Position numbers and translations under genes: made by a program
Shown here: piece by piece, positions 1 to 64,000 of the stretch
Layout of the letters: each line of letters begins with the position of its first letter
How positions within the stretch are numbered: position 1 is the stretch's first letter
The notes under the pieces: generated by a model
What the model saw: the letters and a program-made list of their open reading frames with translations, nothing else
What the model was told of the DNA's origin: nothing
Databases searched by the model: none
NCBI GenBank assembly: GCA_965248825.1
Contig: CBDFKL010000006.1
Location: 1,025,893 to 1,089,892 of the forward strand
Reading direction: 5' to 3'
From: Alphaproteobacteria bacterium
GTDB lineage: Bacteria > Pseudomonadota > Alphaproteobacteria > UBA828
Length of the DNA stretch: 64,000 nucleotides

Positions 1-795
1 CTGGCGGTCATTTTCGGCATGATGCGGGTCATCAATCTGGCCCATGGCGAGTTTCTGATGCTCGGCGCCTACGCGGTCGTCGTCTCGACCAAGGCGGGCA
101 TCAACTTCTGGGTGTCGATGCTGGTCATCGCCCCGCTCTTCGTCGGCATCGTCGGCGTGATCGTCGAGCGCTTCATCGTCCGCTTCCTCTATGGCCGCAT
201 GATGGACACGCTCATCGCGACCTGGGGTCTAAGCCTGCTCTTCATCGGCATTATCACGACGATCTTCGGCAACGCGACCGAGAGCGTGGTTTCGCCGCTG
301 GGCAGTTTCGAGATCGGCGAATTCGCCGAGAGCCAGTACCGGCTGTTCGTCATCTTCCTCGGCGTTCTCGTCGTGGCGGTGATCTTCGCGGTGCTGCGCT
401 ATTCGCGCGCCGGGCTGATCGCCCGCGGCACGATGCAGAACGCCGACATGGCGGCCGCGCTCGGGATCAGCCCGCAGCTGGTCTACACGATCACCTTCGG
501 CGTCGGCGCCGCGCTGACCGGCCTCGCCGGCGCGGCGCTCGCGCCGGTGAGCGGCTTGCTGCCGACGATGGGCGTCACCTTCATCGCGAAGGCGTTCATC
601 ACCGTGATCGGAGGGGGCGAGGCGATCGTCACCGGCACCTCCTCGGCCGCCGCCCTGTTCGGCACCGTAAACCAGGTCACCACCTTCCTCACGACGCCGG
701 TCATGGGCGACGTCGCCTTGCTGATCGCCGCCGTCATCCTGCTCCGCCTGTTGCCGCAGGGCATCACCGGCCGGTTCTTCCGCCGATGGCTGTGA
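1..795 (+). CDS. livH: Branched-chain amino acid ABC transporter permease (LivH family), 5'-truncated at window edge
   Basis: In-frame translation continues to nt 1 (LAVIFGMMRVINLAHGEFLMLGAYAV...), the hydrophobic LivH-type permease signature. Stop TGA at 793-795 overlaps the next permease start (ATGGCTGTGA). Confidence 0.8.
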   Translation: MAVIFGMMRVINLAHGEFLMLGAYAVVVSTKAGINFWVSMLVIAPLFVGIVGVIVERFIVRFLYGRMMDTLIATWGLSLLFIGIITTIFGNATESVVSPLGSFEIGEFAESQYRLFVIFLGVLVVAVIFAVLRYSRAGLIARGTMQNADMAAALGISPQLVYTITFGVGAALTGLAGAALAPVSGLLPTMGVTFIAKAFITVIGGGEAIVTGTSSAAALFGTVNQVTTFLTTPVMGDVALLIAAVILLRLLPQGITGRFFRRWL

Positions 796-1835
796 AATTC
801 ACCGCCGACGGCCTGACGGTCGGGCGTCTTTCGCCGGCTCTGACCGGCTCGGTCGCGCTCTGCACGGTCATCGTCCTGGTCCTGGTCATCCTGCCCCTCG
901 CCGTCTCCGATATCTTCATCCTTCTGCAACTCACCCTCTTCATGGCCTACGGTATCCTCGCCATGAGCCTCGGCTGGGTCTGGGGCTATGGCGGGATTTT
1001 CAGCTTCGGCCAGGCGACGTTCTACGGCCTCGGCGGCTACACCTATGCCGTGGTCTCCATCAATATGGGCGGCAGCACGACGGCGCTCGTCGCCGGCATC
1101 GGCGTGCCCACAGCCTTCGCCTTTTTCCTCGGCTATTTCATGTTCTACGGCCGGATCAGCACCGTCTATGTGGCCGTGATCACGCTCGTCGTGTCGCTCA
1201 TCTTCTACAAATTCCTCGGCCATACGGCCGGCTACGAATACACGATCGGCACGGCTCATCTCGGCGGCTTCAACGGCATGCCCGCCCTGCCGCCGATCAA
1301 CCTTCCGGGCGATCCGATGAAGCTCATCTACCCGGAGGACATGTTCCTGATCACCGGGATCTGCCTCCTGCTGGTCTATGTCGGGCTGCGCCTCCTGATG
1401 CGCTCGCCGTTCGGACGGGCGGTCGCGGCGGTGCGCGAGAATGAGCTCCGAGCGGAGCTGTTGGGTTACGACACCCGGTTCTACAAAATGGCCACCTTCG
1501 GGATCGGCGGCACGGTCGCCGGTCTTGCGGGCGTGCTCTACGCCAATTGGAACTCCTATGTCAGCCCGACCGTGTTCGATCTGGGCTTCAGCGCGCAAAT
1601 CATCATCTGGGTGGTGGTCGGCGGGCTCGGCACCCTGGTCGGGCCGCTGATCGGCGCAATGCTGCTCGGCTTCGCGACGATCGAGCTCGGCACCCAGCGC
1701 GCTGTCGACGTCAACCTGATCCTTGGAGTCATCCTCGTCCTGTTCGTGCTCGCCGTGCCCGAAGGCGTCGCCTCGCAAATCCGCGCGCTCTCCATGCGGC
1801 TGATGGAGCGCGGCCAAAGCGCAAGCCGGCCGTGA
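786..1835 (+). CDS. livM: Branched-chain amino acid ABC transporter permease (LivM family)
   Basis: 349-aa polytopic membrane protein with a LivM-like pattern (GYGGIFSFGQATFYGLGGY...). Start overlaps the upstream LivH-like stop by 10 nt, as expected for a permease pair. Confidence 0.8.
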   Translation: MAVKFTADGLTVGRLSPALTGSVALCTVIVLVLVILPLAVSDIFILLQLTLFMAYGILAMSLGWVWGYGGIFSFGQATFYGLGGYTYAVVSINMGGSTTALVAGIGVPTAFAFFLGYFMFYGRISTVYVAVITLVVSLIFYKFLGHTAGYEYTIGTAHLGGFNGMPALPPINLPGDPMKLIYPEDMFLITGICLLLVYVGLRLLMRSPFGRAVAAVRENELRAELLGYDTRFYKMATFGIGGTVAGLAGVLYANWNSYVSPTVFDLGFSAQIIIWVVVGGLGTLVGPLIGAMLLGFATIELGTQRAVDVNLILGVILVLFVLAVPEGVASQIRALSMRLMERGQSASRP

Positions 1836-1850
1836 CCGCCGCGTGAGCCG

Positions 1851-2846
1851 TTAGTCGCCGCGGGCCGGGGCGTCGGCTTCATCGCGCAGCCGCGCCAGCG
1901 CCTGTCCATGAATCTCCGGATCGACATTACCGCCGGAGAGGATCACCCCGACTTTCTTGCCCGCCATCGCGGCCCGCTCCTTGATCAGGGCGGCGAGCGG
2001 GGCGGCGCCGGCACCCTCGGCGAGATTGTGAGTGTCGGCATAGTAGGCGGCCATGGCATCCAGCATCTCGTCGTCGGACACGGTCACGACCCGGGCGCAA
2101 CCGGCGAGAATCGCCTCGAGGGCCTCGGGCGACGGCACCCGGGTCGCGATGCCGTCACCGACCGCGGTCTCTGAACGATTGGTCGAGACCGGCCGTTCGG
2201 CTTCGAAACTGAGCGCGTAACAGGCCGCACCCTCGGCGACGACGCCGATGATCTCCGTCTTGAGGCCGAGCGCCGCGCGCACCCCCATCAACCCGCAGAT
2301 ACCCGAGCCGAGCCCGATCGGCACATAGACCGCATCGAGATCGGATACGGCCGTGAACAGCTCGAGCGCGTAAGTGCCGACGCCGCGCACTAGACGCATG
2401 TCGAAGGAGGGCACCAAGGTCAGGCTTTCCTCGGCCGCCAGCATCCGGGCGTGGTCCAGCGCGGCTTCGAAATCGACGCCCTGGACCACCAGATCGGCGC
2501 CGAACCCGCGCATCGCGGCGTTCTTTCCGGAGGCGTTGCCTTCCGGCACCACCAGGGTCGCGGCGATGCCGAGGCGGGCGCCCGCGAAAGCGACGCTCTG
2601 ACCGTGATTGCCCCGTGTGGCGCTGATCACCCCGTTGACCGGACCATGCCGGCGCAGATCGTCCATGAAGACCAAGCCGCCCCGCACCTTGAAGGCGCCG
2701 ATCGGCGTGTGGTTCTCGTGCTTGACCCAGACCTCGGCGCCGGTCCGATGCGCCAGAAGCGGCCAGGCGATCTGCGGCGTCGGGGTGAGGATCGAGTGGA
2801 CCAGCGCGGCGGCATCCTCGAACTCGGTTCGGGTCGGCAATGGCAT
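1851..2846 (-). CDS. Threonine/serine dehydratase family PLP enzyme (threonine ammonia-lyase-like)
   Basis: VWVKHENHTPIGAFKVRGG ... ISATRGNHGQSVAF ... GLGSG motifs of fold-type II PLP dehydratases. Start set at ATG (MPLPTRTEF...) preceded by GGAGC. The longer track ORF upstream overlaps the divergent neighbour. Confidence 0.75.
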   Translation of the reverse strand: MPLPTRTEFEDAAALVHSILTPTPQIAWPLLAHRTGAEVWVKHENHTPIGAFKVRGGLVFMDDLRRHGPVNGVISATRGNHGQSVAFAGARLGIAATLVVPEGNASGKNAAMRGFGADLVVQGVDFEAALDHARMLAAEESLTLVPSFDMRLVRGVGTYALELFTAVSDLDAVYVPIGLGSGICGLMGVRAALGLKTEIIGVVAEGAACYALSFEAERPVSTNRSETAVGDGIATRVPSPEALEAILAGCARVVTVSDDEMLDAMAAYYADTHNLAEGAGAAPLAALIKERAAMAGKKVGVILSGGNVDPEIHGQALARLRDEADAPARGD

Positions 2847-2949
2847 CACGATGCTCCTTCGGTCAGCGGCGCGCCCAGGATAGCAGGCTCCGACCGTTGC
2901 ATCGCGGGCGCCGGCCTGTACGCTGTCGATGCCGATCAGAGGAGAGGCG

Positions 2950-4554
2950 ATGGAGGTCCTGCGCTCGACGGTCGATCCGGCCTCGGACGAATTCAAGAAC
3001 AACGAAGCGGCGATGCGGGCGCAGGTCGAGGAGCTCGCCGCGCACCACGCGCGGGTGCGGGAAGGCGGGCCCGCTCGGGCGCGCGACAAGCATCGCGAGC
3101 GGGGCAAGATGCTGCCGCGCGAGCGGCTGGCGGCGTTGATCGATCAGGGCTCAGAGTTCCTGGAGCTGTCGGCGCTCGCCGCTCACGGCCTCTACGGCGA
3201 GGACATTCCGGGCGCAGGCCTCATCACCGGAATCGCCCGGATCGAGGGGCGCGAATGCGTCGCGATCATCAATGACGCGACGGTCAAGGGCGGCACCTAC
3301 TACCCGATGACCGTCAAGAAGCACATCCGCGCCCAGGAGATCGCCGAGGAGAACCGGCTGCCCTGTCTCTACCTGGTGGATTCGGGCGGGGCGAACCTGC
3401 CGCATCAGGACGAGGTCTTTCCGGACCGCGAGCATTTCGGCCGCATCTTCTACAACCAGGCCCGCATGTCGGCGAAGGGCATCGCGCAGATCGCCGTCGT
3501 GATGGGCTCGTGCACCGCGGGCGGCGCCTATGTGCCGGCGATGTCCGACGAGACCATCATCGTCAAGAACCAGGGAACGATCTTCCTGGGCGGCCCGCCC
3601 CTGGTCAAAGCGGCGACCGGAGAGGAGGTCAGCGCCGAGGAGCTCGGGGGCGCCGACGTTCACACGCGCCTCTCCGGCGTCGCCGACCAGATGGCGGCGG
3701 ACGATGCGGACGCCATAGACCGGGCCCGCGCCATCGTCGCCCGGCTCAATCGGCCGCCGCCGTCGGCGCCGCCGGCCGCCGGCACGGCGCCGGCCTATGA
3801 TCCGGCCGAAATCTACGGCATCGTGCCGGCCTCGCTGCGCAAGATGTTCAACATGCGCGAAGTCATCGCGCGGATCGTCGACGGCAGCGGGTTCGACGAA
3901 TTCAAGGCCCGCTACGGGGCCACCCTGGTCACGGGCTTCGCGCGCATCGACGGTCATCTCGTCGGAATTGTCGCCAATAACGGGATCCTGTTCTCGGAAT
4001 CGGCGCTCAAGGGAGCGCACTTCATCGAGCTGTGCTGCCAACGCGGCATCCCGTTGCTTTTCCTCCAGAACATCGTCGGCTTCATGGTCGGCAAGCGATA
4101 CGAACAGGGCGGCATCGCGAAGGACGGCGCCAAGCTCGTCATGGCAGTCTCGTGCGCCGACGTGCCGAAGCTGACCGTGATCATCGGCGGCAGTTTCGGC
4201 GCGGGCAATTACGGCATGTGCGGGCGCGCCTTCGGACCGCGCTTCCTCTGGATGTGGCCGAACGCGCGGATCTCGGTGATGGGCGGCGAGCAGGCGGCGA
4301 GCGTGCTCGCCCGCGTGCGCCGCGATCGCCTCGAGGCGGACGGCAAGGAGTGGACCGAGGCCGAAGAGGCGTCGTTCAAGGCACCGATCCGCGCGCAGTA
4401 TGAGGAGCAAGGGCATCCCTACTACGCTGCGGCGCGCCTCTGGCATGACGGGGTGATCGACCCCGCCGAGACGCGGACGGTACTGGCGCGGGCCCTCGCG
4501 GTCGTCGCCAACGGCCCGACCGAGGCGACGCGCTTCGGCGTTTTCAGAATGTAG
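2950..4554 (+). CDS. liuB: Acyl-CoA carboxylase carboxyltransferase beta subunit (methylcrotonoyl-CoA carboxylase beta, LiuB/AtuC type)
   Basis: About 535 aa with a strong match to the MCC-beta pattern ([60 protein letters not shown]..., C-terminal [21 protein letters not shown]). Start at second ATG after a GAGGAGAGG ribosome-binding site. Confidence 0.85.
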
Positions 4555-4558
4555 CGCC

Positions 4559-5344
4559 ATGCCGGACGAGACCGTTCTGGTCACCATCGATGATGCCGTT
4601 GCCACGGTCACGCTCAACCGGCCGCAGACCCACAACGCGTTCGACGACGCGCTGGTCGCTCTGCTGACGCGAACGCTCGGCGCTCTCGGCGAGCGCCGCG
4701 ATATCCGCGTCGTCGTGCTCGCCGGGCGCGGCAAATCCTTCTGCGCCGGCGCCGATCTCACCTCCATGAAGAGGACCAGCGGCTTCTCGGAGGCGGAGAA
4801 CGCCGCCGACGCCCTCGCCCTCGCGCGGCTCCTCATCACGCTGGGCGGCATGAAGCAGCCGACCGTAGCGCTGGTCCAGGGGCCCGCCTATGGCGGCGGC
4901 GTCGGGCTGGTCAGCGCCTGCGATATCGCGATCGCGGCCGAGACCGCGTTGTTCGCGCTGACCGAGGTGCGCCTCGGCCTGGTTCCGGCGGTGATCAGCC
5001 CGTTCGTGATCAGAGCGATCGGCGAGTCTCAGAGCCGGCGCCTGGTGCTGACCGGCGAGCGGTTCAGCGCCGATACCGCCGCGCGGATCGGGTTGGTGCA
5101 CGACGTCGTTCCCGCCGAGATGCTCGCCGAACGGGGCCAGGCGGTCGTCAAGACGCTGCTGCAAGGATCGCCCGACGCCCAGCGCCGCGCGAAAGAGCTG
5201 ATCAGCGCCGTGTCGGGCAAGCCGATCGACGAGGCCTTGGCCGCGGAGGTTGCGCGGCGCATCGCGGAGGCGCGGGCCTCGGAAGACGGGAAGGAAGGCA
5301 TTGCCGCCTTTCTCGAGAAACGGACGCCTCGATGGCAGTCGTGA
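4559..5344 (+). CDS. liuC: Enoyl-CoA hydratase/isomerase family (methylglutaconyl-CoA hydratase-like, LiuC type)
   Basis: Crotonase fold (NRPQTHNAFD ... FCAGADL ... GGGVGLVSACDIAIAAE). Starts 5 nt after the carboxylase beta stop, the classic liuB-liuC arrangement. Confidence 0.8.
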   Translation: MPDETVLVTIDDAVATVTLNRPQTHNAFDDALVALLTRTLGALGERRDIRVVVLAGRGKSFCAGADLTSMKRTSGFSEAENAADALALARLLITLGGMKQPTVALVQGPAYGGGVGLVSACDIAIAAETALFALTEVRLGLVPAVISPFVIRAIGESQSRRLVLTGERFSADTAARIGLVHDVVPAEMLAERGQAVVKTLLQGSPDAQRRAKELISAVSGKPIDEALAAEVARRIAEARASEDGKEGIAAFLEKRTPRWQS

Positions 5345-5384
5345 ACGGAAGGGGCGATCGGGCGGCGGTCGTCGCGGGGGTGTC

Positions 5385-5816
5385 GTGCCGCTGCACCTCC
5401 TGAAGCTTGCCGTCGGCATCGAGGGCGTGGACCATCTGCAGGCGGTTCAGGCCGAGCGGCGTCGGCGCGCGGGCCGCCTGGTGCACATCACCCGCTTCAC
5501 GCCGCGCCGCGCCGCGGAAATTCTGGCCGGCGGCTCTCTCTACTGGGTGGTCAAGCACCGCATTCGCGTGCGTCAACGTATCCTCCGCTTCGACCGGCAC
5601 GAGATCCCCGCCACCGGCGAGACCAAATGCGCGATCGTGCTGGACCACGAATTGATCGCGACCGACCCGGTGCACCGGCGCCCCCATCAGGGGTGGCGCT
5701 ATCTGGACGGTGCCGACGCGCCGCGCGATCTCGGCCCGGTCGGCACGATCGAGCTGCCCGAGGACGCGTTCCCGCCGGAGATGGCCGCGGAGCTCCGCGC
5801 GCTCGGCCTTCTCTAA
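5385..5816 (+). CDS. Conserved alphaproteobacterial hypothetical protein (DUF1489-like)
   Basis: About 143-aa ORF (VPLHLLKLAVGIEGVDHLQAVQAER...RFTPRRAAEILAGGSLYWVVKHRI...). Start assigned to the GTG just after the hydratase stop. The family assignment is from memory of DUF1489 architecture, not a search. Confidence 0.5.
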   Translation: MPLHLLKLAVGIEGVDHLQAVQAERRRRAGRLVHITRFTPRRAAEILAGGSLYWVVKHRIRVRQRILRFDRHEIPATGETKCAIVLDHELIATDPVHRRPHQGWRYLDGADAPRDLGPVGTIELPEDAFPPEMAAELRALGLL

Positions 5817-5877
5817 CCACCGCGCCCGCTTTCTATGCTAAATTTCGGAAGCTGTGAGCGACAAGCGGGAGCGGACC

Positions 5878-6501
5878 ATGAGCGGAACAGATTGGCATAT
5901 CAAGGGCGACTATTTCGAGACCTGCAGCTGCGATTATCTCTGCCCCTGCATCTTCACCAACATGACCGCGATGCCGACCGACGGCGTCTGCAAGGTCGCG
6001 ATCGTGCTGGACATCGCCGACGGACATTATGGCGAGGTTCAACTCGGCGGCGTCGCCTTCGTCACCGCGGTGATGGTCGCCGGGCCGATGGCCGACGGCA
6101 ACTGGACGGTCGGCTTGATCATCGACGACAAGGCGAGCGACGCGCAGGTCGAGGCCCTCGGCGAGATCTGCTCCGGCGATGAAGGCGGCCCGATGGCGTT
6201 GATGGCACCGCTCATCAGCAACTTTGCTGGCATCGAGCGGGCGCCGATCCAGATCGAGCGGCGGCCGATGGGCTTTTCGATCACCGCCGGCGATCTGCTG
6301 CGCCACGGGGCGGAGAGCATTCCGAGCCTCCCCGATCCCGCGCAGCCGATCTATATCGACAACACGGGGCATCCGGCGAACAAGCGGCTCGCGCTCGCCA
6401 AGGGGACGCACAGCCACCTCCACGCCTTCGGCATCGACTGGGACGACGCCGCGGGAAGCCATAACGGCCATTACGCGCCTTTCGACTGGCGCCCGACCTG
6501 A
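5878..6501 (+). CDS. DUF1326-like Cys-rich protein of unknown function
   Basis: N-terminal motif DYFETCSCDYLCPCIFTNM, the CxC(x4)CPC signature I associate with DUF1326. About 207 aa, soluble. Start taken at MSGTDWH. Confidence 0.6.
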   Translation: MSGTDWHIKGDYFETCSCDYLCPCIFTNMTAMPTDGVCKVAIVLDIADGHYGEVQLGGVAFVTAVMVAGPMADGNWTVGLIIDDKASDAQVEALGEICSGDEGGPMALMAPLISNFAGIERAPIQIERRPMGFSITAGDLLRHGAESIPSLPDPAQPIYIDNTGHPANKRLALAKGTHSHLHAFGIDWDDAAGSHNGHYAPFDWRPT

Positions 6502-6597
6502 CGCATTTCCGCCCGCGCGGAATCGTGCCGGCTCGCGTGCTCCTTCTCGAAGATCCTGACGAGGAGCGCGAAGCAGCCGTCATGAGAGGAATCGGCC

Positions 6598-7389
6598 ATG
6601 GGTTTTGAGACGATCGCCCTCGATCGTACGGAAGGGGTGGCGACGCTCACCCTCAGCCGGCCGGACAAGCTCAATAGCGTCAACGAGACGATGCACGCGG
6701 AAATCCGCGAGGCCCTCGCCGCGATCGAGGCCGACGCCGCGATCCGGGCCCTGCTGCTGACCGGTGCCGGACGGGCCTTCTGCGCCGGTCAGGACCTCTC
6801 GGATCCGGCCCTCGGCGAGACCGGCGGCCGCTCCGATCTGGGTGATACGTTGGAGCGAAACTACAATCCCCTGGTGCGGCGCCTGGCCACCATCGAGCTG
6901 CCGGTGGTCGCCGCGGTCAACGGCATCGCGGCCGGCGCAGGCGCCAATATCGCCCTCGCCTGCGATATCGTGCTGGCCGCCCGGTCGGCCGGCTTCCTTC
7001 AAGCCTTCTGCAAGATCGGGCTGATTCCCGATAGCGGTGGAACCCACGCCCTGCCTCGCCTCGTCGGGCCCGCCCGAGCCATGGGTCTCGCCATGTTGGG
7101 CGATATCCTCGACGCCGAAACGGCGGCGGCCTGGGGATTGATCTGGAAATGCGTCGACGACGACGCGCTGATGGACGAGGCCACCTCCCTCGCGCGTCAT
7201 CTCGCGAGCCAGCCGACCACGGGCCTTGCCCTGATCAAGCAGGCCATCCGATCCTCGGCCACCAACGACCTCGACACCCAGCTCGATCTCGAACGCGACC
7301 TGCAAAGGATCGCAGGTGCGACGGATGATTACCGAGAAGGCATCGCGGCGTTTCTCGAAAAGCGCAAGCCCGCCTTCCAGGGCCGTTGA
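6598..7389 (+). CDS. paaG: 2-(1,2-epoxy-1,2-dihydrophenyl)acetyl-CoA isomerase (PaaG; enoyl-CoA hydratase family)
   Basis: Near-collinear match to E. coli PaaG (TLTLSRPDKLNS.N..MHAEI...LLLTGAGRAFCAGQDLSD...ERNYNPLVRRLA...AVNGIAAGAGANIALACDIV.AARSA.F.QAF.KIGLIPD.GGT..LPRLVG.ARAMGLA.LG...AE.A..WGLIW..VDD..L...A..LARHLA.QPT.GLALIKQAI......LDTQLDLERD.QR.AG...DYREG..AFL.KR.P.F). GAGAGGAATCGGCC ribosome-binding site before the ATG. Confidence 0.85.
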   Translation: MGFETIALDRTEGVATLTLSRPDKLNSVNETMHAEIREALAAIEADAAIRALLLTGAGRAFCAGQDLSDPALGETGGRSDLGDTLERNYNPLVRRLATIELPVVAAVNGIAAGAGANIALACDIVLAARSAGFLQAFCKIGLIPDSGGTHALPRLVGPARAMGLAMLGDILDAETAAAWGLIWKCVDDDALMDEATSLARHLASQPTTGLALIKQAIRSSATNDLDTQLDLERDLQRIAGATDDYREGIAAFLEKRKPAFQGR

Positions 7390-7422
7390 ACCCGCGCCGC
7401 GCGGATCGATGGCGCCGGTCCC

Positions 7423-8793
7423 GTGAGCGCGGCTCCCGATCCACCGCCGCAGCCGCTCGATCCCATCGAGACCGCGAGCCGCGACGAGATCGAGGCGCTG
7501 CAGGCCGATCGCCTGCGCCGGACGCTGCGCCACGCCTACGACAATGTCGCCCACTATCGCTCACGCTTCGATGCTCTCGGCCTTTGCCCCGACGATGTGG
7601 ACATGCCGGCCGACATCACCAAGCTTCCGTTCACCGAAAAAGAGGATTTGCGGGCGAACTATCCGTTCGGGCTCCTTGCCGTGTCCCGGCAGCGGATCGC
7701 CCGCATCCATGCCTCGAGCGGAACCACCGGCCACCCGACCGTCGTCGGCCACACCATGCGGGACATCGAGGTCTGGGCCGGTCTGATGGCCCGATCCATT
7801 CGGGCGGCCGGCGGCCGGGCGGGGGACGTCGCCCATGTCGCCTACGGTTACGGCCTGTTCACCGGCGGTCTCGGCGCCCATTACGGCGCCGAGCTTCTGG
7901 GCTGCACGGTGATCCCGGTGTCCGGCGGCATGACGGAGCGCCAAGTCCGGATCATCGACGACCTCAAACCGGATATCATCCTGGTGACGCCGTCCTACAT
8001 GCTGGCCATTGCGGACGAGTTCGAGCGGCAGGGTCTCGATCCCGCCGAGTCTTCGCTCAGGGTCGGCGTGTTCGGCGCGGAACCGTGGACCGAACCGATG
8101 CGCCGGGAAATCGAGGCGCGCTTCGCCATCCACGCCGTCGATATCTACGGTCTCTCGGAGCTGATGGGGCCCGGCGTCGCCTGCGAATGCGTCGAGACCA
8201 AGGACGGCCTGCATCTATGGGAAGATCATTTCTTCCCCGAGATCGTCGATCCGGCGACCGGCGAACCCTTGCCCGACGGAGCGCGGGGCGAGCTCGTCCT
8301 CACGACCTTGAGCCGCGAAGCCATGCCCTTGATCCGCTATCGGACACGCGATCTCACCCGGCTCCTCCCCGGCACCGCCCGAGCCATGCGCCGGCTGGAG
8401 AGGATCACCGGCCGGTCCGACGACATGCTGATCATTCGCGGAGTCAATCTCTTCCCGAGCCAGATCGAGGCGTTGATCCTTCGCATTCCCGATCTCGCCC
8501 CTCACTACCTGCTCGAAGTCCGGCGCGACGGCCGCCTCGACGAACTCGTCGTTCGCGTCGAGGCCCGGGCGGAGACGGTGGACGAACCCGGCCGCCGTGA
8601 TCAGAGCGCGGCGGCTCTCCAGCGTGACATCAAGTCGGTGATCGGGATCAGCGCGAGCGTTCGTATCGCTTCGCCCGGCGAGATCGAGCGCTCCGCCGGC
8701 AAGGCCAAGCGGGTCGTCGATCTCCGGCCCGTCGGCGAGCCTGCCTTGGCTTCGCTATATACTGAAGCCTCCGGATCTCGGCAGCCGGAATGA
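7423..8793 (+). CDS. paaK: Phenylacetate-CoA ligase (PaaK)
   Basis: Very high similarity across the full length to E. coli PaaK (LDPIETAS.DE..ALQ..RL..TL.HAY.NV..YR..FDA.G..PDD ... RIHASSGTTG.PTVVG.T..DI..WA...ARS.RAAGG...D..HVAYGYGLFTGGLGAHYGAE.LG.TVIP.SGG.TE.Q...I.D..PD.I.VTPSY.L....E.ERQ ... LRVGVFGAEPWT..MR.EIE.R..I.A.DIYGLSE.MGPGVA.EC.ET.DG...WEDHF.PEIV.P..G.PL.DG..GEL..TTL..EA.P.IRYRTRDLTRLLPGTAR.MRR..RI.GRSDDMLIIRGVN.FPSQ). GTG start is the first start codon after the paaG stop. Confidence 0.9.
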   Translation: MSAAPDPPPQPLDPIETASRDEIEALQADRLRRTLRHAYDNVAHYRSRFDALGLCPDDVDMPADITKLPFTEKEDLRANYPFGLLAVSRQRIARIHASSGTTGHPTVVGHTMRDIEVWAGLMARSIRAAGGRAGDVAHVAYGYGLFTGGLGAHYGAELLGCTVIPVSGGMTERQVRIIDDLKPDIILVTPSYMLAIADEFERQGLDPAESSLRVGVFGAEPWTEPMRREIEARFAIHAVDIYGLSELMGPGVACECVETKDGLHLWEDHFFPEIVDPATGEPLPDGARGELVLTTLSREAMPLIRYRTRDLTRLLPGTARAMRRLERITGRSDDMLIIRGVNLFPSQIEALILRIPDLAPHYLLEVRRDGRLDELVVRVEARAETVDEPGRRDQSAAALQRDIKSVIGISASVRIASPGEIERSAGKAKRVVDLRPVGEPALASLYTEASGSRQPE

Positions 8794-8804
8794 GGAGACG
8801 GGCG

Positions 8805-9899
8805 ATGTCCGCAGAACGCAGGCCCACCCCGGCGCAACTGGCGAGCGTCATCGAGACGCCGCCGGGCGATCCGACCGAGGCGCCCGATGCCATGGCCATT
8901 CTCTATGGTTGCGAAGAGCCGCCGCCCTTCCCCGAGCGCAATGTCTTCCCGATCGAGTGGCGCACCGAGACGCCGAAGCTGTGGGATCTCTACAACAAGT
9001 CCCGCGATCCCGGCTGGGCGCCGAACAAGCTGCCCTGGGAAACGCTGAAGCCCGAAGACTTCACCCTCGATCAGCGCTATGCGCTGGCCTATTGGTTCGC
9101 CCTGCTATCGGTCTTCGACAGTTCCGGCCCGGCGGTTTTTGCCCGCGCCATGATCCACACCTACGAGACCCATGCCGAAGATCCGCTGCGGAAATGCTTT
9201 TTCTCGATCACCCGCGACGAGGTCAACCATGAGGAGGTCTGTCAGCTCGCCATCCAGACGCTGACGCCGGGCGGCCCGCTCGACTACGAGCCGGAGACCG
9301 CCCTCGGCCGGCTCGCCCGCAACAACATCAAGTGGTATTTCCACAATGGCTGCCGCTACTGGGAAGGCTTCAAGAACGGCGTCCACAAGTTCCCGCTGCC
9401 GATCCTGTTTTCCGCCTTTCTGATGGGCGAGGTCGCCTCCTCGACCCTGTTTCACGCCATGTACCGGCGCACGACCATCCCGGCCTTCAAGGAGGCGTTC
9501 CGCCGGGTCGGCCAGGACGAGGCGCGCCATATGGGTATCTGCATGACCGTGCTGGAGAAGATCCTGCCCGAGGCCACCGATGAGCAACGGGCGCAGATCA
9601 CCAAGCAGATCCGTGCGGGCTATGTGTTCCTGTCCGGTATTCTCTATGAACCGCCCGACGAGTTCTGGGAGCTGCCGGAGACCTTCCGCCCCGCCCATCA
9701 GCTCCTCGAAGAGACCGCCCGCGATGCCGGGCTCGGGATTCTCGACCTCGCGGAGCGGCGCGACAACTGGCGGACCGCGGTGCTCAAGCTCAAGGGCGTC
9801 CTCGAACCCCACGGCGTCGAATTCCCAAGCATTCCGGAGATCGGCGTCGACGGGAAGACTGTCAGCTTCGACCCGGAAGATATCATCCCGGTCTTTTGA
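8805..9899 (+). CDS. Uncharacterised ferritin-like diiron-carboxylate protein (two DExxH motifs); putative oxygenase/hydroxylase
   Basis: 364 aa with ...SITRDEVNHEEVCQL... and ...RVGQDEARHMGICM... about 100 aa apart, the (D/E)ExxH pairs typical of diiron four-helix-bundle oxygenases such as PaaA, R2, sMMO and desaturases. GAGGAG ribosome-binding site 6 nt before the ATG. Either this start or the alternative ATG at 8790 overlapping the paaK stop implies translational coupling. No recognisable similarity to PaaA, PaaC or BoxB beyond the metal motifs. Confidence 0.7.
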   Translation: MSAERRPTPAQLASVIETPPGDPTEAPDAMAILYGCEEPPPFPERNVFPIEWRTETPKLWDLYNKSRDPGWAPNKLPWETLKPEDFTLDQRYALAYWFALLSVFDSSGPAVFARAMIHTYETHAEDPLRKCFFSITRDEVNHEEVCQLAIQTLTPGGPLDYEPETALGRLARNNIKWYFHNGCRYWEGFKNGVHKFPLPILFSAFLMGEVASSTLFHAMYRRTTIPAFKEAFRRVGQDEARHMGICMTVLEKILPEATDEQRAQITKQIRAGYVFLSGILYEPPDEFWELPETFRPAHQLLEETARDAGLGILDLAERRDNWRTAVLKLKGVLEPHGVEFPSIPEIGVDGKTVSFDPEDIIPVF

Positions 9900-9987
9900 A
9901 CCCCGCGAACCGGCCGGAGCCTCTACGGCGGTTTTCGCTCTCGGAAGATGACGCCGGCTCCACCGCCGACTATGCTTCCGCCCCGCC

Positions 9988-10935
9988 ATGACCGCGCGCC
10001 CTCTGATCATCGATTGCGACCCCGGCCAGGACGATGCCATAGCCCTCTTGCTGGCGATGGCCTCGCCCGAGACGTTGGAGCTCGTGGGCATCAGCGCCGT
10101 CGCGGGCAATGTGCCGCTCGGTCGGACCGAGAGCAATGCGCGCCGGATCAGGGATCTCGCCGGCCGGCCCGATGTGCCGGTCTATGCCGGCTGCTCGCGG
10201 CCGATGGTCCGAACCCTGGAGACCGCCGAATACATCCATGGCGATACCGGGATCGACGGCGCGGACCTGCCGGAGCCGAGCCGGCCTGCCGAGCCGATCC
10301 ACGGTGTGGACTTCCTGGTCGACACCCTGCTCGCTGCGCCCGTGCCGGTGACGCTCGCGACCCTCGGGCCGCTGACCAATGTCGGGCTCGCGATCGTCAA
10401 GCGCCCCGAGATTCTCGAGAACGTCCGCGAGATCGTCGCCATGGGCGGGGCGATCGGGCTCGGCAATATCACGCCGGCAGCCGAGTTCAACGTCTATGCC
10501 GATCCCCATGCGGCGCATGTGGTGTTCGAGGCGGGTGTGCCGCTCACCATGATCGGGCTCGACGTGACCCATCAGGCGATCGCGACGCCTGCCCGCATCG
10601 AGGCGATTCGAGCGCTCGACACGGCGCCCGCCGCCTCGGTATGTGGCATGCTCGACGTCTATGGTGCGAAGAATGTTGCCGCCTACGACCACGGCGCGCC
10701 GCTGCACGACCCGTGCGTGATCGCCTACCTGCTGGCACCCCGCCTCTTCGAGGGCCGGGACATGCGGGTCGATATCGAGCTCAATGAGGGCCACTCCTTC
10801 GGTCGCACCGTCTGCGACCGCCACGGCCGGCAGGGCCTGGCCGCGAACGCCCGCGTTCTCGAGAAAATCGATGCCGACGGCTTTTTCGCCTTGCTGACCG
10901 AGCGTTTGGCACGGCTGCCGGCCAACCCCACATAA
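9988..10935 (+). CDS. Inosine-uridine preferring nucleoside hydrolase (IUNH/Rih family)
   Basis: N-terminal IIDCDPGQDDAIAL (DxDxxxDD Ca-binding motif), central His, about 315 aa. Confidence 0.85.
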   Translation: MTARPLIIDCDPGQDDAIALLLAMASPETLELVGISAVAGNVPLGRTESNARRIRDLAGRPDVPVYAGCSRPMVRTLETAEYIHGDTGIDGADLPEPSRPAEPIHGVDFLVDTLLAAPVPVTLATLGPLTNVGLAIVKRPEILENVREIVAMGGAIGLGNITPAAEFNVYADPHAAHVVFEAGVPLTMIGLDVTHQAIATPARIEAIRALDTAPAASVCGMLDVYGAKNVAAYDHGAPLHDPCVIAYLLAPRLFEGRDMRVDIELNEGHSFGRTVCDRHGRQGLAANARVLEKIDADGFFALLTERLARLPANPT

Positions 10936-10942
10936 GAACCGG

Positions 10943-10961
10943 TGCCGCTTACCAAGCGGCA
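10943..10961 (+). terminator. Stem-loop (8-bp perfect stem TGCCGCTT/AAGCGGCA) directly after the nucleoside hydrolase stop; possible intrinsic terminator or processing site
   Basis: Inverted repeat read directly from the sequence. No U-tract follows, so terminator function is uncertain. Confidence 0.25.
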
Positions 10962-10999
10962 TGAGTCGGACTACCATAGCCGGCCTCTTGGAGTAGAGC

Positions 11000-11710
11000 A
11001 TGAGCCGCGAGCGAAAGCTGCCGACTCGCGATAGCGACGGCAGCGCCGACATCGACGCCTTCCTGCGGCGGGTCGCGGCGATCCCGGCGCCGGTGGCGCA
11101 CGGCCAGACCGGGCGCCTCGTTTTCGCGATGGACGCGACGGCGAGTCGAGAGCCGACCTGGGATCGCGCCTGCCAGATCCAGGGCGAGATGTTCGACGCG
11201 ACGGCCTCGCTCGGGGGCCTCGCGGTGCAGCTCGTCTACTATCGCGGTTTCGGGGAGTGCCGGGCGAGCGGCTGGGCGCGGGATTCGCGCTCCCTGGTGC
11301 GCTATATGACCGGCGTCTTTTGCCTCGGCGGCCACACCCAAATCCGCAAGGTGCTGCGCCACACGATCAAGGAAACCAGGCGCAAACGAGTCCACGCGCT
11401 GGTCTTCGTCGGCGACAGCATGGAGGAGAACGTAGACGATCTATGCGCGCTCGCCGGCGAGCTCGGCCTGCTCGGCGTCCCCGCCTTCATGTTCCATGAG
11501 GGGCCCGACCCGGCGGCGAGCCTGGCGTTTCGCCAGATTGCCCGGCTGACCAACGGCGCCTATCTGCGCTTCGACGCCTCGAGCGCGCGCCAGCTCAAGG
11601 AGCTGCTCGGCGCTGTCGCCGTCTACGCCGCCGGCGGGCGCAAGGCGCTTCAGCATTATGGCGAGCAGCGCGGCGAGGCGGTTCTGCAGATCGCGCATCA
11701 GATCAAGTGA
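11000..11710 (+). CDS. von Willebrand factor A (VWA) domain protein, about 236 aa
   Basis: MIDAS-like residues (LVFAMDATASREPTWD ... ALVFVGDSMEEN). Size and fold are consistent with small cytosolic VWA proteins conserved in alphaproteobacteria. Confidence 0.65.
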   Translation: MSRERKLPTRDSDGSADIDAFLRRVAAIPAPVAHGQTGRLVFAMDATASREPTWDRACQIQGEMFDATASLGGLAVQLVYYRGFGECRASGWARDSRSLVRYMTGVFCLGGHTQIRKVLRHTIKETRRKRVHALVFVGDSMEENVDDLCALAGELGLLGVPAFMFHEGPDPAASLAFRQIARLTNGAYLRFDASSARQLKELLGAVAVYAAGGRKALQHYGEQRGEAVLQIAHQIK

Positions 11711-11760
11711 GCGCGTTGCGCCTGCTTGCCCGCCTGCCGACCCGTTAGATCGCCGCCTCG

Positions 11761-12510
11761 ATGGTCGCCTACGTCCTTCTCGGAATTGCGCTCCTGGTGC
11801 TGGTCGTGGTGCTCAGCCGCTGGTTCGCCTCGGCCAATCCGTCGAGCCTCGCGAAGTGGCTCAAATGGGGTTTCATTGCGGCCGGGGGGACGGCGACGAT
11901 CTTTCTCGGCGTCACCGGCAAGGCGCAGCTCGCCTTCATCCCGCTCGCGCTGACCGGACTGCCGTGGCTCATGAGCCGAATGGCGGCGGGCCGGGGCAAC
12001 CCGCACCCAACCCAGGGCGGGCGCTCGGACGTCGAGACCCCCCATCTCCGCATGACCCTCGACCATGACAGCGGCGAGATGGACGGCGTCGTCCTGCAGG
12101 GGCGCTACGCCGGGCGCCGGCTCGAAGATCTGTCGGAGCCCCAGCTCCTGGACCTGCTCGACGAGTGCGCCGCCGATGACGAGCAGAGCCGGCGGTTGCT
12201 CGAGACCTATCTCGACCGGACCCTCGGCGCCGACTGGCGCGCGCGTACCGGCGAGCGTTCCCAGCGGCAAGCCGGCTCCTCTTCCGCCGGCGGCGGCGGA
12301 CAAAGGGGCTGGGGGCGCAAGCCCGCCGGGCGCGCACCGATGAGCCGCGACGAGGCCTACGAGATCCTCGGCCTCGAGCCCGGTGCCGGCGAGGACGAGA
12401 TCAAGGAGGCGCACCGGACCCTCATGCTCAAGCTGCACCCCGACCATGGCGGTTCGAACTACCTCGCCGCCAAAATCAACCAGGCCAAGGAATTGCTGCT
12501 CGGTCGCTGA
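11761..12510 (+). CDS. Membrane-anchored J-domain protein (DjlA-like co-chaperone): two N-terminal TM helices, Gly/Arg-rich linker, C-terminal DnaJ domain
   Basis: Hydrophobic segments ([17 protein letters not shown]; [32 protein letters not shown]). C-terminal J domain [49 protein letters not shown] with the HPD motif. Stop TGA is 2 nt before the galU ATG. Confidence 0.75.
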
Positions 12511-12512
12511 CC

Positions 12513-13400
12513 ATGGCAAGGACGATGAAACCCGTGAGGAAAGCCGTGTTCCCGGTCGCCGGCATGGGCACGCGATTCCTCCCCGCGAGCAAAGCGGTCC
12601 CCAAGGAAATGCTGCCGGTGGTCGACAAGCCGCTCATCCAATATGCGGTCGAGGAGGCGCGGGCGGCCGGGATCGAGCAGTTCATCTTCGTCACCGGCCG
12701 AGGCAAGGCGGCAATCGAGGACCATTTCGATCGCCACGAAGAACTGCGTGCCCTCCTCGCCGCGCGCGGCGAGACGGCCGCGGCGGCGCTGTTGGAGGGC
12801 TCGACCCTGGCGCCCGGCGCCGCGTCGTTCACGCGCCAGCAGACGCCGATGGGCCTCGGCCATGCCGTCCTCTGTGCGCGCGACCTCGTCGGCGATGAGC
12901 CGTTCGCGGTGCTGCTGCCGGACGAGCTGCTGCTCGCCGAGCCGCCCTGCCTGACCGAGCTCGTGGATGCCTATGGCCGAACCGGAGGCAATGTCATCTC
13001 GCTCACCGCTGTACCGGCGAGCGAGACCAGTCGCTACGGGATCGTCGAGCTGTCGGCGCAGGAGGGGCGGTGTGTGACGATCTCGGACATGGTGGAGAAA
13101 CCCGCGCCCGCCGACGCGCCCTCTCGTCTCGCGATCACCGGCCGCTACATCCTGCAACCCGAGGTGTTCGGACGGCTCGAGGCGCAAGCCCCGGGGCGGG
13201 GCGCCGAAATACAATTGACCGACGCCATGGCCGCGATGGCGCGGGAGGGACGAGTCCACGGTCTCCTCTATACCGGCCGGCGCTTCGATTGCGGCAGCAA
13301 GATCGGATTCCTCCAAGCCAATATCGCCTATGCCATGGAACGGTCGGAATTGAGGCAGGACTTGCTCGCTTTCTTGCAAGAGACTATGCCCTCGTCATAG
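12513..13400 (+). CDS. galU: UTP--glucose-1-phosphate uridylyltransferase
   Basis: AVFPVAGMGTRFLPASKAVPKEMLPVVDKPLIQYAVEEA, the canonical GalU N-terminus, 295 aa. Confidence 0.9.
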   Translation: MARTMKPVRKAVFPVAGMGTRFLPASKAVPKEMLPVVDKPLIQYAVEEARAAGIEQFIFVTGRGKAAIEDHFDRHEELRALLAARGETAAAALLEGSTLAPGAASFTRQQTPMGLGHAVLCARDLVGDEPFAVLLPDELLLAEPPCLTELVDAYGRTGGNVISLTAVPASETSRYGIVELSAQEGRCVTISDMVEKPAPADAPSRLAITGRYILQPEVFGRLEAQAPGRGAEIQLTDAMAAMAREGRVHGLLYTGRRFDCGSKIGFLQANIAYAMERSELRQDLLAFLQETMPSS

Positions 13401-13443
13401 ACCGGCTCCCTCTTGAAGGGGCCGTTTGTCAAGGAGCACCTTC

Positions 13444-14799
13444 ATGCGCGTCGCGATGATTGGCGCCGGCTATGTCGGTCTGGTGTCGGCCGCATGCTTC
13501 TCGGAGTTCGGTTTCACCGTGAGCTGCGTCGATGCGGCGCCGGAGCGGATCGCGGCCTTGCGGGCCGGGCGGATCCCGATCTACGAGCCGGGCCTGGATG
13601 CGCTGGTTGCCAGCAATGTGACGGCCGGGCGTCTCTCCTTCGCGACCGAAATCGCCGAGGCGGTGCCGTCGGCCGATGTGGTGATGCTGGCGGTCGGCAC
13701 GCCGAGCCGGCGCGGCGACGCTCATGCCGACCTTTCCTTTGTTCACGAAGCCGCCCGCCAGGTTGCCGATACGCTCGACGGCTACACCGTGGTCGCGACC
13801 AAATCGACGGTGCCCGTCGGCACCGGCCGCGAGATCGCCCGGATCATCCGAGAGCGGCGGCCCGATGCCGCGTTCGACCTCGTCTCGAACCCGGAGTTCC
13901 TCCGCGAAGGCTCGGCGATCGGCGATTTCATGCGCCCGGACCGGATCGTCGTCGGGGTCGAATCGGCGCGGGCGCAGGCCGTCATGCAGGCACTCTACAG
14001 GCCGCTTTTCCTGATCGAGACGCCGGTGCTGTTCACCACGCTCGAGACGGCGGAGCTCACCAAATACGCCTCCAACTGCTTTCTCGCGACCAAGATCACG
14101 TTCATCAACGAAATCGCGGATATCTGCGAGCAAGTCGGTGCCGACGTCCAGGACATCGCGAAGGGGATCGGCCTCGATGGCCGCATCGGGCGGCACTTTC
14201 TGCATGCGGGGCCGGGTTTCGGCGGTTCCTGCTTTCCGAAGGATGCCGCGGCCTTTGTCCGTATCGCCGAGGACGCCGGCACGCCGAGCCGGATCGTTGA
14301 AACCGTCCTGCGGAGCAATGCCGAGCGCAAGGCCAAGATGGCCGACAAGATCGTGTACGCCTGCGGCGGTACGGTCGCGGGCAAGACCATCGCGGCGCTC
14401 GGTGTCACCTTCAAGCCAAACACCGACGATGTGCGGGAAAGCCCGAGCCTCGTGATCCTGCCCGGCCTGACGGAGCGGGGCGCGACCGTGCGCGCATTCG
14501 ATCCGGCGGGCATGGACGAGGCGCGGAGCAAGCTCGACGGCGTCATCTGGTGCCGCGACGCCTACGATGCGATGACAGGCGCCGATGCGCTGGTCATCCT
14601 CACGGAATGGAACGAGTTCAGGGCGCTCGATCTGAGCCGCGTCAAAGACCTCGTGAAAACGCCGCTGATCGTCGATCTCCGCAATATCTACGCGCCGCAC
14701 GAAGTGGTCGAAGCCGGCTTTTGCTATGTGAGCGTCGGGCGGCCGACGGCGCGGCCGTCGGCGGGCGCCAGCCATCTGCGCACCGCCAGCTCGGCATGA
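13444..14799 (+). CDS. ugd: UDP-glucose 6-dehydrogenase
   Basis: MRVAMIGAGYVGLVSAACF Rossmann N-terminus, catalytic GFGGSCFPKD. AAGGAG ribosome-binding site upstream. Stop overlaps the next start (ATGA). Confidence 0.9.
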   Translation: MRVAMIGAGYVGLVSAACFSEFGFTVSCVDAAPERIAALRAGRIPIYEPGLDALVASNVTAGRLSFATEIAEAVPSADVVMLAVGTPSRRGDAHADLSFVHEAARQVADTLDGYTVVATKSTVPVGTGREIARIIRERRPDAAFDLVSNPEFLREGSAIGDFMRPDRIVVGVESARAQAVMQALYRPLFLIETPVLFTTLETAELTKYASNCFLATKITFINEIADICEQVGADVQDIAKGIGLDGRIGRHFLHAGPGFGGSCFPKDAAAFVRIAEDAGTPSRIVETVLRSNAERKAKMADKIVYACGGTVAGKTIAALGVTFKPNTDDVRESPSLVILPGLTERGATVRAFDPAGMDEARSKLDGVIWCRDAYDAMTGADALVILTEWNEFRALDLSRVKDLVKTPLIVDLRNIYAPHEVVEAGFCYVSVGRPTARPSAGASHLRTASSA

Positions 14800-16190
14800 G
14801 CGTTGGCCGCGTGCTCGACTCGACGATCCTCGGCGAATACGACATCAGGGGGATCGTCGGTGAGACTCTCTCCGAAGCCGACATGGGCGCGATCGGCAGA
14901 GGCTTCGCCACCATCGCACGGCAGAGGGCGCCGGCCGGCCGCCGGCCGCCGATCTGTGTCGGTCGCGACGGCCGGCTGACCTCTGCGGCCCTCGAGGCAC
15001 GCCTGGTCGAAGGCCTGTGCGCCGGCGGCGCGGAGGTGATCCGGATCGGGGTCGGCCCGACGCCGATGCTTTACTTCGCCGTCCATGAGCGGCGGAGCGA
15101 CGGCGGGATGATGGTCACGGGCTCGCACAATCCGCCGCAATATAACGGCGTCAAGATGATGCTCGGCGGACGGCCGTTCTATGGCGCGGACATCGTCGAG
15201 CTGGCACGGATCGTCGCCGCCGGGGCGCTCGCGGAAGGCGCAGGCCCCGCGACGGAGGTCGACCTCGCCGCCGACTATGTCGCGCGCCTGCTGTGCGAGG
15301 CCGGCGAGGGCGACCTCAAGGTGGCATGGGATGCCGGCAACGGCGCCGCCGGCGCGGTGCTCGAAGCGCTCGCCGACGGCCTTCCGGGGCGCCACCTGCT
15401 GCTGAATGCTGCGATAGACGGGACCTTTCCCGCCCATCATCCGGACCCGACGGTGCCCGACAACCTGGTCCAGTTGATCGATACGGTGCGGGCCGAGGGC
15501 TGCGACCTCGGGATCGCCTTCGATGGCGACGGCGATCGCATCGGGGTCGTGGACCAGGATGGAGAGATCCTCTGGGGCGATCAGATCCTGGCCCTGTTGG
15601 CCCGCGAGGTACTGCGCGACCGGCCAGGCGCGACAATTATCGCCGACGTCAAGGCAAGCCAGGTTCTATTCGACGAGATCGCGCGCCTGGGCGGCAAGCC
15701 GCTGATGTGGATCACCGGCCACTCGGTGATCAAGGCGAAGATGGCCGAGCTCGGCGCGCCGCTCGCCGGCGAGATGAGCGGTCATATTTTCTTCGCCGAC
15801 CGCTATTACGGCTTCGACGATGCGCTCTATGCCGGCGTTCGCCTGCTGCGGCTGATCGAAAGCGAGGGGCGCTCACTTGCCGCCCTGAGGGCCGAACTCC
15901 CGCGCCGGGTCAGCACGCCCGAGATCCGCTTCGCGTGTCCGAACGAACGCAAGTTCGCGGTTGTCGATGAGGTCCGCGCCCGTCTCGAGGCCGCAGCCGA
16001 GCCGTTCAACGGCATTGACGGGGTCAGGGTCCAGACCGAGGATGGCGGCTGGTGGCTGCTCCGCGCGTCGAACACCCAGCCCGTGCTGGTGGCGCGCTGC
16101 GAGGCAGAGGACGCCGGTGCCCTGGCGCGCCTGAAACGCAGTTTGACGGCGCAGCTTCGGGCGAGCGGCGTGGAGCCGCCCGACTTCTGA
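14796..16190 (+). CDS. Phosphomannomutase/phosphoglucomutase (AlgC/PMM-PGM family)
   Basis: Start ATG overlapping the ugd stop (GCATGA). Motifs TGSHNPPQYNGVKM (active-site Ser loop), FDGDGDRIGVVD (metal-binding), GEMSGHIFF. Confidence 0.85.
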   Translation: MSVGRVLDSTILGEYDIRGIVGETLSEADMGAIGRGFATIARQRAPAGRRPPICVGRDGRLTSAALEARLVEGLCAGGAEVIRIGVGPTPMLYFAVHERRSDGGMMVTGSHNPPQYNGVKMMLGGRPFYGADIVELARIVAAGALAEGAGPATEVDLAADYVARLLCEAGEGDLKVAWDAGNGAAGAVLEALADGLPGRHLLLNAAIDGTFPAHHPDPTVPDNLVQLIDTVRAEGCDLGIAFDGDGDRIGVVDQDGEILWGDQILALLAREVLRDRPGATIIADVKASQVLFDEIARLGGKPLMWITGHSVIKAKMAELGAPLAGEMSGHIFFADRYYGFDDALYAGVRLLRLIESEGRSLAALRAELPRRVSTPEIRFACPNERKFAVVDEVRARLEAAAEPFNGIDGVRVQTEDGGWWLLRASNTQPVLVARCEAEDAGALARLKRSLTAQLRASGVEPPDF

Positions 16191-16197
16191 GACCCAG

Positions 16198-16222
16198 CGC
16201 CCGCCATGGCAGGGCCTATTTT
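16198..16222 (+). terminator. Putative intrinsic terminator after pgm (GCCC...GGGC stem followed by CTATTTTCG)
   Basis: Short GC stem plus T-run 8 nt after the TGA stop, at the entrance to an unusually AT-rich 150-nt island. Confidence 0.3.
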
Positions 16223-16346
16223 CGATAAATGTTCTAAATCAAATGCTTCCAACTTCCTTTTTACCTCTTTGTTTCGCTTGACGAGCGAACCCTCTTTGAT
16301 TCATAACAAAGGGTAATCCGATTCGACCCTGCCATCGAGGCGGACG

Positions 16347-17675
16347 TTGCGGACAACGCAGAGAACACATTGCATCCGGTCGGGCCCGGCCATTCTCGGG
16401 CTCGTTCTTTTCCTCTGCATACTTATCGGCGTCCAGACCCTCGCCGCGCAGCAGGCGCACGCGGGATACGCCTCGATCATCGTCGACGCCGAGACCGGCG
16501 AGGTCCTGCGGTCGCGCAACGCCGACACGCGGAACTATCCGGCCTCGCTGACCAAGCTCATGACTCTCTATCTGCTCTTCGAAGCTGTCGAAGAGGGCCG
16601 GCTCGGTCTCGACACGAAGCTCAAGGTCTCGAAACGGGCGGCCCGACAACCGCCGTCACGGCTCGGTCTGCGTGCCGGCTCGACCATCCGCGTGAAGGAG
16701 GCGATCAACGCGTTGGTCGTCAAGTCGGCCAATGACGTCGCCGTGGTGGTCGCCGAGGCCTTGAGCGGCACGGAGAGACGGTTCGGCGCGCTGATGACCC
16801 GCAAGGCCCGCGCCCTCGGCATGTCCCGAACCACCTTTCGCAATGCATCCGGTCTGCCGAACCGGGCGCAACGGAGCACAGCGCGGGACATGGCGCGACT
16901 CGCCCGCGCCCTGATCCACATTTTCCCCCACCGCTATCACTATTTCGGCGACAAGCGCTATCGCTATTCGGGGACGCTGCACCGCACGCATAACCAGCTG
17001 ATCGGCAGTTATCGCGGCGTCGACGGCATGAAGACCGGCTATATCCGAGCCTCCGGCTTCAACCTCGTGGCGTCGGCCAAGCGCAACGGCAGGCGCATCA
17101 TCGCGGTGGTGCTCGGCGGCAAGACGTCGCGCTCGCGAAACGCTCATATGGTCACGCTCCTCGACATGGGCTTCAAGCGGCTTGTCGCACGCCATGCCAA
17201 GCGTGGCCGCACCCTCTTTGCCGAGATTCCGCAACCGGCGTTCAGGAGCGACTCGGCCGCGCCGGGACCGAGGTTCAAGCCCGCCCCGGTCAGGCTCGCC
17301 CAGGCCCCGAACGCGGCCGAGGTGGCCGCGATCCCCAAACCGGTCAAGACCGCTGCGGTCACCGCGGCGGCGGCCACGGCCGAACGCGCCGCCGGCCGCC
17401 CGTGGAGCATCCAGGTGGGCGCCTATGCGTCGGTCACGGCAGCCGAGATCGCCATCCGCCGTGCCACCGTGCGGAGCCGGCTCCTGGACGGTGTGGCATC
17501 CACTCTGGCGCGCCACGAGGCGCGCCAAGGCACCCTCTATCGGGTCCGCTTCATCGGGCTTTACCGGAGCGACGCCAACCAAGCCTGCCGAGCGGTTCGC
17601 ACCGCCACGATGCCATGCGTCGTGATCCACAACCGTGACATAGGCACCGATCTCGGAGCGCGCGCACGCTCCTGA
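16347..17675 (+). CDS. D-alanyl-D-alanine carboxypeptidase (S11, PBP5/6-like) with C-terminal SPOR domain
   Basis: SxxK (PASLTKLMT), SxN (KSANDVA) and KTG motifs. N-terminal signal-like segment. C-terminal about 80 aa (WSIQVGAYASVTAAEIAIRRATV...LYRVRFIGLYRSDANQACRAVR) looks like a SPOR peptidoglycan-binding domain. Confidence 0.8.
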   Translation: MRTTQRTHCIRSGPAILGLVLFLCILIGVQTLAAQQAHAGYASIIVDAETGEVLRSRNADTRNYPASLTKLMTLYLLFEAVEEGRLGLDTKLKVSKRAARQPPSRLGLRAGSTIRVKEAINALVVKSANDVAVVVAEALSGTERRFGALMTRKARALGMSRTTFRNASGLPNRAQRSTARDMARLARALIHIFPHRYHYFGDKRYRYSGTLHRTHNQLIGSYRGVDGMKTGYIRASGFNLVASAKRNGRRIIAVVLGGKTSRSRNAHMVTLLDMGFKRLVARHAKRGRTLFAEIPQPAFRSDSAAPGPRFKPAPVRLAQAPNAAEVAAIPKPVKTAAVTAAAATAERAAGRPWSIQVGAYASVTAAEIAIRRATVRSRLLDGVASTLARHEARQGTLYRVRFIGLYRSDANQACRAVRTATMPCVVIHNRDIGTDLGARARS

Positions 17676-17687
17676 CGCGGGCTCACC

Positions 17688-19418
17688 CTAACGGGAATCG
17701 TCTCTGCTCGCTCCCTCGAGGCCGTAGGCCTCGCGCGCGGCCGCGGTCGAGATATAGCCCTCCGCGAGGTCTTCACGGACCTGCTCCCGTGGGCGTTTGC
17801 GCGGGTTGCCCCAGCCGCCGCCGCCGGGAGTCTGGAAACGAATCGAATCACCGGGCCGGAAGCGGACATTGCTCCACTTGCTGGGGCTCGCCTTGCCGAA
17901 GGCTTCATCGAACATATGCCAGGAGGTCGTGTTCGCCGCCTGATGCCAAGTGCCGGCGAGACCGCCAGGCTGGCCGCCATTGAGCCCCCACGGCCTGTTG
18001 CGATGGCGGTCGGACATCTGGCTGCCGGTGATCTCGATGTTGAGATTCTTGATCGTGCGCTGTGTGCTGAGCCCGCCGCGATTCTCGCCAGCGCCGCCGG
18101 AATCCGGAACCAACATGTAGGATTCGGTCCGCCACGGGAAGCGGGTCTCGAAAACCTCGACCGGGACCACCCGGCAATTGCCGTTGATCGAATCGGTCGC
18201 ATCGTTGCCGTCGGCGAAGCTGCGCCCGCCCCAACCGGAGAGCTCGATGGCATAGCACACGAACTGCTCCTTGGTGTCCGGATCGGTGCCACCGAACACG
18301 AAGTTGGTGTGGGTCGCGCCCTCGGCCGCCATCGTGCGATCCGGAAGCACCGGTGCCAGCGCGCCGATCACCGCGCCTGCGATCTTGCAATGGGTCTCGG
18401 TATTGCCGCCGACCTCCGGCGCCGGATAGTCGACATTGAGCAGGGTGCCCGGCGGCGAGACCACGCGGATCGGGCGGAAGCATCCGGAGTTCTTCGGAAT
18501 CGTCTCGTCGGTCACGTGCAGGATGCCGTTATAGGCGGCCGAGTAGGAGACGCCGAGCGTCGCGTTGATCGGCCCGCGCGCCTGCGGCGAGGTGCCCGAA
18601 TAATCGATGACGACCTCGTCGCCCTGGACATGGACCGCCACGTTGATCTTGTAGGGCTTGTTCTCTATGCCGTCGTCCTCGACCTGGTCCTGGAATCGAT
18701 AGACTCCGTCCTCGATCGCCCCGAGCTCGGCGCGCATGCGGCTCTCGGAGTAGTCCATCAGATCTTGAACGTTACGGCAGAACTGGTCCTTGCCATATTT
18801 GCGGATCAGGTTTGCAAGGCCGCGCTCGCCGACGTCGACGCCCGCGATCAGAGCGCGGAGATCACCGTAGTTGTAGCGCGGGGTGCGGACGTTCGCGAGC
18901 AACAGCTTCCAGACTTCCTCGACGTCCTCGCCAGCGCTCTTGATCTTGACCGGCGGCACCCGGATCCCTTCTTGGAAGATTTCGGTCGCCTCGCCGGCGA
19001 ACGCGCCCGGGACCATCCCGCCGATCTCCTGGAGATGTCCGATCGTCATGGCGAAGCCCATCAGCTCGTCGTCGACGAAGACGGGTTTGATCAGCGTGTG
19101 CTCGGGACAATGCAGGCCACCGCGATAGGGGTCGTTGTGGCAGATCACATCGCCGGGCTCGAGGGTCTCGAGGGGTATCTCCTTGACGCAGCTCCGCACC
19201 AGCAGAGGCACCCCGCCGATCATCGACGGGCAATATTCGGCTTGGGCGATCATTTCGCCCTCGGGGCTCGCGAGGGCACAGGTAAAGTCGAGCGCCTCAT
19301 TGAAGATCGTCGAATAGGACGTCTTCATCAGGACGATGCCCATCTCGCGGCAGACCGCGGTCATGCTGGAATCGATGATCGACATGGTGACCATGTCGAC
19401 GTCGGATTTCTGGCTCAT
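17688..19418 (-). CDS. Hydantoinase B/oxoprolinase family protein (HyuB)
   Basis: 576 aa. Conserved hydantoinase_B pattern (IDSSMTAVCREMG...NDPYRGGLHCPEHTLIKPVF...). Stop is 1 nt from the hyuA start. Confidence 0.85.
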   Translation of the reverse strand: MSQKSDVDMVTMSIIDSSMTAVCREMGIVLMKTSYSTIFNEALDFTCALASPEGEMIAQAEYCPSMIGGVPLLVRSCVKEIPLETLEPGDVICHNDPYRGGLHCPEHTLIKPVFVDDELMGFAMTIGHLQEIGGMVPGAFAGEATEIFQEGIRVPPVKIKSAGEDVEEVWKLLLANVRTPRYNYGDLRALIAGVDVGERGLANLIRKYGKDQFCRNVQDLMDYSESRMRAELGAIEDGVYRFQDQVEDDGIENKPYKINVAVHVQGDEVVIDYSGTSPQARGPINATLGVSYSAAYNGILHVTDETIPKNSGCFRPIRVVSPPGTLLNVDYPAPEVGGNTETHCKIAGAVIGALAPVLPDRTMAAEGATHTNFVFGGTDPDTKEQFVCYAIELSGWGGRSFADGNDATDSINGNCRVVPVEVFETRFPWRTESYMLVPDSGGAGENRGGLSTQRTIKNLNIEITGSQMSDRHRNRPWGLNGGQPGGLAGTWHQAANTTSWHMFDEAFGKASPSKWSNVRFRPGDSIRFQTPGGGGWGNPRKRPREQVREDLAEGYISTAAAREAYGLEGASRDDSR

Positions 19419-19419
19419 A

Positions 19420-21465
19420 TCAGGACTCCTCAGCGATACGGCCGATCAGCAGATTGCCGTATTGGTCCACTTTCAGGGGTTGCCCGGGGCGCAGCACGGT
19501 CACCGAGACCGGCTCCTCGATGATCGCGGGCCCGGTAAGCGCGTGGCCGTCGCGAAGCGCGGCGCGATTGTAGATCGGCGTGTCGTGGCGGCCGTCGTCA
19601 AACATGACGGAGCGCATTGCCACCGCCTCGGGCCCGCCCTCGGCCTTGCCGATGGTGGCGAGCTCGGGCTTTTCGGTGAGCGACACGACCGTCGCCTTGA
19701 CGGTGATGACCTCGATCACCTCGCGCGGGATGTTGAAGCCGAAGCGCGCCAGGTGCATGTCATGGAACGCCTGCCAGACCTTGGGCGTTGATTCGTCCGT
19801 GAAGGCCTCGAAGGCGACCGGGATCTCGAGCTCGTAGTTCTGGCCGAGATAGCGCATTTCGAGCGAGCGATAGATCTCGATATTCTTGGTGTAGCCCTGG
19901 GCCTTGAGCTCGGCGATCCCGGTATCGATAAGCGAGCTCATCACCTCGGATGCGCGCTTCTGATCGAAGCGCTTCGAGGTCATCTGCACCGTGCGCTGCA
20001 CGTCGACCCGCGCATCCGTGAGGATGAAGCCGAAGGCCGAGAACTGCCCCGGATAGTTCGGAATCACGCCGGACGGGATGCCGGCGTCGTTCATCAAGTC
20101 GGCCGCATGCAGCGGGCCGGCACCGCCGAACGCCAACAGCGCGAAGTCGCGGGGGTCGAGCCCGCGCTCGATCAACACCGAGCGGAGCGCGCCGACCATA
20201 TTGTTGTTGGCGATCTGCACGACGGCGAGCGCGGTCTCCTCGACGGTCCGCCCGAGAGGCTCGGCAACGCTCGTAATCGCCTTCTCGGCCTCATCGAAAT
20301 TGAGGACCATTTCGCCGCCGAGGAAATTCTCGGGATTGATTCGGCCGAGCAGGAGGTTGGCGTCGGTGACCGCCGGGCGGGTGCCGCCGGTGCCGTAGCA
20401 AGCGGGGCCGGGATTGGCGCCCGCACTCTCGGGCCCGACCCGGAGCATGCCGCCCTTGTCGATCCACGCGATCGAGCCGCCGCCTGCGCCGATGGTGCGT
20501 ATGTCGATCATCGGGATCTGGATCGGAACGCCGAATTCCACCTCGTAGTCGGTGGTAAAATTCTCCTGCCCGTTGACGATCGTCGAGGTGTCGGTCGAGG
20601 TGCCGCCCATGTCGAGGGTGACGAGGTGGCTGATCCCGCTCAGCTTCGCGACGTGCTTGCCCGCGATCACCCCGCCGGTCGGGCCAGAAACGGTCATCTG
20701 GATCGGCGTTCTCTGCGCCGCCTCCAACGTCATCTCGCCGCCGTTGGATTTGATCACGACGGCCTGGTCGGTGATGCCGCTCTCCTTGAACCGCTCGCGC
20801 AGATTCGCGATCTGCCGGTTCACCACCGGCTTGACATAGGCGTCCGCGATGGTGGTCGAGGCGCGCTCATATTCCTTCCACTTCGGCAGCACGTCGTAGG
20901 AGATGGAGACCGGAATGTCCGGCAGCTCCTCCTCGAGAATTTCCTTGGCGCGCCGCTCATGGTCCGGCGTCACATAGGAGAACAGGAAATTGACGGCGAT
21001 CGCTTCGATATTGCCCTCCTCCCTGATCTTTCGTGCGGCCGCGCGGACGCCCTCCTCGTCGAGCGGTATATGGACCTCGCCGCTGGACATGACCCGCTCG
21101 TTGATCTCGTAGCAGTGGCGGCGTTTGACCAGCGGCTTCGGCTTGATCCAGGTGATGTCGTAATGGCTGCGCCGGTTGCCCCGCTGGATGAACGGAATGT
21201 CGCGAAAGCCCTCGGTCGTCACATAGGCCACCGTCGCGCCCTTGCGCTCCAGAATCGCGTTGGTCGCCACCGTAGTCCCGAGCCTGATATTGCGAACGTC
21301 GGAAGGCGCCTCGAAACGCCCGAGGCCGCCGAGAATGCCTTCATTGGGATCATGCGGCGTCGAAAGGATCTTCCACACCTCGACCGCCTTCGTCTCAGGG
21401 TCGTATGTCACGAAATCGGTGAACGTGCCGCCGACATCGATGCCCACCAAATAGTCTGCCAACAT
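19420..21465 (-). CDS. Hydantoinase A/oxoprolinase family protein (HyuA)
   Basis: N-terminal LVGIDVGGTFTDFV (hydantoinase/oxoprolinase N-terminal ATPase motif), about 681 aa. ATG chosen over the upstream TTG, which lacks a ribosome-binding site. Confidence 0.85.
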   Translation of the reverse strand: MLADYLVGIDVGGTFTDFVTYDPETKAVEVWKILSTPHDPNEGILGGLGRFEAPSDVRNIRLGTTVATNAILERKGATVAYVTTEGFRDIPFIQRGNRRSHYDITWIKPKPLVKRRHCYEINERVMSSGEVHIPLDEEGVRAAARKIREEGNIEAIAVNFLFSYVTPDHERRAKEILEEELPDIPVSISYDVLPKWKEYERASTTIADAYVKPVVNRQIANLRERFKESGITDQAVVIKSNGGEMTLEAAQRTPIQMTVSGPTGGVIAGKHVAKLSGISHLVTLDMGGTSTDTSTIVNGQENFTTDYEVEFGVPIQIPMIDIRTIGAGGGSIAWIDKGGMLRVGPESAGANPGPACYGTGGTRPAVTDANLLLGRINPENFLGGEMVLNFDEAEKAITSVAEPLGRTVEETALAVVQIANNNMVGALRSVLIERGLDPRDFALLAFGGAGPLHAADLMNDAGIPSGVIPNYPGQFSAFGFILTDARVDVQRTVQMTSKRFDQKRASEVMSSLIDTGIAELKAQGYTKNIEIYRSLEMRYLGQNYELEIPVAFEAFTDESTPKVWQAFHDMHLARFGFNIPREVIEVITVKATVVSLTEKPELATIGKAEGGPEAVAMRSVMFDDGRHDTPIYNRAALRDGHALTGPAIIEEPVSVTVLRPGQPLKVDQYGNLLIGRIAEES

Positions 21466-21579
21466 CTTCTCCCGCGCGTTTCGAGGCCGAACCAAGTCGG
21501 CCAGAGCCGATGGCGGGCCAGTTCAAGAACTCCCTACGCCGCGTCATGTTATCGGGGTGGGTGCTGCGGTGGCAACAGA

Positions 21580-23433
21580 TCAGTCGATGCGATGGATCTC
21601 CACATCGCCCGAGCGTCCGCGAAGCGGCCGCGCGCCGCAGTTCGTCAGCGCGACGCCCTCGCCGAGGCGCCGGCGCGTGGCGCCGCTGACGTGGGCGACG
21701 ACGTCGCGGTCGCCGGGATCGAGGGTCTTGCCGAGTTGCTCGATGCGCTGGCAGATGTTCACCGTGTCGCCGACGATCGTGTAGTTGATTCGGTCCGGCG
21801 CGCCGATATTTCCGACCACCGCCGGCCCCGAATGGAGTCCGATGCGAAGCCGGACCGGCGCTTCACCCTCGGACGCGCGAGCCCGATTGTCCCGCTCGAT
21901 CACCGTGGCGATCGCCCGCGCCGCCCGATAGGCCCTGAGCGCATGGTCGGGCTGGCGCTCCGGCGCGCCCCAGAAGGCCATCAGCGCATCGCCGATATAT
22001 TTGTCGACCGTGCCGCCCTCGGCCTCGACGCATTCGGTGAGGAGCGCGAAATGCCGGTTGAGGAACGCCGCCGTCGCCGCCGGCGGCAGCCCCACGGCAA
22101 ACTGGGTGAAGCCGGCGATGTCGGTAAACATGACCGTGACCTCGCGCTCCTCCGATTGGAAGACGGCGTCCCGCTCGAAGCCGATCAAACGGCGGACCAG
22201 CTTGCGCGGCACATAGCTCTCGAACCAGCGAAGCCCCCGGAGCATGAGGTTGAACGCACCGGCCGCCTCGTCGAGCTCGCGCAGGCGGCTCGGGCCAAGC
22301 GCCTCGATGGTGTCGAACTCGAGCGTGCCGATGCGCTGGGCGGTGAACGCCAACCGCCGCACCGGGTTCGCGATCCAGCGGCCGATGAAGAACGCCGTCA
22401 GGACGCCGGCGAGCACCACGCAAAGGCCGACGATACCGGCCCATTCGAGGCGCTCGAACTCGCTCTCGAGGTCGCTGCCGCGAAAGTAGTTGCCCACGAT
22501 CCACGGCTCGGGTCCGTAGCTCTCTATCGTGCGATAGAGAAAATACCAAGTCTCGCCGTCGACCTCGACGGTATGGCCGTCCATGGTGGCCGGTCGTCTC
22601 GTGCTCTCGGAACCGATGCGGTCGTGCTGCCACATGGCGGCGAGCACGGGGTCGGCGAGCTCGTCGATTCGGGGCAGCGGCTTGTCCGGAGCGAGCTCCT
22701 CGAAGCCCTCGACCAAGGCGGGATGGGCGATCACTTCTTTCTCGCCACGCAGGATGAAGGTCTGCCCTTCCACCTCCGATTCGAAGCCGGCGACGAAGCG
22801 GGACAGCTTCGAAACGGCGACGCCCGCACTGAGCATCCCAACGAATTCACCATCGACATGCACCGGCTGGTGCACGACGGCGACGGTCTCGTAGAGCTCG
22901 GGCGACCAAAGCAGCCCGAGCCAATAGGCTGAACGCGGGCCTTGCCCGGTCGTGTTCCACGCATGCCGGTACCCGGGATGGGCGGATTGGTCGATCTTGA
23001 CCCAAAAGGCCCCGCCACCGCTTCGACCCACCCCGCGCATCATCAAGCGCCGATCGATGAAGACGATCCCGTCGACCTGCGGCGTGGCGGCGACGGTGCC
23101 GGTCAACACATCCTCGAGACGACCGTCGTCGGCCGGGTCGAGCCGGCCGGTGACCATGAGATCGTGGACGAAACGAACCTGCTCCACGGCCGGCGACAGG
23201 TGGTCGTCGAGCCGCTGCTCGATCGTGTTCACCGCCATCACCGCCTGGTTCTCGAGTTGGTCGATGGTCGATTCGACGCCGCTCCAGATGCTGATCACCA
23301 GGACGCTCACCGCCGCGACCAGCACCAGCGCCCCGAGGCTCGCGCCGAGCAGGATGGCGATCGGCACGCTCCGGTGCCTGCGCCGCGCTGCCGCGCCGGC
23401 CGCACCCTCCGCATCGGCGATATCCAAGGTCAT
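21580..23433 (-). CDS. Membrane-bound class III adenylate/guanylate cyclase with large periplasmic sensor domain and HAMP-like linker
   Basis: TM1 (IAILLGASLGALVLVAAVSVLVI), roughly 280-aa periplasmic region, TM2 (WAGIVGLCVVLAGVLTAFFIG). C-terminal cyclase domain VTVMFTDIAGFTQF ... KYIGDALMAFWGAP ... VGNIG..DRINYTIVGDTVNICQRIE. Start uncertain: ATG at 23433 versus TTG at 23472. Confidence 0.8.
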   Translation of the reverse strand: MTLDIADAEGAAGAAARRRHRSVPIAILLGASLGALVLVAAVSVLVISIWSGVESTIDQLENQAVMAVNTIEQRLDDHLSPAVEQVRFVHDLMVTGRLDPADDGRLEDVLTGTVAATPQVDGIVFIDRRLMMRGVGRSGGGAFWVKIDQSAHPGYRHAWNTTGQGPRSAYWLGLLWSPELYETVAVVHQPVHVDGEFVGMLSAGVAVSKLSRFVAGFESEVEGQTFILRGEKEVIAHPALVEGFEELAPDKPLPRIDELADPVLAAMWQHDRIGSESTRRPATMDGHTVEVDGETWYFLYRTIESYGPEPWIVGNYFRGSDLESEFERLEWAGIVGLCVVLAGVLTAFFIGRWIANPVRRLAFTAQRIGTLEFDTIEALGPSRLRELDEAAGAFNLMLRGLRWFESYVPRKLVRRLIGFERDAVFQSEEREVTVMFTDIAGFTQFAVGLPPAATAAFLNRHFALLTECVEAEGGTVDKYIGDALMAFWGAPERQPDHALRAYRAARAIATVIERDNRARASEGEAPVRLRIGLHSGPAVVGNIGAPDRINYTIVGDTVNICQRIEQLGKTLDPGDRDVVAHVSGATRRRLGEGVALTNCGARPLRGRSGDVEIHRID

Positions 23434-23535
23434 TCTTCCCGGTTTGCAAGCTTCGCGCCGGTTCGTCAACAATCATCGCGCGCGCTGAACGCTCGATGCC
23501 GATGCGCGCGACAGGCAGTGAAGGAGGACGAGGCG

Positions 23536-23952
23536 ATGACAGCACCCACGCCACCATCGAATGCCGAACTGGCCCTGCGCACGCTGGCCATGCCCGCCGA
23601 CGCCAACGCCAATGGCGACATCTTCGGCGGCTGGGTGTTGGCACAGATGGACCTTGCCGGCGCCCTTCCGGCGGTGACCCGCGCCGAGGGCCGCGTGGTC
23701 ACGGTCGCGGTCGAGGCGATGCGCTTCCACGCGCCGATCAGCACGGGCGACCTCGTGACCTGCTACGCCGAGGTAGCCAAGACGGGCCGGACCTCGATCA
23801 CCGTCGCCATCGAGACCTGGGCGCGCCGGCGCTTGACCGGCGCCGACATCAAGGTCACCGAAGGCACCTTCGTCTATGTCGCGATCGATGAGACAGGCCA
23901 GCCACGGCCGCTGCCGCAAAGGGCGGCTGAGGTTGATGACGGCGACCAGTGA
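23536..23952 (+). CDS. Acyl-CoA thioesterase (YciA-like hotdog fold)
   Basis: 138 aa. NANGDIFGGWVLAQMDLAG...AVEAMRFHAPISTGDLV...ITVAIETW hotdog-thioesterase pattern. AAGGAGG ribosome-binding site 7 nt upstream. Confidence 0.75.
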   Translation: MTAPTPPSNAELALRTLAMPADANANGDIFGGWVLAQMDLAGALPAVTRAEGRVVTVAVEAMRFHAPISTGDLVTCYAEVAKTGRTSITVAIETWARRRLTGADIKVTEGTFVYVAIDETGQPRPLPQRAAEVDDGDQ

Positions 23953-23987
23953 TCCATGCCGGACAGGGTCAACCGCTCCGCCGAAAG

Positions 23988-24578
23988 TTACCGTGCCATC
24001 CCGTAATAGTCGTCGTTGGGCTCCATATCGATGGCGGCGGCGAGCCGGTTGGTCATGTTGTAGAACCCCGCGACCTCGGCGATGTCGAAAATATCCTCAT
24101 CGGTGAACCCCGCCTTGCGGAGGACGGCGCGGTCGGGCTCGCCAACGGCGTCGGGCCGCTCGCTGAGCTTCCACACGAAATCGAGCATCGTCCGTCGGCG
24201 CGCCGTCAAGGGGGCGGCGCGATAGTTGGCGGCGAGCTGGTCGCCCAATATCGGGTCGCCCGACAGGGCGCGGACCGCGGCGCCATGGGCTATCAGGCAG
24301 TAATGGCAGTGGTTTACGCAAGAGACGACGACGGCGATCATTTCCCGCTCCAGCGTCGAGAGGCCGGACTCGCCAAGCATCAGCTCATTGTTGTATCGGC
24401 GGAACAGCTCGAATTTCCGCGGCCGCAGCGTATAGGAGCGAAGCACGTTCGGGACGAAGCCGATCTTCTCCAGGCATTTGTCGAAGACGGTGCGGATCTC
24501 CGCCGGGTTTTTCCGCTGGTCCGGAAGGCGCAGCCCGTGGACTCTGTTCGTCCTGCGCGCGCGGTTTCTCGCCGGCAT
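23988..24578 (-). CDS. Carboxymuconolactone decarboxylase-family peroxidase-related protein (AhpD-like)
   Basis: CxxHC core (VVSCVNHCHYCLIAHG) typical of AhpD/CMD peroxidase-related enzymes. ATG preceded by GGGAGA. Confidence 0.7.
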   Translation of the reverse strand: MPARNRARRTNRVHGLRLPDQRKNPAEIRTVFDKCLEKIGFVPNVLRSYTLRPRKFELFRRYNNELMLGESGLSTLEREMIAVVVSCVNHCHYCLIAHGAAVRALSGDPILGDQLAANYRAAPLTARRRTMLDFVWKLSERPDAVGEPDRAVLRKAGFTDEDIFDIAEVAGFYNMTNRLAAAIDMEPNDDYYGMAR

Positions 24579-24688
24579 TCCCTGTCTCCCTGTCTCGTCT
24601 TCGGTGATCACGCGGTCGGGTCACAACGCCGGAAGCCGCCGTCGGTAGCGCGGCGCCGCCGCGCCTGACCACGCCCGGGAAGGGCCTC

Positions 24689-25759
24689 TCAGCCGCACTG
24701 TGCGCGATGGCGCAGCAGGTGATCGGCGAGTACGCAGGCCATCATCGCCTCGCCGACCGGGACCGCGCGGATCCCAACGCAAGGGTCGTGCCGACCCGTG
24801 GTCGAGACCTCGGTTTCCGCGCCCTCGCCTGTGACGGTGCGGCGGGGCGTGCGGATCGAGCTGGTCGGCTTGACCGCAAAGCGCACGACGATCGGCTGGC
24901 CGGTCGTGATTCCGCCGAGCACGCCGCCGGCATTGTTGCTGAGAAAGCGCGGCGCTCCTCCCTCGATCCGGATTTCGTCGGCATTTTCCTCGCCGCTCAG
25001 GCCGGCCGCGGCGAAGCCGGCCCCGATCTCGACTCCCTTGACTGCGTTGATGCTGATCATCGCGGCGGCGAGCTCCGCGTCGATCTTGCCGTAGACCGGC
25101 TCGCCGAGGCCCACCGGCACGCCTTCGCCGACCACTTCGATGATGGCACCGACCGAGGAGCCGGCCTTGCGCGCGGCGTCCAGCAACGCCTCCCAGCCGG
25201 GCACGGTCTCGGCATCGGGACAGAAGAACGGGTTTCGTGACGTTTCGGTCCAGTCCCAGCGGCGGCGGTCGACGGCCTCGGTCCCGACCTGGACGAGGGC
25301 GCCGCGGATCGTGACCGCTTCGCCCAGGATCTTGCAAGCGATCGCGCCCGCGGCCACGCGCATCGCGGTTTCCCGGGCGCTGGCCCGTCCGCCGCCCCGA
25401 TAGTCGCGGATGCCGTATTTGGCTTCATAGGTGAAATCGGCATGGCCCGGGCGGTACGTGTCCTTGATCGGGCCGTAGTCGCGGCTGCGCGCATCCTCGT
25501 TCTCGATCATCAGCGCGATCGGCGCACCGGTGGTGCGGCCCTCGAAGACGCCGGAAAGGATGCGCACGCGATCAGGCTCCCGGCGCTGCGATACGAACCG
25601 GGACCCGCCCGGCCTGCGGCGGTCGAGCGCGGCCTGGATGTCGGCCTCGGCGAGCGGTAGAAGCGGCGGTGTGCCGTCCACCACGCAGCCGATCGCGGGG
25701 CCGTGGCTTTCGCCCCAGGTGGTGAAACGGAAGAGGGTGCCGAAGCTGTTGCTTGCCAT
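24689..25759 (-). CDS. aroC: Chorismate synthase
   Basis: [32 protein letters not shown]..., the canonical AroC N-terminus, 356 aa. Confidence 0.9.
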
Positions 25760-25796
25760 GACCGGTCGTGGCGGGGCGTCCGACGCCGTTGATGCT

Positions 25797-26612
25797 TTAC
25801 ACGATCGCGATGTCTGGCGCGTCCGGATGCTTCATGCCGACCACGTGATAGCCGCAATCGACATGGTGAACCTCGCCGGTGACGCCGCGACCGAGATCGC
25901 TGAGCAGATAGGTGGCAGCGCCGCCAACCTCCTCGATCGTGACGTTGCGCCGGAGCGGCGAGTTCAGCTCGTTCCACTTCAGGATATAGCGGAAATCACC
26001 GATCCCCGAGGCGGCCAGCGTCTTGATCGGCCCCGCCGAGATGGCGTTGACCCGGATGTTCCGATCGCCGAGATCGGCGGCAAGATAACGCACGCTCGCC
26101 TCGAGCGCAGCCTTGGCGATCCCCATGACGTTGTAATGCGGCATCCAGCGCTCCGCGCCCATATAGGTAAGGGTCAGAAGACTGCCGCCGTTCTCGCCGA
26201 TCAGGGGAACGGCACGCCGGCAGAGCGCGGTGAACGAGTAGCAGGAGATCCACAGCGTCGTCTGAAAGTTCTCGAGCGAAGTGTCGATATAGCGCCCTTT
26301 CAGCTCCTCGCGATCGGAATAGGCGATCGCGTGGACCAGAAAGTCGAGGCCTCCCCATTGGCGGGCGATGCTCTCGAACACGTGGTCGATGCTGTCGTCA
26401 TCGGTGACATCGCAAGGCAGAAGGAGTTCCGAGCCGACCGATTCGGCGAGCGGCCTGACGCGCTTCTCGAGGGCCTCGCCTTGAAATGTGAAGGCCAGCT
26501 CGGCGCCGTGCTCGGCCAGCGCTCGGGCGATGCCCCACGCGAGCGAGCGGGTGTTCGCGACACCCATCACGATGCCCCGTTTGCCCGCCATCAGCGGCGA
26601 AGCATCGGTCAT
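25797..26612 (-). CDS. fabI: Enoyl-[acyl-carrier-protein] reductase (NADH), FabI
   Basis: [23 protein letters not shown]...Y-x6-K region ([20 protein letters not shown]). About 271 aa. Start at the ATG following a GAGG ribosome-binding site. Confidence 0.9.
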
Positions 26613-26744
26613 CAAAACCTCATTTTTGAGAGCGTTTTCGGCAGGTTGCAGCATCCTACATGAAAGCCCTTGCGCCGCAAGCGCGGGCCCGCCAGCGCAA
26701 CCGATCCCGCTCGTATTCGCCGGGATAGGCGCCGGAACGGCCGC

Positions 26745-27230
26745 TCAGTTGACGATGCGCCAGCTCCCATCCGGGTCGCGGCAGGCGGTGCCGTAGGCCT
26801 GCGCCGTCTCTCCGCCGACGGTCACCGTCGTCTGATACTCACGGCACGGCTCGCCTGAATCGGCGTAGACCGTTGCCGTCGGGGTCACGGTCCCGTGATT
26901 GCCGCTATCGGGGTTGATCCAGCTGCTGGGCTGGCCGGTCTGATTGGCCTCGAGCGCCTCGCCCGTAGCCCGCTCGGCGTAGAGCTGGTCCGCCTTGTCG
27001 AGCGATTTGCCGATCTCCCGGCCGACCAGCGCGCCGAGCAAGACGCCGACGCCGGTCGCGACGAGCTGCCCCCGGCCTTTGCCGACCTGCGAGCCAGCCA
27101 AGCCCCCGGCGGCCGCCCCGCCGAGCAAGCCGATGGTCTCCTTCGACATCTTGCCGTGCTCACAGGCCGCGAGGCCGGCCACCATGGCTGCCGATACGAT
27201 CCCGACGGAAAGCAGTTTGACGATCGTCAT
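26745..27230 (-). CDS. 17-kDa surface antigen/glycine-zipper outer-membrane lipoprotein
   Basis: Lipobox-like LAAC after a signal peptide. GxxxG glycine-zipper repeats (GLLGGAAAGGLAGSQVG...GVGVLLGALVG). C-terminal CREYQ...GTACRDPDGSWR motif of the rickettsial 17-kDa antigen family. Confidence 0.7.
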   Translation of the reverse strand: MTIVKLLSVGIVSAAMVAGLAACEHGKMSKETIGLLGGAAAGGLAGSQVGKGRGQLVATGVGVLLGALVGREIGKSLDKADQLYAERATGEALEANQTGQPSSWINPDSGNHGTVTPTATVYADSGEPCREYQTTVTVGGETAQAYGTACRDPDGSWRIVN

Positions 27231-27410
27231 GACGGTGGTTCCTTCCGCTCGCTCCCTTCGCGCCACCGTGGCGGCGCGCCATCCCACCGGATAGCCACCG
27301 GGACCATGCTATAAGCGAACGAGAAAATCCATCGGTTATCGAGAGTGCGGGCGGACCGATGCCCCCTTTCGTTGCGAACACATGGCTTTGAAGCTCGGAG
27401 CGCGCCCCGC

Positions 27411-28346
27411 GTGAGCACCGATACCGCGACCGCCCCCGGAATCGAGCCGGCCGAGACGCGCCGTCTGATGCGCCGCGCGACCAATCTCGCGGTCGCGACC
27501 GCGGTCCTGTTGATCGCGGGCAAGGCCGCCGCCTGGCTGGTGACCGATTCCGTCAGCCTGCTGTCTTCGCTCGCCGATTCCGTGATGGATGTGCTCGCGT
27601 CCCTGATCAACCTGTTCGCGGTGCGCCAGGCGCTGCAGCCGCCGGACCGGGAGCACCGTTTCGGCCACGGCAAGGCCGAGCCGCTCGCGGGCCTCGGCCA
27701 GTCGGTGTTCATCATCGGCTCCGGGGTCTTTCTCCTGGTCGAGGCGGTCGGCCGGATCATGAAGCCGGCGCCGATCGAGCAAGGACCGGTCGGGATCGGC
27801 GTCATGGGCTTCTCGATCGTCGTCACGCTGGCGCTGGTGACCTACCAGCGCCATGTCGTGCGGCGGACCGGCTCGTCGGCGATCAAGGCCGATTCCCTGC
27901 ACTACGCGTCCGACATCCTGGTCAATCTCGGCGTGATCCTGGCGCTCGTGCTGGCGATGACTCTCGGCTGGCAGCGCGCCGATCCGATCATCGCGATCGC
28001 GATCGCCGGCTTCATCATCCATACCGCGGTCCGCATCGCGCTCGGCGCGCTCAATCAACTGATGGACCGCGAGTTCCCGGAAGAAGAGCGCGAGCGCATC
28101 AGAGCGATCGTGCTGGAGCATCCCGAGGTCCGGGATTGCCACGACCTCAGAACCCGTCGCTCGGGCATCGATTCGTTTATCCAGGTCCATGTCGAGATGG
28201 ACCGCTCGCTCACGCTGTTGCGCGCGCACGAGATTTCCGACGCCGTGGAGACCCGCATCCGCGAGGCCTTCCCCCACGCGGAGGTCTTCATCCACGCCGA
28301 CCCGGACGGCATCGAAGAGACCATGCCGAGCTTCGCCCGACGGTAA
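27411..28346 (+). CDS. Cation diffusion facilitator (CDF) family divalent-metal efflux transporter (FieF/YiiP-like)
   Basis: TM pattern with the signature HRFGHGKAEPLAGL and a C-terminal cytoplasmic domain. Start uncertain: GTG 27411 or ATG 27465. Confidence 0.8.
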   Translation: MSTDTATAPGIEPAETRRLMRRATNLAVATAVLLIAGKAAAWLVTDSVSLLSSLADSVMDVLASLINLFAVRQALQPPDREHRFGHGKAEPLAGLGQSVFIIGSGVFLLVEAVGRIMKPAPIEQGPVGIGVMGFSIVVTLALVTYQRHVVRRTGSSAIKADSLHYASDILVNLGVILALVLAMTLGWQRADPIIAIAIAGFIIHTAVRIALGALNQLMDREFPEEERERIRAIVLEHPEVRDCHDLRTRRSGIDSFIQVHVEMDRSLTLLRAHEISDAVETRIREAFPHAEVFIHADPDGIEETMPSFARR

Positions 28347-28528
28347 CCGGCCCGGGGATTCGTCTGGTGCCGGCAAGCCCATAAATCAGGTGCGCTTATG
28401 TTCTCGCGGGTGAGGCACTCGCCTCTGCTCGCTGTCTCAACGGCGCTACGGAGTTCGCGAGACGCACGCTTTACCCGGCGCGCCGGGTTAGACTGGCGGC
28501 GGGAGATCGATGAACGAGGAGTGCCGCG

Positions 28529-29173
28529 ATGCCGCGCTGGGCGAGCGGTCCGGTCGGGCAGCCGCCCTATTGGCAGGAAGCCTGCGCCGCACTTGCCGCA
28601 GCCGATCCAGTGATGGCCGCGCTCGGCGCGCGCCATGACGGCGAAGGGCTGGTCGGCCAGGGCGATCCCTTCCTCACCCTCGCCCGCTCGATCGTGGCGC
28701 AGCAGATCTCGGTCCGCGCGGCGGACAGCATCTGGGCGCGCTTCGAGGCCTGCGTCGGAACCGTCTCACCGCCCAGCGTCGCGGCATTCTCGGAAGACGC
28801 GCTGCGCGGCGCCGGGCTCACCCGCCAGAAGGCCCGCTATCTCCGCGACATCGCCGCCGCCTTCGCAAGCGGGCAGATCGAGCCCGAGCGGTGGCGAAGC
28901 GCGGACGACGAAGCGGTGATCGCCGAGCTCGTCGCGCTTCGGGGGGTCGGCCGCTGGACCGCCGAGATGTTCCTCATCTTCCACCTGCAGCGGCCGGACG
29001 TGCTGCCGCTCGCCGATATCGGCGTGCAACGCGCCATGGCCAAGCACTATGGCGAATCCGGCAAGATGGCCGCCGCGGCGATCGAAACCCATGCCGTACA
29101 CTGGCGGCCGTGGCGCACGGTTGCGACCTGGCACCTCTGGCGCAGCCTCGACCCGCTTCCCGTCGCCTATTGA
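28529..29173 (+). CDS. DNA-3-methyladenine glycosylase II-like (HhH-GPD superfamily)
   Basis: LTLARSIVAQQISVRAADSIWARF...LRGAGLTRQKARYLRDIA...LVALRGVGRWTAEMFLIF...LPLADIGVQRA: helix-hairpin-helix plus catalytic Asp. Confidence 0.75.
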   Translation: MPRWASGPVGQPPYWQEACAALAAADPVMAALGARHDGEGLVGQGDPFLTLARSIVAQQISVRAADSIWARFEACVGTVSPPSVAAFSEDALRGAGLTRQKARYLRDIAAAFASGQIEPERWRSADDEAVIAELVALRGVGRWTAEMFLIFHLQRPDVLPLADIGVQRAMAKHYGESGKMAAAAIETHAVHWRPWRTVATWHLWRSLDPLPVAY

Positions 29174-29203
29174 ACCGGCATCCCGCCGGATCTCGGCCGC
29201 GCA

Positions 29204-31675
29204 TCAACTTCCGGCGCCCGCGCCCGCCTCCGCCTCCTTCAAATCTCCGGCGAAGCGGCGGCGTTTCTCGGCGAATTCGATCAAGCGCTCCTCTACCAAT
29301 CGATTGATCGTCCCTTCCGGAAAGAGACCGTCCGCGCCGCGGCTGCCGGCCTCGACACCGGTGAGCAGCTCGATGCCCTCGTCGATCGTCTTGACCTCGT
29401 GGATGCGAAACCCGCCGCCGCGCACCGCCTCGACCACATCGGCCCGCAACATCAGGTTCTTGACGTTGGACTCGGGGATCAGGACGCCCTGACCGCCGGT
29501 CAGACCGCGGGCGCGGCAAATATCGAAAAAGCCCTCGATCTTCTCGTTGACGCCGCCGATCGCCTGCACCCGGCCATGCTGGTTGACCGCGCCTGTGACC
29601 GCGAGCGATTGGCGGATCGGCAAGCCCGAGAGCGCCGACAACAGGGCATAGAGCTCGGTCGAAGAAGCGCTGTCGCCATCGACCCCGCCATAGGACTGCT
29701 CGAATACCAGGCTCGCCGAGAGCGCGAGCGGCTGGTCGGGGGCATAGTGCGCGCCCAGATAGCTCGCGAGAATCATCACCCCCTTGGAGTGGAGCGGGCC
29801 GCCGAGCTCGACCTCGCGCTCGATATCGACCACCCGGCCCGCGCCGATGCGGAGTCGTGCCGTGATCCGAGCCGGTTTGCCGAAGGCGTAACGGCCCAAA
29901 TGCAGCACCGAGAGGCCGTTGATCTGGCCTACCGCCTCGCCGTCGGTATCGATCAGCACCGAGCCCCGGAGGATCTGCTCCTGCATTTCCAGGCGCATCC
30001 GGCTGACCCGTTCGACGGCGCCCTCGATCGCCCGTTCCACATCCTCGCGCTCGATGCGATCGCGGCCGCTGCCGCCCGCATAGTAGTCCGCCTCGCGCGC
30101 CAGATCGCTGAGCCGCCTGAACTGGGTCGAGAGCCGCTCGGCGTCGCCGGCCAGCCGGGAGCTGTGATCGAGCAGGCGCGCCACCGCCTCGCAGGTCAAC
30201 GGCCTGAGCGCCTCGGCGCGCGCCATGGTGGCGAGAAGCCGCGCGTAGATCATGTTGTTGTCGTCCGAGCGCGGCAGGTGATCATCGAGGTCGGCGGTCA
30301 CCTTGAAGAGCTCGGCGAAGTCGGGGTCCGACTGATCGAGCCGATAATAGAGCGCGCGGTCGCCGATCAGCACGACCTTGAGGTCGAGGGGAATCGGCGC
30401 CGGGCTGAGGGTTTGTGTGCTGACCACGCCGGCCGCCTGCTGAGGCGCCTCGATGCGGATTTCACGGGACCGGAGCGCATGTTTGAGCCCCTCCCAGACG
30501 AAGGGCTCCATGAGCACCTTGCGCGCATCGAGGATCAGATAGCCGCCGTTCGCCCGATGCAGGGCGCCCGCCTTGATACGTGTGAAGTCGGTCACCAGCG
30601 TCCCGAGCTCGGCGACATGCTCGATGCTGCCGAAGAGCTCGCGATAGCCCGGCTGGTCGGCATAGACGACGGGCGCGCCGTCGAGCCCGGCGCAATCGAC
30701 CAGGACGTTGACCGCGTAGCGACTGAGCGTCGGATTTGCCGCGCCCGGCCGGGCGTGTGCCGGGCCCGGATGGGGATAGGGACCGATCTGCCCGGGTGCG
30801 TCGTCGGCCCGGCGGAAGAGCGCGACATGCTCGACGACATCGGCCTCGACGGCGTCGAGAAAGTCGAGCACCTGCGGCAGATCGGCGAACCCGGCGCGGG
30901 CGTCGCCGATGACGCTGCGCGCGGCGATGCCGGCGATCTCTCGATCGAGCCTCTCCAGGGTCTCACGAGCCTCGCGGGCCCAGCCGGGCACCTGCTGCAT
31001 GATCTCGCCGAGCCGCTCCTGCAGGCGGTGAATATCCTCCTGAATGACCTCGCGGCGCGCCTCGGGCAGCGCCGCGAACGCCTCCTGAGGCATCGCTTGC
31101 CCGTCGCTGAGCGGCGCGATCGCGATGCCGGAATCGGTTTGCATGAGCGCGAGATCGCGCGCTTTCGCGTCCTCCTGCACGCGGGCCAGGGCTTCCTGGT
31201 GGCGCTTCTTCACCGCCTCTTCGATCCCGCTGCGCCGGCGGCGGTAGTCGTCGCTTTCGAAGACCGCCGGAATCACCGTCTTCAGATCGTGGACGAGCTT
31301 TCGTATCGCCCGCTCCAGCCGGCGGCCGGCGCCGGCGGGCAGGTGCAGGGCACGCGGCTGGTGGCTGTGCTCGAAATTGAAGACGTAGCACCAATCTCCG
31401 GGCGCCGGCTCCGACTGAGCACGACGCTGCAACAGGCGCCGCGCGACGACGTGGCGGCCCGAGCCGGCAGGGCCCAGAAGAAAGGCGTTGTAGCCGCCGC
31501 GTCGCATGCCGACGGCGAACTCGATGGCCGCGACGGCGCGATCCTGACCGACGATCTCGGTGAGGTCCTCGAGCTCTTCCGTCGTCGCGAACGGGAAGGC
31601 GCCGGCATCGCACAGGCGGCACAGACGATCGGGCGCGAGCGGTGGCACGCCGGTCGTCGGTCTCGGCTCCCCCAT
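29204..31675 (-). CDS. Lon-like ATP-dependent protease (COG1067/LonB-like: AAA+ ATPase with C-terminal S16 Lon protease domain), about 823 aa
   Basis: N-terminal region FATTEELEDLTEIVGQDRAVAAIEFAVGMRRGGYNAFLLGPAGSGRH (Walker A). C-terminal Lon proteolytic domain (GPLHSKGVMILASYLG...SYGGVDGDSASSTELYALLSAL...AVTGAVNQHGRVQAIGGVNEKIEG, Ser-Lys dyad context). ATG with GGAGAGG ribosome-binding site. Confidence 0.75.
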   Translation of the reverse strand: MGEPRPTTGVPPLAPDRLCRLCDAGAFPFATTEELEDLTEIVGQDRAVAAIEFAVGMRRGGYNAFLLGPAGSGRHVVARRLLQRRAQSEPAPGDWCYVFNFEHSHQPRALHLPAGAGRRLERAIRKLVHDLKTVIPAVFESDDYRRRRSGIEEAVKKRHQEALARVQEDAKARDLALMQTDSGIAIAPLSDGQAMPQEAFAALPEARREVIQEDIHRLQERLGEIMQQVPGWAREARETLERLDREIAGIAARSVIGDARAGFADLPQVLDFLDAVEADVVEHVALFRRADDAPGQIGPYPHPGPAHARPGAANPTLSRYAVNVLVDCAGLDGAPVVYADQPGYRELFGSIEHVAELGTLVTDFTRIKAGALHRANGGYLILDARKVLMEPFVWEGLKHALRSREIRIEAPQQAAGVVSTQTLSPAPIPLDLKVVLIGDRALYYRLDQSDPDFAELFKVTADLDDHLPRSDDNNMIYARLLATMARAEALRPLTCEAVARLLDHSSRLAGDAERLSTQFRRLSDLAREADYYAGGSGRDRIEREDVERAIEGAVERVSRMRLEMQEQILRGSVLIDTDGEAVGQINGLSVLHLGRYAFGKPARITARLRIGAGRVVDIEREVELGGPLHSKGVMILASYLGAHYAPDQPLALSASLVFEQSYGGVDGDSASSTELYALLSALSGLPIRQSLAVTGAVNQHGRVQAIGGVNEKIEGFFDICRARGLTGGQGVLIPESNVKNLMLRADVVEAVRGGGFRIHEVKTIDEGIELLTGVEAGSRGADGLFPEGTINRLVEERLIEFAEKRRRFAGDLKEAEAGAGAGS

Positions 31676-31748
31676 TCCCTGTTTCCTCTCCAAGATCGCG
31701 GCTCTCGTGCCCTCGCCGCGCTGGTCTCTGCTGCGCGCTGAGCCCGGT

Positions 31749-32483
31749 CTAATCCCTGTAGTCGGGCTCGATGCGGTCCAGCATCCGCTTGAGCCCCTCG
31801 AAGTGATCGACCGCGTAGCGGTGCATGTTGTCGACCGACATTTGACGCGCGGTTTCGGTCTGGATCTCGGGCGGGATCAGCTCGAGGGGGCGGCCCGTGC
31901 TCATGGCGAGGATCTGGGCCGTCGCCGCGCGCTCAAGATAGTAGAGATCGTCATAGGTCTTGGCGACATGGGGGCCGCCGACCATCACGCCATGATTGCC
32001 CATAAGAAGGATGTCGGCGCCGCCCATTGCCGCCGCCACGCGGTCGCCCTCGCCGTCGTCGAGGGCGACGCCCTGATAGTCGCGGTCGTAGGCGATGCGA
32101 TGACAGAAGCGGAGCGCGGTCTGGCTCGCCGGCTCGAGCCGCCCGCCCGCGGTCATGGCGAGCGCCAGCGTATGGGGCTGGTGGTTGTGCATCAGGCACC
32201 GCAAATCGGGTCTCGCCTTGTGAACACGCGCGTGGATATGGACGGCGGTCGGCTCGGCCGTGCCCTCGCCCGCGGTCACGTTGCCCTCCAGGTCGACGAC
32301 CAGGAGCGCGCTCGCGCGCACTTGGCTCCAGTGGGTGCCATAGGGGATCAGGAGAAAGCGATCGGGTCTGTCCGGCATGACCAGTGTGAAGTGATTGCAG
32401 ACCCCCTCGTTCAAGCCGTGATGGCAAGCCAGCCGATAGGCTGCCGCCAGGTCGATGCGCGCCTCGCGCTCGGCGTCGCTCAT
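31749..32483 (-). CDS. Class II aldolase/adducin family protein
   Basis: 244 aa. EAR..LAAAYRLACHHGLNEGVCNHFTL...HIHARVHKARPDLRCLMHNHQP (metal-binding His cluster). GGAGG ribosome-binding site before the ATG. Confidence 0.75.
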   Translation of the reverse strand: MSDAEREARIDLAAAYRLACHHGLNEGVCNHFTLVMPDRPDRFLLIPYGTHWSQVRASALLVVDLEGNVTAGEGTAEPTAVHIHARVHKARPDLRCLMHNHQPHTLALAMTAGGRLEPASQTALRFCHRIAYDRDYQGVALDDGEGDRVAAAMGGADILLMGNHGVMVGGPHVAKTYDDLYYLERAATAQILAMSTGRPLELIPPEIQTETARQMSVDNMHRYAVDHFEGLKRMLDRIEPDYRD

Positions 32484-32660
32484 CACTCCTCCACCGTCTC
32501 TTCGCACAGGACCGCCCCGATATCGCCTGCCCGACAGCCAGCCGATCCCGCCACGCCCGGAGCGAGAGCCGCCGCGCCGAGGGAACGGCATCGCCAAATC
32601 CGACAAAACCGAGCACAATCGATGTGGCGAGCCGCATGACTGAGCGTGTTGGACGAACCG

Positions 32661-33293
32661 ATGCCCGCCGCCGACTGGTATTTCGATTTTCTCTCTCCTT
32701 TCTCCTATCTGCAACTCACCCAGTTCGAGCGCCTGCCGCCGGACCTCGAGATCACCCTCCGCCCGGTCCTGTTTGCCGGGCTGCTCGGGCATTGGAAGCA
32801 CCGGGGGCCGGCCGAGATCCCGTTGAAACGCGTGCATACCTACCGGTGGTGCCACTGGTATGCGGAGCGCCACGGCATTCCCTTCCGCATGCCGCCGGCC
32901 CATCCGTTCAACCCGCTCCGCCCGCTCAGGCTCGCCATCGCTCGGGGCTCGGAGGCGGCGCTGGTGCGCACGATCTTCGACGCCGTCTATGCCGAGGGTC
33001 GCGATCTCTCGCGGGATCGGGAATGGCATGCGCTCACCACCCGGCTCGCCATCCCTGACGCCGACGCTCTGATCGCCGACCCTGCGGTCAAAACAGCGCT
33101 CAGAGACAATACCGAGGAGGCCGTTCAGCGCGGCGTGTTCGGCGTGCCGACCTTTGCGGTCTGTGGCGAGATCTTCTGGGGCGTCGATTCGACCGATCTG
33201 GTGCTTGATTTCCTGGACGATCCGGTGCGCTTCAAGTCGGGCGAATTCGCCCGCATCGCCGATCTCCCCATCGCGCAGGCGCGATCGCTTTAG
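32661..33293 (+). CDS. 2-hydroxychromene-2-carboxylate isomerase family protein (DsbA-like thioredoxin fold)
   Basis: WYFDFLSPFSYL N-terminus and ...GVFGVPTFAVCGEIFWGVD, typical of HCCA isomerase/DsbA-like proteins. Confidence 0.7.
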   Translation: MPAADWYFDFLSPFSYLQLTQFERLPPDLEITLRPVLFAGLLGHWKHRGPAEIPLKRVHTYRWCHWYAERHGIPFRMPPAHPFNPLRPLRLAIARGSEAALVRTIFDAVYAEGRDLSRDREWHALTTRLAIPDADALIADPAVKTALRDNTEEAVQRGVFGVPTFAVCGEIFWGVDSTDLVLDFLDDPVRFKSGEFARIADLPIAQARSL

Positions 33294-33297
33294 GATC

Positions 33298-33314
33298 GGG
33301 CGCCCGGTGCGCCC
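33298..33314. terminator. GC-rich hairpin (GGGCGC-CCGGT-GCGCCC) between convergent genes, followed by the 10-nt palindrome CCGTCGACGG; putative bidirectional terminator
   Basis: Inverted repeats read from the sequence in the 39-nt convergent gap. Confidence 0.3.
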
Positions 33315-33331
33315 GCCGTCCCGTCGACGGC

Positions 33332-34573
33332 TCACGCGATCGCTTCGTCGAGCGCCCGGATCAGGCGCCCGACCTCTTCCGCGGTGTTGTAGTGAACCAT
33401 GCTCGCACGGACGACCCCGCCTCGGTCCGCGAGGCCGAGGTCGCGGATGCATCGGGCGGCATAGAAGTCGCCGGCGCGGATCGCGACCCGGTGGGGCTCA
33501 ACGGCGCGGGCGATCTCCTCGGCGTCCCGGCCGTCGACCGCGAACGAAAAGGTCGGCGCCCGGCGGTTCCTGTCGGCGATCCGGTAGCCGATGAGGCGGA
33601 CGCCCCGCTTGGTCGTCAGAAAGTCGACCAGCGGCGTGCCCAATGCCTCTTCATGGGCCGCCGCCCGTGCGAAGACCTGCATCAGACGATCGTGGAGCGG
33701 GAGGTTGGTCTCGCCCTCATGGTGTGCATGCAAGGCATCGAGATAGGCGGTGATGCCGGCGAGGCCCGCCGTCAGCTCATGGTTGGGCCCGCCCGGGTTC
33801 AACTTCAGCGGAAGCGCATCGTCCAGGAAGAAGTGATTGAGCGGGGCCGCCTGTTCGAAGTGCTCGCGCTTGCCGTAAAGGAGCGCCGCATGCGGCCCGT
33901 AGAGCTTGTAGGTCGAGCACAGGTAGAAGTCGACGTCCCACGCCTTGACGTCGATGGCGCGGTGCGCCGCATAGGCGACCCCGTCCACGCAGGCAAGGGC
34001 GCCGGCGTCGTGGATCATGCGAACCAGCGCCGGCACGTCGTTGAAACCGCCGGTGATATTCGAGCAATGGGTAAAGCAGACGAGACGCGTGCGTTCGGTC
34101 AAGAGGGCGGCGAGATGCTGCGGTACCAGCGCCGCGGTCTCCGGATCGAAGCACCACTCGCGCACGGTAATCCCGGTTGCCGCGAGCCTGCGCCAGGCGC
34201 CGCTGTTCGCCTCGTGGTCGAGATTGGTGACGATGATCTCGTCCCCCTCGCGGAAGCCCGGGCGCAGCGCCTGGGCCAGGAGGAACACGTTCATCGAGGT
34301 CGAAGGCCCGATCATCACCTCTTCGGGCGCGGCGTTCAGCATCGCGGCCATGGCCCGATGGCTTTCGTCGATCATCTCCGCGGCGCGTGACGAGGCGGGG
34401 AACGGCGCTCCCGGCTGGACCTGATAGTCGCTCATGTAGGTGCGGATGCGCGCCAGCGCCTGGGCCGCGACGAGGGTCCCGCCGGCGTTCTCCAAGAGCG
34501 CCCAGTCGCCCGAGAGGGCCGGGAAATGGGTGCGCGCGAAGGCGACGTCGAACGGGGTGGTCGAAGCAGCCAC
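33332..34573 (-). CDS. Aminotransferase class V (cysteine desulfurase/selenocysteine lyase-like)
   Basis: 413 aa. PLP fold-type I class V pattern (LDHEANSGAW...HCSNITGG...DFYLCSTYKLYGPH with the PLP lysine in STYK). Confidence 0.8.
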   Translation of the reverse strand: MAASTTPFDVAFARTHFPALSGDWALLENAGGTLVAAQALARIRTYMSDYQVQPGAPFPASSRAAEMIDESHRAMAAMLNAAPEEVMIGPSTSMNVFLLAQALRPGFREGDEIIVTNLDHEANSGAWRRLAATGITVREWCFDPETAALVPQHLAALLTERTRLVCFTHCSNITGGFNDVPALVRMIHDAGALACVDGVAYAAHRAIDVKAWDVDFYLCSTYKLYGPHAALLYGKREHFEQAAPLNHFFLDDALPLKLNPGGPNHELTAGLAGITAYLDALHAHHEGETNLPLHDRLMQVFARAAAHEEALGTPLVDFLTTKRGVRLIGYRIADRNRRAPTFSFAVDGRDAEEIARAVEPHRVAIRAGDFYAARCIRDLGLADRGGVVRASMVHYNTAEEVGRLIRALDEAIA

Positions 34574-34579
34574 CCGGCG

Positions 34580-34954
34580 CTATTCCGTCGGCCCGCCAGC
34601 CTCGGACCAGGCCTGGAAGCCGCCGGTCAGGTTGACGACATTCGCGATGCCCATGTCCTGCAGGGTCTTGGTCGCGAGCGCCGAGCGGCCGCCGGAGGCG
34701 CAATAGACCACCAGCGTCTTGCCCGCAGAGAGCGCCGGGTTGTGCATCGGCGAGGCGGGATCGGCGATGAACTCCAGGAAGCCGCGCGGGGCGGCCTCGG
34801 CGCCGGCGATCGCGCCCGCGTCATGCTCGGCACGCTCGCGTACGTCGACGAAGACGGCGTCGGCGTCGCCGACCAAGGCGAGCGCCTGGTCGACCGAGAT
34901 GCTGGTGATCTCGGCCTGCGCCTCGCCGATCAATTGCATGATCCCCATCACCAT
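34580..34954 (-). CDS. Single-domain rhodanese-like sulfurtransferase
   Basis: Active-site loop VVYCASGGRSA. About 124 aa. Lies 6 nt upstream of the class V aminotransferase on the same strand. Exact start among three nearby ATGs is unclear. Confidence 0.75.
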   Translation of the reverse strand: MVMGIMQLIGEAQAEITSISVDQALALVGDADAVFVDVRERAEHDAGAIAGAEAAPRGFLEFIADPASPMHNPALSAGKTLVVYCASGGRSALATKTLQDMGIANVVNLTGGFQAWSEAGGPTE

Positions 34955-35066
34955 GTTCCCCCCGGTTGGCTCGCGGCCAGCGCCTTAGCTCGATCGCGCC
35001 TTCATGGACTCTCCAGTCGCTCCGTGCAAGGGTTCCGACCATGCCTCAACCAGGGAACGGACCGAC

Positions 35067-35486
35067 ATGAGCCGCGATATCGGGCCGTTCGATCTGGAGA
35101 CCGTTCGTCTGATCATGGATTCGCGTGGTCGGGCGACACCAAAGCAGGTCAGTCCCGATTTCTACCGCGAACTCGATACCGAGTTCGACGGCTTTGCCGG
35201 CCACCTGTTGGTCTCGAAGCACGGATTCAGCGAGCCCTGGGGTGCCTGGGAGATGCACCCGAAAGGCGACGAGATCGTCTATCTCCTGTCGGGCGACGTC
35301 GATTTGGTGCTCTGGACCGGGGACGCTGAGCGCCCGATTCGCCTGCGCGAGCCGGGCTCTTACGTTCTCGTGCCGATGGGCACGTGGCACACGGCGCGCC
35401 CCCGGACACGGTCGGATATGCTCTTCATCACCTCGGGCGAGGGCACGCTTCACGCCGAGGCACCGGAGGCGGCCGCGGCCGGTTAG
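35067..35486 (+). CDS. Cupin domain protein
   Basis: EMHPKGDEIVYLLSGDVDLVLW...GSYVLVPMGTWHTA, a two-motif cupin signature. Confidence 0.6.
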   Translation: MSRDIGPFDLETVRLIMDSRGRATPKQVSPDFYRELDTEFDGFAGHLLVSKHGFSEPWGAWEMHPKGDEIVYLLSGDVDLVLWTGDAERPIRLREPGSYVLVPMGTWHTARPRTRSDMLFITSGEGTLHAEAPEAAAAG

Positions 35487-35487
35487 G

Positions 35488-35880
35488 CTAAGGCGCCTTG
35501 GCAGCCACCGCCTCGATCTCGACCAGCCATTCGGGGATCGCCAGCGCGGGCACGATGATCGCCGTGGAGGCCGGCCGCACACCGCCAAGCGCTTTCTTTC
35601 GCGCGGCCGCGTAAGCCGGGAAATTCTCCTCGCCGACGACATAGCCGGTGATCTTCACGATATCCTCGACGCCCATGCCGCCTTCGGCGAGCAGCGCCAT
35701 GATGTTGGCCCAGACCTGATCCGCCTGAGCGGCGAAGCCCTCCGCCGTCGTGCCGTCGGGGCGCGCGCCCACCTGGCCCGCGGTGAACAGCAGGCGGGCC
35801 CCCGGCGGGATCTCCAGCGCCTGGCTGTATCCGCCGCCAAAGGCTTCGACAACGGTGGCCGGATTATGTCGCTTCAACAT
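35488..35880 (-). CDS. RidA/YjgF/TdcF family reactive-intermediate deaminase
   Basis: 130 aa. GYSQALEIPPGARLLFTAGQVG...ITGYVVG...PASTAIIVPALAIPEWLVEIEAVA. Confidence 0.8.
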   Translation of the reverse strand: MLKRHNPATVVEAFGGGYSQALEIPPGARLLFTAGQVGARPDGTTAEGFAAQADQVWANIMALLAEGGMGVEDIVKITGYVVGEENFPAYAAARKKALGGVRPASTAIIVPALAIPEWLVEIEAVAAKAP

Positions 35881-36049
35881 CGAGCCTCCTCCTGGTTCTC
35901 GTCCCTCACCCTCGATCGCCCGATCACTTTAGGGTTCGGGTCGGCGCCTGTCCATCGAGGGCGACGTGCCGGCGCGCCGAGAGTAAGGCGGATCAGGCGA
36001 CGCAGCGAACAGTCTGGACCCTCGGAAACGACCTCGGCATGATGCCGCC

Positions 36050-36880
36050 ATGGTGAACGCCGCCTGGTTCGACGCGGCGCGCCTGACCGGCGCCGATCCG
36101 CCGTCTTTCTCGCGGATCGAGGCAGGCGGCGAGGCGCCGCACTTCGTCCTCATCTGCGACCATGCGAGCAACGCGGTCCCGGCCCACATGGCACGGCTCG
36201 GCCTCGACCAGGCCGAACTCGACCGCCACATCGGATGGGACATCGGTGCGGCATCGGTGACCCAATCGCTCAGTGCGCGGCTCGACGCGCCCGCCTTCCT
36301 CGCCGGCTACTCGCGCCTGGTCGTCGACTGCAACCGCCCTCCGGGTTCGCCGACCGCGATGCCGGCGGTGAGCGACGGTACGGTGGTGCCGGCCAACCAG
36401 GCGATCTCGGCCGCGGAGGCGAAGGCGCGCACCGACGCGTTCTTTCGGCCCTACCACGAGGCCATCACCGCCTGCCTCGATCATGTGACCGGCGCCGGAA
36501 CGGTGCCGATCCTGGTGGCGGTTCACAGCTTCACGCCGGTGTTCGACGGCGTTGCCCGGCCGTGGGAGGTGGGGCTCCTATGGGAGCATGACGGCCGGCT
36601 CGTGCGGCCGCTCAAGGACGCGCTTGCCTCACTCCGCCCCGGCCTCACCATCGGCGACAATGAGCCCTACGCAATCCGCGGCCCGTCGGACCATTCGATC
36701 CCGGTGCACGGCCAGGACCGCGGTCTGCCTCACATCGAGATCGAGCTGCGCCAAGACCTGATCGGCGACCGCGACGGGGCGGAGGCGTGGGCGGAGACCC
36801 TCGCCATCGCCCTCGAGCGGTTGCGGTCCGCGTTGGCGCCGCTCGCGATCGAGAATCACGTGCCGCGCGTCACCGGATAG
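36050..36880 (+). CDS. N-formylglutamate amidohydrolase family protein
   Basis: FVLICDHASNAVPAHM...VVDCNRP...ILVAVHSFTPVF...HIEIELRQDL pattern of the FGase family. Confidence 0.7.
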   Translation: MVNAAWFDAARLTGADPPSFSRIEAGGEAPHFVLICDHASNAVPAHMARLGLDQAELDRHIGWDIGAASVTQSLSARLDAPAFLAGYSRLVVDCNRPPGSPTAMPAVSDGTVVPANQAISAAEAKARTDAFFRPYHEAITACLDHVTGAGTVPILVAVHSFTPVFDGVARPWEVGLLWEHDGRLVRPLKDALASLRPGLTIGDNEPYAIRGPSDHSIPVHGQDRGLPHIEIELRQDLIGDRDGAEAWAETLAIALERLRSALAPLAIENHVPRVTG

Positions 36881-36957
36881 GAAGCAGGCCCGAGCGCCGC
36901 CTTCGTGGAGGGCCGGGGCCGCTCGGGCCGGGGCGGCGCCCCGCCCGAGCGGGAGTC

Positions 36958-37617
36958 TTACTTGGGTTGCGGCACGATCCGCAGATAGGGCTTCGGAGCC
37001 TTCCAGCCGCCGGGGAAAGTCTGTTTGGCCTCCTCGTCGGAGACCGCCGGGACGATGATCACGTCCTCGCCTTGCTTCCAGTTGACCGGTGTCGCGACCT
37101 TGTGCTTCGCCGTAAGCTGGCAGGAATCGAGCACCCGGAGCACTTCGTCAAAGTTCCGGCCGGTGCTCATCGGATAGGTGAGCGACAGCTTGATTTTCTT
37201 GTCGGGACCGACCAGGAAGACGGTACGAACGGTGAGGTTGTCGACGGCGGTGCGCCCCTCGGACGCGGTGCCCGCGCCCGCGGGCAACATCTCGTAGAGC
37301 GTCGCGATCTTCAGCTCAGGGTCCCCGATCAGCGGGTAATTGACCGCGTGGCCCTGGGTTTCCTCGATGTCCTTGGACCATGCCTGGTGATCGCTGACAC
37401 CATCCACGCTCAAGCCGATAACCTTGCAGTTGCGCTTGTCGAACTCCGATTTGAGCCCGGCCATATAGCCGAGTTCGGTCGTGCACACCGGCGTGAAATC
37501 CTTGGGATGCGAGAAGAGAATGGCCCAGCCGTCGCCGATCCAGTCATGGAAGTCGATCACGCCGGCGGTCGTCTCCGCCGTGAAGTTCGGAGCCTCATCG
37601 CCTATTCTCAGTGCCAT
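36958..37617 (-). CDS. 1-Cys peroxiredoxin (Prx6-type)
   Basis: MALRIGDEAPNFTAETTAGVIDFHDWIGDGWAILFSHPKDFTPVCTTELG, the canonical Prx6 N-terminus with peroxidatic Cys. 219 aa. Confidence 0.85.
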   Translation of the reverse strand: MALRIGDEAPNFTAETTAGVIDFHDWIGDGWAILFSHPKDFTPVCTTELGYMAGLKSEFDKRNCKVIGLSVDGVSDHQAWSKDIEETQGHAVNYPLIGDPELKIATLYEMLPAGAGTASEGRTAVDNLTVRTVFLVGPDKKIKLSLTYPMSTGRNFDEVLRVLDSCQLTAKHKVATPVNWKQGEDVIIVPAVSDEEAKQTFPGGWKAPKPYLRIVPQPK

Positions 37618-37826
37618 GGCCTGATTTCCCCCTTTTCGATGTTCCGCGTGCCGGCCGATGCGCCGACCGGCATTCCGCAAATGAATGACTCGCGCGACCG
37701 ACGCCCCCTCGCGGCAGCCGCCGTTGACCAACAATGTGGGGAGCGATGACCGGCAGGCAAGCGCCGTTTTTCCGACGGCCGCGCGGCCGTCTCCAGCGGA
37801 GACGACGGTGTGTGGCGGGACCGGCC

Positions 37827-38312
37827 TCAGAGCTGCGAGAGCATGTGCTCCGCGCTGCTCACGTCCATCTCCGCCGGATTCTCTTCCACGTTGAGGGCGC
37901 TGACCGTGCCGTCATCGATGATCATGGAGAACCGGGTCGTCCGTTCGCCTAGCCCGAAGCCGGTACCGTCGAGCGTCAGACCGGTCGCCCGCGCGAACTC
38001 GCCGTTCCCATCGGCCAGCATGTCGATGGCCTCGCCGACCGATTGCGCCTCGCCCCAGGCCTTCATCACGAACGCATCGTTGACCGAGACGCAGGCGATT
38101 TGATCCACGCCCTTCGCCTTGAGCGCGCCGGCCTGCGACAGGTAGCTCGGCACGTGCTTGGCCGAGCAGGTCGGGGTAAACGCGCCGGGGACCGCGAACA
38201 GAGCGGTCTTCTTGCCTTTGAAATAATCGTCGCTCGCAACATCCGTAAGCCCGTCGGCGGTCAACGCCTTGAAGCTGACCGAGGGCACCTTGTCGCCTGC
38301 GCTGATTGCCAT
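37827..38312 (-). CDS. Prx5-type peroxiredoxin (PrxV/AhpC-TSA family)
   Basis: ALFAVPGAFTPTCSAKHVPSY (peroxidatic Cys in TPTCS) and a resolving-region Cys. 161 aa. Confidence 0.85.
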   Translation of the reverse strand: MAISAGDKVPSVSFKALTADGLTDVASDDYFKGKKTALFAVPGAFTPTCSAKHVPSYLSQAGALKAKGVDQIACVSVNDAFVMKAWGEAQSVGEAIDMLADGNGEFARATGLTLDGTGFGLGERTTRFSMIIDDGTVSALNVEENPAEMDVSSAEHMLSQL

Positions 38313-38501
38313 TCTCTCCCTCTCCTCTCGGATCTTATCGATCGCCGGGCCACCCCCGGCGTCCGCGCAATATGCGAAGGCTGCGCCGAGAATGCAAACC
38401 TGTAACGCAGCGCCTTACCGCGCCGATGGCCGGCGCGGCTTTCCATGATGATATGGTTGTCACCCTATTCCCGCTTTGAGATGATTGGGTGAAGCAGGCA
38501 G

Positions 38502-39104
38502 ATGGCCGCCGGGTCGAACGCGATGGATGATGAACGCGGTGACGGCGCTGGCCCCTATCTTGAGGGCCAACTCCTGGTCGCCATGCCGATGATGTCCGAC
38601 CCGCGCTTCGTGCGGAGCGTGATCTATCTCTGCGAGCACTCGGATGACGGCGCGATCGGGCTGGTGGTCAACAAGACCTTCGAGTCACTCAGCTTTTCGG
38701 AGCTTCTGAAGCAGCTCAGCATCGAAGCCGAAAGCATCGACGAGCGAATTCAAGTGCATTTCGGCGGCCCGGTCGAGGCGGCGCGCGGCTTCGTCCTCCA
38801 TTCCACCGATTACACCCACGAGGCCACGATGCAGGTCGATGAGAGTTTCGCGCTTACCACCACGATCGATGTGTTGAAGGCCATGGCCGAGGGCCGCGGA
38901 CCGCGCCGGAGTCTGCTCGCCTTGGGCTATGCGGGCTGGGCGCCCGGCCAGCTCGACAGCGAGATCCAAAGCAATGGCTGGCTTACCGTGCCCGCCGACG
39001 AGGAGCTGGTCTTCGGTGATGACCAGTGCTGCAAATGGGAGCTCGCCATCCGCCGGCTCGGGATCGATCCGGGCAAGCTATCGGGCGTGGCCGGCCGCGC
39101 CTGA
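38502..39104 (+). CDS. YqgE/AlgH family protein (UPF0301)
   Basis: GQLLVAMPMMSDPRFVRSVIYLCEHSDDGAIGLVVNK aligns with the E. coli YqgE N-terminus ([34 protein letters not shown]). Confidence 0.8.
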   Translation: MAAGSNAMDDERGDGAGPYLEGQLLVAMPMMSDPRFVRSVIYLCEHSDDGAIGLVVNKTFESLSFSELLKQLSIEAESIDERIQVHFGGPVEAARGFVLHSTDYTHEATMQVDESFALTTTIDVLKAMAEGRGPRRSLLALGYAGWAPGQLDSEIQSNGWLTVPADEELVFGDDQCCKWELAIRRLGIDPGKLSGVAGRA

Positions 39105-39713
39105 GGCATTGCGACCGATCTCGGAGGGCGCACGGTCGCGCGGCGACAAGGCGGCGTAAAGCAGATGGTCGCGCCACGCGCCATCGATCTTGAGATAGTC
39201 ACGGGCATGGCCCTCGCAGCGAAAGCCGCATTTCTCCAATAGCTTCTCACTCGCCATGTTGTTCGGCATGCACGCCGCCTCCACGCGATGGAGACCGAGG
39301 CCCTCGAAGCAATGGTCGAGGACGCCGGCCAAGGCTTCGGTCATGTAGCCGTTGCGCACATAGGGCCGGCCGATCCAGTAGCCGACGCTGCACGATTGGG
39401 CCGCCCCTCGCTGCACATTGCTCAGCGTTACCGCTCCAAGCAGCGCATCGTCGGCCTTGCGCAGAATGAAGAACGCGTAGCCGATGTCGTCATTGCCGTC
39501 GCGGAGCTGGCGGCGGATGCGCCGGCGGAACGCGCCGCGGCTCAGCGCATCGCCCGGCCAGGTCGGCTCCCACGGCGTCAGGAAATCGCGCGACACCGCT
39601 CGCAGCTCCGCCCAGGCCCGCCAGTCGCGCATCTGCGGCGGCCGCAGATACAGCGATCGGGTGCTCAGCTCGGCCTCGCGCCGCGATTCCTGGGGGGAGC
39701 GGAGGATCGCCAT
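39078..39713 (-). CDS. GNAT family N-acetyltransferase (RimJ/RimL-like)
   Basis: Acetyl-CoA binding region (VGYWIGRPYVRNGYMTEALAGVLDHCFEGLGLHRVEAACMPNNMASEKLLEKCGF). Start ATG overlaps the upstream tusA-like stop (TAATG). Confidence 0.7.
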   Translation of the reverse strand: MAILRSPQESRREAELSTRSLYLRPPQMRDWRAWAELRAVSRDFLTPWEPTWPGDALSRGAFRRRIRRQLRDGNDDIGYAFFILRKADDALLGAVTLSNVQRGAAQSCSVGYWIGRPYVRNGYMTEALAGVLDHCFEGLGLHRVEAACMPNNMASEKLLEKCGFRCEGHARDYLKIDGAWRDHLLYAALSPRDRAPSEIGRNASGAAGHAR

Positions 39714-39997
39714 TAGCCGGGCGTCCTGATCCGGAACAGGAACGTCCCGGCCCGTTCGCGCCAGCCGATCAACTCGAACGGCGTCGTTTCGCAGAAATGC
39801 CTGAAGTCGATGACCGAGGCCGGGTCGGTCGCCTGCACCGCCAATGTCGTGCCGGGCGCAAGACGCTTCAAGACCTTGCGCGCCTTGAGCACCGGGAGCG
39901 GGCAGGTCAGGCCGCGGACATCGAGCGTCTCGTCCGCATCCGGCTCGCCCGCCGGCCGGGTGGCGCCGTCAGGTGAAGCGGGCCGCGGTTGCGTCAT
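39713..39997 (-). CDS. TusA-like sulfurtransferase (SirA/YedF/YeeD family)
   Basis: LDVRGLTCPLPVLKARKVL, the conserved CPxP motif, with a C-terminal ferredoxin-like fold. About 94 aa from the ATG. Overlaps the M16 peptidase stop by about 29 nt. Confidence 0.65.
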   Translation of the reverse strand: MTQPRPASPDGATRPAGEPDADETLDVRGLTCPLPVLKARKVLKRLAPGTTLAVQATDPASVIDFRHFCETTPFELIGWRERAGTFLFRIRTPG

Positions 39998-41222
39998 AGC
40001 TCTCGAGCTTGCCGATCGGGCCGATCGCCGCAACCGTGGGCCGACATCCGCGCAGGATCCGGTTGGCGGTGCGGACGACCGCCTGGCAATCGATGGCATC
40101 GACCCGATCGATCATCTCCGCGATCGAGAGCGGGCGGCCAAACACCAATATGTGGCGGCCAAGCCGCTCACAGCGCGCCTGAGTGCTCTCGAGGGACATC
40201 AGAAGCCCCGCCTTGAGCTGGGCGCGGGCGCGGGAGACCTCCTCCTCGGTCACCGCCGCGCGCACCTTCAGTATCTCGTCCGCCATCACGGGGACCAGCT
40301 CGGCGATATCGGTTTCACCCGCGCCGGCATAGACGCCGAACACCCCGCCGTCGGTATAGCTCGATGCGAAGGTGAACACCGAATAAGCGAGCCCCCGGCG
40401 CTCCCGAACTTCCTGAAACAGGCGCGACGACATGCCGCCGCCGAGCAGCGTGGAAAGCACCTGAAGCGTGTAGAAATCGGGGTCGTCATAGGCGAGGCCG
40501 TCGAACCCCACGACCAGGTGCACCTGCTCCAGATCGCGCGAGCTGCGGTGATCGCCGCCGTGATAGACCGCCGCCGCGGGCTCTTGCGCCGCGCCCGCCG
40601 GAAGCGCCGTGAACGCCTCCTCGGCGCTCGCGACGAGGGCATCGTGATCGATCCGCCCGGAGCCGACGAGCACCATGCGGGGTGCGCTGTAGTGGGCCGC
40701 CATATAGGCGGCGAGGTCGTCCCGCGAATAGCCCGCGACCAGCTCGGCCGGTCCCAGAATGCTGCGGCCCATGGGCTGATCGGGATAGGCCGTCTCCTGG
40801 AAATAGTCGAACACGATATCGTCTGGCGTATCGCGGCACTGCGCGATTTCCTGAATCACCACCGCGCGCTCGCGGTCGAGCTCGGCGGGATCGAAGACCG
40901 AGCGCTGCATGATGTCGGCGAGGATGTCGAGCGCCAGCGGCACGTCGTCCTTCATCACCTTGGCGTAATAGGCGGTGTTTTCCCGCGAGGTATAGGCATT
41001 GAGATGGCCGCCGACCGCTTCGATTTCCTCGGCGATGTCCTGCGCGCTGCGCCGTTCGGTGCCCTTGAAGGCCATGTGTTCGAGCAGATGCGACACACCG
41101 TTGGTCTCGGCCGTCTCGCAGCGTGCGCCGACATCGACCCAAAGCCCGAGAGACGCCGTCTCGAGATGGTCCATCGGGTCACTCGCCACGCGCAGGCCGT
41201 TCGCGAGAGTCGCCACTCTCAT
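39969..41222 (-). CDS. M16-family zinc metallopeptidase (insulinase/MPP-like)
   Basis: GVSHLLEHMAFKGT (inverted zinc-binding HxxEH) and downstream E. 417 aa. Start ATG overlaps the thrC stop. Confidence 0.8.
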   Translation of the reverse strand: MRVATLANGLRVASDPMDHLETASLGLWVDVGARCETAETNGVSHLLEHMAFKGTERRSAQDIAEEIEAVGGHLNAYTSRENTAYYAKVMKDDVPLALDILADIMQRSVFDPAELDRERAVVIQEIAQCRDTPDDIVFDYFQETAYPDQPMGRSILGPAELVAGYSRDDLAAYMAAHYSAPRMVLVGSGRIDHDALVASAEEAFTALPAGAAQEPAAAVYHGGDHRSSRDLEQVHLVVGFDGLAYDDPDFYTLQVLSTLLGGGMSSRLFQEVRERRGLAYSVFTFASSYTDGGVFGVYAGAGETDIAELVPVMADEILKVRAAVTEEEVSRARAQLKAGLLMSLESTQARCERLGRHILVFGRPLSIAEMIDRVDAIDCQAVVRTANRILRGCRPTVAAIGPIGKLESYDATAARFT

Positions 41223-42634
41223 GCCACATCCTCCCGCGCGCCGGCGCCCGCGCGGTCGCGAACGAAGCGTTTCAACCGCACCACATCATTCGGCAGCTCG
41301 GTCAGCCGCTCGGGCCTGCGCATCAGGTCACCGAGGCGCGGCGGCAGGGCCGGCCGGATACCGATCGCCCGCTCGACGGCCGCGGGGAACTTCGCGGCGT
41401 GCGCCGTCGCGAGACTGATCACCGGAGCGCCCGCCGAGCCATGGACTCGGGCGGCATGGACCCCGGCCGCCGAGTGCGGATCGATCATCCGCCCGCAGGA
41501 GCGCCACACATCAGCGATGGTCTCGAGGCATGCTTGATCGTCGGCGCTCTCGCCGGCGAAGAACGCCCGCGCCTCGGCGAGGCGGGTTTCGTCGACCGAG
41601 AATTCGCCGTCTGCGGCCAACCGCTCCATGAGAGCCCGGACGGCAGCACCGTCCCGCCCGCAGAGATCGGCAAGAAAGCGCTCGAAATTGCTCGCGACCT
41701 GAATGTCCATGCTCGGACTCAAGGTCCGCTGGACGGCGCCCTTGCGGTAACGCCCGGTTTCGAGGAAGCGGGCAAGACCGTCGTTTCGATTGGTCGCGAC
41801 CACCAGCCGCTTGACCGGCAGACCCATCCGGCGCGCGGCGTAGCCCGCATACACATTGCCGAAATTCCCGGTCGGAACGACGAAGGAGACCGCCTGCGCC
41901 GGCGCGCCGAGGGCGAGCGCTGCGTAGACGTAGTAGGCGGTCTGCGCCGCGACCCGCGCCCAATTGATCGAGTTGACCGCCGCGAGCCCGATCTCGTCGC
42001 GGAAGGCGAGGTCGCCGAACAGCGCTTTGACCAGGGCCTGGCAGTCGTCGAAGGTGCCGGCGATGGCGACATTGTGGACGTTCGGAGCATCGACCGTCGT
42101 CATCTGGCGACGCTGGATCTCGGAGACCCGGCCCGCGGGGTGGAGAATCACGACGGAGATATTGGCGCGGCCCCGAAACGCCTCGATGGCCGCCGAGCCG
42201 GTATCGCCCGAGGTCGCAGCCACGATGGTGGCGGTGCGCGCGCGCTTCGAGAGCGTCGCGTCGACCATGCGCGCGAGCATCTGAAGCGCGAAATCCTTGA
42301 ACGCGAGAGTGGGGCCGTGAAACAGCTCGAGCAGCCAGTGGTTCGGGCCGAGCTGAACCAGCGGAGCGGTGGCGGGATGGTCGAAATCGGCATAGCTCTC
42401 GGCCGCGATCGCCGCCAGCGCGGCACGAGAGAAAGCCCGGCCGGTGAAGCGCGCCATCAGAGCGGCGGCGACTTCGGGGTAGGGACGGCCGCGAAGGGCG
42501 CTGAGGGCATCGGCGTCGAGGGCCGGCCATCGCTCGGGCAGGTAGAGGCCGCCGTCCCGGGCGAGACCCTGGAGCAGCGCCCGCTCGAACGAGACCGCCC
42601 GGCCATCGGTCTGACGCGTGCTGATATAGCGCAA
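41219..42634 (-). CDS. thrC: Threonine synthase
   Basis: RYISTRQ N-terminus, PLP-lysine region (HGPTLAFKDFALQML), 471 aa. TTG start, the only start codon adjacent to the conserved N-terminus, with GGGGAG 8 nt upstream. Confidence 0.9.
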   Translation of the reverse strand: MRYISTRQTDGRAVSFERALLQGLARDGGLYLPERWPALDADALSALRGRPYPEVAAALMARFTGRAFSRAALAAIAAESYADFDHPATAPLVQLGPNHWLLELFHGPTLAFKDFALQMLARMVDATLSKRARTATIVAATSGDTGSAAIEAFRGRANISVVILHPAGRVSEIQRRQMTTVDAPNVHNVAIAGTFDDCQALVKALFGDLAFRDEIGLAAVNSINWARVAAQTAYYVYAALALGAPAQAVSFVVPTGNFGNVYAGYAARRMGLPVKRLVVATNRNDGLARFLETGRYRKGAVQRTLSPSMDIQVASNFERFLADLCGRDGAAVRALMERLAADGEFSVDETRLAEARAFFAGESADDQACLETIADVWRSCGRMIDPHSAAGVHAARVHGSAGAPVISLATAHAAKFPAAVERAIGIRPALPPRLGDLMRRPERLTELPNDVVRLKRFVRDRAGAGAREDVA

Positions 42635-42711
42635 GCCGCGCTCCCCGTCCTCTTCGGCTCCCTCCCGACGCGCGGCCAGACTACACGCCGCCCCCTTCAG
42701 CCGGCAAGGAA

Positions 42712-44157
42712 TCAGCCGAGATAACGCCGCCGGAGGTGGTCCTTGAAGACCGCCGTCCCGAGCGGCTTGCCGGTCGCCCGCTCGAGGAGCGCCGCGCCGG
42801 CGTAGCGGCTGCCGAGGCCATGAACATGGGTGCGCAGCCAGAGGAGGAGGGGGGTGAAATCCCCGCGCTCGATCGCGGACCACAGATCCGGCTGATCCCG
42901 GACCGCCGCATCGAAGAGTTGAGCCGCCATCAGCGCGCCGAGCGTATAGCTCGGGAAGTAACCGAGCTCGCCCACCGACCAATGGATGTCCTGCAGGCAC
43001 CCTTCGGCGTGATTGCGCGGCCGCAGGCCGAGCAAGGCCTCCAGCGCGTCGGCCCAGGCACCGGGGATGTCGCCGACGGCGAGGTCGTCCGCGATCAAGG
43101 CGTTCTCGAGCCGGTAGCGGAGCATGATGTGGACGGGATAGGTCACCTCGTCGGCGTCGACCCTGATGTAACCGGGTTCGACATGAATCGCCCGCCGATG
43201 GAGCGCCTCCGCATCGACCGCGGCGTCCGCCGCCTCGCCCAGACAGTCGCGCAGCAGCGGCGCGAGAAACCTCATGAAGGACAGGCTGCGGCAAGCCTGC
43301 ATCTCGATCAGCAGCGACTGGCTCTCGTGGAGCGCCATGCCGCGGGCCTCGCCCACCGGCAGGAGCCGCCATTCCTCCGGCAGCCCCGCTTCGTAGAGCG
43401 CATGGCCGGTCTCGTGCAGGACTGCCATCAAGCCCGACAAGACGTCGGCCTCGTCATAGCGCGTCGTGATGCGGATATCCCCGCTCACGCCGCCGCAGAA
43501 GGGATGGAGGCTGACGTCGAGGCGCCCATGGTCGAAATCGAAGCCGAGCGCCGCCATCAATTGGGTGGCCAGCGCCCGCTGGGCCGGCTCGGCAACGCGC
43601 CCCGGTGCTGCGGGCGGTGCGCCGTTACGGGCCTGCTTGTCGCGAACCCGGTCGAGGAAATCGGGGAGGAAGCCCGCGAGATCATCGAACAACGGATCGA
43701 TGATCGAGCACCGCAACCCGGGGTCGTAGGAATCGACCAAGCCGTCATAGGGCGCGCAGTCGAGCGGCCCGGCAAGCGCCGCCGCCTTGTCGCGGACCAG
43801 GCCGAGCAACGGCGCGAAGGCGCTCGCAAAGGCCGGGAAGTCGCTTGCCGGCCGTGCGCTGCGCCAAACCATCTCGCAGCGGGATGAGGCCTCGCTCAGC
43901 GCCGTGACCAGGTCGGCGGGCAGCGCCGTCGCGTGGCGCCAGCGCCGGCGCATCTCGGCGAGATTGGCCCGCTGCCAGTCATCGAGGCTGCCGCCGCCCG
44001 CCTCGCCTTCGTCCAACAGGTCGGCGAGCCGCTCATCGGTCAGGGCCTCGTGACGAAGCAGGTCGAGCTCGGCGAGCTGGGCCGCGCGCGCCGCCGCACC
44101 GCCTGACGGCATCATCGTCGCCCAGTCCCAATGCAGCATTGCGGCCGCCCCGGCCAA
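42712..44157 (-). CDS. M32 carboxypeptidase (Taq/thermostable carboxypeptidase 1 family); N-terminus probably extends upstream of the track start
   Basis: WDWATMMP, HETGHALYE (HExxH), HESQS, IRVDADEVTYPVHIMLRY, GYFPSYTLGA: all M32 hallmarks. Sequence in-frame upstream of the TTG at 44157 (LNAYRELEARFRRLGNL) still aligns to the M32 N-terminus. Confidence 0.8.
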   Translation of the reverse strand: MAGAAAMLHWDWATMMPSGGAAARAAQLAELDLLRHEALTDERLADLLDEGEAGGGSLDDWQRANLAEMRRRWRHATALPADLVTALSEASSRCEMVWRSARPASDFPAFASAFAPLLGLVRDKAAALAGPLDCAPYDGLVDSYDPGLRCSIIDPLFDDLAGFLPDFLDRVRDKQARNGAPPAAPGRVAEPAQRALATQLMAALGFDFDHGRLDVSLHPFCGGVSGDIRITTRYDEADVLSGLMAVLHETGHALYEAGLPEEWRLLPVGEARGMALHESQSLLIEMQACRSLSFMRFLAPLLRDCLGEAADAAVDAEALHRRAIHVEPGYIRVDADEVTYPVHIMLRYRLENALIADDLAVGDIPGAWADALEALLGLRPRNHAEGCLQDIHWSVGELGYFPSYTLGALMAAQLFDAAVRDQPDLWSAIERGDFTPLLLWLRTHVHGLGSRYAGAALLERATGKPLGTAVFKDHLRRRYLG

Positions 44158-44201
44158 ATTGCCGAGGCGCCTGAATCGCGCTTCGAGCTCACGATAGGCG
44201 T

Positions 44202-44954
44202 TCAGGTCTCGGTCTCCTCGGGGCTGCGGCCGCGCCGCATGTAAAGGACGTAAATGACCGCCAAGCTGACCGCAAGCGCATACCAGATCACGATATATTG
44301 GAGGTGCTCGCTGCGCACCTCGACCTTGGTCTGTCCGCCGACCGGCAGGCCGCCCGGGTTGGGCGCGGGCCCGGCGTCGATCAGGACCCTCGGTGTCGGG
44401 ATGCCCGCTTTTGCCGCCAGCGATTCCGGATCGGTCCAGAACCAGAGATTGTCCTCAGGCGTGTTGTCTGGCGTGAACCAGCCGGCGCGCCCGCTGGGCA
44501 CGACGATCCCTTCGAGGCGGACCGGGCCCTCGATCTGGCCCTCCTTCCGCGTCTCCGGCTCCTTGTTGGCCAGCGGTATCCAACCGCGATTGATCAGGAC
44601 GACCGCACCGTCGGTGCGCTCGAACGGTGTGACCACCTGATAGCCGACCCGGCGGTCATAGGTGCGTGCCGCGAGAAACATCTCGCCCTCGTGGCGGAAG
44701 CGGCCGTCGAGCCAGACCCGCCGGAACTCGAACGACGCAGGATCGTCGAGCGCAGCCGGGAGCATGACAGCCTCCGCCTGGTGGCGGGCGCGGCGCTCCT
44801 CGTTGAGCTCGGTCTTCCACATCAAGCGGTGAACCTGCCAGGAGCCGAGCGCGAGCAGGATCAACACGCCCGGGATCGCGAACTGGGTCGCGCGGCGACG
44901 GGCGCGTTCACTCCTCGCCGAAGCCGGCCGCTTTGTGTCTGTATTGGAGTGCAA
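44202..44954 (-). CDS. surf1: SURF1 family cytochrome oxidase assembly protein
   Basis: N-terminal TM (FAIPGVLILLALGSWQVHRLMWK), conserved VTPFERTDGAVVLINRGWIP, C-terminal TM. The 5' end overlaps the DUF983 ORF, so the start may be downstream of the TTG shown. Confidence 0.8.
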   Translation of the reverse strand: MHSNTDTKRPASARSERARRRATQFAIPGVLILLALGSWQVHRLMWKTELNEERRARHQAEAVMLPAALDDPASFEFRRVWLDGRFRHEGEMFLAARTYDRRVGYQVVTPFERTDGAVVLINRGWIPLANKEPETRKEGQIEGPVRLEGIVVPSGRAGWFTPDNTPEDNLWFWTDPESLAAKAGIPTPRVLIDAGPAPNPGGLPVGGQTKVEVRSEHLQYIVIWYALAVSLAVIYVLYMRRGRSPEETET

Positions 44955-45279
44955 TCAGGATCGCCTTGGCGGGCCGCAGCAAAACCAGGCTGCCGATGAT
45001 GATCGACGGCGCCCACAATACCACGTGCAGCCAGTAGGGCGGCTCATGGGCAAGCTCGAGCCAGAGCGCGAGGGCGACGACGATCGCCCCGACGATGAAC
45101 ATGACGAAGACCGCCGGCCCGTCGCCGCTGTCGTGCTTCCTGAACTCGAGCGCGCATGAATCGCACTGCTCGGCGACCCGCAGATAGCCGGCGAACAGCC
45201 GGCCGCGTCCGCAGCGGGGGCAGCGTGAGAGGAAGCCGGCCTTCAGGACCGAGACCGGTGGGTAATAGCCCTCCGCCAT
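44908..45279 (-). CDS. DUF983-like zinc-ribbon membrane protein
   Basis: CPRCGRGRLF...CDSCALEF four-Cys ribbon followed by two TM helices. Position between ctaE and surf1 is typical for alphaproteobacterial cta clusters. Confidence 0.6.
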   Translation of the reverse strand: MAEGYYPPVSVLKAGFLSRCPRCGRGRLFAGYLRVAEQCDSCALEFRKHDSGDGPAVFVMFIVGAIVVALALWLELAHEPPYWLHVVLWAPSIIIGSLVLLRPAKAILIALQYRHKAAGFGEE

Positions 45280-45289
45280 GCCCTCTCAG

Positions 45290-46102
45290 TCAACCCGAGC
45301 CCCACCAATAGACCCAGATGAACAGGAACAGCCAGACCACGTCGACGAAGTGCCAGTACCAGGCCGCGGCCTCGAAACCGATATGCTGATCCGGTTTGAA
45401 CTGCCGCTTAAGGGCACGGTAGAGGCAGACCGAGAGGAAGATGGCGCCCACTGTGACATGGAAGCCGTGGAAGCCCGTCGCCATGAAGAAGGTCGACGGA
45501 TAGATCCCCTCGCGGAAGCCGAACGCGGCATGGGTGTACTCGTACGCTTGGACGCAGAGGAAGGCGATACCGAGAAAGACGGTCAGCGCCAGGCCAAAGA
45601 CCAAGTGCTGATGGTTGCCGTGGCGCAGCCCGTGATGCGCCCAGGTCACCGTCGCACCGGAGGTCAGCAGAAGCAGCGTGTTGATGAAGGGAAGACGCCA
45701 GGCGGGGATGATCTCGACGCCGGGCGGTGGCCAGACATTGCCAATGGCATCGGTCGGCATGATCGAGGCGTTGAAGAACGCCCAGAAGAATGCCGCGAAG
45801 AACATCACCTCGGAGGCGATGAACAGGATCATGCCGAAGCGGATGCCCCGCTGCACCACCTGGGTGTGCTCGCCCTCGACGAGCGCCTCGCGGATCACGT
45901 CGCGCCACCAGAAATACATGGTCAGGACGACGATGACCCCGCCGATCGTCATCAACCAGATTTGCCCGGTATGCATGAAGATAACGACACCGCCGAGCCC
46001 TAATCCGGCGCCGCCGAGGGCTCCGATCACGGGCCACGGGCTCGGCCGTACCATGTGATAGTCGTGGTTCGCGGTGCCGTGTGCGCTATCCGCCATGCTC
46101 AC
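45290..46102 (-). CDS. ctaE: Cytochrome c oxidase subunit III
   Basis: 270 aa, 7-TM, conserved HHGLRHG...GFHGFHVTVGAIFL. Confidence 0.9.
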   Translation of the reverse strand: MSMADSAHGTANHDYHMVRPSPWPVIGALGGAGLGLGGVVIFMHTGQIWLMTIGGVIVVLTMYFWWRDVIREALVEGEHTQVVQRGIRFGMILFIASEVMFFAAFFWAFFNASIMPTDAIGNVWPPPGVEIIPAWRLPFINTLLLLTSGATVTWAHHGLRHGNHQHLVFGLALTVFLGIAFLCVQAYEYTHAAFGFREGIYPSTFFMATGFHGFHVTVGAIFLSVCLYRALKRQFKPDQHIGFEAAAWYWHFVDVVWLFLFIWVYWWGSG

Positions 46103-46143
46103 TCTCGCTCCGTCATCAGACCGGGGCTCGTCGCGTCAAGGGC

Positions 46144-46731
46144 CTAACCACCGGCCTCGCCGTTCGCGCGGGGCGTCAACGCGGCGGCTTCGGTCGCGTC
46201 TTCTCCGCGCCCGAAGAAGGTATAGGACAGGGTGATCGTGCTCACGTCATCGAGCCGGCGATCCTCCACGATCTCGGGATCGACGAAGAACGAAACCGGA
46301 AGCTCGGCACGTTCTCCCGGCGCGAGCGCCTGCTCCTCGAAACAGAAGCACTCGATCTTGTTGAAGTAGGCGCCTGCTTTCACCGGCGTGACGTTGAAGG
46401 TCGAGCTGCCGATGAGGGCGCGGTCGGATCGGTTCTCGGCGCTGTAGAACGCCATGGCCATCTCGCCGACCCGCACGGTCATCGCGCGTTGCTCCGGCTT
46501 GAAGCGCCACGGCAGGTCGCGCGCAATGTCCGCATTGAAGCGCACGGTGATGACCCGCTCGCCGATCTCCGCAGGCGCCGCATCCGCAACCTGGGTCGTG
46601 CCGCCGAAGCCGGTAGCCTGGCAAAACAGCCGATAGAGCGGAACCGCGCCGAAGGCGAGGCCCACCATGCCGCAGACCACGCTGCCGAGGATGAGCGCGG
46701 TCGCGACGCGGCGTCTTCTGCCGGGCGCCAT
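46144..46731 (-). CDS. ctaG: Cytochrome c oxidase assembly protein CtaG/Cox11
   Basis: N-terminal TM plus a Cox11 copper-binding domain (IECFCFEEQAL...). Confidence 0.85.
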   Translation of the reverse strand: MAPGRRRRVATALILGSVVCGMVGLAFGAVPLYRLFCQATGFGGTTQVADAAPAEIGERVITVRFNADIARDLPWRFKPEQRAMTVRVGEMAMAFYSAENRSDRALIGSSTFNVTPVKAGAYFNKIECFCFEEQALAPGERAELPVSFFVDPEIVEDRRLDDVSTITLSYTFFGRGEDATEAAALTPRANGEAGG

Positions 46732-46732
46732 C

Positions 46733-46864
46733 TCACTCGCCCCCCATCCTGACGATCGTGATCAGGTAGAACAGGATCGCGAGGGCAAACAGCGCGCCGC
46801 CCACGGCGAAGTTTCGGACCTTGCGCCGCCGCTCGGTTTCCCGATCTCTCACCACGTCCCTCAT
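46733..46864 (-). CDS. Small (about 43 aa) single-TM protein between ctaB and ctaG
   Basis: [43 protein letters not shown]: basic N-terminus plus one TM. It occupies the slot of the small ORF found in ctaC-ctaB-orf-ctaG-ctaE operons. Start overlaps the ctaB stop. Confidence 0.4.
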
Positions 46865-47781
46865 GGCAAAACCGGTATGCGCCACGCCTGGTCGACGACC
46901 AGGAACGCAAACAGGACGAACAGATAGAGGATCGAGAAGCCGAACAAGCGTCGCGCGGCCGCGGCGCTCCGGTCGACCAGGACACGGAGGGCGCCCGCCG
47001 CCAGCAGGAGACCGAGCAGGAGGGCGCCGATGCCGTAGATCACGCCGGAGGCGCCGGTGGCGCACGGGGCCAGGCTCACCGGCAGGAGGAGCAGTGAATA
47101 GGCCACGATCTGGCGGCGCGTCGCGCGATCCCCGGCGACCACCGGCAACATCGGCACGCCGGCGCGGGCGTAGTCGTCGGTGCGGACCAGCGCCAGCGCC
47201 CAGAAATGCGGCGGCGTCCAGAGGAAGATGATCGCGAACAGCGCGGCCGCGCTGAGGCTGATCTCACCGGTCGCCGCAGCCCAGCCGATCATCGGCGGAA
47301 ATGCGCCCGCGGCGCCGCCGATCACGATGTTCTGCGGCGTGCGCCGCTTCAGCCACATCGTGTAGATCACGACATAGAAGAAAATCGTGAAGGCGAGCAG
47401 ACCGGCCGCGAGCCAGTTGACCGCGAGCCCCATCAGCGCCGCCGAGCCCGCCGACATCACGATGCCGAAGCCGAGCGCAGCACTGGGCTCGACGCGTCCG
47501 GCCGGGATCGGCCGGTGACGGGTCCGCGCCATCACGGCGTCGATGTCCCGGTCATACCACATGTTGATGACCGCCGCCCCGCCTGCGCCGACCGCGATGC
47601 AGAGCACGGCGACCAGCGCGATCAAGGGGTGGATCGCGCCCGGCGCGACGACGAGGCCGACCGCGCCGGTGAACACGACGAGCGACATCACCCGCGGCTT
47701 GAGCAGCGCCACGGCATCGCGGAGCGCGACGGGCTCCGCGCGCTCCGCAACAAAAGCCGCGTTTGCAACGGGCTTGGTCAT
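46861..47781 (-). CDS. ctaB: Protoheme IX farnesyltransferase (heme O synthase)
   Basis: 306 aa UbiA-family prenyltransferase ([12 protein letters not shown]...[21 protein letters not shown]...[13 protein letters not shown]). Confidence 0.85.
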
Positions 47782-47804
47782 CGTGCCGCCCCGCCCTCGC
47801 TCGC

Positions 47805-49403
47805 CTAGCGGACCCGCGGCAGTTCCTCGTGGGTATGGAACGGCGCCGGCGACGGCACGGTCCATTCGAGAGTGCGCGCCCCCTCGCCCCACGGATTGTC
47901 GGCGCACTTCTTGCCCAGGAACAACGTGTAAAGGAGGATGTAGATGAACAACACCAGGCCCGCCGCCGAAATATAGGAGCCGATCGATGAGATCATGTTC
48001 CAGCCGGCGAAGGCGTCCGGATAGTCCGGGATGCGGCGCGGCATGCCCGAGACGCCGGAGAAGTGCATCGGGAAGAAGGTCAGGTTCACGCCGATGAAGG
48101 TGATCCAGAAGTGCAGCTTGCCGAGGACTTCCGGATATTGTCGGCCGCACATCTTGCCGATCCAGTAGTAGAACCCGCCAAAGGCCATGAACACGGCGCC
48201 CAGCGACAGCACGTAGTGGAAGTGCCCGACCACGTAGTAGGTGTCATGGAGCGCGTTATCCAGGCCGGCATTGGCGAGCACGACACCGGTCACCCCGCCC
48301 ACGGTGAACAGGAAGATGAAGCCGAAGGCCCAGAGCATGGGCGTCTTGAAGTCGATCGAGCCGCCCCACATGGTGGCGATCCAACTGAAGATCTTGATGC
48401 CGGTCGGCACCGCGATGACCATCGTCGCCCCGATGAAGTAGGCCCGGGTATCGACGTCCATGCCCACCGTGAACATGTGGTGCGCCCACACGACGAAGCC
48501 GATGAAGCCGATGGCGACCATCGCATAGGCCATCCCGAGATAGCCGAAGACCGGCTTCTTCGAGAAGGTCGAGACGATATGGCTCACGATCCCGAAGGCC
48601 GGCAGAATCAGAATGTAGACCTCCGGATGCCCGAAGAACCAGAACAGGTGCTGATAGAGGATCGGGTCGCCGCCGCCGGCCGCATCGAAGAATGCGGTGC
48701 CGAAATTACGGTCCGTGAGCAGCATCGTGATCGCGCCGGCCAGCACGGGCAGCGACAGCAGCAGCAGGAACGCGGTCACGAGCACCGACCAGACGAACAG
48801 CGGCAGCTTGTGCATGGTCATGCCCGGCGCACGCATATTGAGAATGGTGGTGATGAAATTGATGGCGCCGAGGATCGACGATGCGCCCGCCAGATGGAGC
48901 GCGAAGATGCCCAGATCCATCGCCGGGCCGGCGTGGCCCGAGGTGGAGAGCGGCGCATAGACCGTCCACCCGGCCCCGATCCCCGGCCCCGGCCCGCCAT
49001 CGAGGAACATCGAGGTGACCAGTAGCCCGCCCGACGGCACCAGCAGCCAGAAGCTGATATTGTTCATCCGTGGAAACGCCATGTCGGGCGCGCCGATCAT
49101 CAACGGCACGAACCAGTTGCCGAACCCGCCGATGAACGCGGGCATGATCATGAAGAACACCATGATCAGCCCATGGCCGGTCAGGAAGACGTTGAAGGTG
49201 TGCGAATCGGCGAAGATCTGCATGCCGGGCTCGGCCAGTTCGATCCGCATGAAGATCGAGAGCACCGCGCCGATGATGCCGAACACCACCGCATAGGTGA
49301 TGTACATCGTGCCGATGTCTTTGTGGTTGGTGGAGTAGAGCCACCGCGTGATGCCCCGCGGCATGTGATCATGCGGGGCGTGGGCGTGGGCGTGATCCGC
49401 CAT
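47805..49403 (-). CDS. ctaD: Cytochrome c oxidase subunit I
   Basis: 532 aa with all the usual CoxI signatures ([48 protein letters not shown]). Confidence 0.95.
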
Positions 49404-49418
49404 GGCCTCTCTCCTCCC

Positions 49419-50270
49419 TCAGCGCGCCGCCGGCGCGTCGCCGGCGAGTGCCGCAACCGCCGACAGGGGCTCCTCGGCGGACGCGAATTCCTCTTTCGCC
49501 GTATCCACCCAGGCGTCAAAGGCCTCCTGCGAGACGGCTTCGATCTTGATCGGCATGAAGCCGTGCAGCGTGCCGCAGAGCTCCGAACATTGACCGTAAT
49601 AGGTGCCCTCCCGGTTGATCTGGAACCAGGTTTCGTTGACCCGGCCGGGCACGGAATCGAGCTTGACACCGAGCGCGGGTACCGCCCAGGAGTGGATCAC
49701 GTCGTCGGCCGTGGTCAGGAGCCTGATCGTGGCGCCCGCCGGCAGAACGACCGGGGTGTCGGTCTCCAACAGCCGAAGCTGCCCCTCCTCGAGCTCGTCT
49801 TCGTCGAGCATCACCGCGTCGAAGGTGAAGTCGCCGTGATCCGGATACTCGTACGACCAGTACCATTGGTGACCGATCGCCTTGAGCGTCATGTCGGCAT
49901 CCTCGACGCGGTCGGTAAAGTAGAGCAGCCGGAACGAGGGGACGACGATGATCAGAAGAATGATCACCGGCACGATGGTCCAAGCCACCTCAAGCAGGGT
50001 GTTGTGGGTCGTCTTGCTGGGCGTCGGGTTGCGCTTGGCATTGTAGCGGATCACGATCCACGCCATCAGGCCGAACACGAAGGCCGTGATCAGCACGATG
50101 ATGATCGTCACCATGACGTTGAAATCGACGATTCGCTCCATGGAGGGCGACAGCGCGGTCTGGAAATCGACCTCCCAATCGCTGGGCGCCTGCGCCAGCG
50201 CCGATCCGGCAGCGCCGAGGAAGCCGGCGACGCCGGCCACCAATGCGCCCAATTTCGTGAGATGCCTCAC
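49419..50270 (-). CDS. ctaC: Cytochrome c oxidase subunit II
   Basis: Signal peptide, two TM helices, CuA site (HSWAVPALGVKLDSVPGRVNETWFQINREGTYYGQCSELCGTLHGFMP). Confidence 0.9.
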   Translation of the reverse strand: MRHLTKLGALVAGVAGFLGAAGSALAQAPSDWEVDFQTALSPSMERIVDFNVMVTIIIVLITAFVFGLMAWIVIRYNAKRNPTPSKTTHNTLLEVAWTIVPVIILLIIVVPSFRLLYFTDRVEDADMTLKAIGHQWYWSYEYPDHGDFTFDAVMLDEDELEEGQLRLLETDTPVVLPAGATIRLLTTADDVIHSWAVPALGVKLDSVPGRVNETWFQINREGTYYGQCSELCGTLHGFMPIKIEAVSQEAFDAWVDTAKEEFASAEEPLSAVAALAGDAPAAR

Positions 50271-50566
50271 TCCGGATCCTCCACGCGCTCATCGGAAATC
50301 GTTCGGCCGGCCGCCGCCGTGCCCATGCCCGAACTATAGGCGGATCAAGCCCCTCGCGCGAGACGCTCCAGCGCGCCCACCGGCACGTGGCTCGCCGCAC
50401 GCGAGACGGGGCAGGGTCCTAGCATGCACCCCGTTGTTTTTGAAGCCCCTCGTTGACCGTGCCCGACGGAATCGCGGATCCTTAGCGCGCCGATGCGTAG
50501 CGATTTGCCGCGCGCGGCACCATATGCTCCGTTAGCGGCGGCGCGAACCGACCGCGGGAGGACCCG

Positions 50567-52000
50567 ATGAGCCATCAGACGATCACGGACGAGCTCTTTT
50601 TCGATCGCGCCGGCCTCGACCGGCCGCGCACCGAAGGGCTTGTGGGTGACGCCCTGCGGGGCACCGACGACGGCGAGCTGTTCCTCGAATACCGCCAGAG
50701 CGAGAGCTTCTCGCTCGACGACGGCCGCCTCAAGAGCGCGACCTTCGACACCAGCCAGGGGTTCGGCCTCCGTGCCGTGATCGGCGAGAGGAGCGCCTAC
50801 GCCCATGCCAGCGAACTCAGCGAGGACGCGCTGAAGAGGGCCGGCGAGACCGTCCGCGCGGTTCGGCGGGGTCACGGTGGAACCCGGGCCGAGGGGCCGT
50901 CGAAGACCGACCGATCACTCTACGCCAGCGACAATCCGCTCGATGCGACGCCCTTCGAGGCCAAGGTCTCGGTGCTGACGGAGATCGATGCCTATGCGAG
51001 AGCGAAAGATCCGCGGGTGCGCCAGGTGATGGCGTCTCTGCTCGGCGCGTGGCAGGCGGTGCAGATCGTCCGCGCCGACGGCAGCCGCGCCTTCGACGTG
51101 CGCCCGCTCGTGCGCCTCAACGTCGCGGTCATGGTCGGCGAGGGTACGCGCCAGGAGACCGGCTCCCACGGGGTCGGCGGGCGGGTCGCCTATGCCGAGT
51201 TCCTGGCGCCCGCGCGCTGGCAGGCGCAGGTCGACGAGGCGCTCCGCCAGGCGTTGATCAATCTCGACTCGGTCGCCGCACCCGCCGGCGAGATGCCGGT
51301 TGTACTCGGCCCGGGCTGGCCCGGCATCCTGCTCCATGAGGCGATCGGCCACGGCCTGGAGGGCGATTTCAACCGCAAGAAGACCAGCGCGTTCTCCGGC
51401 CTGCTCGGCGAGCGGGTCGCGGCGCCGGGCGTCACCGTGGTCGACGACGGGACCATCGAGCGGCGGCGCGGCTCGCTCACGGTCGACGACGAGGGAACGC
51501 CGACCGACCGCACGGTGCTGATCGAGGACGGCATCCTCCGCGGCTATCTTCAGGACCGCATGAACGCGCGCCTGATGGGCATGGAGCCGACCGGCAACGG
51601 ACGGCGCGAGAGCTTTGCCCACGTGCCCATGCCGCGCATGACCAATACCTTCATGCTGGACGGCGACAGCGAGCCGGAAGAGATCATGCGCCGGGTCAAG
51701 AGGGGCATCTACGCCAAGAATTTCGGCGGCGGCCAAGTCGACATTACCTCCGGCAAGTTCGTGTTTTCGGCCGCCGAGGCCTATCTGATCGAGGACGGCA
51801 AGACGACCGCGCCGCTCAAGGGCGCGAGTCTGATCGGCAACGGCCCGGACGTGCTCACCAGGGTCGCGGCGATCGGCAATGACTTCGCCCTCGATCCCGG
51901 GATCGGCACCTGCAGCAAGAACGGCCAGGGCGTGCCGGTCGGCGTCGGCCTGCCCACGCTGCTCGTCGATCCGATCATCGTCGGCGGCACCGAAGCCTGA
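50567..52000 (+). CDS. tldD: Metalloprotease TldD
   Basis: 477 aa. GPGWPGILLHEAIGHGLEGDFN (HExxxH site) and C-terminal GTCSKNGQGVPVGVGLPTLLV. Confidence 0.9.
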   Translation: MSHQTITDELFFDRAGLDRPRTEGLVGDALRGTDDGELFLEYRQSESFSLDDGRLKSATFDTSQGFGLRAVIGERSAYAHASELSEDALKRAGETVRAVRRGHGGTRAEGPSKTDRSLYASDNPLDATPFEAKVSVLTEIDAYARAKDPRVRQVMASLLGAWQAVQIVRADGSRAFDVRPLVRLNVAVMVGEGTRQETGSHGVGGRVAYAEFLAPARWQAQVDEALRQALINLDSVAAPAGEMPVVLGPGWPGILLHEAIGHGLEGDFNRKKTSAFSGLLGERVAAPGVTVVDDGTIERRRGSLTVDDEGTPTDRTVLIEDGILRGYLQDRMNARLMGMEPTGNGRRESFAHVPMPRMTNTFMLDGDSEPEEIMRRVKRGIYAKNFGGGQVDITSGKFVFSAAEAYLIEDGKTTAPLKGASLIGNGPDVLTRVAAIGNDFALDPGIGTCSKNGQGVPVGVGLPTLLVDPIIVGGTEA

Positions 52001-52093
52001 CCGATCACCGGCGCACGCGCTTCCCCAGCGCTTGCATGATCCGGCCGTTCAGGCTCGACGAACCCGGCGCTGCCGCGTTGCTCGGCAACGTCA

Positions 52094-52122
52094 TTGACTC
52101 ATTTTTCAGGCGCGGCAATAAT
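52094..52122 (+). promoter_or_regulatory. Sigma-70-like promoter for the rpsM operon (TTGACT - 17 nt - AATAAT)
   Basis: Near-consensus -35 with a 17-nt spacer and an A/T-rich -10, located about 70 nt upstream of the rpsM start in an otherwise GC-rich spacer. Confidence 0.4.
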
Positions 52123-52191
52123 CCGGCCGCCGTTCAAGACGCGCGGCGGGGTGCCCGCTGCGCGCTCTTTTCTCTATGAGGAGGCTTGAAT

Positions 52192-52560
52192 TTGGCTCGC
52201 ATCGCCGGCGTCAACATCCCGACCAACAAGCGGGTCGAGATCGCGCTCACATATATCCACGGAATCGGGCGCACCAAGGCCAGGCAAATCCGCGAGACGG
52301 TCGGGCTGCCGCGCGAAAAGCGCGTAAACCAGCTCAGCGACGCCGAAGTCATCCGCATCCGCGAAGTGATCGACCAGGACCATATGGTCGAGGGCGACCT
52401 GCGCCGCGAGGTTGCGATGAACATCAAGCGGCTGATGGATCTGGGGACCTATCGGGGTCTCAGGCATCGCCGTGGCCTGCCGGTGCGCGGTCAGCGGACC
52501 CATACCAACGCACGCACCCGCAAGGGGCCCGCCCGCCCGATCGCGGGCAGGAAGAAGTAG
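52192..52560 (+). CDS. rpsM: 30S ribosomal protein S13
   Basis: [26 protein letters not shown]... from a TTG start 7 nt after a GAGGAGG ribosome-binding site. The track's longer ORF starts at an upstream TTG that sits too close to the ribosome-binding site. Confidence 0.9.
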
Positions 52561-52572
52561 AGGTCGTCGACG

Positions 52573-52959
52573 ATGGCGAAGCCGACACGGACCAAGCGTC
52601 GCGAGCGGAAGAACATCTCCTCGGGGATCGCGCATGTCAGCGCCACGTTCAACAGCACGATGATTACCATCACCGACGTACAGGGCAACGCGATCGCCTG
52701 GTCGTCGGCCGGAAGCATGGGCTTTCGCGGCTCGCGCAAATCGACGCCCTACGCGGCCCAGATGGCGGCCGAGGAAGCCGGCCGCAAGGCAGCCGAGCAC
52801 GGCGTCAAGTCTCTCGAGGTCGAGGTCAAGGGCCCCGGGTCCGGGCGCGAATCGGCGCTGCGCGCGCTCCAGAGCGCGGGTTTCGTCATCACGGCGATCC
52901 GCGACGTCACGCCGATCCCGCACAATGGATGCCGGCCGCCGAAGCGACGGCGCGTCTAA
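52573..52959 (+). CDS. rpsK: 30S ribosomal protein S11
   Basis: [46 protein letters not shown], 128 aa. Confidence 0.95.
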
Positions 52960-53040
52960 CGATCGTCTCCCGTCGCGCGGCGGCATCCCGCCGCGCTCAT
53001 GACCGAGCGAACAACCCAATCACACGGGGTGGTCAGCGTT

Positions 53041-54054
53041 ATGCAGAAGAATTGGCAGGAACTCATCAAGCCGTTGAAACTTGAGGTGACGCCCGAGGGG
53101 GACGGCACCCGCCATGCCCGCATCGTCGCCGAGCCGCTCGAGCGCGGCTTCGGCTTGACTCTCGGCAACGCGCTCAGGCGCATCCTGTTGTCGTCCTTGC
53201 AGGGGGCGGCGGTCACGTCGATCCAGATCAACGGCGTGCTGCACGAATTCTCCTCGCTCCAAGGGGTGCGCGAGGACATCACCGACATCGTGCTCAACAT
53301 CAAGCTGCTCGCGCTCCGTATGCACGGCGAAGGGCCGAAACGAATGACCCTGACCGCCTCCGGCCCGGGCGAAGTGACGGCGGCACAGATCGAGGCCGGC
53401 CACGGCATCGAGATCATCGATCCGAGCGTCGTCATCTGCACGCTCGACGAGAAAGCCGCGGTCAATATGGAGTTTACGGTCCAGACCGGCAAAGGCTACG
53501 TCGCCGCCTCGCAGAACCGGCCCGAGGATGCGCCGATCGGCCTCGTCCCGGTCGATGCGCTCTATAGTCCGGTCAGGAAAGTCGCCTACAAGGTCGAGAA
53601 CACCCGCGTCGGCCAGGTGACCGACTTTGACAAGCTCACCATGCGGATCGAGACCGATGGGACCGTGGCACCTGAGGATGCCGTCGCGCTCGCTGCACGC
53701 ATCCTCCAGGACCAGCTTCAGCTCTTCATCAATTTCGAAGAGCCGCGCGAGCTGCCGAGCCGCGAGGAAGCAGTCGAGCCCGAGTTCAACCCGAATCTGC
53801 TGCGCAAGGTCGATGAGCTGGAGCTGTCGGTCCGTTCGGCCAACTGCCTCAAGAACGACAACATCATCTATATCGGCGACCTCGTTCAACACTCCGAAGC
53901 CGAGATGCTGCGGACGCCCAATTTTGGGCGCAAATCGCTCAACGAAATCAAGGAAGTGCTCGCCGGGATGGGACTCCATCTCGGCATGGAAATCATCGAC
54001 TGGCCGCCCGAGAACATCGAGGAGCTGGCCAAGAGGCTCGACGAGCCCTACTAG
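53041..54054 (+). CDS. rpoA: DNA-directed RNA polymerase subunit alpha
   Basis: [12 protein letters not shown]-terminus and C-terminal alpha-CTD ([44 protein letters not shown]). 337 aa. Confidence 0.95.
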
Positions 54055-54094
54055 CCGACGGGCCGGCTTCGAGGGCCTGCGGAGGAGAGAGGTC

Positions 54095-54532
54095 ATGCGT
54101 CATCGCCACAGCGGACGCAAGCTGAACCGGACGTCGAGCCATCGCCGAGCGATGTTCCGCAACATGGCGGCCTCGCTGCTCAAGCACGAGCAGATCGAGA
54201 CCACGCTTCCCAAGGCCAAGGCCTTGCGCGGCGTCGTCGAGCGGATGATCACGCTCGGCAAGCGCGGCGACCTTCACGCCCGCAGGCAGGCGCTCGGCTA
54301 TCTCAGCGATGAAACGGTGGTGCGCAAGCTGTTCGACACGCTCGGCCCCCGCTATGCCGAGCGCCCGGGCGGCTATACCCGCGTGCTGAAGGCCGGCTTC
54401 CGTTACGGCGATTCGGCACCGATGGCGGTCATCGAGCTGGTCGAGCGGGACGAGGACGAAAAGGGCAAGGATTCGGGTCCGGTTCCGAGCGACGACGACG
54501 CCGACGAGGCCGAAGAGACCGAGGCGGCGTAG
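54095..54532 (+). CDS. rplQ: 50S ribosomal protein L17
   Basis: [57 protein letters not shown] ribosome-binding site upstream. Confidence 0.9.
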
Positions 54533-54553
54533 CCGACCGCTTCGGACCCCCGC

Positions 54554-55186
54554 TCAGTTCGGAAACGCCTGCTTCAGCTCGGCGACCTGATGGTCCGTGA
54601 GCAGCCGCACCGGCGCGCCGCGCAGCAGCAGGTGCAGCTTCGCCGTCTCTTCCAGCTCCTCCGCGGCATAGACCGCCGCGTCGAGCGCTTTGCCGGCCAC
54701 CACGGGGCCGTGATTGGCGAGCAGCACGGCGTGATGGGCGCGCGCGAAGCCGCGCACCGCCTCCGCGAGGGCGTGATCGCCGGGCCGGTAATAGGGAACC
54801 AGCGGCAGCCGGCCGACCCGCATCACGTAATAGGCGGTGATCGGCGGCAACACATCCTCGGGATCGACATCCGCGAGACAGGAGACCGCGACCGAGTGGG
54901 TGCTGTGCAGGTGCACGATGGCGCGCGCATCCGGTCGCGCCTGGTACATCGCACGATGGAGGAACGCCTCCTTCGAGGGCGGGTCGCCGGAGAGCGCGGC
55001 GCCGTCTGGCCCGAGCTTCGCGATCTGCCCGGGGTCGAGCCGGCCGAGGCAGGAATTGGTCGGCGTGACAAGAAGCCCGTCGTCGAGCATCACGCTGATA
55101 TTGCCCGAGGCGCCACAGCCATAGCCGCGCGCAAACAGGGATTCGCCATGGCGCGCGATCCGCTCGCGCAGCGCCGTCTCGCTCAC
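54554..55186 (-). CDS. Class II aldolase/adducin family protein, 3-oxo-tetronate-4-phosphate decarboxylase (OtnC)-like
   Basis: GNISVML...LVTPTNSCLGRL...HLHSTHSVAV...ANHGPVVAGK metal-binding His pattern. GTG start overlaps the upstream kinase stop (GTGA). The track's upstream ATG would overlap the kinase by 100 nt. Confidence 0.65.
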   Translation of the reverse strand: MSETALRERIARHGESLFARGYGCGASGNISVMLDDGLLVTPTNSCLGRLDPGQIAKLGPDGAALSGDPPSKEAFLHRAMYQARPDARAIVHLHSTHSVAVSCLADVDPEDVLPPITAYYVMRVGRLPLVPYYRPGDHALAEAVRGFARAHHAVLLANHGPVVAGKALDAAVYAAEELEETAKLHLLLRGAPVRLLTDHQVAELKQAFPN

Positions 55187-56481
55187 CCGAGAACCGCGAA
55201 AGACTTGGTGAAGAAGTCGGGTCCGCCGAAATTGCCGGACTTGAGCGCGAGGTGGAGCCGGGGCGTGCCGACGCTCATCGTCCACGGCACACCCGGGTCG
55301 ATCTCGCGCCCGATGCGGAGAGCCTCGATGCCGAGAGCGCCGACCACGGCGCCCGCGGTCTCGCCGCCGGCCACGATCAGGCGCCCGACGCCGGCATCGA
55401 CCAGGCCTGCGGCGACGCGCGCCAGGCAGCGCTCGATCAGGGCGCCGGCTTTTTCAACGCCAAGCTGCTTTTGAATTCGCTTGACCCGCCGCGGCTCCGC
55501 GCTGGCGTAGATCAACACCGGCCCGTCGGCGAGAAGCGGTTTTGCCCAGGCGAGCGCCCGGGCAGCGACGTTTTTGCGGGCGGCGAGGGCCTCAGCATCG
55601 ACGAAGAACGCCGGACACCGCGCGCGCATGCGCTCGATTTGCCCGAGGGTGGCCTCCGAACAGCTCCCGGCGATCACCGCCGCGTGGCCCGAAGCGGCGG
55701 GCAGGGCGGCCGCTTGCGTGGTCGCCGCGAGCAACCCGCCCTTCCGGTAATTGGCCGGCAGCCCCATCGCGACGCCGGAGCCGCCGGTGATCAAGGGCAG
55801 CGCGGCACAGGCCGCGCCGATCGCGGTCAGGTCCTTGTCGGCGATGGCGTCGACGATCACATGGCGCGTGCCCGCATCGCGCAGCGCATCGAGCGCGCGG
55901 CGGATCGCCGCGGCCCCCTTGCGCACGGTCTCGTGCCCGACCAGCCCGACGTCATGCGGCGTCTGGGCGCCGAGCACCTTGACGAGATCGGAATCCCGCA
56001 TCGGCGTGAGCGGGTGGTTACGCATGCCGGATTTCTCGAGCAGCACGTCGCCGACGAACAAGTGGCCCTTGTAGACGGTCCGTCCGTTGGTCGGGAAGGC
56101 CGGGCAGGCGATGGTCACATCGCCGTCGAGATCGTCGAGCAGCGCGTCGGCGACCGGCCCGATATTGCCGCGACTCGTCGAATCGAAGGTCGAGCAGTAT
56201 TTGAAGAAGATCTGCCGCGCGCCACAGCGCCTGAGCCAGTCGAGCGCCGCCCGGGAATCGCGCACCGCTCTTGCCGGCGCGATCGTGCGTGACTTGAGCG
56301 CGACCACCACGGCGTCGGCATCGGGGGCGGCGGTCTTCACGCGCGGAACGTCGATCACCTGGACGGTGCGCATGCCTTGCGCGACCAGGGTGTTGCAGAG
56401 GTCGGTCGCGCCCGTGAGGTCGTCGGCGAGCGCGCCGAGCAGGAGGCCTGCGGAGCCGCGCCCCGCGCCGCGCGGCGCCAT
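55183..56481 (-). CDS. Four-carbon acid sugar kinase family protein (DUF1537/DUF2257; OtnK/DtnK-like)
   Basis: N-terminal LADDLTGATDL (DUF1537 signature) and C-terminal nucleotide-binding domain (LIVAGGETAGAVV..LGI). 432 aa. Starts 2 nt after the gcdH stop. Confidence 0.7.
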   Translation of the reverse strand: MAPRGAGRGSAGLLLGALADDLTGATDLCNTLVAQGMRTVQVIDVPRVKTAAPDADAVVVALKSRTIAPARAVRDSRAALDWLRRCGARQIFFKYCSTFDSTSRGNIGPVADALLDDLDGDVTIACPAFPTNGRTVYKGHLFVGDVLLEKSGMRNHPLTPMRDSDLVKVLGAQTPHDVGLVGHETVRKGAAAIRRALDALRDAGTRHVIVDAIADKDLTAIGAACAALPLITGGSGVAMGLPANYRKGGLLAATTQAAALPAASGHAAVIAGSCSEATLGQIERMRARCPAFFVDAEALAARKNVAARALAWAKPLLADGPVLIYASAEPRRVKRIQKQLGVEKAGALIERCLARVAAGLVDAGVGRLIVAGGETAGAVVGALGIEALRIGREIDPGVPWTMSVGTPRLHLALKSGNFGGPDFFTKSFAVLG

Positions 56482-56483
56482 CC

Positions 56484-57698
56484 TCAGGCGAATGCCTGGA
56501 TGCCGGTTTGGGCCCGGCCCAGGATCAACGCATGGACGTCGTGCGTGCCTTCATAGGTGTTGACCGCTTCGAGATTCATGACGTGGCGGATCACGTGATA
56601 CTCGTCGCTGATCCCGTTGCCGCCATGCATGTCGCGGGCCATGCGGGCGATCTCGATCGCCTTGCCGCATGAGTTGCGCTTGATCAGCGAGATCATCTCG
56701 GGCATCGCGCGCCCCTCATCGAAGAGCCGGCCGACGCGGATGCTGGCTTGCAGGCCGATCGCAATCTCGGTCTGCATATCGGCGAGCTTCTTCTGGATGA
56801 GCTGGTTGGCCGCGAGCGGCTTGCCGAACTGCTTGCGCTCGAGCGTGTAGTCACGGGCGGCGCGCCAGCAGAACTCCGCGGCGCCGAGCGCCCCCCAGGC
56901 GATGCCGAAGCGCGCCCGGTTGAGGCACCGGAACGGGCCCGAGAGCCCGCTCGCACCGGGAAGCTCGTTTTCCGCCGGCACGAACACCTCGTCCATCTGA
57001 ATCATCCCGGTCACCGAGGCGCGCAGTGAGAATTTGCCCGCGATCTTGGGCGCGGCGAGGCCCTTCATCCCCCTTTCGAGCAGGTAGCCGCGGATCGTGC
57101 CCTGGTCGTTTTTTGCCCACACCACGAAGACATCGGCGATCGGAGAATTGGTAATCCAATTCTTCGCGCCGGAAACCAGAAAGCCGCCATCGACCGACCG
57201 CGCCCGGGTCACCATGCCGCCCGGGTCGGACCCGAAGTCGGGCTCGGTCAGGCCGAAGCAACCGATCGCCTCGCCGGTCGCGAGGCGGGGCAGCCAGCTC
57301 TTCTTCTGCGCCTCGGTGCCGTAAGCCTCGATCGGATACATCACGAGGCTCGACTGGACGCTCATCGCCGAGCGATAGCCGGAATCGACCGCCTCCACCT
57401 CCCGCGCGGCGAGGCCATAAGAGACATAGTTGACACCGGCGCAGCCATAGCCCTGGATGGTCGAGCCCAACAGGCCGAGCGCGCCCATTTCGTTCATGAT
57501 CTCGCGGTCGAAGCGCTCGTGCCGATTCGCCTCGAGAATGCGCGGCATCAGCTTCTCTTGGGCATAGCCGCGCGCCGTGTCCCGCACCAACCGCTCGTCC
57601 TCGCCGAGCTGATCGTCGAGCAGGAACGGGTCGTCCCACTGGAAGGTCGGCTGCGCATGGTGAGACGCGGCCTTGGCGGCCGCCGCGGTTTGGCTCAT
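56484..57698 (-). CDS. gcdH: Glutaryl-CoA dehydrogenase-like acyl-CoA dehydrogenase
   Basis: 404 aa acyl-CoA dehydrogenase with a GcdH-like pattern ([28 protein letters not shown]...[50 protein letters not shown]. .[26 protein letters not shown]). GGGAGGG ribosome-binding site before the ATG. Confidence 0.85.
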
Positions 57699-57799
57699 GA
57701 TTCCCTCCCGGACGACGCGCTGTTCTAGCATTCGGGCCGGAGAGCACCAAGCCCGCGCCGGCTCGGCCATGATTCTGCGATCTCCGAGAGGCTCTGCCG

Positions 57800-58741
57800 A
57801 TGTCCGCCGATCCGCGCCCTGCCCGGAAACCCGGGACCGCCGCCGGCACCAGCCCGGTCACGCTCGGGATGCTGTTCGTCCTCGGCGTTTCCTTTGCGCT
57901 CGCCGTTTCGCTCAACCGGTTCGCGACGACCAGCGGCGTTCCGTTCGCACCTTATGTGTTTTGGCAATCGCTCGGCGGGGGCGCCGCGCTGCTGATCATG
58001 GCGGCTGCGCTTCGCCGCCTGCCGCCATTCGATTTCCCGCATGTTCGCGTCTATCTTTCCGCCGGCGCGTTGAATCTCGCCTTTCCCTACATGCTGCTTG
58101 CCTACCTCGCGCCCAAGGTGCCCGCGAGCCTGCTTTCGCTCGGCCTGTCGCTGGTCCCGGTCATGATCTATGCGCTGGCGCTGGCGCTCCGACTCGACCG
58201 GTTCCACCCGTTCCGTTTCGGCGGGATCCTGCTCGGGCTCGCCGGCATTCTCCTGGTGCTGGTGCCTCGGGCGAGTCTTCCGGCGCCGGGCATGGCCGGC
58301 TGGGTGGCGCTCGGCTTGTTGCCCTCGCTCTCCTACGCGGTCAACGCGGTGCTGGTCGCGCGGTGGCGGCCGCGGGAGACGACGTCACTGCCGCTCGCCG
58401 CGGGCCTCATGCTCGCCTCCGCGGCTTACGTCCTCCTGGTGATGGCCGCGACCGGGGACTGGTGGGCCTTCGGCGGCGCGTTCGGGGTCGGCCATGGGGC
58501 GACGATCGGCGCCATGGCCAACAACTGCGTCTCCTTCTACTTGGTCTTCGAGATCATTCGCCGCGCCGGCCCGGTGATTTTCTCGACCGTCAACTACATC
58601 GCCACGCTCTCCGGCATGGGCTTCGGCATCTGGTTCTTCAGCGACGCGCCATCGGCGTGGATCTGGGGCGCGGTCGTGCTGATGTTCGCCGGCCTCTTTC
58701 TGGTAACCGTGACCGGCCGCGGCCGCGGCGCGGCGGATTAG
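57800..58741 (+). CDS. EamA/DMT-superfamily transporter
   Basis: 313 aa, about 10 TM helices in two EamA-like halves. Confidence 0.75.
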
Positions 58742-58832
58742 CGCGTCGGCCGGGGCAGACGGGTACCCTGGCGGCGCCCCGAAGCGCGCCGCTTACCCGA
58801 CGATACCGGCCGTGAGGTGAGGTCGCGCGGCT

Positions 58833-59279
58833 TTACTTGACGCTGCGTTTGCGCCGCCGAACCTTCGTCCGCTTCTGGCCGAGGCCGATCTTCTTCGCGA
58901 ACTCGGACCGTCGCTTGGCGTAGCTGGGCGCGACCATCGGATAGTCGGGATCCAGTCCCCACTTCGCCCGATACTCGTCCGGCGTCATCCCGTAGGCCGT
59001 GCGCAAATGCCGCTTCAGCATTTTCAGTTTTCGGCCGTCCTCGAGGCAAATGACAAAGTCGGGCGTGACCGACTTCTTGATCGGAACGGCCGGCTTCAAC
59101 GGCTTGGCGGCTGCCGCGGTGCCGTCCTGTGCTTGCCTCAGAGAGGCATGGACGTTGCGAATGACCTCCGAAAGATCCGATGGGGCCACCGTATTATTGC
59201 CCACATAGGCGGTCACGACGTCTGCAGCCATTCGCAGGAGATCCTGGTCCTGGCTGGGATTCTGAGTCTGATCGTTCAT
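58833..59279 (-). CDS. mucR: MucR/Ros family transcriptional regulator (variant zinc finger: CLEDG instead of CLECG)
   Basis: Collinear with Ros/MucR (LLRMAADVVTAYVGNNTVAPSDL...VHASL...KPAVPIKKSVTPDFVICLEDGRKLKMLKRHLRTAYGMTPDEYRAKWGLDPDYPMVAPSYAKRRSEFAKKIGLGQKR). The second zinc-ligand Cys of Ros is replaced by Asp. Confidence 0.85.
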   Translation of the reverse strand: MNDQTQNPSQDQDLLRMAADVVTAYVGNNTVAPSDLSEVIRNVHASLRQAQDGTAAAAKPLKPAVPIKKSVTPDFVICLEDGRKLKMLKRHLRTAYGMTPDEYRAKWGLDPDYPMVAPSYAKRRSEFAKKIGLGQKRTKVRRRKRSVK

Positions 59280-59502
59280 CTCACTTGTTTTACTGTCGTT
59301 GACTGGATTCTTGAGCAACAGATATATCGACGAAGTGAGAACAATTGTCAAACCTTAATCTTTATGCCGTCGACGTCGGAACTACCTTGCCGGATGACCG
59401 GCCGCATTCTGATCGCTGCGGTGCCGGTGTTTCCGGGTGTTGCCCCTCTCTCGACTGTCGGCGTATACATAACCGCCAACCGACCGCCGCCTCGACACGG
59501 GC

Positions 59503-59937
59503 ATGCCAGACGAGAGAATTGCGATCGCCTCCGATCACGCGGGCGTCCAACTCAAGGCGGTGCTGCGCGCCGATCTGGAGGCGGTCGGCCGCGAGGTCAT
59601 CGACCTCGGCACCAGCGACGACGGGCCCGTCGACTATCCCGACTATGCGCAGGAGCTGGCGTCGGCGATCGAAACCGGCCGGGCGGAACGGGGCATCTTG
59701 ATCTGTGGTAGCGGCATCGGCATGAGCATCGCCGTCAATCGTTGCCGCGCCGTGCGCGGCGCGCTCTGCCACGATGAGGAGACGGCCAGGCTGGCGCGGG
59801 CCCACAATGACGCGAACGTCATCGCCCTCGGCGCGCGTCTCATGTCGGAAGACACCGCGCGCAAATGTCTGAGGACGTTTCTGGACACGACCTTCCAAGG
59901 CGGCCGCCATAGCCGGCGTGTCGCCAAGCTCTCCTGA
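59503..59937 (+). CDS. rpiB: Ribose-5-phosphate isomerase B
   Basis: RIAIASDHAGVQLKAVL...ILICGSGIGMSIAVNR...ANVIALGARL, 144 aa. Confidence 0.9.
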   Translation: MPDERIAIASDHAGVQLKAVLRADLEAVGREVIDLGTSDDGPVDYPDYAQELASAIETGRAERGILICGSGIGMSIAVNRCRAVRGALCHDEETARLARAHNDANVIALGARLMSEDTARKCLRTFLDTTFQGGRHSRRVAKLS

Positions 59938-59967
59938 AACGAACGGCAACAGAGGAACCGACCGGCC

Positions 59968-61278
59968 ATGGCTGTCTCACCGCTCGCTGAGTACGAGCCG
60001 GCAAACCCGTTCTTCTCGTGCTCGTTGCGGGACGCCGATCCGGCGGTGCACGCGGCGGTCGCCGGCGAGGTCGAGCGCCTGCAAACGACAATCGAGTTGA
60101 TCGCGTCCGAAAACATCGTGAGCCGGGCGGTGCTTGAGGCCCAAGGCTCGGTGCTCACCAACAAGTACGCCGAAGGCTATCCGGGACGGCGTTACTACGG
60201 CGGCTGCGACAACGTCGATGTCGGCGAGAGCCTCGCGATCGAGCGCGCGACGACCCTTTTCGGCTGTGGTTTCGCGAACGTGCAGCCCCATTCCGGGGCG
60301 CAAGCCAATCAGGCGGCGTTTCTTGCCTCGATCGAACCCGGTGACGTGTTCCTCGGAATGTCGCTCGCCGCGGGCGGACACCTGACCCATGGCGCCAAGC
60401 CGAACCTTTCGGGGAAATGGTTCAAGGCGGTTCAATATGGCGTCCGCAACGAGGATGCGCGGATCGATTTCGACGAGGTCGCCGCCCTCGCGGAGACGGA
60501 AAAGCCGAAGCTGATCCTGGCGGGCGGCTCGGCCTATCCGCGAATCATCGACTTCCGGCGCTTTCGCGAGATTGCCGACGCGGTGGGCGCGCTGTTCATG
60601 GTCGATATGGCCCATTTCGCGGGCTTGGTTGCGGCCGGGGTCTATCCGAGCCCCTTCCCCCATGCCCACATCGTCACGACGACCACTCACAAGACCCTGC
60701 GCGGCCCCCGCGGCGGCATGATCCTGACCGATGACGAGGGGTTGGCGAAACGGGTCGATACGGCCGTGTTCCCCGGGCTCCAAGGCGGGCCGCTGGAACA
60801 CGTCATCGCCGCCAAGGCGGTCGCGCTCGGCGAAGCGATGACGCCCGCGTTCAAGGACTATGCCGCGCGCGTCGTGGAGAATGCCAAAGTGTTGGCGCAA
60901 ACCCTGGCAGCCCGCGGCTACGACATCGTCTCGGGCGGGACGGACACTCATCTTCTGCTCGTCGATCTGCGCTCCAAAGGGCTGACCGGCAAGCGTGCCG
61001 AAGCCGTTCTGGAGAAGGCCGGGATCACCTGCAACAAGAACGGCGTGCCCTTCGATCCCGAGAAGCCTTGGGTGACATCCGGCATCAGGCTGGGCTCGCC
61101 GGCGGCCACCAGTCGCGGCTTCGGCCCGGCCGAATTCCGGCAGATCGCCGGCTGGATCGCCGATCTGCTCGATCGTGAGGTGCGCGAGCCGGCCGCAAGT
61201 GACGGCCTGGCGCTCGACGTGCGGGATGAAGTTCGGGCGCTGTGCAGCGCCTTTCCGGTCTATCCGGGCCAAGCCTGA
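59968..61278 (+). CDS. glyA: Serine hydroxymethyltransferase
   Basis: [39 protein letters not shown]...[14 protein letters not shown] (PLP lysine). Confidence 0.95.
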
Positions 61279-61293
61279 GCGAGGAGGGGCATC

Positions 61294-61752
61294 GTGCGCT
61301 GTCCGTTCTGTGGCAATGACGACACGCAGGTCAAGGATTCGCGGCCGACGGAGGACAACACGGCGATCAGGCGCCGCCGGCAATGCGTCAATTGCGCCGG
61401 ACGGTTCACCACCTTCGAACGGATCCAACTCCGCGAGCTCGCCGTGATCAAGAGCGGCGGACGACGGGTGCCCTTCGAGCGCGAAAAGATGGCGCGCTCG
61501 ATGCAGATTGCGCTGCGCAAGCGGCCGGTCGAGGCCGACCGGATCGACCGGGTCGTCACCGGTATCGTGCGCCGGCTCGAGAGCCTGGGCGAAGCGGAGA
61601 TCCCGAGCAGCGTGATCGGGGAGATGGTGATGGACACGCTTGCGAGCCTCGATCAGGTCGCCTATGTCCGCTTCGCTTCCGTCTATCGGAACTTCAGCGA
61701 GAAGAGAGACTTCGAGGAGTTCATCGGCGGCCTGAGCGACGAGCGGGCCTGA
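61294..61752 (+). CDS. nrdR: Transcriptional repressor NrdR
   Basis: [66 protein letters not shown]: zinc ribbon plus ATP-cone. Confidence 0.95.
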
Positions 61753-61756
61753 TCCG

Positions 61757-62875
61757 ATGGCGCCGGCCGAGGCGGCCCTCGACCGCCGCTTCATGGCGCT
61801 GGCGCTCGCGCTGGCGCGGCGCGGCCTGGGCACCGTATGGCCCAATCCGACGGTCGGCTGCGTGATCGTCCGCGACGCACAAATCGTCGGGCGCGGCTGG
61901 ACCCAGCCGGGCGGCCAGCCTCATGCCGAGACCGAGGCGCTCGCCCGCGCCGGAGCCGCGTCCCGTGGCGCGATCTGCTATGTCACGCTGGAGCCGTGCG
62001 CCCATCAGGGCGTGACTCCCGCTTGCGCCGATGCGCTCATCCGGGCCGGGATCGAGCGCGCCGTCATCGCCCTCGAAGACCCGGACCCGCGGGTCAATGG
62101 CCGCGGCGTCGCAGCGCTCGAGGCGGCGGGCATCGGTGTGACGCTTGATTGCCTGGCCGACGAGGCACGGGCGTTGAATGCCGGCTTCCTCTCACGGGTG
62201 GAACGGGGCCGGCCGCTGCTGACGCTCAAGACCGCGGCCAGCCTCGACGGCCGGATCGCCACGCGAACCGGCGACAGCCGGTGGATCACCGGCGCGCCAG
62301 CGCGCGCCTACGGGCACTTCCTGCGGGCCACCCACGACGCGGTCATCATAGGCGCCGCCAGCGCCGCAACCGACGATCCGGCGCTCACCTGCCGGCTTCC
62401 GGGCATGGCCGAGCGCAGCCCGGTCCGCATCGTGATCGACGGGAGAGCGCGGCTGCCCGCCGGCCACAAGCTGCTGGCCGGCGCCGGCGAGCATCCGACC
62501 TGGGTCGTGTCCACGCCGGCGCTCCGCTATGGCGGGCGTCGCGCGGCCTATCGGCGCGCGGGCGCGGATATCGTCGAGGTGGCGGCAGGCCCGAACCGGC
62601 GCCCGGATCTCCGCGCCGCGCTCGAGAGCCTCGCGACACGCGGCCTCACCCGCGTCCTGGTCGAGGGCGGGGGCCGCCTCGCGGGCGCGCTGCTCCGCGC
62701 CGGGCTGGTCGATCGAATCGCCTGGTTCCGCGCGCCGAGCCTGATCGGCGGGGACGGTATCGCGGCGCTGGCCCCGTTGGGCGTGGATCGGATCGAGGAC
62801 ATGCCGCGCTTCGTCCGGGCCTCTTCCGCGGCTCTCGGCCCGGACATGCTGGAAACCCTGGTCCCGGCATCGTAG
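61757..62875 (+). CDS. ribD: Bifunctional riboflavin biosynthesis protein RibD (deaminase/reductase)
   Basis: N-terminal CMP/dCMP deaminase motifs (HAETEAL...YVTLEPCAHQGVTPACADAL) and a C-terminal reductase domain. 372 aa. Starts 5 nt after the nrdR stop. Confidence 0.9.
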   Translation: MAPAEAALDRRFMALALALARRGLGTVWPNPTVGCVIVRDAQIVGRGWTQPGGQPHAETEALARAGAASRGAICYVTLEPCAHQGVTPACADALIRAGIERAVIALEDPDPRVNGRGVAALEAAGIGVTLDCLADEARALNAGFLSRVERGRPLLTLKTAASLDGRIATRTGDSRWITGAPARAYGHFLRATHDAVIIGAASAATDDPALTCRLPGMAERSPVRIVIDGRARLPAGHKLLAGAGEHPTWVVSTPALRYGGRRAAYRRAGADIVEVAAGPNRRPDLRAALESLATRGLTRVLVEGGGRLAGALLRAGLVDRIAWFRAPSLIGGDGIAALAPLGVDRIEDMPRFVRASSAALGPDMLETLVPAS

Positions 62876-62885
62876 ATGATCAGCC

Positions 62886-63479
62886 ATGTTCGCGGGAATC
62901 ATCACCGATGTCGGACGGGTTCGAGCAATCGTCGAAGCGGCCGGCGGTGACCGGCGGCTCGAGATCGAAACCGGGTACGACGTCGATACGATCGCGCTCG
63001 GCGCCTCCATCGCCTGCTCGGGACCGTGCCTGACCGTGGTCGGCAAGGGCCCGGGATGGTTTGCCGTCGATGTGTCTCGTGAAACGACGGCCCGGACCAC
63101 AATCGGCTTCTGGCGCCGGGGCACGCGGGTCAACCTCGAACGCGCCCTCAGGCTCGGCGACGAGGTCGGCGGTCACCTGGTAACCGGCCACATCGATGGC
63201 GTCGGTCTGGTCGAGACCGCGACTCCGGACGGCGGGTCGTTGCGCCTCTCGGTGCGCGGCCCGGCCTCATTGATGCGCTCCATTGCGACCAAGGGATCGA
63301 TCGCGATCGACGGCGTCTCGCTGACCGTGAACGAGCTCGATGGAGAGCTCTTCGGAATCAATCTCATCCCCCACACGCTTGCCGAGACCACCCTCGGAGA
63401 CTGCGCCCTGGGCGACCGGCTCAACCTTGAGATCGACCTGATCGCGCGCTACGTTGCGCGCCTGCACGCAACGGGTTGA
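62886..63479 (+). CDS. ribE: Riboflavin synthase (alpha subunit)
   Basis: MFAGIITDVGRV... with two lumazine-binding repeats (ACSGPCLTV / AIDGVSLTV). 197 aa. Confidence 0.9.
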   Translation: MFAGIITDVGRVRAIVEAAGGDRRLEIETGYDVDTIALGASIACSGPCLTVVGKGPGWFAVDVSRETTARTTIGFWRRGTRVNLERALRLGDEVGGHLVTGHIDGVGLVETATPDGGSLRLSVRGPASLMRSIATKGSIAIDGVSLTVNELDGELFGINLIPHTLAETTLGDCALGDRLNLEIDLIARYVARLHATG

Positions 63480-63487
63480 TGGGTCGA

Positions 63488-64000
63488 GATGCTGCAGGTC
63501 GCGCCGCCCTACAAGCTCTCGTCGGTCGAGGAAACCATCGAGGAATTCCGCAACGGGCGGATGGTCATCCTCGCCGACGACGAGGAGCGAGAGAACGAAG
63601 GCGATCTGGTGATCCCGGCCCAGATGGCCACGCCCGAGGCGATCAATTTCATGGCGAAATATGGTCGCGGGCTGATCTGCCTCGCCCTCAGCGCCGAGCG
63701 GGTGCGCGATCTCGGCCTGGAGCTGATGCCCAAGCGGAACGAATCCCGCCATGACACGGCTTTTACGGTCTCCATCGAGGCGCGCGAGGGCGTTACGACC
63801 GGGATCTCCGCGTCGGACCGCGCGCATACGATCTCGGTCGCCATCGATCCGAAGCGCGGATCGGACGACCTGACCTCGCCGGGCCACGTCTTCCCGCTCG
63901 CCGCCCGTGACGGCGGCGTGCTGGTACGAACCGGACATACCGAAGCGAGCGTCGATCTCGCGCGCCTGGCCGGACTCAACCCCTCGGCGGTGATCTGCGA
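63488..64000 (+). CDS. ribBA: 3,4-dihydroxy-2-butanone-4-phosphate synthase/GTP cyclohydrolase II (RibBA), 3'-truncated at window edge
   Basis: ATG at about 63488 opens a frame with no stop to the window end: [42 protein letters not shown]...[29 protein letters not shown] (DHBP synthase domain). Not listed in the ORF track because it has no stop. Confidence 0.85.

What the first reader, a model, noticed from the sequence alone, without database searches (positions are those of the whole stretch)
11000..16190. VWA protein plus DjlA-like membrane J-domain co-chaperone forming the head of the galU-ugd-pgm UDP-sugar operon
Five same-strand genes lie with gaps of 51, 2, 43 and -4 nt: VWA, a TM-anchored J-domain protein, galU, ugd and pgm/pmm. 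A putative terminator appears only after pgm. In E. coli the only membrane-anchored J-protein, DjlA, is best known for switching on colanic-acid capsule synthesis through RcsC, and UDP-glucose and UDP-glucuronate are the capsule precursors. A DjlA-like protein physically fused into a UDP-sugar precursor operon, together with a MIDAS-containing VWA partner, suggests an uncharacterised chaperone-based control or assembly module for exopolysaccharide precursor supply in this lineage.
Basis: inference. Interest (0 to 1): 0.55.

Follow-up and report, generated by a model that had tools for sequence, protein, structure and literature searches.

The report
VWA plus Pam18-type J-protein gene pair
The five genes are real and their order is widely conserved, but the "DjlA-like" protein is a bacterial relative of the mitochondrial import-motor J-protein Pam18/Tim14. 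It always sits next to an uncharacterised VWA protein, and this pair is a self-contained unit whose link to UDP-sugar supply is conserved neighbourhood, not shown function.

Summary
Five same-strand genes (VWA-like, membrane J-protein, galU, ugd, pgmG-type mutase) lie at 11000-16190 with gaps of 50, 2 (or 14), 43 and -4 nt.

VWA and J are adjacent in all 78 informative related loci, with a median gap of about 7 nt. This includes gammaproteobacterial MAGs and Hyphomicrobiales replicons that have no galU nearby. The conserved unit is therefore the pair.

The order VWA-J-galU-(ugd)-pgm is also kept in about 50 of 55 alphaproteobacterial loci, including Azospirillum brasilense. The J-to-galU spacer is usually about 110 nt. 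In two thirds of cases it carries a conserved promoter-like motif. Only the window's own subclade has collapsed this spacer (-4 to +14 nt), giving an operon-like fusion.

A role in UDP-sugar or exopolysaccharide control remains plausible but unproven. The pair most likely forms a membrane-tethered DnaK-recruiting module.

The parts
9988..10935 (+). rihA-like pyrimidine nucleoside hydrolase. It is the upstream neighbour and part of the syntenic block in the window's clade.
   Evidence: PF01156 at E 8.6e-97; RihA and UriH NCBIfam models score below cutoff. It lies upstream of VWA in L001-L005, L010, L013, L027, L049 and L084-L088. The gap to VWA is only 3 nt in L087.
11000..11710 (+). Cytoplasmic VWA-fold protein with a complete MIDAS motif (D45-x-T47-x-S49, T113, D139). 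It has a conserved C-terminal helix carrying the motif AVAVYAAGG.
   Evidence: No Pfam or NCBIfam hit. Family members give only subthreshold VWA_2 and VWA_CoxE hits. The AF2 model has pLDDT 70.6. Top Foldseek PDB hits are all VWA domains, E 3e-8 to 6e-5. The MIDAS residues are invariant in 20 homologues. No signal peptide or TM segment is seen in the sequence.
11761..12510 (+). Inner-membrane J-domain protein of the Tim14/Pam18 type. It has three N-terminal helices (residues 2-78), a conserved middle domain (residues 88-173) without a known fold, a Gly-rich linker, and a C-terminal J-domain (residues 196-247) with HPD at 226-228.
12022..12279 (+). Coding region of the J-protein's conserved middle domain. 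It contains the motif LRM.LDHDSG.M.G.VL.G...GR.L, three to four beta strands and three helices. It is the candidate docking site for the VWA partner or a client.
   Evidence: pLDDT is about 95. It is nearly invariant across alpha- and gammaproteobacterial members. No Pfam hit and no significant PDB match.
12493..12518 (+). Look-alike of the promoter-like motif found upstream of galU in relatives (TTGC-N17-TGGCA). It straddles the J stop codon and the galU ATG.
   Evidence: It is one of only 2 matches in the 64-kb window on both strands. The TGGCA here is the galU ATG-GCA, and the TTGC comes from a TTG Leu codon in J. The match is shared with L084 but not L087. Its function is doubtful, because a transcript started here would begin inside the galU 5' end.
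12513..13400 (+). [quoted passage not shown]
   Evidence: TIGR01099 at 321.7 bits (cutoff 326.8); PF00483 at E 1e-25.
13444..14799 (+). ugd, UDP-glucose 6-dehydrogenase.
   Evidence: PF03721, PF00984 and PF03720 all match; TIGR03026 at 454 bits.
14796..16190 (+). pgmG-type phosphoglucomutase/phosphomannomutase. Its start overlaps the ugd stop by 4 nt.
   Evidence: NF046027 PgmG at 683 bits, above the cutoff of 600; four PGM_PMM domains.
16199..16223 (+). Weak terminator-like hairpin followed by CUAUUUUC, just after pgm.
   Evidence: Read directly from the sequence. The consensus scan did not report it.

Best explanation
The finding contains two units.

Unit 1 is the VWA gene plus the J-protein gene. 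It is a self-contained, vertically conserved two-gene module. A cytoplasmic VWA protein with a MIDAS motif is co-expressed with an inner-membrane J-protein. That J-protein's J-domain is the bacterial counterpart of mitochondrial Pam18/Tim14.

The inferred mechanism is as follows. The J-protein sits in the inner membrane with its middle domain and J-domain in the cytoplasm. The middle domain docks the VWA protein, or a client held on the VWA MIDAS site. The HPD motif then triggers ATP hydrolysis in DnaK. This brings Hsp70 remodelling or assembly activity to a particular membrane-proximal client. By analogy, VWA adaptors hand clients to MoxR AAA+ ATPases in the same way.

Unit 2 is galU-ugd-pgmG, which supplies UDP-glucose and UDP-glucuronate from glucose-6-phosphate. 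In many Rhodospirillales-like Alphaproteobacteria it lies directly downstream of unit 1, but it normally has its own promoter-like element. In the window's subclade the spacer has been lost. The five genes there (six with rihA in some relatives) are most likely one transcript.

What is shown: the gene content, the folds, the Tim14-type J-domain, the pairing, the synteny and the motif. What is inferred: VWA-J binding, DnaK recruitment, the identity of the client, and co-transcription. A functional tie between the pair and UDP-sugar or envelope polysaccharide synthesis is possible but not demonstrated.
For: Pairing:
- VWA and J are adjacent on the same strand in 78 of 78 loci that continue past VWA. 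The median gap is about 7 nt, with several overlaps.
- The same holds in Azospirillum, Microvirga and Methylobacterium replicons.

Autonomy:
- 16 gammaproteobacterial MAG loci carry the tight pair with unrelated, variable flanks.
- The Hyphomicrobiales replicons lack galU nearby.

Identity:
- VWA fold and invariant MIDAS.
- Tim14 is the best match by four methods, and 32 of 33 members hit Pam16.
- Published work states that Pam18 has clear bacterial/alphaproteobacterial homologues (PMC8662606; PMC13428257).

Separate galU unit:
- The median J-to-galU spacer is 111 nt.
- The motif TTGNN-N14-17-TGGCA occurs in 37 of 56 galU-upstream regions, against a shuffle mean of 0.3. It occurs in 1 of 81 VWA-upstream regions.
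- The motif stays next to galU when 1.3-3.4 kb is inserted, and it is present in A. brasilense.

Fusion in this lineage:
- The junction is -4, 2 or 14 nt in the window, L084/85 and L087/88, against 45-93 nt in the next relatives.
Against: - No direct evidence shows that VWA and J bind each other or DnaK. No multimer prediction was possible, and no VWA-J fusion proteins were seen among 150 representatives.
- The promoter-like motif has not been validated. Its -10 part (CAMAWA) is not a canonical sigma-70 hexamer.
- The strong conservation of the five-gene block (about 50 of 55 alphaproteobacterial loci, with variable upstream neighbours) is more than background synteny. It could mean a real functional coupling, which this explanation leaves open.
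- The 80 loci are the best VWA matches out of at least 514 relatives, so the sampling is biased.
Confidence: 0.6

Rival explanations
1. VWA and J form a chaperone-based control or assembly module dedicated to UDP-sugar or exopolysaccharide precursor supply. For example, they could tether or mature GalU, Ugd and Pgm, or the membrane glycosyltransferases these enzymes feed. That role would explain why they head the galU-ugd-pgm cluster.
For: - The five-gene order is kept across many alphaproteobacterial families at 59-85% VWA identity.
- About 50 of 55 alphaproteobacterial loci have galU or ugd downstream, while the upstream neighbour falls into 33 clusters.
- A. brasilense keeps VWA-J-galU even without ugd and pgm. 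That galU is regulated during flocculation/EPS formation (PMC4264754).
- The junction is tight in the window's subclade.
Against: - The pair exists without galU nearby in gammaproteobacterial MAGs, Microvirga and Methylobacterium.
- galU has its own conserved promoter-like motif in two thirds of relatives.
- Unrelated genes are inserted between J and galU in 6 loci.
- No EPS or glycosyltransferase genes lie in the neighbourhood.
- The DjlA/Rcs analogy fails.
Confidence: 0.25
2. The J-protein is a DjlA orthologue. It would act through an Rcs-like phosphorelay to switch on capsule synthesis.
For: It has the same overall layout: an N-terminal membrane anchor and a C-terminal J-domain. The weak top NCBIfam hit is DjlA.
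Against: - The DjlA equivalog HMM scores 25 bits against a cutoff of 162, and only over the J-domain.
- There is no TerB-like central domain.
- It has three predicted N-terminal helices rather than one.
- The J-domain has the short Tim14 form, HPDxGGSxYLAxKINxAK.
Confidence: 0.03
3. The adjacency to galU is neutral inherited synteny with read-through transcription. VWA-J would serve a general membrane proteostasis or translocation role unrelated to sugars, for example assisting a translocase as Pam18 does at TIM23.
For: - The J-domain is Pam18/Tim14-type.
- The pair is autonomous in other lineages.
- Other neighbours (rihA, dac) are also regionally conserved, with dac on either strand.
- galU has a separate promoter-like motif.
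Against: - The VWA upstream boundary is variable, while galU is retained downstream in about 90% of sampled alphaproteobacterial loci. That is more than neutral synteny usually gives across orders.
- No translocase gene is linked to the pair.
Confidence: 0.3
4. The pair is a mobile defence or toxin-antitoxin-like cassette that happens to have landed next to galU.
For: It is a compact two-gene unit. It occurs on large plasmids or chromids in some genera. It is found in two proteobacterial classes at similar identity.
Against: - No PADLOC match for either protein.
- Its position is stable and its sequence highly conserved, comparable to the neighbouring housekeeping enzymes.
- No mobile-element genes flank it in most loci.
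- The 'plasmids' are 0.45-1.6 Mb chromid-like replicons.
Confidence: 0.03

Closest known systems
Mitochondrial Pam18/Tim14 (DNAJC19/DNAJC15), the J-subunit of the TIM23 import motor
   Same: - It has an N-terminal membrane anchor with the C-terminal J-domain on the matrix/cytoplasmic side.
- It has the short J-domain form with HPD followed directly by GGSxYLAxKINxAKxxL.
- Published work treats Pam18 as having alphaproteobacterial homologues.
- From memory, not checked here: Clements et al. 2009 PNAS named such a Caulobacter protein TimB.
   Different: - It has three predicted N-terminal helices.
- It has an extra, highly conserved 85-residue middle domain of unknown fold.
- No Pam16-like partner gene is nearby.
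- Its constant partner is a VWA protein, which has no counterpart in the mitochondrial motor.
- There is no TIM23 channel in bacteria.
E. coli DjlA
   Same: It is a membrane-anchored class III J-protein with a C-terminal J-domain that works with DnaK.
   Different: - The DjlA HMM scores 25 bits against a cutoff of 162.
- There is no TerB-type central domain.
- The J-domain subtype is different.
- DjlA has no VWA partner gene.
- The Rcs/colanic-acid link belongs to DjlA and cannot be transferred.
MoxR AAA+ / VWA chaperone pairs (RavA-ViaA, NorQ-NorD, CbbQ-CbbO, CoxD-CoxE)
   Same: - A small cytoplasmic VWA protein with a MIDAS motif is encoded next to the gene for a component of an ATP-driven remodelling machine.
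- These pairs are thought to mature specific complexes (RavA-ViaA: PMC3893208, abstract seen).
- Family members give weak VWA_CoxE hits, and NorQD appears among the fold matches.
   Different: - No AAA+ gene is adjacent.
- The partner is a J-domain protein, so the ATPase engaged would be Hsp70/DnaK.
- I know of no description of such a VWA-J pairing, and the one full-text search I ran for it found none.
Rpn10 and TFIIH p44/p34 VWA domains
   Same: These are the closest solved folds, with a weak sequence-profile hit to Rpn10 (E 0.14). They are intracellular VWA domains that act as protein-protein scaffolds.
   Different: They are eukaryotic, sequence identity is only 10-15%, and there is no functional link.

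Membership tests
VWA domain with MIDAS | Rossmann-like alpha/beta VWA fold | tested here: met
   AF2 model with pLDDT 70.6 and pTM 0.75. There are 119 Foldseek PDB hits at E<=1e-3, and the top 50 are VWA domains.
VWA domain with MIDAS | MIDAS residues DxSxS ... T ... D | tested here: met
   D45-A-T47-A-S49 (a DxTxS variant), T113 in GGHTQ and D139 in VGD are invariant in 20 homologues.
VWA domain with MIDAS | Match to a curated VWA HMM above threshold | tested here: not met
   The window protein has no Pfam or NCBIfam hit. Relatives give only subthreshold hits: VWA_2 in 14 of 20 (best E 0.0011) and VWA_CoxE in 12 of 20.
VWA domain with MIDAS | Metal-dependent ligand binding | not testable with these tools
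   Needs biochemistry.
DjlA | Score above the cutoff of the DjlA equivalog HMM (NF006948) | tested here: not met
   25 bits against a cutoff of 162, with the match confined to residues 181-229.
DjlA | Central TerB-like domain between the TM segment and the J-domain | tested here: not met
   No TerB or other Pfam hit in residues 80-190 in any of the 33 family members.
DjlA | N-terminal membrane anchor plus C-terminal J-domain | tested here: met
   Helices at residues 2-24, 27-52 and 55-78, and a J-domain at 196-247. There are three helices rather than one.
DjlA | Activation of the Rcs phosphorelay and capsule synthesis | not testable with these tools
   Needs genetics.
Pam18/Tim14-type J-proteins | J-domain with HPD and the Tim14 signature; closest to Tim14 among J-domains | tested here: met
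   HPD at 226-228. 2guz_A is the top hit by four methods. Pfam Pam16 matches 32 of 33 members, best E 1.7e-8.
Pam18/Tim14-type J-proteins | Membrane anchor N-terminal to the J-domain | tested here: met
Pam18/Tim14-type J-proteins | Pam16/Tim16-like J-like partner | tested here: not met
   tblastn finds only one J-type gene per locus within +/-8 kb. A partner encoded elsewhere in the genome was not excluded.
Pam18/Tim14-type J-proteins | Association with a Tim17/23 channel and Tim44 | not testable with these tools
   No such genes were seen next to the pair. Protein interactions need experiments.
MoxR-VWA chaperone pair | Adjacent MoxR-type AAA+ ATPase gene | tested here: not met
   No AAA+ gene lies in the annotated or Pfam-marked neighbourhoods or in the gammaproteobacterial loci.
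galU-ugd-pgm UDP-sugar gene cluster | All three enzymes present, on the same strand and contiguous | tested here: met
   The order is conserved in relatives.
Single operon VWA-J-galU-ugd-pgm | No promoter or terminator between J and galU, and co-transcription | tested here: inconclusive
   In the window the gap is 2-14 nt, with no consensus promoter or terminator. Relatives usually carry a promoter-like motif there, and a look-alike lies at 12493-12518. Transcript mapping is needed.

The most novel reading that the evidence does not exclude
The VWA-J pair is the free-living form of the machinery from which the mitochondrial import motor took its J-subunit. In bacteria, a Pam18-type membrane J-protein would work with a dedicated MIDAS-VWA adaptor to bring DnaK to a specific membrane-associated client. 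This would be an Hsp70 counterpart of the MoxR-VWA systems. In Rhodospirillales-like Alphaproteobacteria, that client would belong to the UDP-glucose/UDP-glucuronate-dependent envelope polysaccharide pathway.
Probability: 0.2. Interest if true: 0.75.

Novelty: new variant of a known kind. Interest (0 to 1): 0.5.

Why it matters
[quoted passage not shown] The bacterial homologue is always encoded with, and probably translationally coupled to, a strongly conserved MIDAS-VWA protein. That gives a concrete, testable handle on the function it had before mitochondria arose.

It would also define a new pairing of Hsp70 with an adaptor, parallel to MoxR-VWA systems. The family is large: at least 2135 clusters at 50% identity. 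No Pfam or NCBIfam model covers the VWA protein or the J-protein's middle domain.

The conserved position upstream of galU-ugd-pgm gives a first phenotype to test, namely envelope polysaccharide and UDP-sugar pools, in a culturable organism (Azospirillum brasilense).

Tried and rejected
- **Clements et al. 2009 (TimB).** I could not read it by DOI or PMC id. Full-text searches for TimB/TimA found nothing relevant. TimB is therefore cited from memory only.
- **afdb50 fold search.** It was meant to give organism names for J-protein relatives, but the library was unavailable.
- **Cluster member look-up.** It gave almost no source names.
- **Shared promoter upstream of VWA.** A sigma-32-style two-block regex matched only 5 of 81 loci. 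A Gibbs sampler found no strong common motif. I rejected this as a general feature.
- **RNA elements.** Rfam and tRNA scans of the window and four loci found nothing. The galU-upstream motif is therefore not a known RNA family.
- **PADLOC.** No match, so the defence-system reading is rejected.
- **VWA-J fusion proteins.** None were evident among the 150 best family representatives, which are about 160-340 aa long.
- **The TTGC-N17-TGGCA look-alike at 12493-12518.** I considered it as a retained promoter. It is probably not productive, because its TGGCA is the galU ATG-GCA. Two alignments (A2 and A4) disagree on which part of the ancestral spacer was deleted.
- **Unused searches.** The question they could answer, whether the pair occurs apart from galU, was already settled.

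Full report
**1. The observation**

The + strand of 11000-16190 carries five consecutive ORFs.
- A 236-aa protein at 11000-11710.
- A 249-aa protein at 11761-12510.
- GalU at 12513-13400.
- Ugd at 13444-14799 (ATG start; a TTG lies at 13426).
- A phosphoglucomutase/phosphomannomutase at 14796-16190.

The gaps are 50, 2, 43 and -4 nt. If GalU starts at the second ATG (12525), the gap is 14 nt; alignments to relatives begin at residues 5-8.

Pfam and NCBIfam confirm the three enzymes. The mutase passes the PgmG equivalog cutoff (683 against 600 bits).

The consensus scan finds no sigma-70 promoter in the region, and only weak terminator-like sites inside genes. A weak hairpin plus CUAUUUUC follows pgm at 16199-16223.

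**2. The VWA protein**

The first protein matches no Pfam or NCBIfam model. Relatives give only subthreshold VWA_2 and VWA_CoxE hits.

An AlphaFold2 model built on 20 homologues has pLDDT 70.6 and pTM 0.75. It shows the alternating beta-alpha pattern of a VWA domain. Foldseek against the PDB returns VWA domains only at the top: TFIIH p44/p34, Rpn10, TRAP and integrin I domains, at E 3e-8 to 6e-5.

D45, T47, S49, T113 and D139 are invariant. Together they form a complete MIDAS motif in its DxTxS form.

There is no signal peptide or hydrophobic segment, so the protein is cytoplasmic. A C-terminal helix carries the invariant motif AVAVYAAGG.

The family is large:
- More than 8000 word-sharing hits, which saturated the search.
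- 2135 clusters at 50% identity with E<=1e-3, and 345 with E<=1e-30.

**3. The J-protein**

The second protein has a DnaJ domain at residues 199-246 with HPD at 226-228.

It is not DjlA. The DjlA equivalog HMM gives 25 bits against a cutoff of 162, and only over the J-domain. No TerB-type domain is found in any of 33 family members.

The J-domain is of the mitochondrial Tim14/Pam18 type:
- A family profile hits yeast Tim14 (2guz_A) at E 9.8e-16 and 61 bits, while the next J-domain scores 37 bits.
- The window sequence alone gives E 7e-9.
- Foldseek ranks 2guz_A first at 41% identity.
- 32 of 33 members hit Pfam Pam16, best E 1.7e-8.

The shared signature is HPDxGGSxYLAxKINxAKxxL.

The AF2 model has pLDDT 82.6 and shows these parts:
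- Three N-terminal helices at residues 2-78.
- A very confident middle domain at 88-173 with three or four strands and three helices.
- A disordered Gly-rich linker.
- The J-domain.

The middle domain is nearly invariant from alpha- to gammaproteobacterial members. It has no Pfam family and no significant structural match.

Published work states that Pam18 is one of the few import components with clear bacterial (alphaproteobacterial) homologues (PMC8662606; PMC13428257). I recall that Clements et al. 2009 named such a Caulobacter protein TimB, but I could not read that paper here.

**4. The conserved unit is the pair**

A scan of one genome per species found at least 514 loci encoding a relative of the VWA protein. 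The 80 best were fetched.

In all 78 that continue past the VWA gene, the J-protein gene follows on the same strand. The median gap is about 7 nt, with several overlaps.

Sixteen loci labelled as Gammaproteobacteria or Chromatiales MAGs have the tight pair with unrelated, variable flanks and no galU. Large replicons of Microvirga and Methylobacterium (Hyphomicrobiales) also have the pair without galU.

No AAA+ gene, second J-like gene or mobile-element gene is consistently linked. Neither protein matches a known defence system.

**5. The link to galU-ugd-pgm**

In 51 loci, galU (or ugd in three loci that lack galU) follows the J gene within 291 nt. In six more, 1.3-3.4 kb of unrelated genes is inserted.

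About 50 of 55 alphaproteobacterial loci have galU or ugd downstream. The gene upstream of VWA falls into 33 different clusters among 71 loci. The record titles span Kiloniellaceae, Stellaceae, Nisaea, Skermanella, Defluviicoccus, Sneathiella, Pelagibius, Thalassobaculaceae and others.

Azospirillum brasilense has VWA-DnaJ-galU on a 0.7-Mb replicon. A published galU qRT-PCR primer matches the end of that intergenic region. This is therefore the galU whose expression depends on FlcA during flocculation (PMC4264754).

This degree of conservation exceeds ordinary background synteny. The sample is biased towards the best VWA matches.

**6. galU usually has its own promoter-like element**

The median J-to-galU spacer is 111 nt. 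This compares with about 7 nt between VWA and J.

In 37 of 56 galU-upstream regions there is a two-block motif, (C/G)TTGCN-N15-TGGCA(A/C)A(A/T)A. Its spacing is almost fixed, and TGGCA lies 38-86 nt before the start codon. Shuffles give a mean of 0.3 and a maximum of 3. Only 1 of 81 VWA-upstream regions has it.

The spacing fits a -35 TTGC, a 17-nt spacer with an extended -10 TG, and a -10 CAMAWA. This reading is my inference and has not been validated.

The motif stays next to galU where genes are inserted between J and galU, and it is present in A. brasilense. It matches no Rfam family.

**7. The window's subclade has fused the two units**

The closest relatives are 85-88% identical in the J-protein. 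Their J/galU junctions are -4 nt (L084/85) or +14 nt (L087/88), like the 2 nt seen here. The next relatives (L001-L003, L027) have 81-93 nt spacers that carry the motif.

The spacer was therefore lost in this lineage. galU-ugd-pgm is most likely transcribed from upstream, with VWA and J.

In L087 the rihA gene is also only 3 nt from VWA.

A look-alike of the motif lies at 12493-12518, and it is one of only two matches in the window. Its TGGCA is the galU ATG-GCA, so a transcript started there would lack the start codon. I treat it as probably non-functional.

**8. Mechanism**

What is shown:
- A cytoplasmic MIDAS-VWA protein and an inner-membrane Pam18-type J-protein are always encoded together, and their genes often overlap.
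- Both are under strong purifying selection. In the same loci, the median identities are VWA 63%, GalU 59%, Pgm 60% and Ugd 67%. The loci were selected by VWA similarity, which biases this comparison.

What is inferred:
- The two proteins form a complex at the cytoplasmic face of the inner membrane.
- The J-protein's middle domain docks the VWA protein, or a client bound to the VWA MIDAS site. An exposed acidic loop such as LDHDSG is a candidate MIDAS ligand.
- The HPD motif activates DnaK on that client.

This mirrors VWA adaptors that hand clients to MoxR AAA+ ATPases, with Hsp70 as the motor instead.

The client is unknown. The conserved neighbourhood makes UDP-sugar-dependent envelope polysaccharide synthesis a reasonable first candidate in Alphaproteobacteria, but not more than that.

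**9. Verdict**

- The gene order is conserved, and co-transcription in this genome is likely.
- The DjlA/Rcs analogy is wrong.
- The pair is autonomous.
- The sugar genes normally have their own promoter-like element.

I know of no description of the VWA plus Pam18-type J pairing. It is a new variant of known kinds (class III J-protein co-chaperones, and VWA adaptors). Its interest is moderate, mainly as a route to the pre-mitochondrial function of Pam18.

Noticed in passing
Related loci L001-L078 and L081, in the 40-110 nt upstream of galU; window 12493-12518: A conserved two-block promoter-like motif, (C/G)TTGCN-N15-TGGCA(A/C)A(A/T)A, lies 38-86 nt upstream of galU or ugd. It occurs in 37 of 56 loci against a shuffle mean of 0.3, and also in Azospirillum brasilense. 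It is almost absent upstream of VWA (1 of 81). The window has a look-alike overlapping the J stop codon and the galU ATG.
   Followed up: yes
Window 10906-10936 (3' end of rihA); L001-L003, L027 and L048 upstream of VWA: A sigma-32-like pair of elements (TTTGGCA-N14-CCCCACAT in the window; CTGGCG-N14-CCCCATAT in close relatives) lies upstream of the VWA gene: 15-25 nt upstream in relatives and about 70 nt upstream in the window. No motif common to all loci was found (regex 5 of 81; Gibbs sampler weak).
   Followed up: partly
L087 4298-5962, L088; window 9988-10935: A pyrimidine nucleoside hydrolase (RihA/UriH-like) gene sits directly upstream of VWA in the window's clade, only 3 nt away in L087. 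A uridine-releasing enzyme next to UDP-sugar genes may or may not be a coincidence.
   Followed up: no
L008 9391-10893, L017 9455-10930, L031 5466-6998: A recurrent protein of about 500 aa, apparently secreted, with a HEGTHAAQD metalloprotease-like motif. It is encoded immediately after the J gene, overlapping the J stop, in three loci where galU is displaced or absent.
   Followed up: no
Window 16347-17675 and most alphaproteobacterial loci downstream of pgm: A DacA-type D-Ala-D-Ala carboxypeptidase with a C-terminal SPOR domain lies near pgm in most alphaproteobacterial loci, on either strand. It also lies next to the pair in Methylobacterium (L083) and L075, which lack galU.
   Followed up: no
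Window 16210-16340: The pgm-dac spacer is AT-rich. It reaches about 61% GC in 500-nt windows against roughly 68% nearby. It folds more stably than shuffles (z -2.9, 1 of 200 shuffles as stable).
   Followed up: no
Upstream of VWA in L007, L012, L016, L019, L026, L032, L037, L039, L042, L044, L051, L052, L064, L071; and L011, L014, L023, L030, L058, L060: The upstream neighbour of VWA is variable. In 15 loci it is a same-strand protein of about 690 aa that looks like a molybdopterin oxidoreductase (CPHDCPSxC motif). Several other loci have a MipZ/ParA-like ATPase gene ending just before VWA. Both identifications rest on motifs only.
   Followed up: partly
Window 8790-9899: A 369-aa di-iron (AurF/rubrerythrin/RNR-small-like, all below cutoff) protein with no NCBIfam family. 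It is conserved upstream of rihA in L004 and L084-L086, next to AMP-binding and enoyl-CoA hydratase genes.
   Followed up: no

What the first reader, a model, noticed from the sequence alone, without database searches (positions are those of the whole stretch)
54554..57698. gcdH-otnK-otnC operon linking glutaryl-CoA dehydrogenase with a four-carbon acid-sugar kinase and decarboxylase
Three same-strand genes show coupling signatures: the gcdH stop is 2 nt from the otnK ATG, and the otnK TGA overlaps the otnC GTG (GTGA). The DUF1537 kinase plus class II aldolase-type decarboxylase pair is the OtnK/OtnC core of L-threonate/D-erythronate catabolism. The usual partners (OtnI isomerase, a dehydrogenase, the transporter) are absent. 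It is instead fused to glutaryl-CoA dehydrogenase, a lysine/tryptophan/aromatic catabolic enzyme with no obvious metabolic link. This implies either an unusual substrate for the kinase/decarboxylase pair, such as a hydroxy-diacid from glutarate or lysine metabolism, or unusual regulation.
Basis: partly seen in the sequence, partly recalled or inferred. Interest (0 to 1): 0.5.

Follow-up and report, generated by a model that had tools for sequence, protein, structure and literature searches.

The report
Lineage-specific gcdH–otnK–otnC operon
Three ordinary catabolic genes (glutaryl-CoA dehydrogenase, 3-oxo-tetronate kinase and its decarboxylase) are packed into one transcription unit in a group of uncultured marine Alphaproteobacteria. 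The sugar-acid pair most likely landed just downstream of a resident gcdH and now rides on its promoter, so no new pathway is implied.

Summary
On the minus strand lie gcdH (57698..56484), otnK (56481..55183) and otnC (55186..54554), joined by TGAggATG and an overlapping GTGA.

- **Gene identities are solid.** GcdH scores 607 bits against human GCDH, with R94, S98, Y369 and E370 conserved. OtnK and OtnC score far above NCBIfam's equivalog cut-offs.
- **Partners are missing locally.** No OtnI, LtnD, DenD or GntP-type transporter homologue lies in the 64 kb window, nor within about 10 kb in relatives.
- **The trio is conserved.** It occurs in 28 distinct fetched loci (26 of them species-representative genomes), plus three further contigs, despite rearranged flanks. 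The 4-nt otnK/otnC overlap is present in every locus.
- **The "unusual substrate" inference is not supported.** The gcdH-linked OtnKs form one clade nested inside canonical OtnKs, and 150 of 159 (OtnK) and 84 of 89 (OtnC) outgroup-conserved columns are unchanged.
- **gcdH does not need otnKC.** Three gcdH orthologues at about 80% identity lack otnKC, one of them in the same syntenic frame. All 53 outgroup otnKC loci lack gcdH.
- **Split otn loci and an OtnI bypass are already published.**

Best reading: a single historical insertion, kept because otnKC depends on the gcdH promoter. Whether the upstream dehydrogenase and isomerase lie elsewhere in the genome could not be tested. Interest is low to moderate.

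The parts
56484..57698 (-). gcdH, glutaryl-CoA dehydrogenase (404 aa); first gene of the unit
   Evidence: All three ACAD Pfam domains are present. It scores 607 bits against human GCDH (1sir) over the full length, with the [16 protein letters not shown] (R94, S98) and TYEGTHD (Y369, E370) segments conserved. No NCBIfam model reaches its cut-off.
55183..56481 (-). otnK, 3-oxo-tetronate kinase (DUF1537 family, 432 aa); its ATG lies 2 nt after the gcdH stop
   Evidence: NCBIfam OxoTetrKin 607.8 bits (cut-off 350); Pfam SBD_N plus NBD_C; 471 bits to PDB 5dmh.
54554..55186 (-). [quoted passage not shown]
   Evidence: NCBIfam OxoTetrPhDc 327.7 bits (cut-off 250). N29, T43, S71, E73, H92, H94 and H159 align with the E. 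coli FucA ligand positions.
57722..57750 (-). Promoter-like element upstream of gcdH: TTGGTG, 17 nt, TAGAAC, about 25 nt before the ATG
   Evidence: The core CTTGG(T/A)GC, about 15 nt, ATGCTAGAA is conserved in the 27 aligned intergenic regions, including the distant marine members. The generic sigma-70 scan did not report it. Function is inferred only.
57703..57709 (-). Shine-Dalgarno-like GGGAGGG before the gcdH ATG
   Evidence: the (G/A)GGAG(G/A) motif is conserved in the alignment.
57800..58741 (+). EamA/DMT permease (313 aa), divergent from gcdH across a 101-nt spacer; candidate substrate transporter
   Evidence: two EamA domains; weak TIGR00950. By my tally it is adjacent in most clade loci that hold enough upstream sequence. 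No hit was found in L011, and it is absent from the P0308 contig.
58833..59279 (-). Ros/MucR-family regulator, convergent with the permease gene; commonly next to the block
   Evidence: It is 79% identical to the L010 Ros/MucR protein. The neighbour cluster is present in 16 clade loci.

Best explanation
gcdH, otnK and otnC form one transcription unit driven by a promoter in the 101-nt gcdH/EamA spacer. otnK and otnC are translationally coupled to the gene ahead of them. Each enzyme does its ordinary job. GcdH oxidatively decarboxylates glutaryl-CoA from lysine or tryptophan breakdown. OtnK phosphorylates 3-oxo-tetronate, and OtnC decarboxylates the product to DHAP.

The link is historical rather than metabolic. 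In the ancestor of one lineage of uncultured Alphaproteobacteria, a promoter-less otnKC pair came to lie directly downstream of a resident gcdH. It has stayed there because separating it would silence it. The steps that make 3-oxo-tetronate are encoded elsewhere in the genome. These would be a threonate or erythronate dehydrogenase plus OtnI, or a 3-dehydrogenase that bypasses OtnI. The divergent EamA permease may import the acid sugar.

Shown here: the gene identities, the junctions, the conservation and the presence/absence pattern. Inferred: co-transcription, the promoter, the location of the upstream enzymes and the permease's role.
For: 1. **Canonical enzymes.** OtnK and OtnC score well above their equivalog cut-offs. 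The gcdH-linked OtnKs form a single clade nested within canonical OtnKs, sister to L030/L032 (L032 has an adjacent OtnI), with no long branch. 150 of 159 OtnK columns and 84 of 89 OtnC columns that are at least 90% conserved in outgroups are unchanged. The OtnC residues aligned with the FucA metal and phosphate ligands are conserved. The GcdH active-site segments match human GCDH: the R94/S98 segment is identical and the Y369/E370 motif differs by one conservative residue.
2. **One origin.** None of 53 outgroup otnKC loci has a GcdH-type ACAD nearby. Instead 15 have OtnI, 12 have DenD (NF043036, 393 bits), and others have SDRs or ABC transporters.
3. **gcdH is the resident gene.** L086 (GcdH 82% identical) shows rib-nrdR-glyA-rpiB | gcdH | Mo-oxidoreductase-mmsB-ECH-ACAD with no otnKC and no EamA. 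The P0308 contig (84%) has the same two flanks with otnKC inserted right after gcdH. L085 and L089 (80-82%) have gcdH alone.
4. **No room for a separate promoter.** The gcdH-otnK gap is 0-10 nt in 28 of the 30 rows scored, which include the window and a duplicate locus, and the otnK/otnC overlap is 4 nt in all 30. No intergenic terminator was found. A conserved promoter-like motif occurs only upstream of gcdH.
5. **The block survives flank turnover.** The rplQ flank is kept in 22 loci and the rpiB flank in 4. Neither is seen in L002, L023 and L026-28.
6. **Published precedent.** In P. litorisediminis, 3OtnK and 3OtnC (GL300_RS02600/02605) lie far from the Ltn2D/Ltn3D cluster (RS07850-08000). 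An SDR L-threonate 3-dehydrogenase makes OtnI dispensable (PMC12994016).
Against: - No dehydrogenase or isomerase for the upstream steps was found, because the rest of the genome could not be searched.
- A search with an alphaproteobacterial OtnI listed no hit on a contig whose length matches a known clade genome. This is weak evidence, since only the best 120 representatives are listed.
- Retention of the exact trio across EamA identities as low as 50-60% and several flank rearrangements is also what selection for co-expression would produce.
- A few conserved positions do differ in the main subclade: OtnK S149E, R168A/K/T and P296A; OtnC S26A and S56A. Their structural location was not examined.
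- Co-transcription and the promoter are inferred from sequence only.
Confidence: 0.62

Rival explanations
1. Selected co-regulation without shared chemistry. The operon and the divergent permease are kept together because lysine-derived glutaryl-CoA and ascorbate-derived C4 acid sugars (L-threonate, D-erythronate) are met in the same niche, for example host-derived material. One promoter then serves both catabolic branches.
For: The trio is intact in 28 distinct fetched loci (26 of them species-representative genomes) plus three further contigs, despite rearranged flanks. A conserved promoter-like motif is present. EamA is adjacent in most clade loci that hold enough upstream sequence (my tally). 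Several members carry sponge-style bin names (RHO, APA); that these are sponge MAGs is my recollection, not a tool result.
Against: Nothing shows co-induction. No specific regulator lies in the block; the only one nearby is Ros/MucR, which I recall as a global regulator. otnKC is absent from close gcdH loci. Promoter dependence alone explains the same conservation.
Confidence: 0.2
2. A real metabolic link. The clade's OtnK/OtnC act on a non-tetronate substrate connected with glutarate or lysine catabolism, or on a compound imported by EamA whose breakdown yields both a glutaryl-CoA precursor and a 3-oxo hydroxy acid.
For: No OtnI, LtnD or DenD lies within about 10 kb in any clade locus. A few clade-specific substitutions occur at otherwise conserved positions. 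OtnK/OtnC are known to accept C5 and C6 3-oxo acids in vitro (PMC12994016). A second OtnK paralogue in the marine subclade hints at more than one substrate.
Against: The pair sits in the canonical clade with equivalog-level scores and about 94% of conserved columns unchanged. gcdH and otnKC each occur without the other in close relatives. No CoA ligase, CoA transferase or hydroxylase that could bridge the two chemistries is in the block. No paper in the library holds both 'glutaryl-CoA dehydrogenase' and 'tetronate'.
Confidence: 0.1
3. Adjacent but separately transcribed. An internal promoter in the 3' part of gcdH drives otnKC, so the tight spacing reflects compaction only.
For: Alphaproteobacterial promoters are poorly captured by the sigma-70 scan, so an internal promoter cannot be excluded.
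Against: Spacers of 0-10 nt and conserved ATG placement right after the stop fit translational coupling. No promoter-like hit was found on the minus strand within gcdH. The only conserved non-coding motif is upstream of gcdH.
Confidence: 0.08

Closest known systems
Four-step L-threonate/D-erythronate pathway cluster (E. coli ygbI-JKLMN; Zhang et al. 2016 PNAS, as summarised in PMC12540250 and PMC12994016)
   Same: It has an OtnK (DUF1537) plus an OtnC (Aldolase_II type) pair. E. coli YgbK is 42% and YgbL 52% identical to the window proteins. Many alphaproteobacterial otn loci show the same 4-nt otnK/otnC overlap (coordinates).
   Different: The E. coli cluster also carries LtnD (ygbJ), OtnI (ygbM), a GntP transporter (ygbN) and a DeoR repressor (ygbI). 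None of these has a homologue in the window. Here the upstream gene is gcdH and the only nearby transporter is an EamA/DMT permease.
Paracoccus litorisediminis split otn arrangement with the SDR L-threonate 3-dehydrogenase bypass (PMC12994016)
   Same: The 3OtnK/3OtnC pair (GL300_RS02600/02605) is located away from the dehydrogenase and isomerase genes (GL300_RS07850-08000). OtnI is dispensable when Ltn3D supplies 3-oxo-L-threonate directly.
   Different: No gcdH linkage is reported there. Whether this clade has an Ltn3D-type SDR is unknown. The window's only SDR hit reads as FabI, an unconfirmed call.
Glutaryl-CoA dehydrogenase (human GCDH 1sir/2r0n; Burkholderia pseudomallei 3gnc/3eom; Brucella 4w9u)
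   Same: Full-length alignment at 596-607 bits. The catalytic base E370, Y369 and the carboxylate-binding R94 and S98 are conserved.
   Different: In Pseudomonas, gcdH sits with a CoA-transferase (gcdG) and a LysR regulator (gcdR); this is from memory and was not tested here. In this window it heads an operon with two sugar-acid genes.
Three-step 2-OtnK/2-OtnC pathway (Guo et al. 2024, as cited in PMC12540250)
   Same: It is also an OtnI-less route from L-threonate to DHAP that uses a DUF1537 kinase.
   Different: Its decarboxylase has an F_bP_aldolase domain. The window's OtnC is Aldolase_II, so the window pair is the 3-oxo type and still needs a source of 3-oxo-tetronate.

Membership tests
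3-oxo-tetronate kinase (OtnK, DUF1537; NCBIfam NF043035) | Two-domain architecture (SBD_N plus NBD_C) and a score above the curated equivalog cut-off | tested here: met
   Pfam PF07005 262 bits and PF17042 156 bits. NF043035 607.8 bits against a cut-off of 350. The next families, OiaK (147) and DtnK (145), fall far below their cut-offs.
3-oxo-tetronate kinase (OtnK, DUF1537; NCBIfam NF043035) | Phylogenetic placement with OtnKs from canonical otn clusters and with solved or characterised members | tested here: met
   The NJ tree nests the clade among OtnI- or DenD-linked OtnKs. It scores 471 bits to PDB 5dmh over the full length. That 5dmh is the characterised R. eutropha H16 OtnK is my recollection. 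E. coli YgbK is 42% identical.
3-oxo-tetronate kinase (OtnK, DUF1537; NCBIfam NF043035) | ATP-dependent phosphorylation of 3-oxo-tetronate at O4 | not testable with these tools
   This needs an enzyme assay. The only proxy is that 150 of 159 outgroup-conserved columns are kept.
[quoted passage not shown] | Aldolase_II domain, a score above the equivalog cut-off, and conserved metal (3 His plus Glu) and phosphate-binding residues | tested here: met
   NF043034 327.7 bits against 250; PF00596 161 bits. H92, H94, H159, E73, N29, T43 and S71 align with E. coli FucA and YgbL. That these are the FucA ligand positions is my recollection. Best PDB hits are 6vop and 6voq.
[quoted passage not shown] | Genetic pairing with OtnK | tested here: met
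   The 4-nt overlap with otnK is present in the window and in all 29 other rows scored.
Canonical four-step otn gene cluster | Clustered LtnD or DenD dehydrogenase and OtnI isomerase, usually with a transporter and a regulator | tested here: not met
   No homologue of E. coli LtnD, OtnI, YgbN or YgbI, or of alphaproteobacterial DenD or OtnI, was found in the 64 kb window or within about 10 kb in clade loci. The LtnD-like hits in L024 and L027 are mmsB in a valine-catabolism cluster.
Canonical four-step otn gene cluster | Presence of the upstream enzymes anywhere in the same genome | tested here: inconclusive
   The source contig (4,062,941 bp) could not be retrieved. An OtnI search listed no hit on a contig length belonging to a clade genome, but only the best 120 cluster representatives are shown.
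Glutaryl-CoA dehydrogenase (GCDH/GcdH) | ACAD three-domain fold with the catalytic Glu (human E370) and the carboxylate-binding Arg (R94), plus orthologue-level similarity to characterised GCDHs | tested here: met
   Pfam N, M and C domains are present. It scores 607 bits to human GCDH, with the R94/S98 and Y369/E370 segments conserved, and 606 bits to B. pseudomallei GCDH. Sources name close homologues 'glutaryl-CoA dehydrogenase'. No NCBIfam model reaches its cut-off; the only GCDH model there is the non-decarboxylating Desulfococcus type (174 against 470).

The most novel reading that the evidence does not exclude
The conserved EamA | gcdH-otnK-otnC block is a functional module. Either the OtnK/OtnC pair of this clade has shifted to a hydroxy-oxo acid tied to glutarate or lysine (or hydroxylysine) breakdown. 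Or the module handles one imported compound, or one niche-specific mix such as host lysine plus ascorbate-derived threonate. In either case the genomes would make 3-oxo-tetronate by an enzyme not yet recognised.
Probability: 0.12. Interest if true: 0.6.

Novelty: new member of a known kind. Interest (0 to 1): 0.27.

Why it matters
The main value is as a caution for genome-context function prediction. The case shows a tight, translationally coupled operon, conserved across dozens of species-level genomes, that joins two unrelated pathways. The most likely reason is that the downstream pair depends on the upstream gene's promoter.

It also adds a new genomic context for OtnK/OtnC: orphaned from OtnI and the dehydrogenases, next to a DMT permease, in uncultured marine Alphaproteobacteria. 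That makes the clade a reasonable place to look for alternative sources of 3-oxo-tetronate, such as Ltn3D-like enzymes, and for an acid-sugar DMT transporter. If the minority reading were right, it would reveal a new substrate for the DUF1537 kinase and class II aldolase decarboxylase pair.

Tried and rejected
- **Exact-sequence look-ups of the source genome.** Look-ups of the window's OtnK and GcdH (404- and 428-aa versions, and P0242) in the contig index all failed. The cluster tables show that the proteins exist on a 4,062,941-bp NCBI/ENA contig. The rest of the genome therefore could not be read.
- **Contig-length trick for OtnI.** I searched with the L032 OtnI and looked for hits whose contig length equals a clade genome. 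None matched among the 120 listed. This is inconclusive, because only cluster representatives and only hits of about 60% identity or more are shown.
- **LtnD-like hits downstream in L024 and L027.** I rejected them as otn partners. They are mmsB, sitting beside a 3-hydroxyisobutyryl-CoA hydrolase-type ECH and an ACAD, which is a valine-catabolism cluster.
- **The window's only SDR hit (25797..26654).** I rejected it as an Ltn3D candidate. It reads as FabI from its sequence motif and its position next to a chorismate-synthase-like gene; this was not confirmed with a family search.
- **Twenty further window ORFs scanned with Pfam.** None was a beta-hydroxyacid dehydrogenase, an SDR or a TIM-barrel isomerase.
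- **Terminators and regulatory RNAs.** The terminator scan gave only weak intragenic matches. Rfam found no riboswitch or leader near the operon.
- **Horizontal-transfer signal.** GC content is 65.7% for gcdH, 70.9% for otnK and 69.8% for otnC, against 67.1% for the window. That difference is not distinctive.
- **Literature.** No paper in the library holds both 'glutaryl-CoA dehydrogenase' and 'tetronate'. Zhang et al. 2016 (PMC4961189) is not held, so it is cited only through papers that summarise it.
Full report
**Observation.** The window is high-GC, at 67%. Three ORFs with coding-type GC3 (0.81-0.87) lie head to tail on the minus strand between 57698 and 54554.
- The sequence shows GGGAGGGAATC-ATG at 57698, where gcdH starts.
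- It shows TGA-GG-ATG at 56486..56479, the gcdH stop followed by the otnK start.
- It shows GTGA at 55186..55183, where the otnC start overlaps the otnK stop.

**Gene identities.**
- *gcdH.* The first protein has the three ACAD domains. It aligns end to end with human glutaryl-CoA dehydrogenase at 607 bits, B. pseudomallei GCDH at 606 bits and a Brucella ACAD at 596 bits. The segments holding R94 and S98 ([16 protein letters not shown]) and Y369 and E370 (TYEGTHD) are conserved. No NCBIfam model reaches its cut-off, but the library's only GCDH model is the Desulfococcus type.
- *otnK.* The second protein is SBD_N plus NBD_C (DUF1537). It scores 607.8 bits on the OxoTetrKin equivalog model (cut-off 350), while OiaK and DtnK models stay far below theirs. 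Its best solved relative is 5dmh at 471 bits over the full length.
- *otnC.* The third protein is an Aldolase_II protein scoring 327.7 bits on OxoTetrPhDc (cut-off 250). The residues aligned with the FucA and YgbL metal and phosphate ligands are conserved: H92, H94, H159, E73, N29, T43 and S71. Because the decarboxylase is Aldolase_II and not F_bP_aldolase, the pair is the '3-oxo' type of the four-step pathway, not the 2-OtnK/2-OtnC three-step type (PMC12540250).

**Surroundings.**
- Downstream, convergent and only 21 nt away, is rplQ (54095..54532), preceded by rpoA, rpsK and rpsM.
- Upstream, divergent across 101 nt, is an EamA/DMT permease at 57800..58741.
- Next comes a convergent Ros/MucR gene at 59279..58833.
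- Beyond that lie rpiB, glyA, nrdR, ribD and ribE.

tblastn with the E. coli ygbI-N products fetched from MG1655 finds only OtnK and OtnC in the 64 kb window. It finds no LtnD, OtnI, GntP transporter or DeoR regulator. Alphaproteobacterial DenD, OtnI and ApnL-like queries also find nothing. The single SDR hit reads as FabI next to a chorismate-synthase-like gene, an unconfirmed call. Pfam scans of 20 further window ORFs show no candidate dehydrogenase or isomerase.

**Conservation.** One scan of species-representative genomes returned 80 OtnK loci. A tblastn survey of these, plus loci found through protein look-ups, shows the following.
- Every locus whose OtnK is at least about 64-66% identical to the window's carries a GcdH-type ACAD immediately upstream of otnK-otnC. 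That is 26 genomes from the scan plus L001 and L002. Most also have the divergent EamA gene.
- L024 is cut at the contig edge and cannot be scored.
- None of the 53 more distant loci has such an ACAD.
- Junctions are conserved. The gcdH-otnK gap is 0-10 nt in 28 of the 30 rows scored, which include the window itself and duplicate locus L003. The other two are L025 (about 54 nt) and L028 (about 660 nt). The otnK/otnC overlap is 4 nt in all 30.
- Flanks are not conserved. The rplQ side is shared by 22 loci and the rpiB side by 4. L002, L023 and L026-L028 share neither.
- The closest relative outside the window's own genome (L001, 92%) has an IS element inserted near the block.
- L002 (75%) has the block between pst/pho genes and an M23 peptidase gene.

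The trio is thus a stable unit in a lineage of uncultured Alphaproteobacteria and Rhodospirillales MAGs.

**Has the kinase/decarboxylase pair diverged?**
- An NJ tree places all gcdH-linked OtnKs in one clade nested inside the canonical radiation. Its sisters are L030 and L032, and L032 has OtnI adjacent. Branch lengths are unremarkable.
- Of 159 OtnK columns conserved in at least 90% of outgroup sequences, 150 keep the same residue in the clade. For OtnC the figure is 84 of 89.
- The exceptions are OtnK S149E, R168A/K/T and P296A, and OtnC S26A and S56A. These were not mapped on a structure.

This gives no positive sign of a new specificity.

**What otnKC usually sits next to.** Clustering of neighbours in the 53 outgroup loci, with family scans, gives the following.
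- OtnI in 15 loci.
- DenD (NF043036, 393 bits) in 12 loci.
- A classical SDR in 8 loci.
- ABC sugar-transporter genes.
- A 655-aa apionate-lactonase-like gene in 11 loci.

Many outgroup loci show neither OtnI nor an LtnD-like gene in the held flank. Local absence of OtnI is therefore common, not peculiar.

**What gcdH sits next to when otnKC is absent.** A search with GcdH and context look-ups gave the key comparison.
- L086 (82% identical) reads rib-nrdR-glyA-rpiB | gcdH | Mo-oxidoreductase-mmsB-ECH-ACAD. It has no otnKC and no EamA.
- The JGI contig of P0308 (84%) has the same left and right flanks, but with Ros/MucR, a DUF6898 gene and gcdH-otnK-otnC. It has no EamA.
- L087 and L088 (85%) have rpiB | Ros | DUF6898 | OmpA | two EamA | gcdH-otnK'-otnK-otnC.
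- L085 and L089 (80-82%) have DUF6898 | gcdH alone, beside a Liv-type ABC transporter.

An identity-based NJ tree of GcdH interleaves otnKC-less and otnKC-linked sequences, but it is not robust. Taken together, gcdH is the resident gene, and otnKC (and, separately, EamA) are present or absent directly beside it. Each partner functions without the other in close relatives.

**Expression signals.**
- The gcdH/EamA spacers of 27 loci align on a conserved CTTGG(T/A)GC, about 15 nt, ATGCTAGAA element about 25 nt before the gcdH start. In the window this is TTGGTG at 57750..57745, 17 nt, then TAGAAC at 57727..57722.
- otnKC-less relatives L085 and L089 have a similar CTTGCC...GATAGC arrangement upstream of gcdH.
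- The generic scan found no promoter on the minus strand within the operon, and only weak intragenic terminator-like matches.
- No Rfam element lies near the operon.

Co-transcription from a gcdH promoter is therefore the simplest reading, but it remains an inference.

**Literature.**
- Watanabe et al. 2026 (PMC12994016) identified an SDR L-threonate 3-dehydrogenase that yields 3-oxo-L-threonate directly, bypassing LtnD and OtnI.
- The same paper shows that 3OtnK and 3OtnC accept C5 and C6 3-oxo acids in vitro.
- It uses 3OtnK/3OtnC genes (GL300_RS02600/02605) that lie far from the dehydrogenase and isomerase cluster (GL300_RS07850-08000).
- No paper in the library holds both 'glutaryl-CoA dehydrogenase' and 'tetronate', so the gcdH linkage appears undescribed.

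**Explanation.** The best-supported account is a single historical juxtaposition. A promoter-less, internally coupled otnKC pair came to lie right behind a resident gcdH in the ancestor of this lineage. Since then it has been expressed from the gcdH promoter, which is enough to preserve the adjacency while the flanks turn over. The enzymes keep their standard activities, and the source of 3-oxo-tetronate is encoded elsewhere (confidence about 0.6).

The rivals are:
- selected co-regulation of two niche-linked catabolic branches (about 0.2);
- a true metabolic link or shifted substrate (about 0.1);
- separate transcription from an internal promoter (under 0.1).

**What could not be done.** The window comes from a 4,062,941-bp contig present in NCBI and ENA, but it could not be fetched. 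An indirect attempt was inconclusive.

**Verdict.** The arrangement is conserved and apparently unreported. The evidence favours ordinary enzymes in an accidental but self-preserving operon over a new pathway. I file it as new members of known families in a new genomic context, with interest of about 0.27.

Noticed in passing
L083:8043-10010 (+) and 10 other outgroup loci (cluster C16): A 655-aa D-apionate-lactonase-like gene ends at the OtnK start in 11 loci, alongside ABC sugar-transporter genes. It scores 680 bits on NF049900, below the cut-off of 750, and has no Pfam hit at 1e-5. An OtnK/OtnC-type pair in an apionate-like context may mark a further acid-sugar pathway variant.
   Followed up: partly
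L026:2067-3380, L027:3494-4765, L024:32-1426, L087:7242-8555; L088:7242-8563; L028:5184-5847: The marine subclade carries a second OtnK paralogue between gcdH and otnK. It scores 543 bits on OxoTetrKin and sits on a longer branch. In L088 it is split into two ORFs (257 and 182 aa), and L028 has a 660-nt gap at that position, which suggests decay of the extra copy in some genomes.
   Followed up: partly
window 57722-57750 (-): A promoter-like element, CTTGG(T/A)GC, about 15 nt, ATGCTAGAA, lies upstream of gcdH. It is conserved across all 27 aligned clade spacers, including members whose EamA is only 50-60% identical. No obvious palindromic operator sits beside it.
   Followed up: partly
window 54533-54553: The otnC and rplQ stop codons are convergent with only 21 nt between them and no terminator-like hairpin. 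Transcripts from the operon and from the ribosomal alpha operon may read into each other.
   Followed up: no
L085:5618-5971, L089:5562-5966, L087:2548-2781 (not in window): A small DUF6898 gene is divergent from gcdH in otnKC-less relatives, and is also present near the block in L087 and the P0308 contig. tblastn finds no copy in the window. It may be the ancestral divergent neighbour that EamA displaced.
   Followed up: partly
window 50567-52000 (+) and 52136-52224 (+): An ORF just upstream of rpsM corresponds by position to the AidB_N-type ACAD of the syntenic L001 locus; I did not scan it directly. A sub-threshold Rfam Alpha_RBS match (26.7 bits against a gathering score of 38) lies in front of rpsM.
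   Followed up: no
window 2929-8793 (+): A run of acyl-CoA metabolism genes: a carboxyltransferase (541 aa), two enoyl-CoA hydratases, and a phenylacetate-CoA-ligase-like AMP-binding enzyme, followed by an AurF-like di-iron protein with a weak match. It is unrelated to the finding, but it shows that the genome is rich in CoA-dependent catabolism.
   Followed up: no
L001:6207-6941 and L031:8576-9751, 17586-18761: Insertion sequences lie close to the otn genes in relatives. L001 has a DDE_Tnp_1 transposase between the EamA/Ros genes and rpiB. L031 has two copies of an ISNCY transposase flanking its otnK region. This fits with otnKC being moved around.
   Followed up: no

What the first reader, a model, noticed from the sequence alone, without database searches (positions are those of the whole stretch)
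58833..59500. MucR/Ros regulator with Cys-to-Asp zinc-finger substitution behind an AT-rich promoter island; the gene is noticeably less GC-rich than its surroundings
The Ros zinc-finger core CLECGxxFKSLKRH...H reads ICLEDGRKLKMLKRHLRTAY here, so the second Cys ligand is Asp. Homologues with altered coordination spheres are known to retain a MucR-type fold with altered or absent zinc. This gives a clear structural prediction. The 224-nt region upstream (59280-59500) has the lowest GC content in the window, and MucR-family proteins bind AT-rich DNA and autoregulate. Together these suggest an autoregulated H-NS-like silencer.
Basis: partly seen in the sequence, partly recalled or inferred. Interest (0 to 1): 0.5.

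Follow-up and report, generated by a model that had tools for sequence, protein, structure and literature searches.

The report
Ordinary chromosomal MucR regulator gene
This is a normal, vertically inherited copy of the MucR/Ros DNA-silencing regulator of alphaproteobacteria; its unusual-looking metal site (Cys-Asp-His plus Tyr) and its AT-rich promoter are shared by nearly all its relatives, so it is a typical family member.

Summary
The gene is real. It lies at 58833..59279 on the minus strand and encodes 148 aa. It gives a full-length Pfam ROS_MUCR match (E 3.7e-50) and matches the Ros87 structure 2JSP (E 3e-27).

The Cys-to-Asp change is real (GAC, two bases away from TGC) and invariant in the homologues examined. 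Both histidines that can act as fourth zinc ligand are absent (Ala95, Tyr96), so the site reads C78-D81-H91-Y96.

This pattern is not rare:
- It occurs in 73 of 75 loci found in species-representative genomes.
- It is the commonest type among the 150 nearest cluster representatives.
- It was described biochemically in 2026 for S. meliloti MucR2/MucR3, which bind zinc.

Unlike those two plasmid-borne proteins, this one keeps the classical oligomerisation residues. It also sits in a conserved chromosomal arrangement, glyA-rpiB divergent from mucR.

The AT-rich island is real (37% GC at 59266-59365, z about -5.7). It ties with 16217-16316 rather than being the unique minimum, and the outer half of the quoted region is GC-rich. 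The island holds a deeply conserved TTGACA promoter.

The lower gene GC is a family trait, not a sign of horizontal transfer. Autoregulation and silencing are plausible by analogy but untested here.

The parts
58833..59279 (-). mucR coding sequence: 148 aa plus TAA stop, starting at ATG 59279
   Evidence: ORF listing and sequence. Pfam ROS_MUCR E 3.7e-50 covering profile positions 1-123 of 123. Orthologues share the N-terminus MxDQTxNP..DLLRM.
59112..59279 (-). N-terminal oligomerisation domain (residues 1-56), a two-helix hairpin carrying V22, Y25, V26, L36, V39, I40 and V43
   Evidence: AF2 predicts helices 8-28 and 33-51 with pLDDT about 82. The V..YV-(9)-L..[LV]I spacing matches the residues shown to drive oligomerisation in Brucella MucR and Ml5 (PMC11662661 and PMC6250670). 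V22 is invariant; Y25, V26 and I40 are nearly invariant.
58836..59111 (-). Linker plus C-terminal DNA-binding domain (residues 57-148), homologous to Ros87
   Evidence: phmmer against PDB chain 2JSP_A: E 3.1e-27, query residues 59-138 aligned to chain residues 5-84.
58992..59048 (-). Metal-site segment C78-L-E-D81-...-H91-L-R-T-A95-Y96. Ligand positions read Cys, Asp, His, then no His at +4 or +5 (Ala, Tyr).
   Evidence: Alignment to Ros87 C24/C27/H37/H41/H42. Alignment with S. meliloti MucR2 C101/D104/H114/K118/Y119 (PMC13297338). C78, D81 and H91 are invariant in 76 homologues.
59037..59039 (-). Asp81 codon GAC, which differs from the Cys codons TGC/TGT at two bases
   Evidence: Read directly from the sequence.
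58836..58874 (-). Basic C-terminal tail K136-RTKVRRRKRSVK148 with RxxxR spacing (R137/R141/R145). It corresponds to basic region 5 of S. fredii MucR1.
   Evidence: Sequence. Roles of the basic regions are taken from PMC12560781; the correspondence is by alignment only.
59346..59351 (-). -35 hexamer TTGACA of the mucR promoter
   Evidence: Conserved in the window and in L001-L006 and L012. TTGAC is present in 70 of 74 orthologous loci, mostly at a fixed 64-72 nt from the ATG, against 9.4% of control 150-nt windows.
59324..59329 (-). -10 region CGATAT (within TCGATATATC), 16 nt after TTGACA. The transcription start is inferred at about 59317.
   Evidence: Sequence. The orthologue consensus is TTGACA-N14-TGCaAttat. 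The generic scanner did not report this site, so the assignment is an inference.
59239..59388 (.). AT-rich island (44% GC; the core 59266-59365 is 37%). It spans the upstream A/T stretch, the promoter, the roughly 38-nt leader and the first ~13 codons. It has four A/T runs of 5 or more bases with T-A steps, at 59288-92, 59322-27, 59355-59 and 59361-65.
   Evidence: In 52 of 68 orthologous loci the lowest-GC 100-nt window of about 6.4 kb lies at the 5' end of mucR.
59503..61278 (+). Divergently transcribed rpiB (59503..59937) and glyA (59968..61278), which are conserved neighbours of mucR
   Evidence: Pfam LacAB_rpiB and SHMT matches. GlyA is found next to mucR in 63 of 80 related loci and RpiB in 47.

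Best explanation
This is the resident, vertically inherited chromosomal mucR gene of an uncultured-type alphaproteobacterium; its nearest relatives are Rhodospirillales-like MAGs.

The protein has three parts:
- an N-terminal two-helix oligomerisation domain;
- an Ala-rich flexible linker;
- a Ros-type DNA-binding domain whose metal site is Cys78-Asp81-His91, followed by a conserved aromatic residue (Tyr96) where Ros has its fourth His.

By analogy with characterised relatives, it most likely binds one structural zinc ion through Cys, Asp and His. The fourth position would be filled by the Tyr hydroxyl or by water. It would then oligomerise through the N-terminal domain, bind the minor groove of AT-rich DNA with T-A steps, and act as an H-NS-like silencer.

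The gene is transcribed from a strongly conserved sigma-70-type promoter (TTGACA, then a -10 region about 16-18 nt later) set inside the AT-rich island. That island offers four T-A-step sites overlapping the -35 and -10 elements and the leader. The protein probably represses its own promoter, as Ros, Brucella MucR and Sinorhizobium MucR do.

Shown here: family membership, ligand pattern, conservation, synteny and promoter conservation. Inferred: zinc binding, oligomerisation, DNA specificity and autoregulation.
For: - Family: Pfam ROS_MUCR full length, E 3.7e-50. Ros87/2JSP match at E 3e-27.
- Ligand pattern: C/D/H/A/Y. C78, D81 and H91 are invariant in 76 homologues. C-D-H..Y occurs in 73 of 75 species loci. 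Among the 150 nearest 50%-identity representatives, 101 are C-D-H, and of these 74 have Tyr, 13 Phe and 14 His at +5.
- Zinc: S. meliloti MucR2, which has the same C-D-H-x-Y pattern, binds zinc through its single His (PMC13297338).
- Oligomerisation: residues V22, Y25, V26, L36, V39, I40 and V43 are present (PMC11662661, PMC6250670). AF2 predicts N-terminal helices with pLDDT about 82.
- Basic DNA-binding residues R90, R104, R123/R124 and the tail RRRKR are present.
- Vertical descent: synteny of glyA-rpiB divergent from mucR, then acyl-CoA dehydrogenase. GC3 of codons 41-148 is 0.82, like the neighbouring genes.
- Promoter: TTGAC in 70 of 74 loci, mostly at a fixed distance.
- AT-rich island: conserved in orthologues. 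T-A-step sites are spaced about 30-35 bp apart, like the Brucella mucR promoter sites (PMC5881533).
Against: - No experiment bears on this protein.
- AF2 gave only low confidence for the DNA-binding domain (pLDDT 57-63), and Foldseek did not recover 2JSP. The fold therefore rests on sequence homology.
- The only characterised proteins with this ligand pattern, MucR2 and MucR3, do not bridge DNA (PMC13297338).
- Phe replaces Tyr96 in about 13% of related representatives. The Tyr hydroxyl therefore cannot be a universal fourth ligand.
- The AT-richness of the island could be explained entirely by promoter, UP-element and translation-initiation needs.
- Arg69 of S. fredii MucR1 (basic region 2) is Lys here.
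Confidence: 0.75

Rival explanations
1. The domain is zinc-free, like M. loti Ml4 and Ml5. With only three canonical-type ligands left, the fold would be held by hydrogen bonds and an enlarged hydrophobic core, with Tyr96 acting as a packing residue.
For: No His is present at +4 or +5. Phe substitutes for the Tyr in 13 of 101 C-D-H representatives, which suggests an aromatic packing role. Zinc-free family members exist (PMC9779718).
Against: The zinc-free Ml5 has lost the first Cys to Ser (PMC11662661). Here Cys78, Asp81 and His91 are invariant across 76 homologues, which points to selection on a metal site. MucR2, with the same pattern, binds zinc through its His (PMC13297338).
Confidence: 0.15
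2. The AT-rich island is only a strong housekeeping promoter, made of an upstream A/T element, consensus -35 and -10 elements, an unstructured leader and AT-rich first codons for translation start. MucR would not act on it.
For: A consensus TTGACA sits at a mostly fixed distance in 70 of 74 loci, with an A/T stretch just upstream. No Shine-Dalgarno sequence precedes the ATG, and GC3 is low (0.65) in the first 40 codons, consistent with selection for an open initiation region.
Against: Self-repression is reported for every MucR/Ros tested for it (PMC7710501, PMC5881533). The T-A-step runs overlap the -35 and -10 elements and the leader, which are typical places for a silencer to act. The two readings are not mutually exclusive.
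Confidence: 0.3
3. The protein is an atypical MucR that does not bridge DNA and works as a simple site-specific transcription factor, like S. meliloti MucR2 and MucR3, which share its ligand pattern.
For: It has the same C-D-H-x-Y site as MucR2/MucR3.
Against: MucR2/MucR3 carry Thr where classical MucRs have Val or Ile, and the window protein has Val43 there. It has no N-terminal extension. It is chromosomal and syntenic rather than plasmid-borne. All hydrophobic oligomerisation positions are kept.
Confidence: 0.12
4. The gene is a recent horizontal acquisition, which would explain its lower GC, or the Asp codon is a sequencing error.
For: The gene is 6 GC points below the window mean.
Against: GC3 of codons 41-148 is 0.82, like the neighbours at 0.81-0.87. 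Orthologues are below their flanks in 66 of 68 species. Synteny is conserved across many genera. GAC to TGC needs two substitutions. Asp is present in all 75 scored loci, and an identical protein is on record independently.
Confidence: 0.02

Closest known systems
S. meliloti MucR2 (SMa1705, O33682) and MucR3 (SMa0748, Q92ZQ1), described in PMC13297338 (2026)
   Same: Same metal-site pattern: Cys, Asp and His, with no His at +4 or +5 and a Tyr at +5. There is a single His in the DNA-binding domain. The surrounding sequence is similar (SVT.DF..CLEDG.K.K.LKRHL.T.YGMTPD.YR.KW), as shown.
   Different: - The window protein has Ala95 where MucR2 has Lys118, which the authors propose shields the zinc.
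- It keeps Val43 where MucR2/MucR3 have Thr.
- It lacks the 20-residue N-terminal extension.
- It is chromosomal and syntenic, not plasmid-borne.
- It is only 43% identical to MucR2 overall.
Brucella abortus MucR and M. loti Ml1-Ml3 (CysAspHis2, zinc-bound)
   Same: Asp at the second ligand position. Same N-terminal hydrophobic pattern (V22, Y25, V26, L36, L/V39, I40). Tyr at +5 (Brucella has His97 then Tyr98). An AT-rich own promoter with T-A-step sites.
   Different: Brucella MucR has His97 (+4) as its fourth ligand; the window protein has Ala95 there.
A. tumefaciens Ros (Ros87 structure 2JSP)
   Same: The DNA-binding domain aligns over 80 residues at E 3e-27. The YPMVAP, W and LKRH core residues are conserved.
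   Different: Ros uses Cys2His2. Here the second ligand is Asp and the fourth is absent or Tyr.
M. loti Ml4 and Ml5 (zinc-free)
   Same: Same family and fold class, with a departure from Cys2His2.
   Different: Ml5 has lost the first Cys to Ser (PMC11662661). The window protein keeps Cys, Asp and His, and all three are invariant in its clade.
H-NS, Lsr2, MvaT and Rok xenogeneic silencers
   Same: Same working logic is inferred: oligomerisation domain, flexible linker, and an AT-rich minor-groove binding domain, with an AT-rich own promoter.
   Different: No sequence or fold relationship. The functional analogy comes from the MucR literature (PMC9410896, PMC11662661) and is not tested here.

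Membership tests
Ros/MucR family (Pfam PF05443) | Full-length match to the family profile above the curated cut-off | tested here: met
   169.5 bits against a cut-off of 25.4, covering profile positions 1-123 of 123.
Ros/MucR family (Pfam PF05443) | C-terminal domain homologous to the solved Ros87 prokaryotic zinc-finger domain | tested here: met
   phmmer against 2JSP_A, E 3.1e-27 over 80 residues. The structure-based check failed for lack of a confident model.
Ros/MucR family (Pfam PF05443) | N-terminal two-helix domain with the hydrophobic residues needed for higher-order oligomers (Brucella L36, L39, I40 and V22, Y25, V26) | tested here: met
   V22, Y25, V26, L36, V39 and I40 are present with the same spacing. 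AF2 predicts helices 8-28 and 33-51 with pLDDT about 82. Oligomerisation itself cannot be tested here.
Canonical Cys2His2 Ros type | Cys, Cys, His, His at the four ligand positions | tested here: not met
   The positions read C78, D81, H91 and Y96, with A95 at +4.
CysAspHis2 type (Ml1-Ml3, Brucella MucR) | Cys, Asp and His, plus a His at +4 or +5 as fourth ligand | tested here: not met
   The first three ligands are present, but there is no His at +4 or +5, and H91 is the only His in the domain.
Cys-Asp-His-(Tyr) type (S. meliloti MucR2/MucR3, 2026) | Cys, Asp and His, with Tyr at +5 and no fourth His | tested here: met
   Direct alignment with MucR2 read from pSymA.
Atypical non-bridging MucR2/MucR3 subgroup | Thr replacing the conserved Val/Ile of helix 2; N-terminal extension (MucR2); plasmid location | tested here: not met
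   Val43 is retained and there is no extension. The chromosomal housekeeping neighbourhood is conserved in 47-63 of 80 loci.
Zinc-free Ml4/Ml5 type | Loss of the first Cys (Ser in Ml5) and of further ligands | tested here: not met
   Cys78 is present and invariant. Actual zinc content cannot be tested.
H-NS-like xenogeneic silencer (functional class) | Binds AT-rich DNA with T-A steps, bridges DNA and represses its targets, including its own gene | not testable with these tools
   Only indirect support: the own promoter is the joint lowest-GC spot of the 64-kb window and has four T-A-step A/T runs. This is conserved in orthologues.

The most novel reading that the evidence does not exclude
In most chromosomal MucR proteins outside the Rhizobiales, this one included, the metal site may have only three protein ligands (Cys-Asp-His). 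The conserved aromatic residue at +5 (Tyr, but Phe in about one in eight related clusters) would pack against the site rather than bind the metal, leaving water or nothing as the fourth ligand. If so, the textbook Cys2His2 prokaryotic zinc finger of Ros is the exception. The 'peculiar' sphere just reported for the plasmid-borne MucR2/MucR3 would be the family's commonest state, and fully compatible with classical oligomerising silencers.
Probability: 0.35. Interest if true: 0.45.

Novelty: new member of a known kind. Interest (0 to 1): 0.22.

Why it matters
For this window it matters little. The gene can be annotated as mucR, with its start corrected to ATG 59279, and the Asp is neither an error nor a rarity.

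For the MucR field there is a modest point. The Cys-Asp-His-x-Tyr site, published in 2026 as a new coordination sphere of two atypical plasmid-borne proteins, is the dominant pattern in the syntenic chromosomal mucR of Rhodospirillales-like, Caulobacterales and other alphaproteobacteria. There it occurs together with an intact oligomerisation signature. That separates the metal-site variant from the non-bridging phenotype. The Tyr/Phe alternation gives a simple test of whether the Tyr really coordinates zinc.

The deeply conserved promoter, with TTGACA mostly 64-72 nt from the ATG, offers a ready-made system for testing autoregulation.

Tried and rejected
- **Structure prediction.** AF2 was run on the full-length protein (45-sequence alignment) and on the DNA-binding domain alone (76 sequences). 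Mean pLDDT was 63 and 57, and the Cys/Asp knuckle region was below 50. Foldseek against the PDB returned nothing with E below 1 and did not find 2JSP. No structural conclusion was drawn. The tool gives no coordinates, so ligand geometry could not be measured.
- **Source organism.** The look-up of encoding contigs had no record for the identical protein P0001. The listing of cluster members gave no accession or name.
- **RNA elements.** Rfam found no RNA family anywhere in the window, so there is no riboswitch or sRNA in the mucR-rpiB spacer.
- **Promoter scanner.** The generic scanner did not report the mucR promoter. The promoter was assigned from cross-species conservation instead.
- **Literature gap.** The 2009 PNAS paper that classified about 300 Ros homologues (PMC2678482) is not held. 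Its content is cited only through later papers.
- **Caulobacter Y97.** The MucR1 loss-of-function alleles Y97C and Y97H (PMC4083442) could not be mapped onto Tyr96 or Tyr103 without the Caulobacter sequence. They are not used as evidence.
- **Rejected readings.**
  - Horizontal-transfer origin is rejected.
  - Sequencing error is rejected.
  - The 172-aa ORF from TTG 59351 is rejected.
  - A paralogue elsewhere in the window is rejected because tblastn finds only the self hit.

Full report
**1. What is in the sequence**

The minus strand carries an ORF ending at TAA 58833-58835. The longest reading starts at TTG 59351 and gives 172 aa. The real start is ATG 59279, giving 148 aa. Dozens of orthologues begin with the same MxDQTxNP..DLLRM peptide. 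The TTG at 59351 is the first triplet of a conserved TTGACA promoter hexamer.

The 148-aa protein matches Pfam ROS_MUCR over the whole profile (E 3.7e-50, 169.5 bits against a cut-off of 25.4). Residues 59-138 align to the solved Ros87 domain 2JSP at E 3.1e-27. No second copy exists in the window.

An identical protein is on record in public data. It is annotated from Met17 (132 aa), which looks like a start mis-call.

**2. The metal site**

In the alignment to Ros87, the ligands C24, C27, H37 and H42 correspond to C78, D81, H91 and Y96. The alternative ligand H41 corresponds to A95.

The codon is GAC at 59039-59037, two substitutions away from TGC or TGT. H91 is the only His in the DNA-binding domain.

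The literature gives this context:
- Ros is Cys2His2.
- Ml1-Ml3 and Brucella MucR are CysAspHis2 and bind zinc. In Brucella the ligands are C80, D83, H93 and H97, followed by Y98.
- Ml4 and Ml5 are zinc-free, and Ml5 has lost the first Cys (PMC9779718; PMC11662661).
- "Most" Ros homologues have Asp at position two, and the fourth His "is not always conserved" (PMC12948726).
- In May 2026, S. meliloti MucR2 and MucR3 were reported with exactly Cys-Asp-His and no fourth His (Lys-Tyr at +4/+5). Zinc binding through the single His was shown by NMR. A Tyr ligand was proposed from an AlphaFold3 model (PMC13297338).

I read MucR2 from pSymA and aligned it. The window protein shares the C-D-H-x-Y pattern, with Ala instead of Lys at +4.

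**3. How common the pattern is**

Three samples were examined:
- **Species-representative genomes.** A scan returned 80 related loci. Of the 75 in which the motif could be scored, 73 read C-D-H..Y and 2 read C-D-H..F. The +4 residue is Thr in 60, Ala in 8, Lys in 2 and His in 1. The genera include Magnetospirillum, Nisaea, Thalassospira, Skermanella, Terasakiella, Phaeovibrio, Brevundimonas and a Caulobacterales MAG. The scan's seed peptides included DFVICLED, so Asp is favoured by construction. The +5 position was not seeded.
- **Cluster representatives.** Of the 150 nearest 50%-identity representatives (from 7,579 family hits), 101 are C-D-H. Of these, 74 have Tyr, 13 Phe and 14 His at +5. 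Only 24 have a His at +4 or +5. Canonical C-C-H..H appears five times.
- **Aligned homologues.** C78, D81 and H91 are invariant in 76 aligned sequences.

The pattern is therefore a clade-wide, selected state and not a curiosity of this gene. The Phe alternatives show that the hydroxyl at +5 cannot be a universal ligand.

**4. Which kind of MucR it is**

The oligomerisation determinants known from Brucella MucR and Ml5 are V22/Y25/V26 in helix 1 and L36/L39/I40 in helix 2 (PMC6250670, PMC11662661). They are present here as V22, Y25, V26, L36, V39 and I40, with identical spacing, and are invariant or nearly so in the clade.

MucR2 and MucR3 owe their atypical behaviour partly to a Thr replacing a conserved Val or Ile. 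That position is Val43 here.

AF2 predicts the two N-terminal helices (8-28 and 33-51) at pLDDT about 82.

The basic residues important for DNA binding in S. fredii MucR1 have counterparts: R90, R104, R123/R124 and an RxxxR-containing tail at 137-145. Arg69 of basic region 2 is Lys here.

The protein thus looks like a classical oligomerising MucR that carries the "MucR2-type" metal site.

**5. Genomic setting and GC**

The neighbours are as follows:
- rpiB (59503..59937, +) and glyA (59968..61278, +) lie upstream of mucR and are transcribed divergently from it.
- An EamA transporter gene (57800..58741, +) lies downstream of mucR.
- An acyl-CoA dehydrogenase gene (56484..57770, -) lies further downstream.

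GlyA lies next to mucR in 63 of the 80 related loci, RpiB in 47 and the dehydrogenase in 24. This is an old chromosomal arrangement.

The gene is 61% GC against 67% for the window. However, GC3 of codons 41-148 is 0.82, like the neighbours at 0.81-0.87. The deficit lies in codon positions 1 and 2, which reflects a Lys/Asp/Asn/Tyr-rich protein, and in the first 40 codons. Orthologues are below their flanks in 66 of 68 species, by 4.7 points on average. Horizontal transfer is therefore rejected.

**6. The AT-rich island and the promoter**

The 100-nt window 59266-59365 is 37% GC, against a window mean of 67.1% and sd of 5.3%. It is the second lowest after 16217-16316 at 35%. For 150- and 221-nt windows the two islands tie.

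The island is a conserved property of the gene:
- Over 74 loci, the 150 nt upstream of mucR average 46.8% GC against 64.1% for the whole locus.
- In 52 of 68 loci the lowest-GC 100 nt of about 6.4 kb sits at the mucR 5' end, where about 4% would be expected by position alone.

Inside the island lie TTGACA (59351-59346) and, 16 nt later, CGATAT (59329-59324). TTGAC occurs in the upstream 150 nt of 70 of 74 loci, against 9.4% of control windows. In nearly all of them it lies 64-72 nt from the ATG; here the distance is 72 nt. The cross-species consensus is atTTt..a-TTGACA-N14-TGCaAttat.

From this I infer a sigma-70-type promoter, a transcription start near 59317 and a leader of about 38 nt. No Shine-Dalgarno sequence precedes the ATG.

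Four A/T runs of 5 or more bases with T-A steps lie at 59288-92, 59322-27, 59355-59 and 59361-65. Together with the 16.2-kb island, this is the highest density of such runs in the window. Brucella MucR binds three such sites, spaced 30-50 bp apart, in its own promoter (PMC5881533). Self-repression is general in the family (PMC7710501).

Autoregulation is therefore a reasonable inference. The same AT-richness is also what a strong promoter with an open leader would need.

**7. Verdict**

The gene is a typical member of a known family, and its metal-site variant is already in the literature (the Asp since 2009, the missing fourth His since 2026).

The modest added value is threefold:
- This variant dominates in syntenic chromosomal mucR genes.
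- It coexists with the classical oligomerisation signature.
- It alternates with Phe at +5.

Dead ends are listed under Tried and rejected. The conclusions on the N-terminal domain rest on the residue numbers in the cited papers and on MucR2, not on that sequence.

Noticed in passing
window 16217-16316 (island about 16190-16347): This is the lowest-GC 100 nt of the window (35%). It lies between a phosphogluco/phosphomannomutase gene (14550..16190, +) and a D-Ala-D-Ala carboxypeptidase gene with a SPOR domain (16347..17675, +). It has four A/T runs with T-A steps and a TTGAC, making it the best other candidate MucR site in the window.
   Followed up: partly
window 59231-59279; protein P0001: The identical protein in public data is annotated from Met17 (132 aa). 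Orthologue conservation of the first 16 residues shows that the start is ATG 59279. Several relatives (P0044-P0047) have the same start mis-call.
   Followed up: yes
proteins P0123, P0127, P0133, P0136, P0148, P0156 and others: About 25 of the 150 nearest cluster representatives have Tyr in place of the third ligand His (CLEDG..LKRYL..[YF]). They therefore have no His at all in the site.
   Followed up: no
proteins P0122 (418 aa), P0125, P0134, P0177, P0208: Some family members carry two to four MucR-like repeats in one polypeptide.
   Followed up: no
loci L005-L080, compared with window 59280-61278: The divergent glyA-rpiB / mucR arrangement is conserved across many alphaproteobacterial genera (63 and 47 of 80 loci). 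The four closest MAGs (L001-L004) have a different upstream gene but keep the same promoter.
   Followed up: partly
window 58836-58874, compared with P0003-P0043: The window protein ends in a basic tail (KRTKVRRRKRSVK). Its closest relatives (75-82% identity) instead carry an acidic C-terminal extension of about 25 residues, rich in Ser and Gly.
   Followed up: no
window 59280-59295: No Shine-Dalgarno sequence precedes the mucR ATG (…aaaacaagtgagATG). The leader is A-rich, and the first 40 codons have low GC3 (0.65).
   Followed up: no
window 1-64000: No Rfam family reaches its gathering score anywhere in the 64 kb, so no tRNA-like, riboswitch or sRNA match was found.
   Followed up: yes
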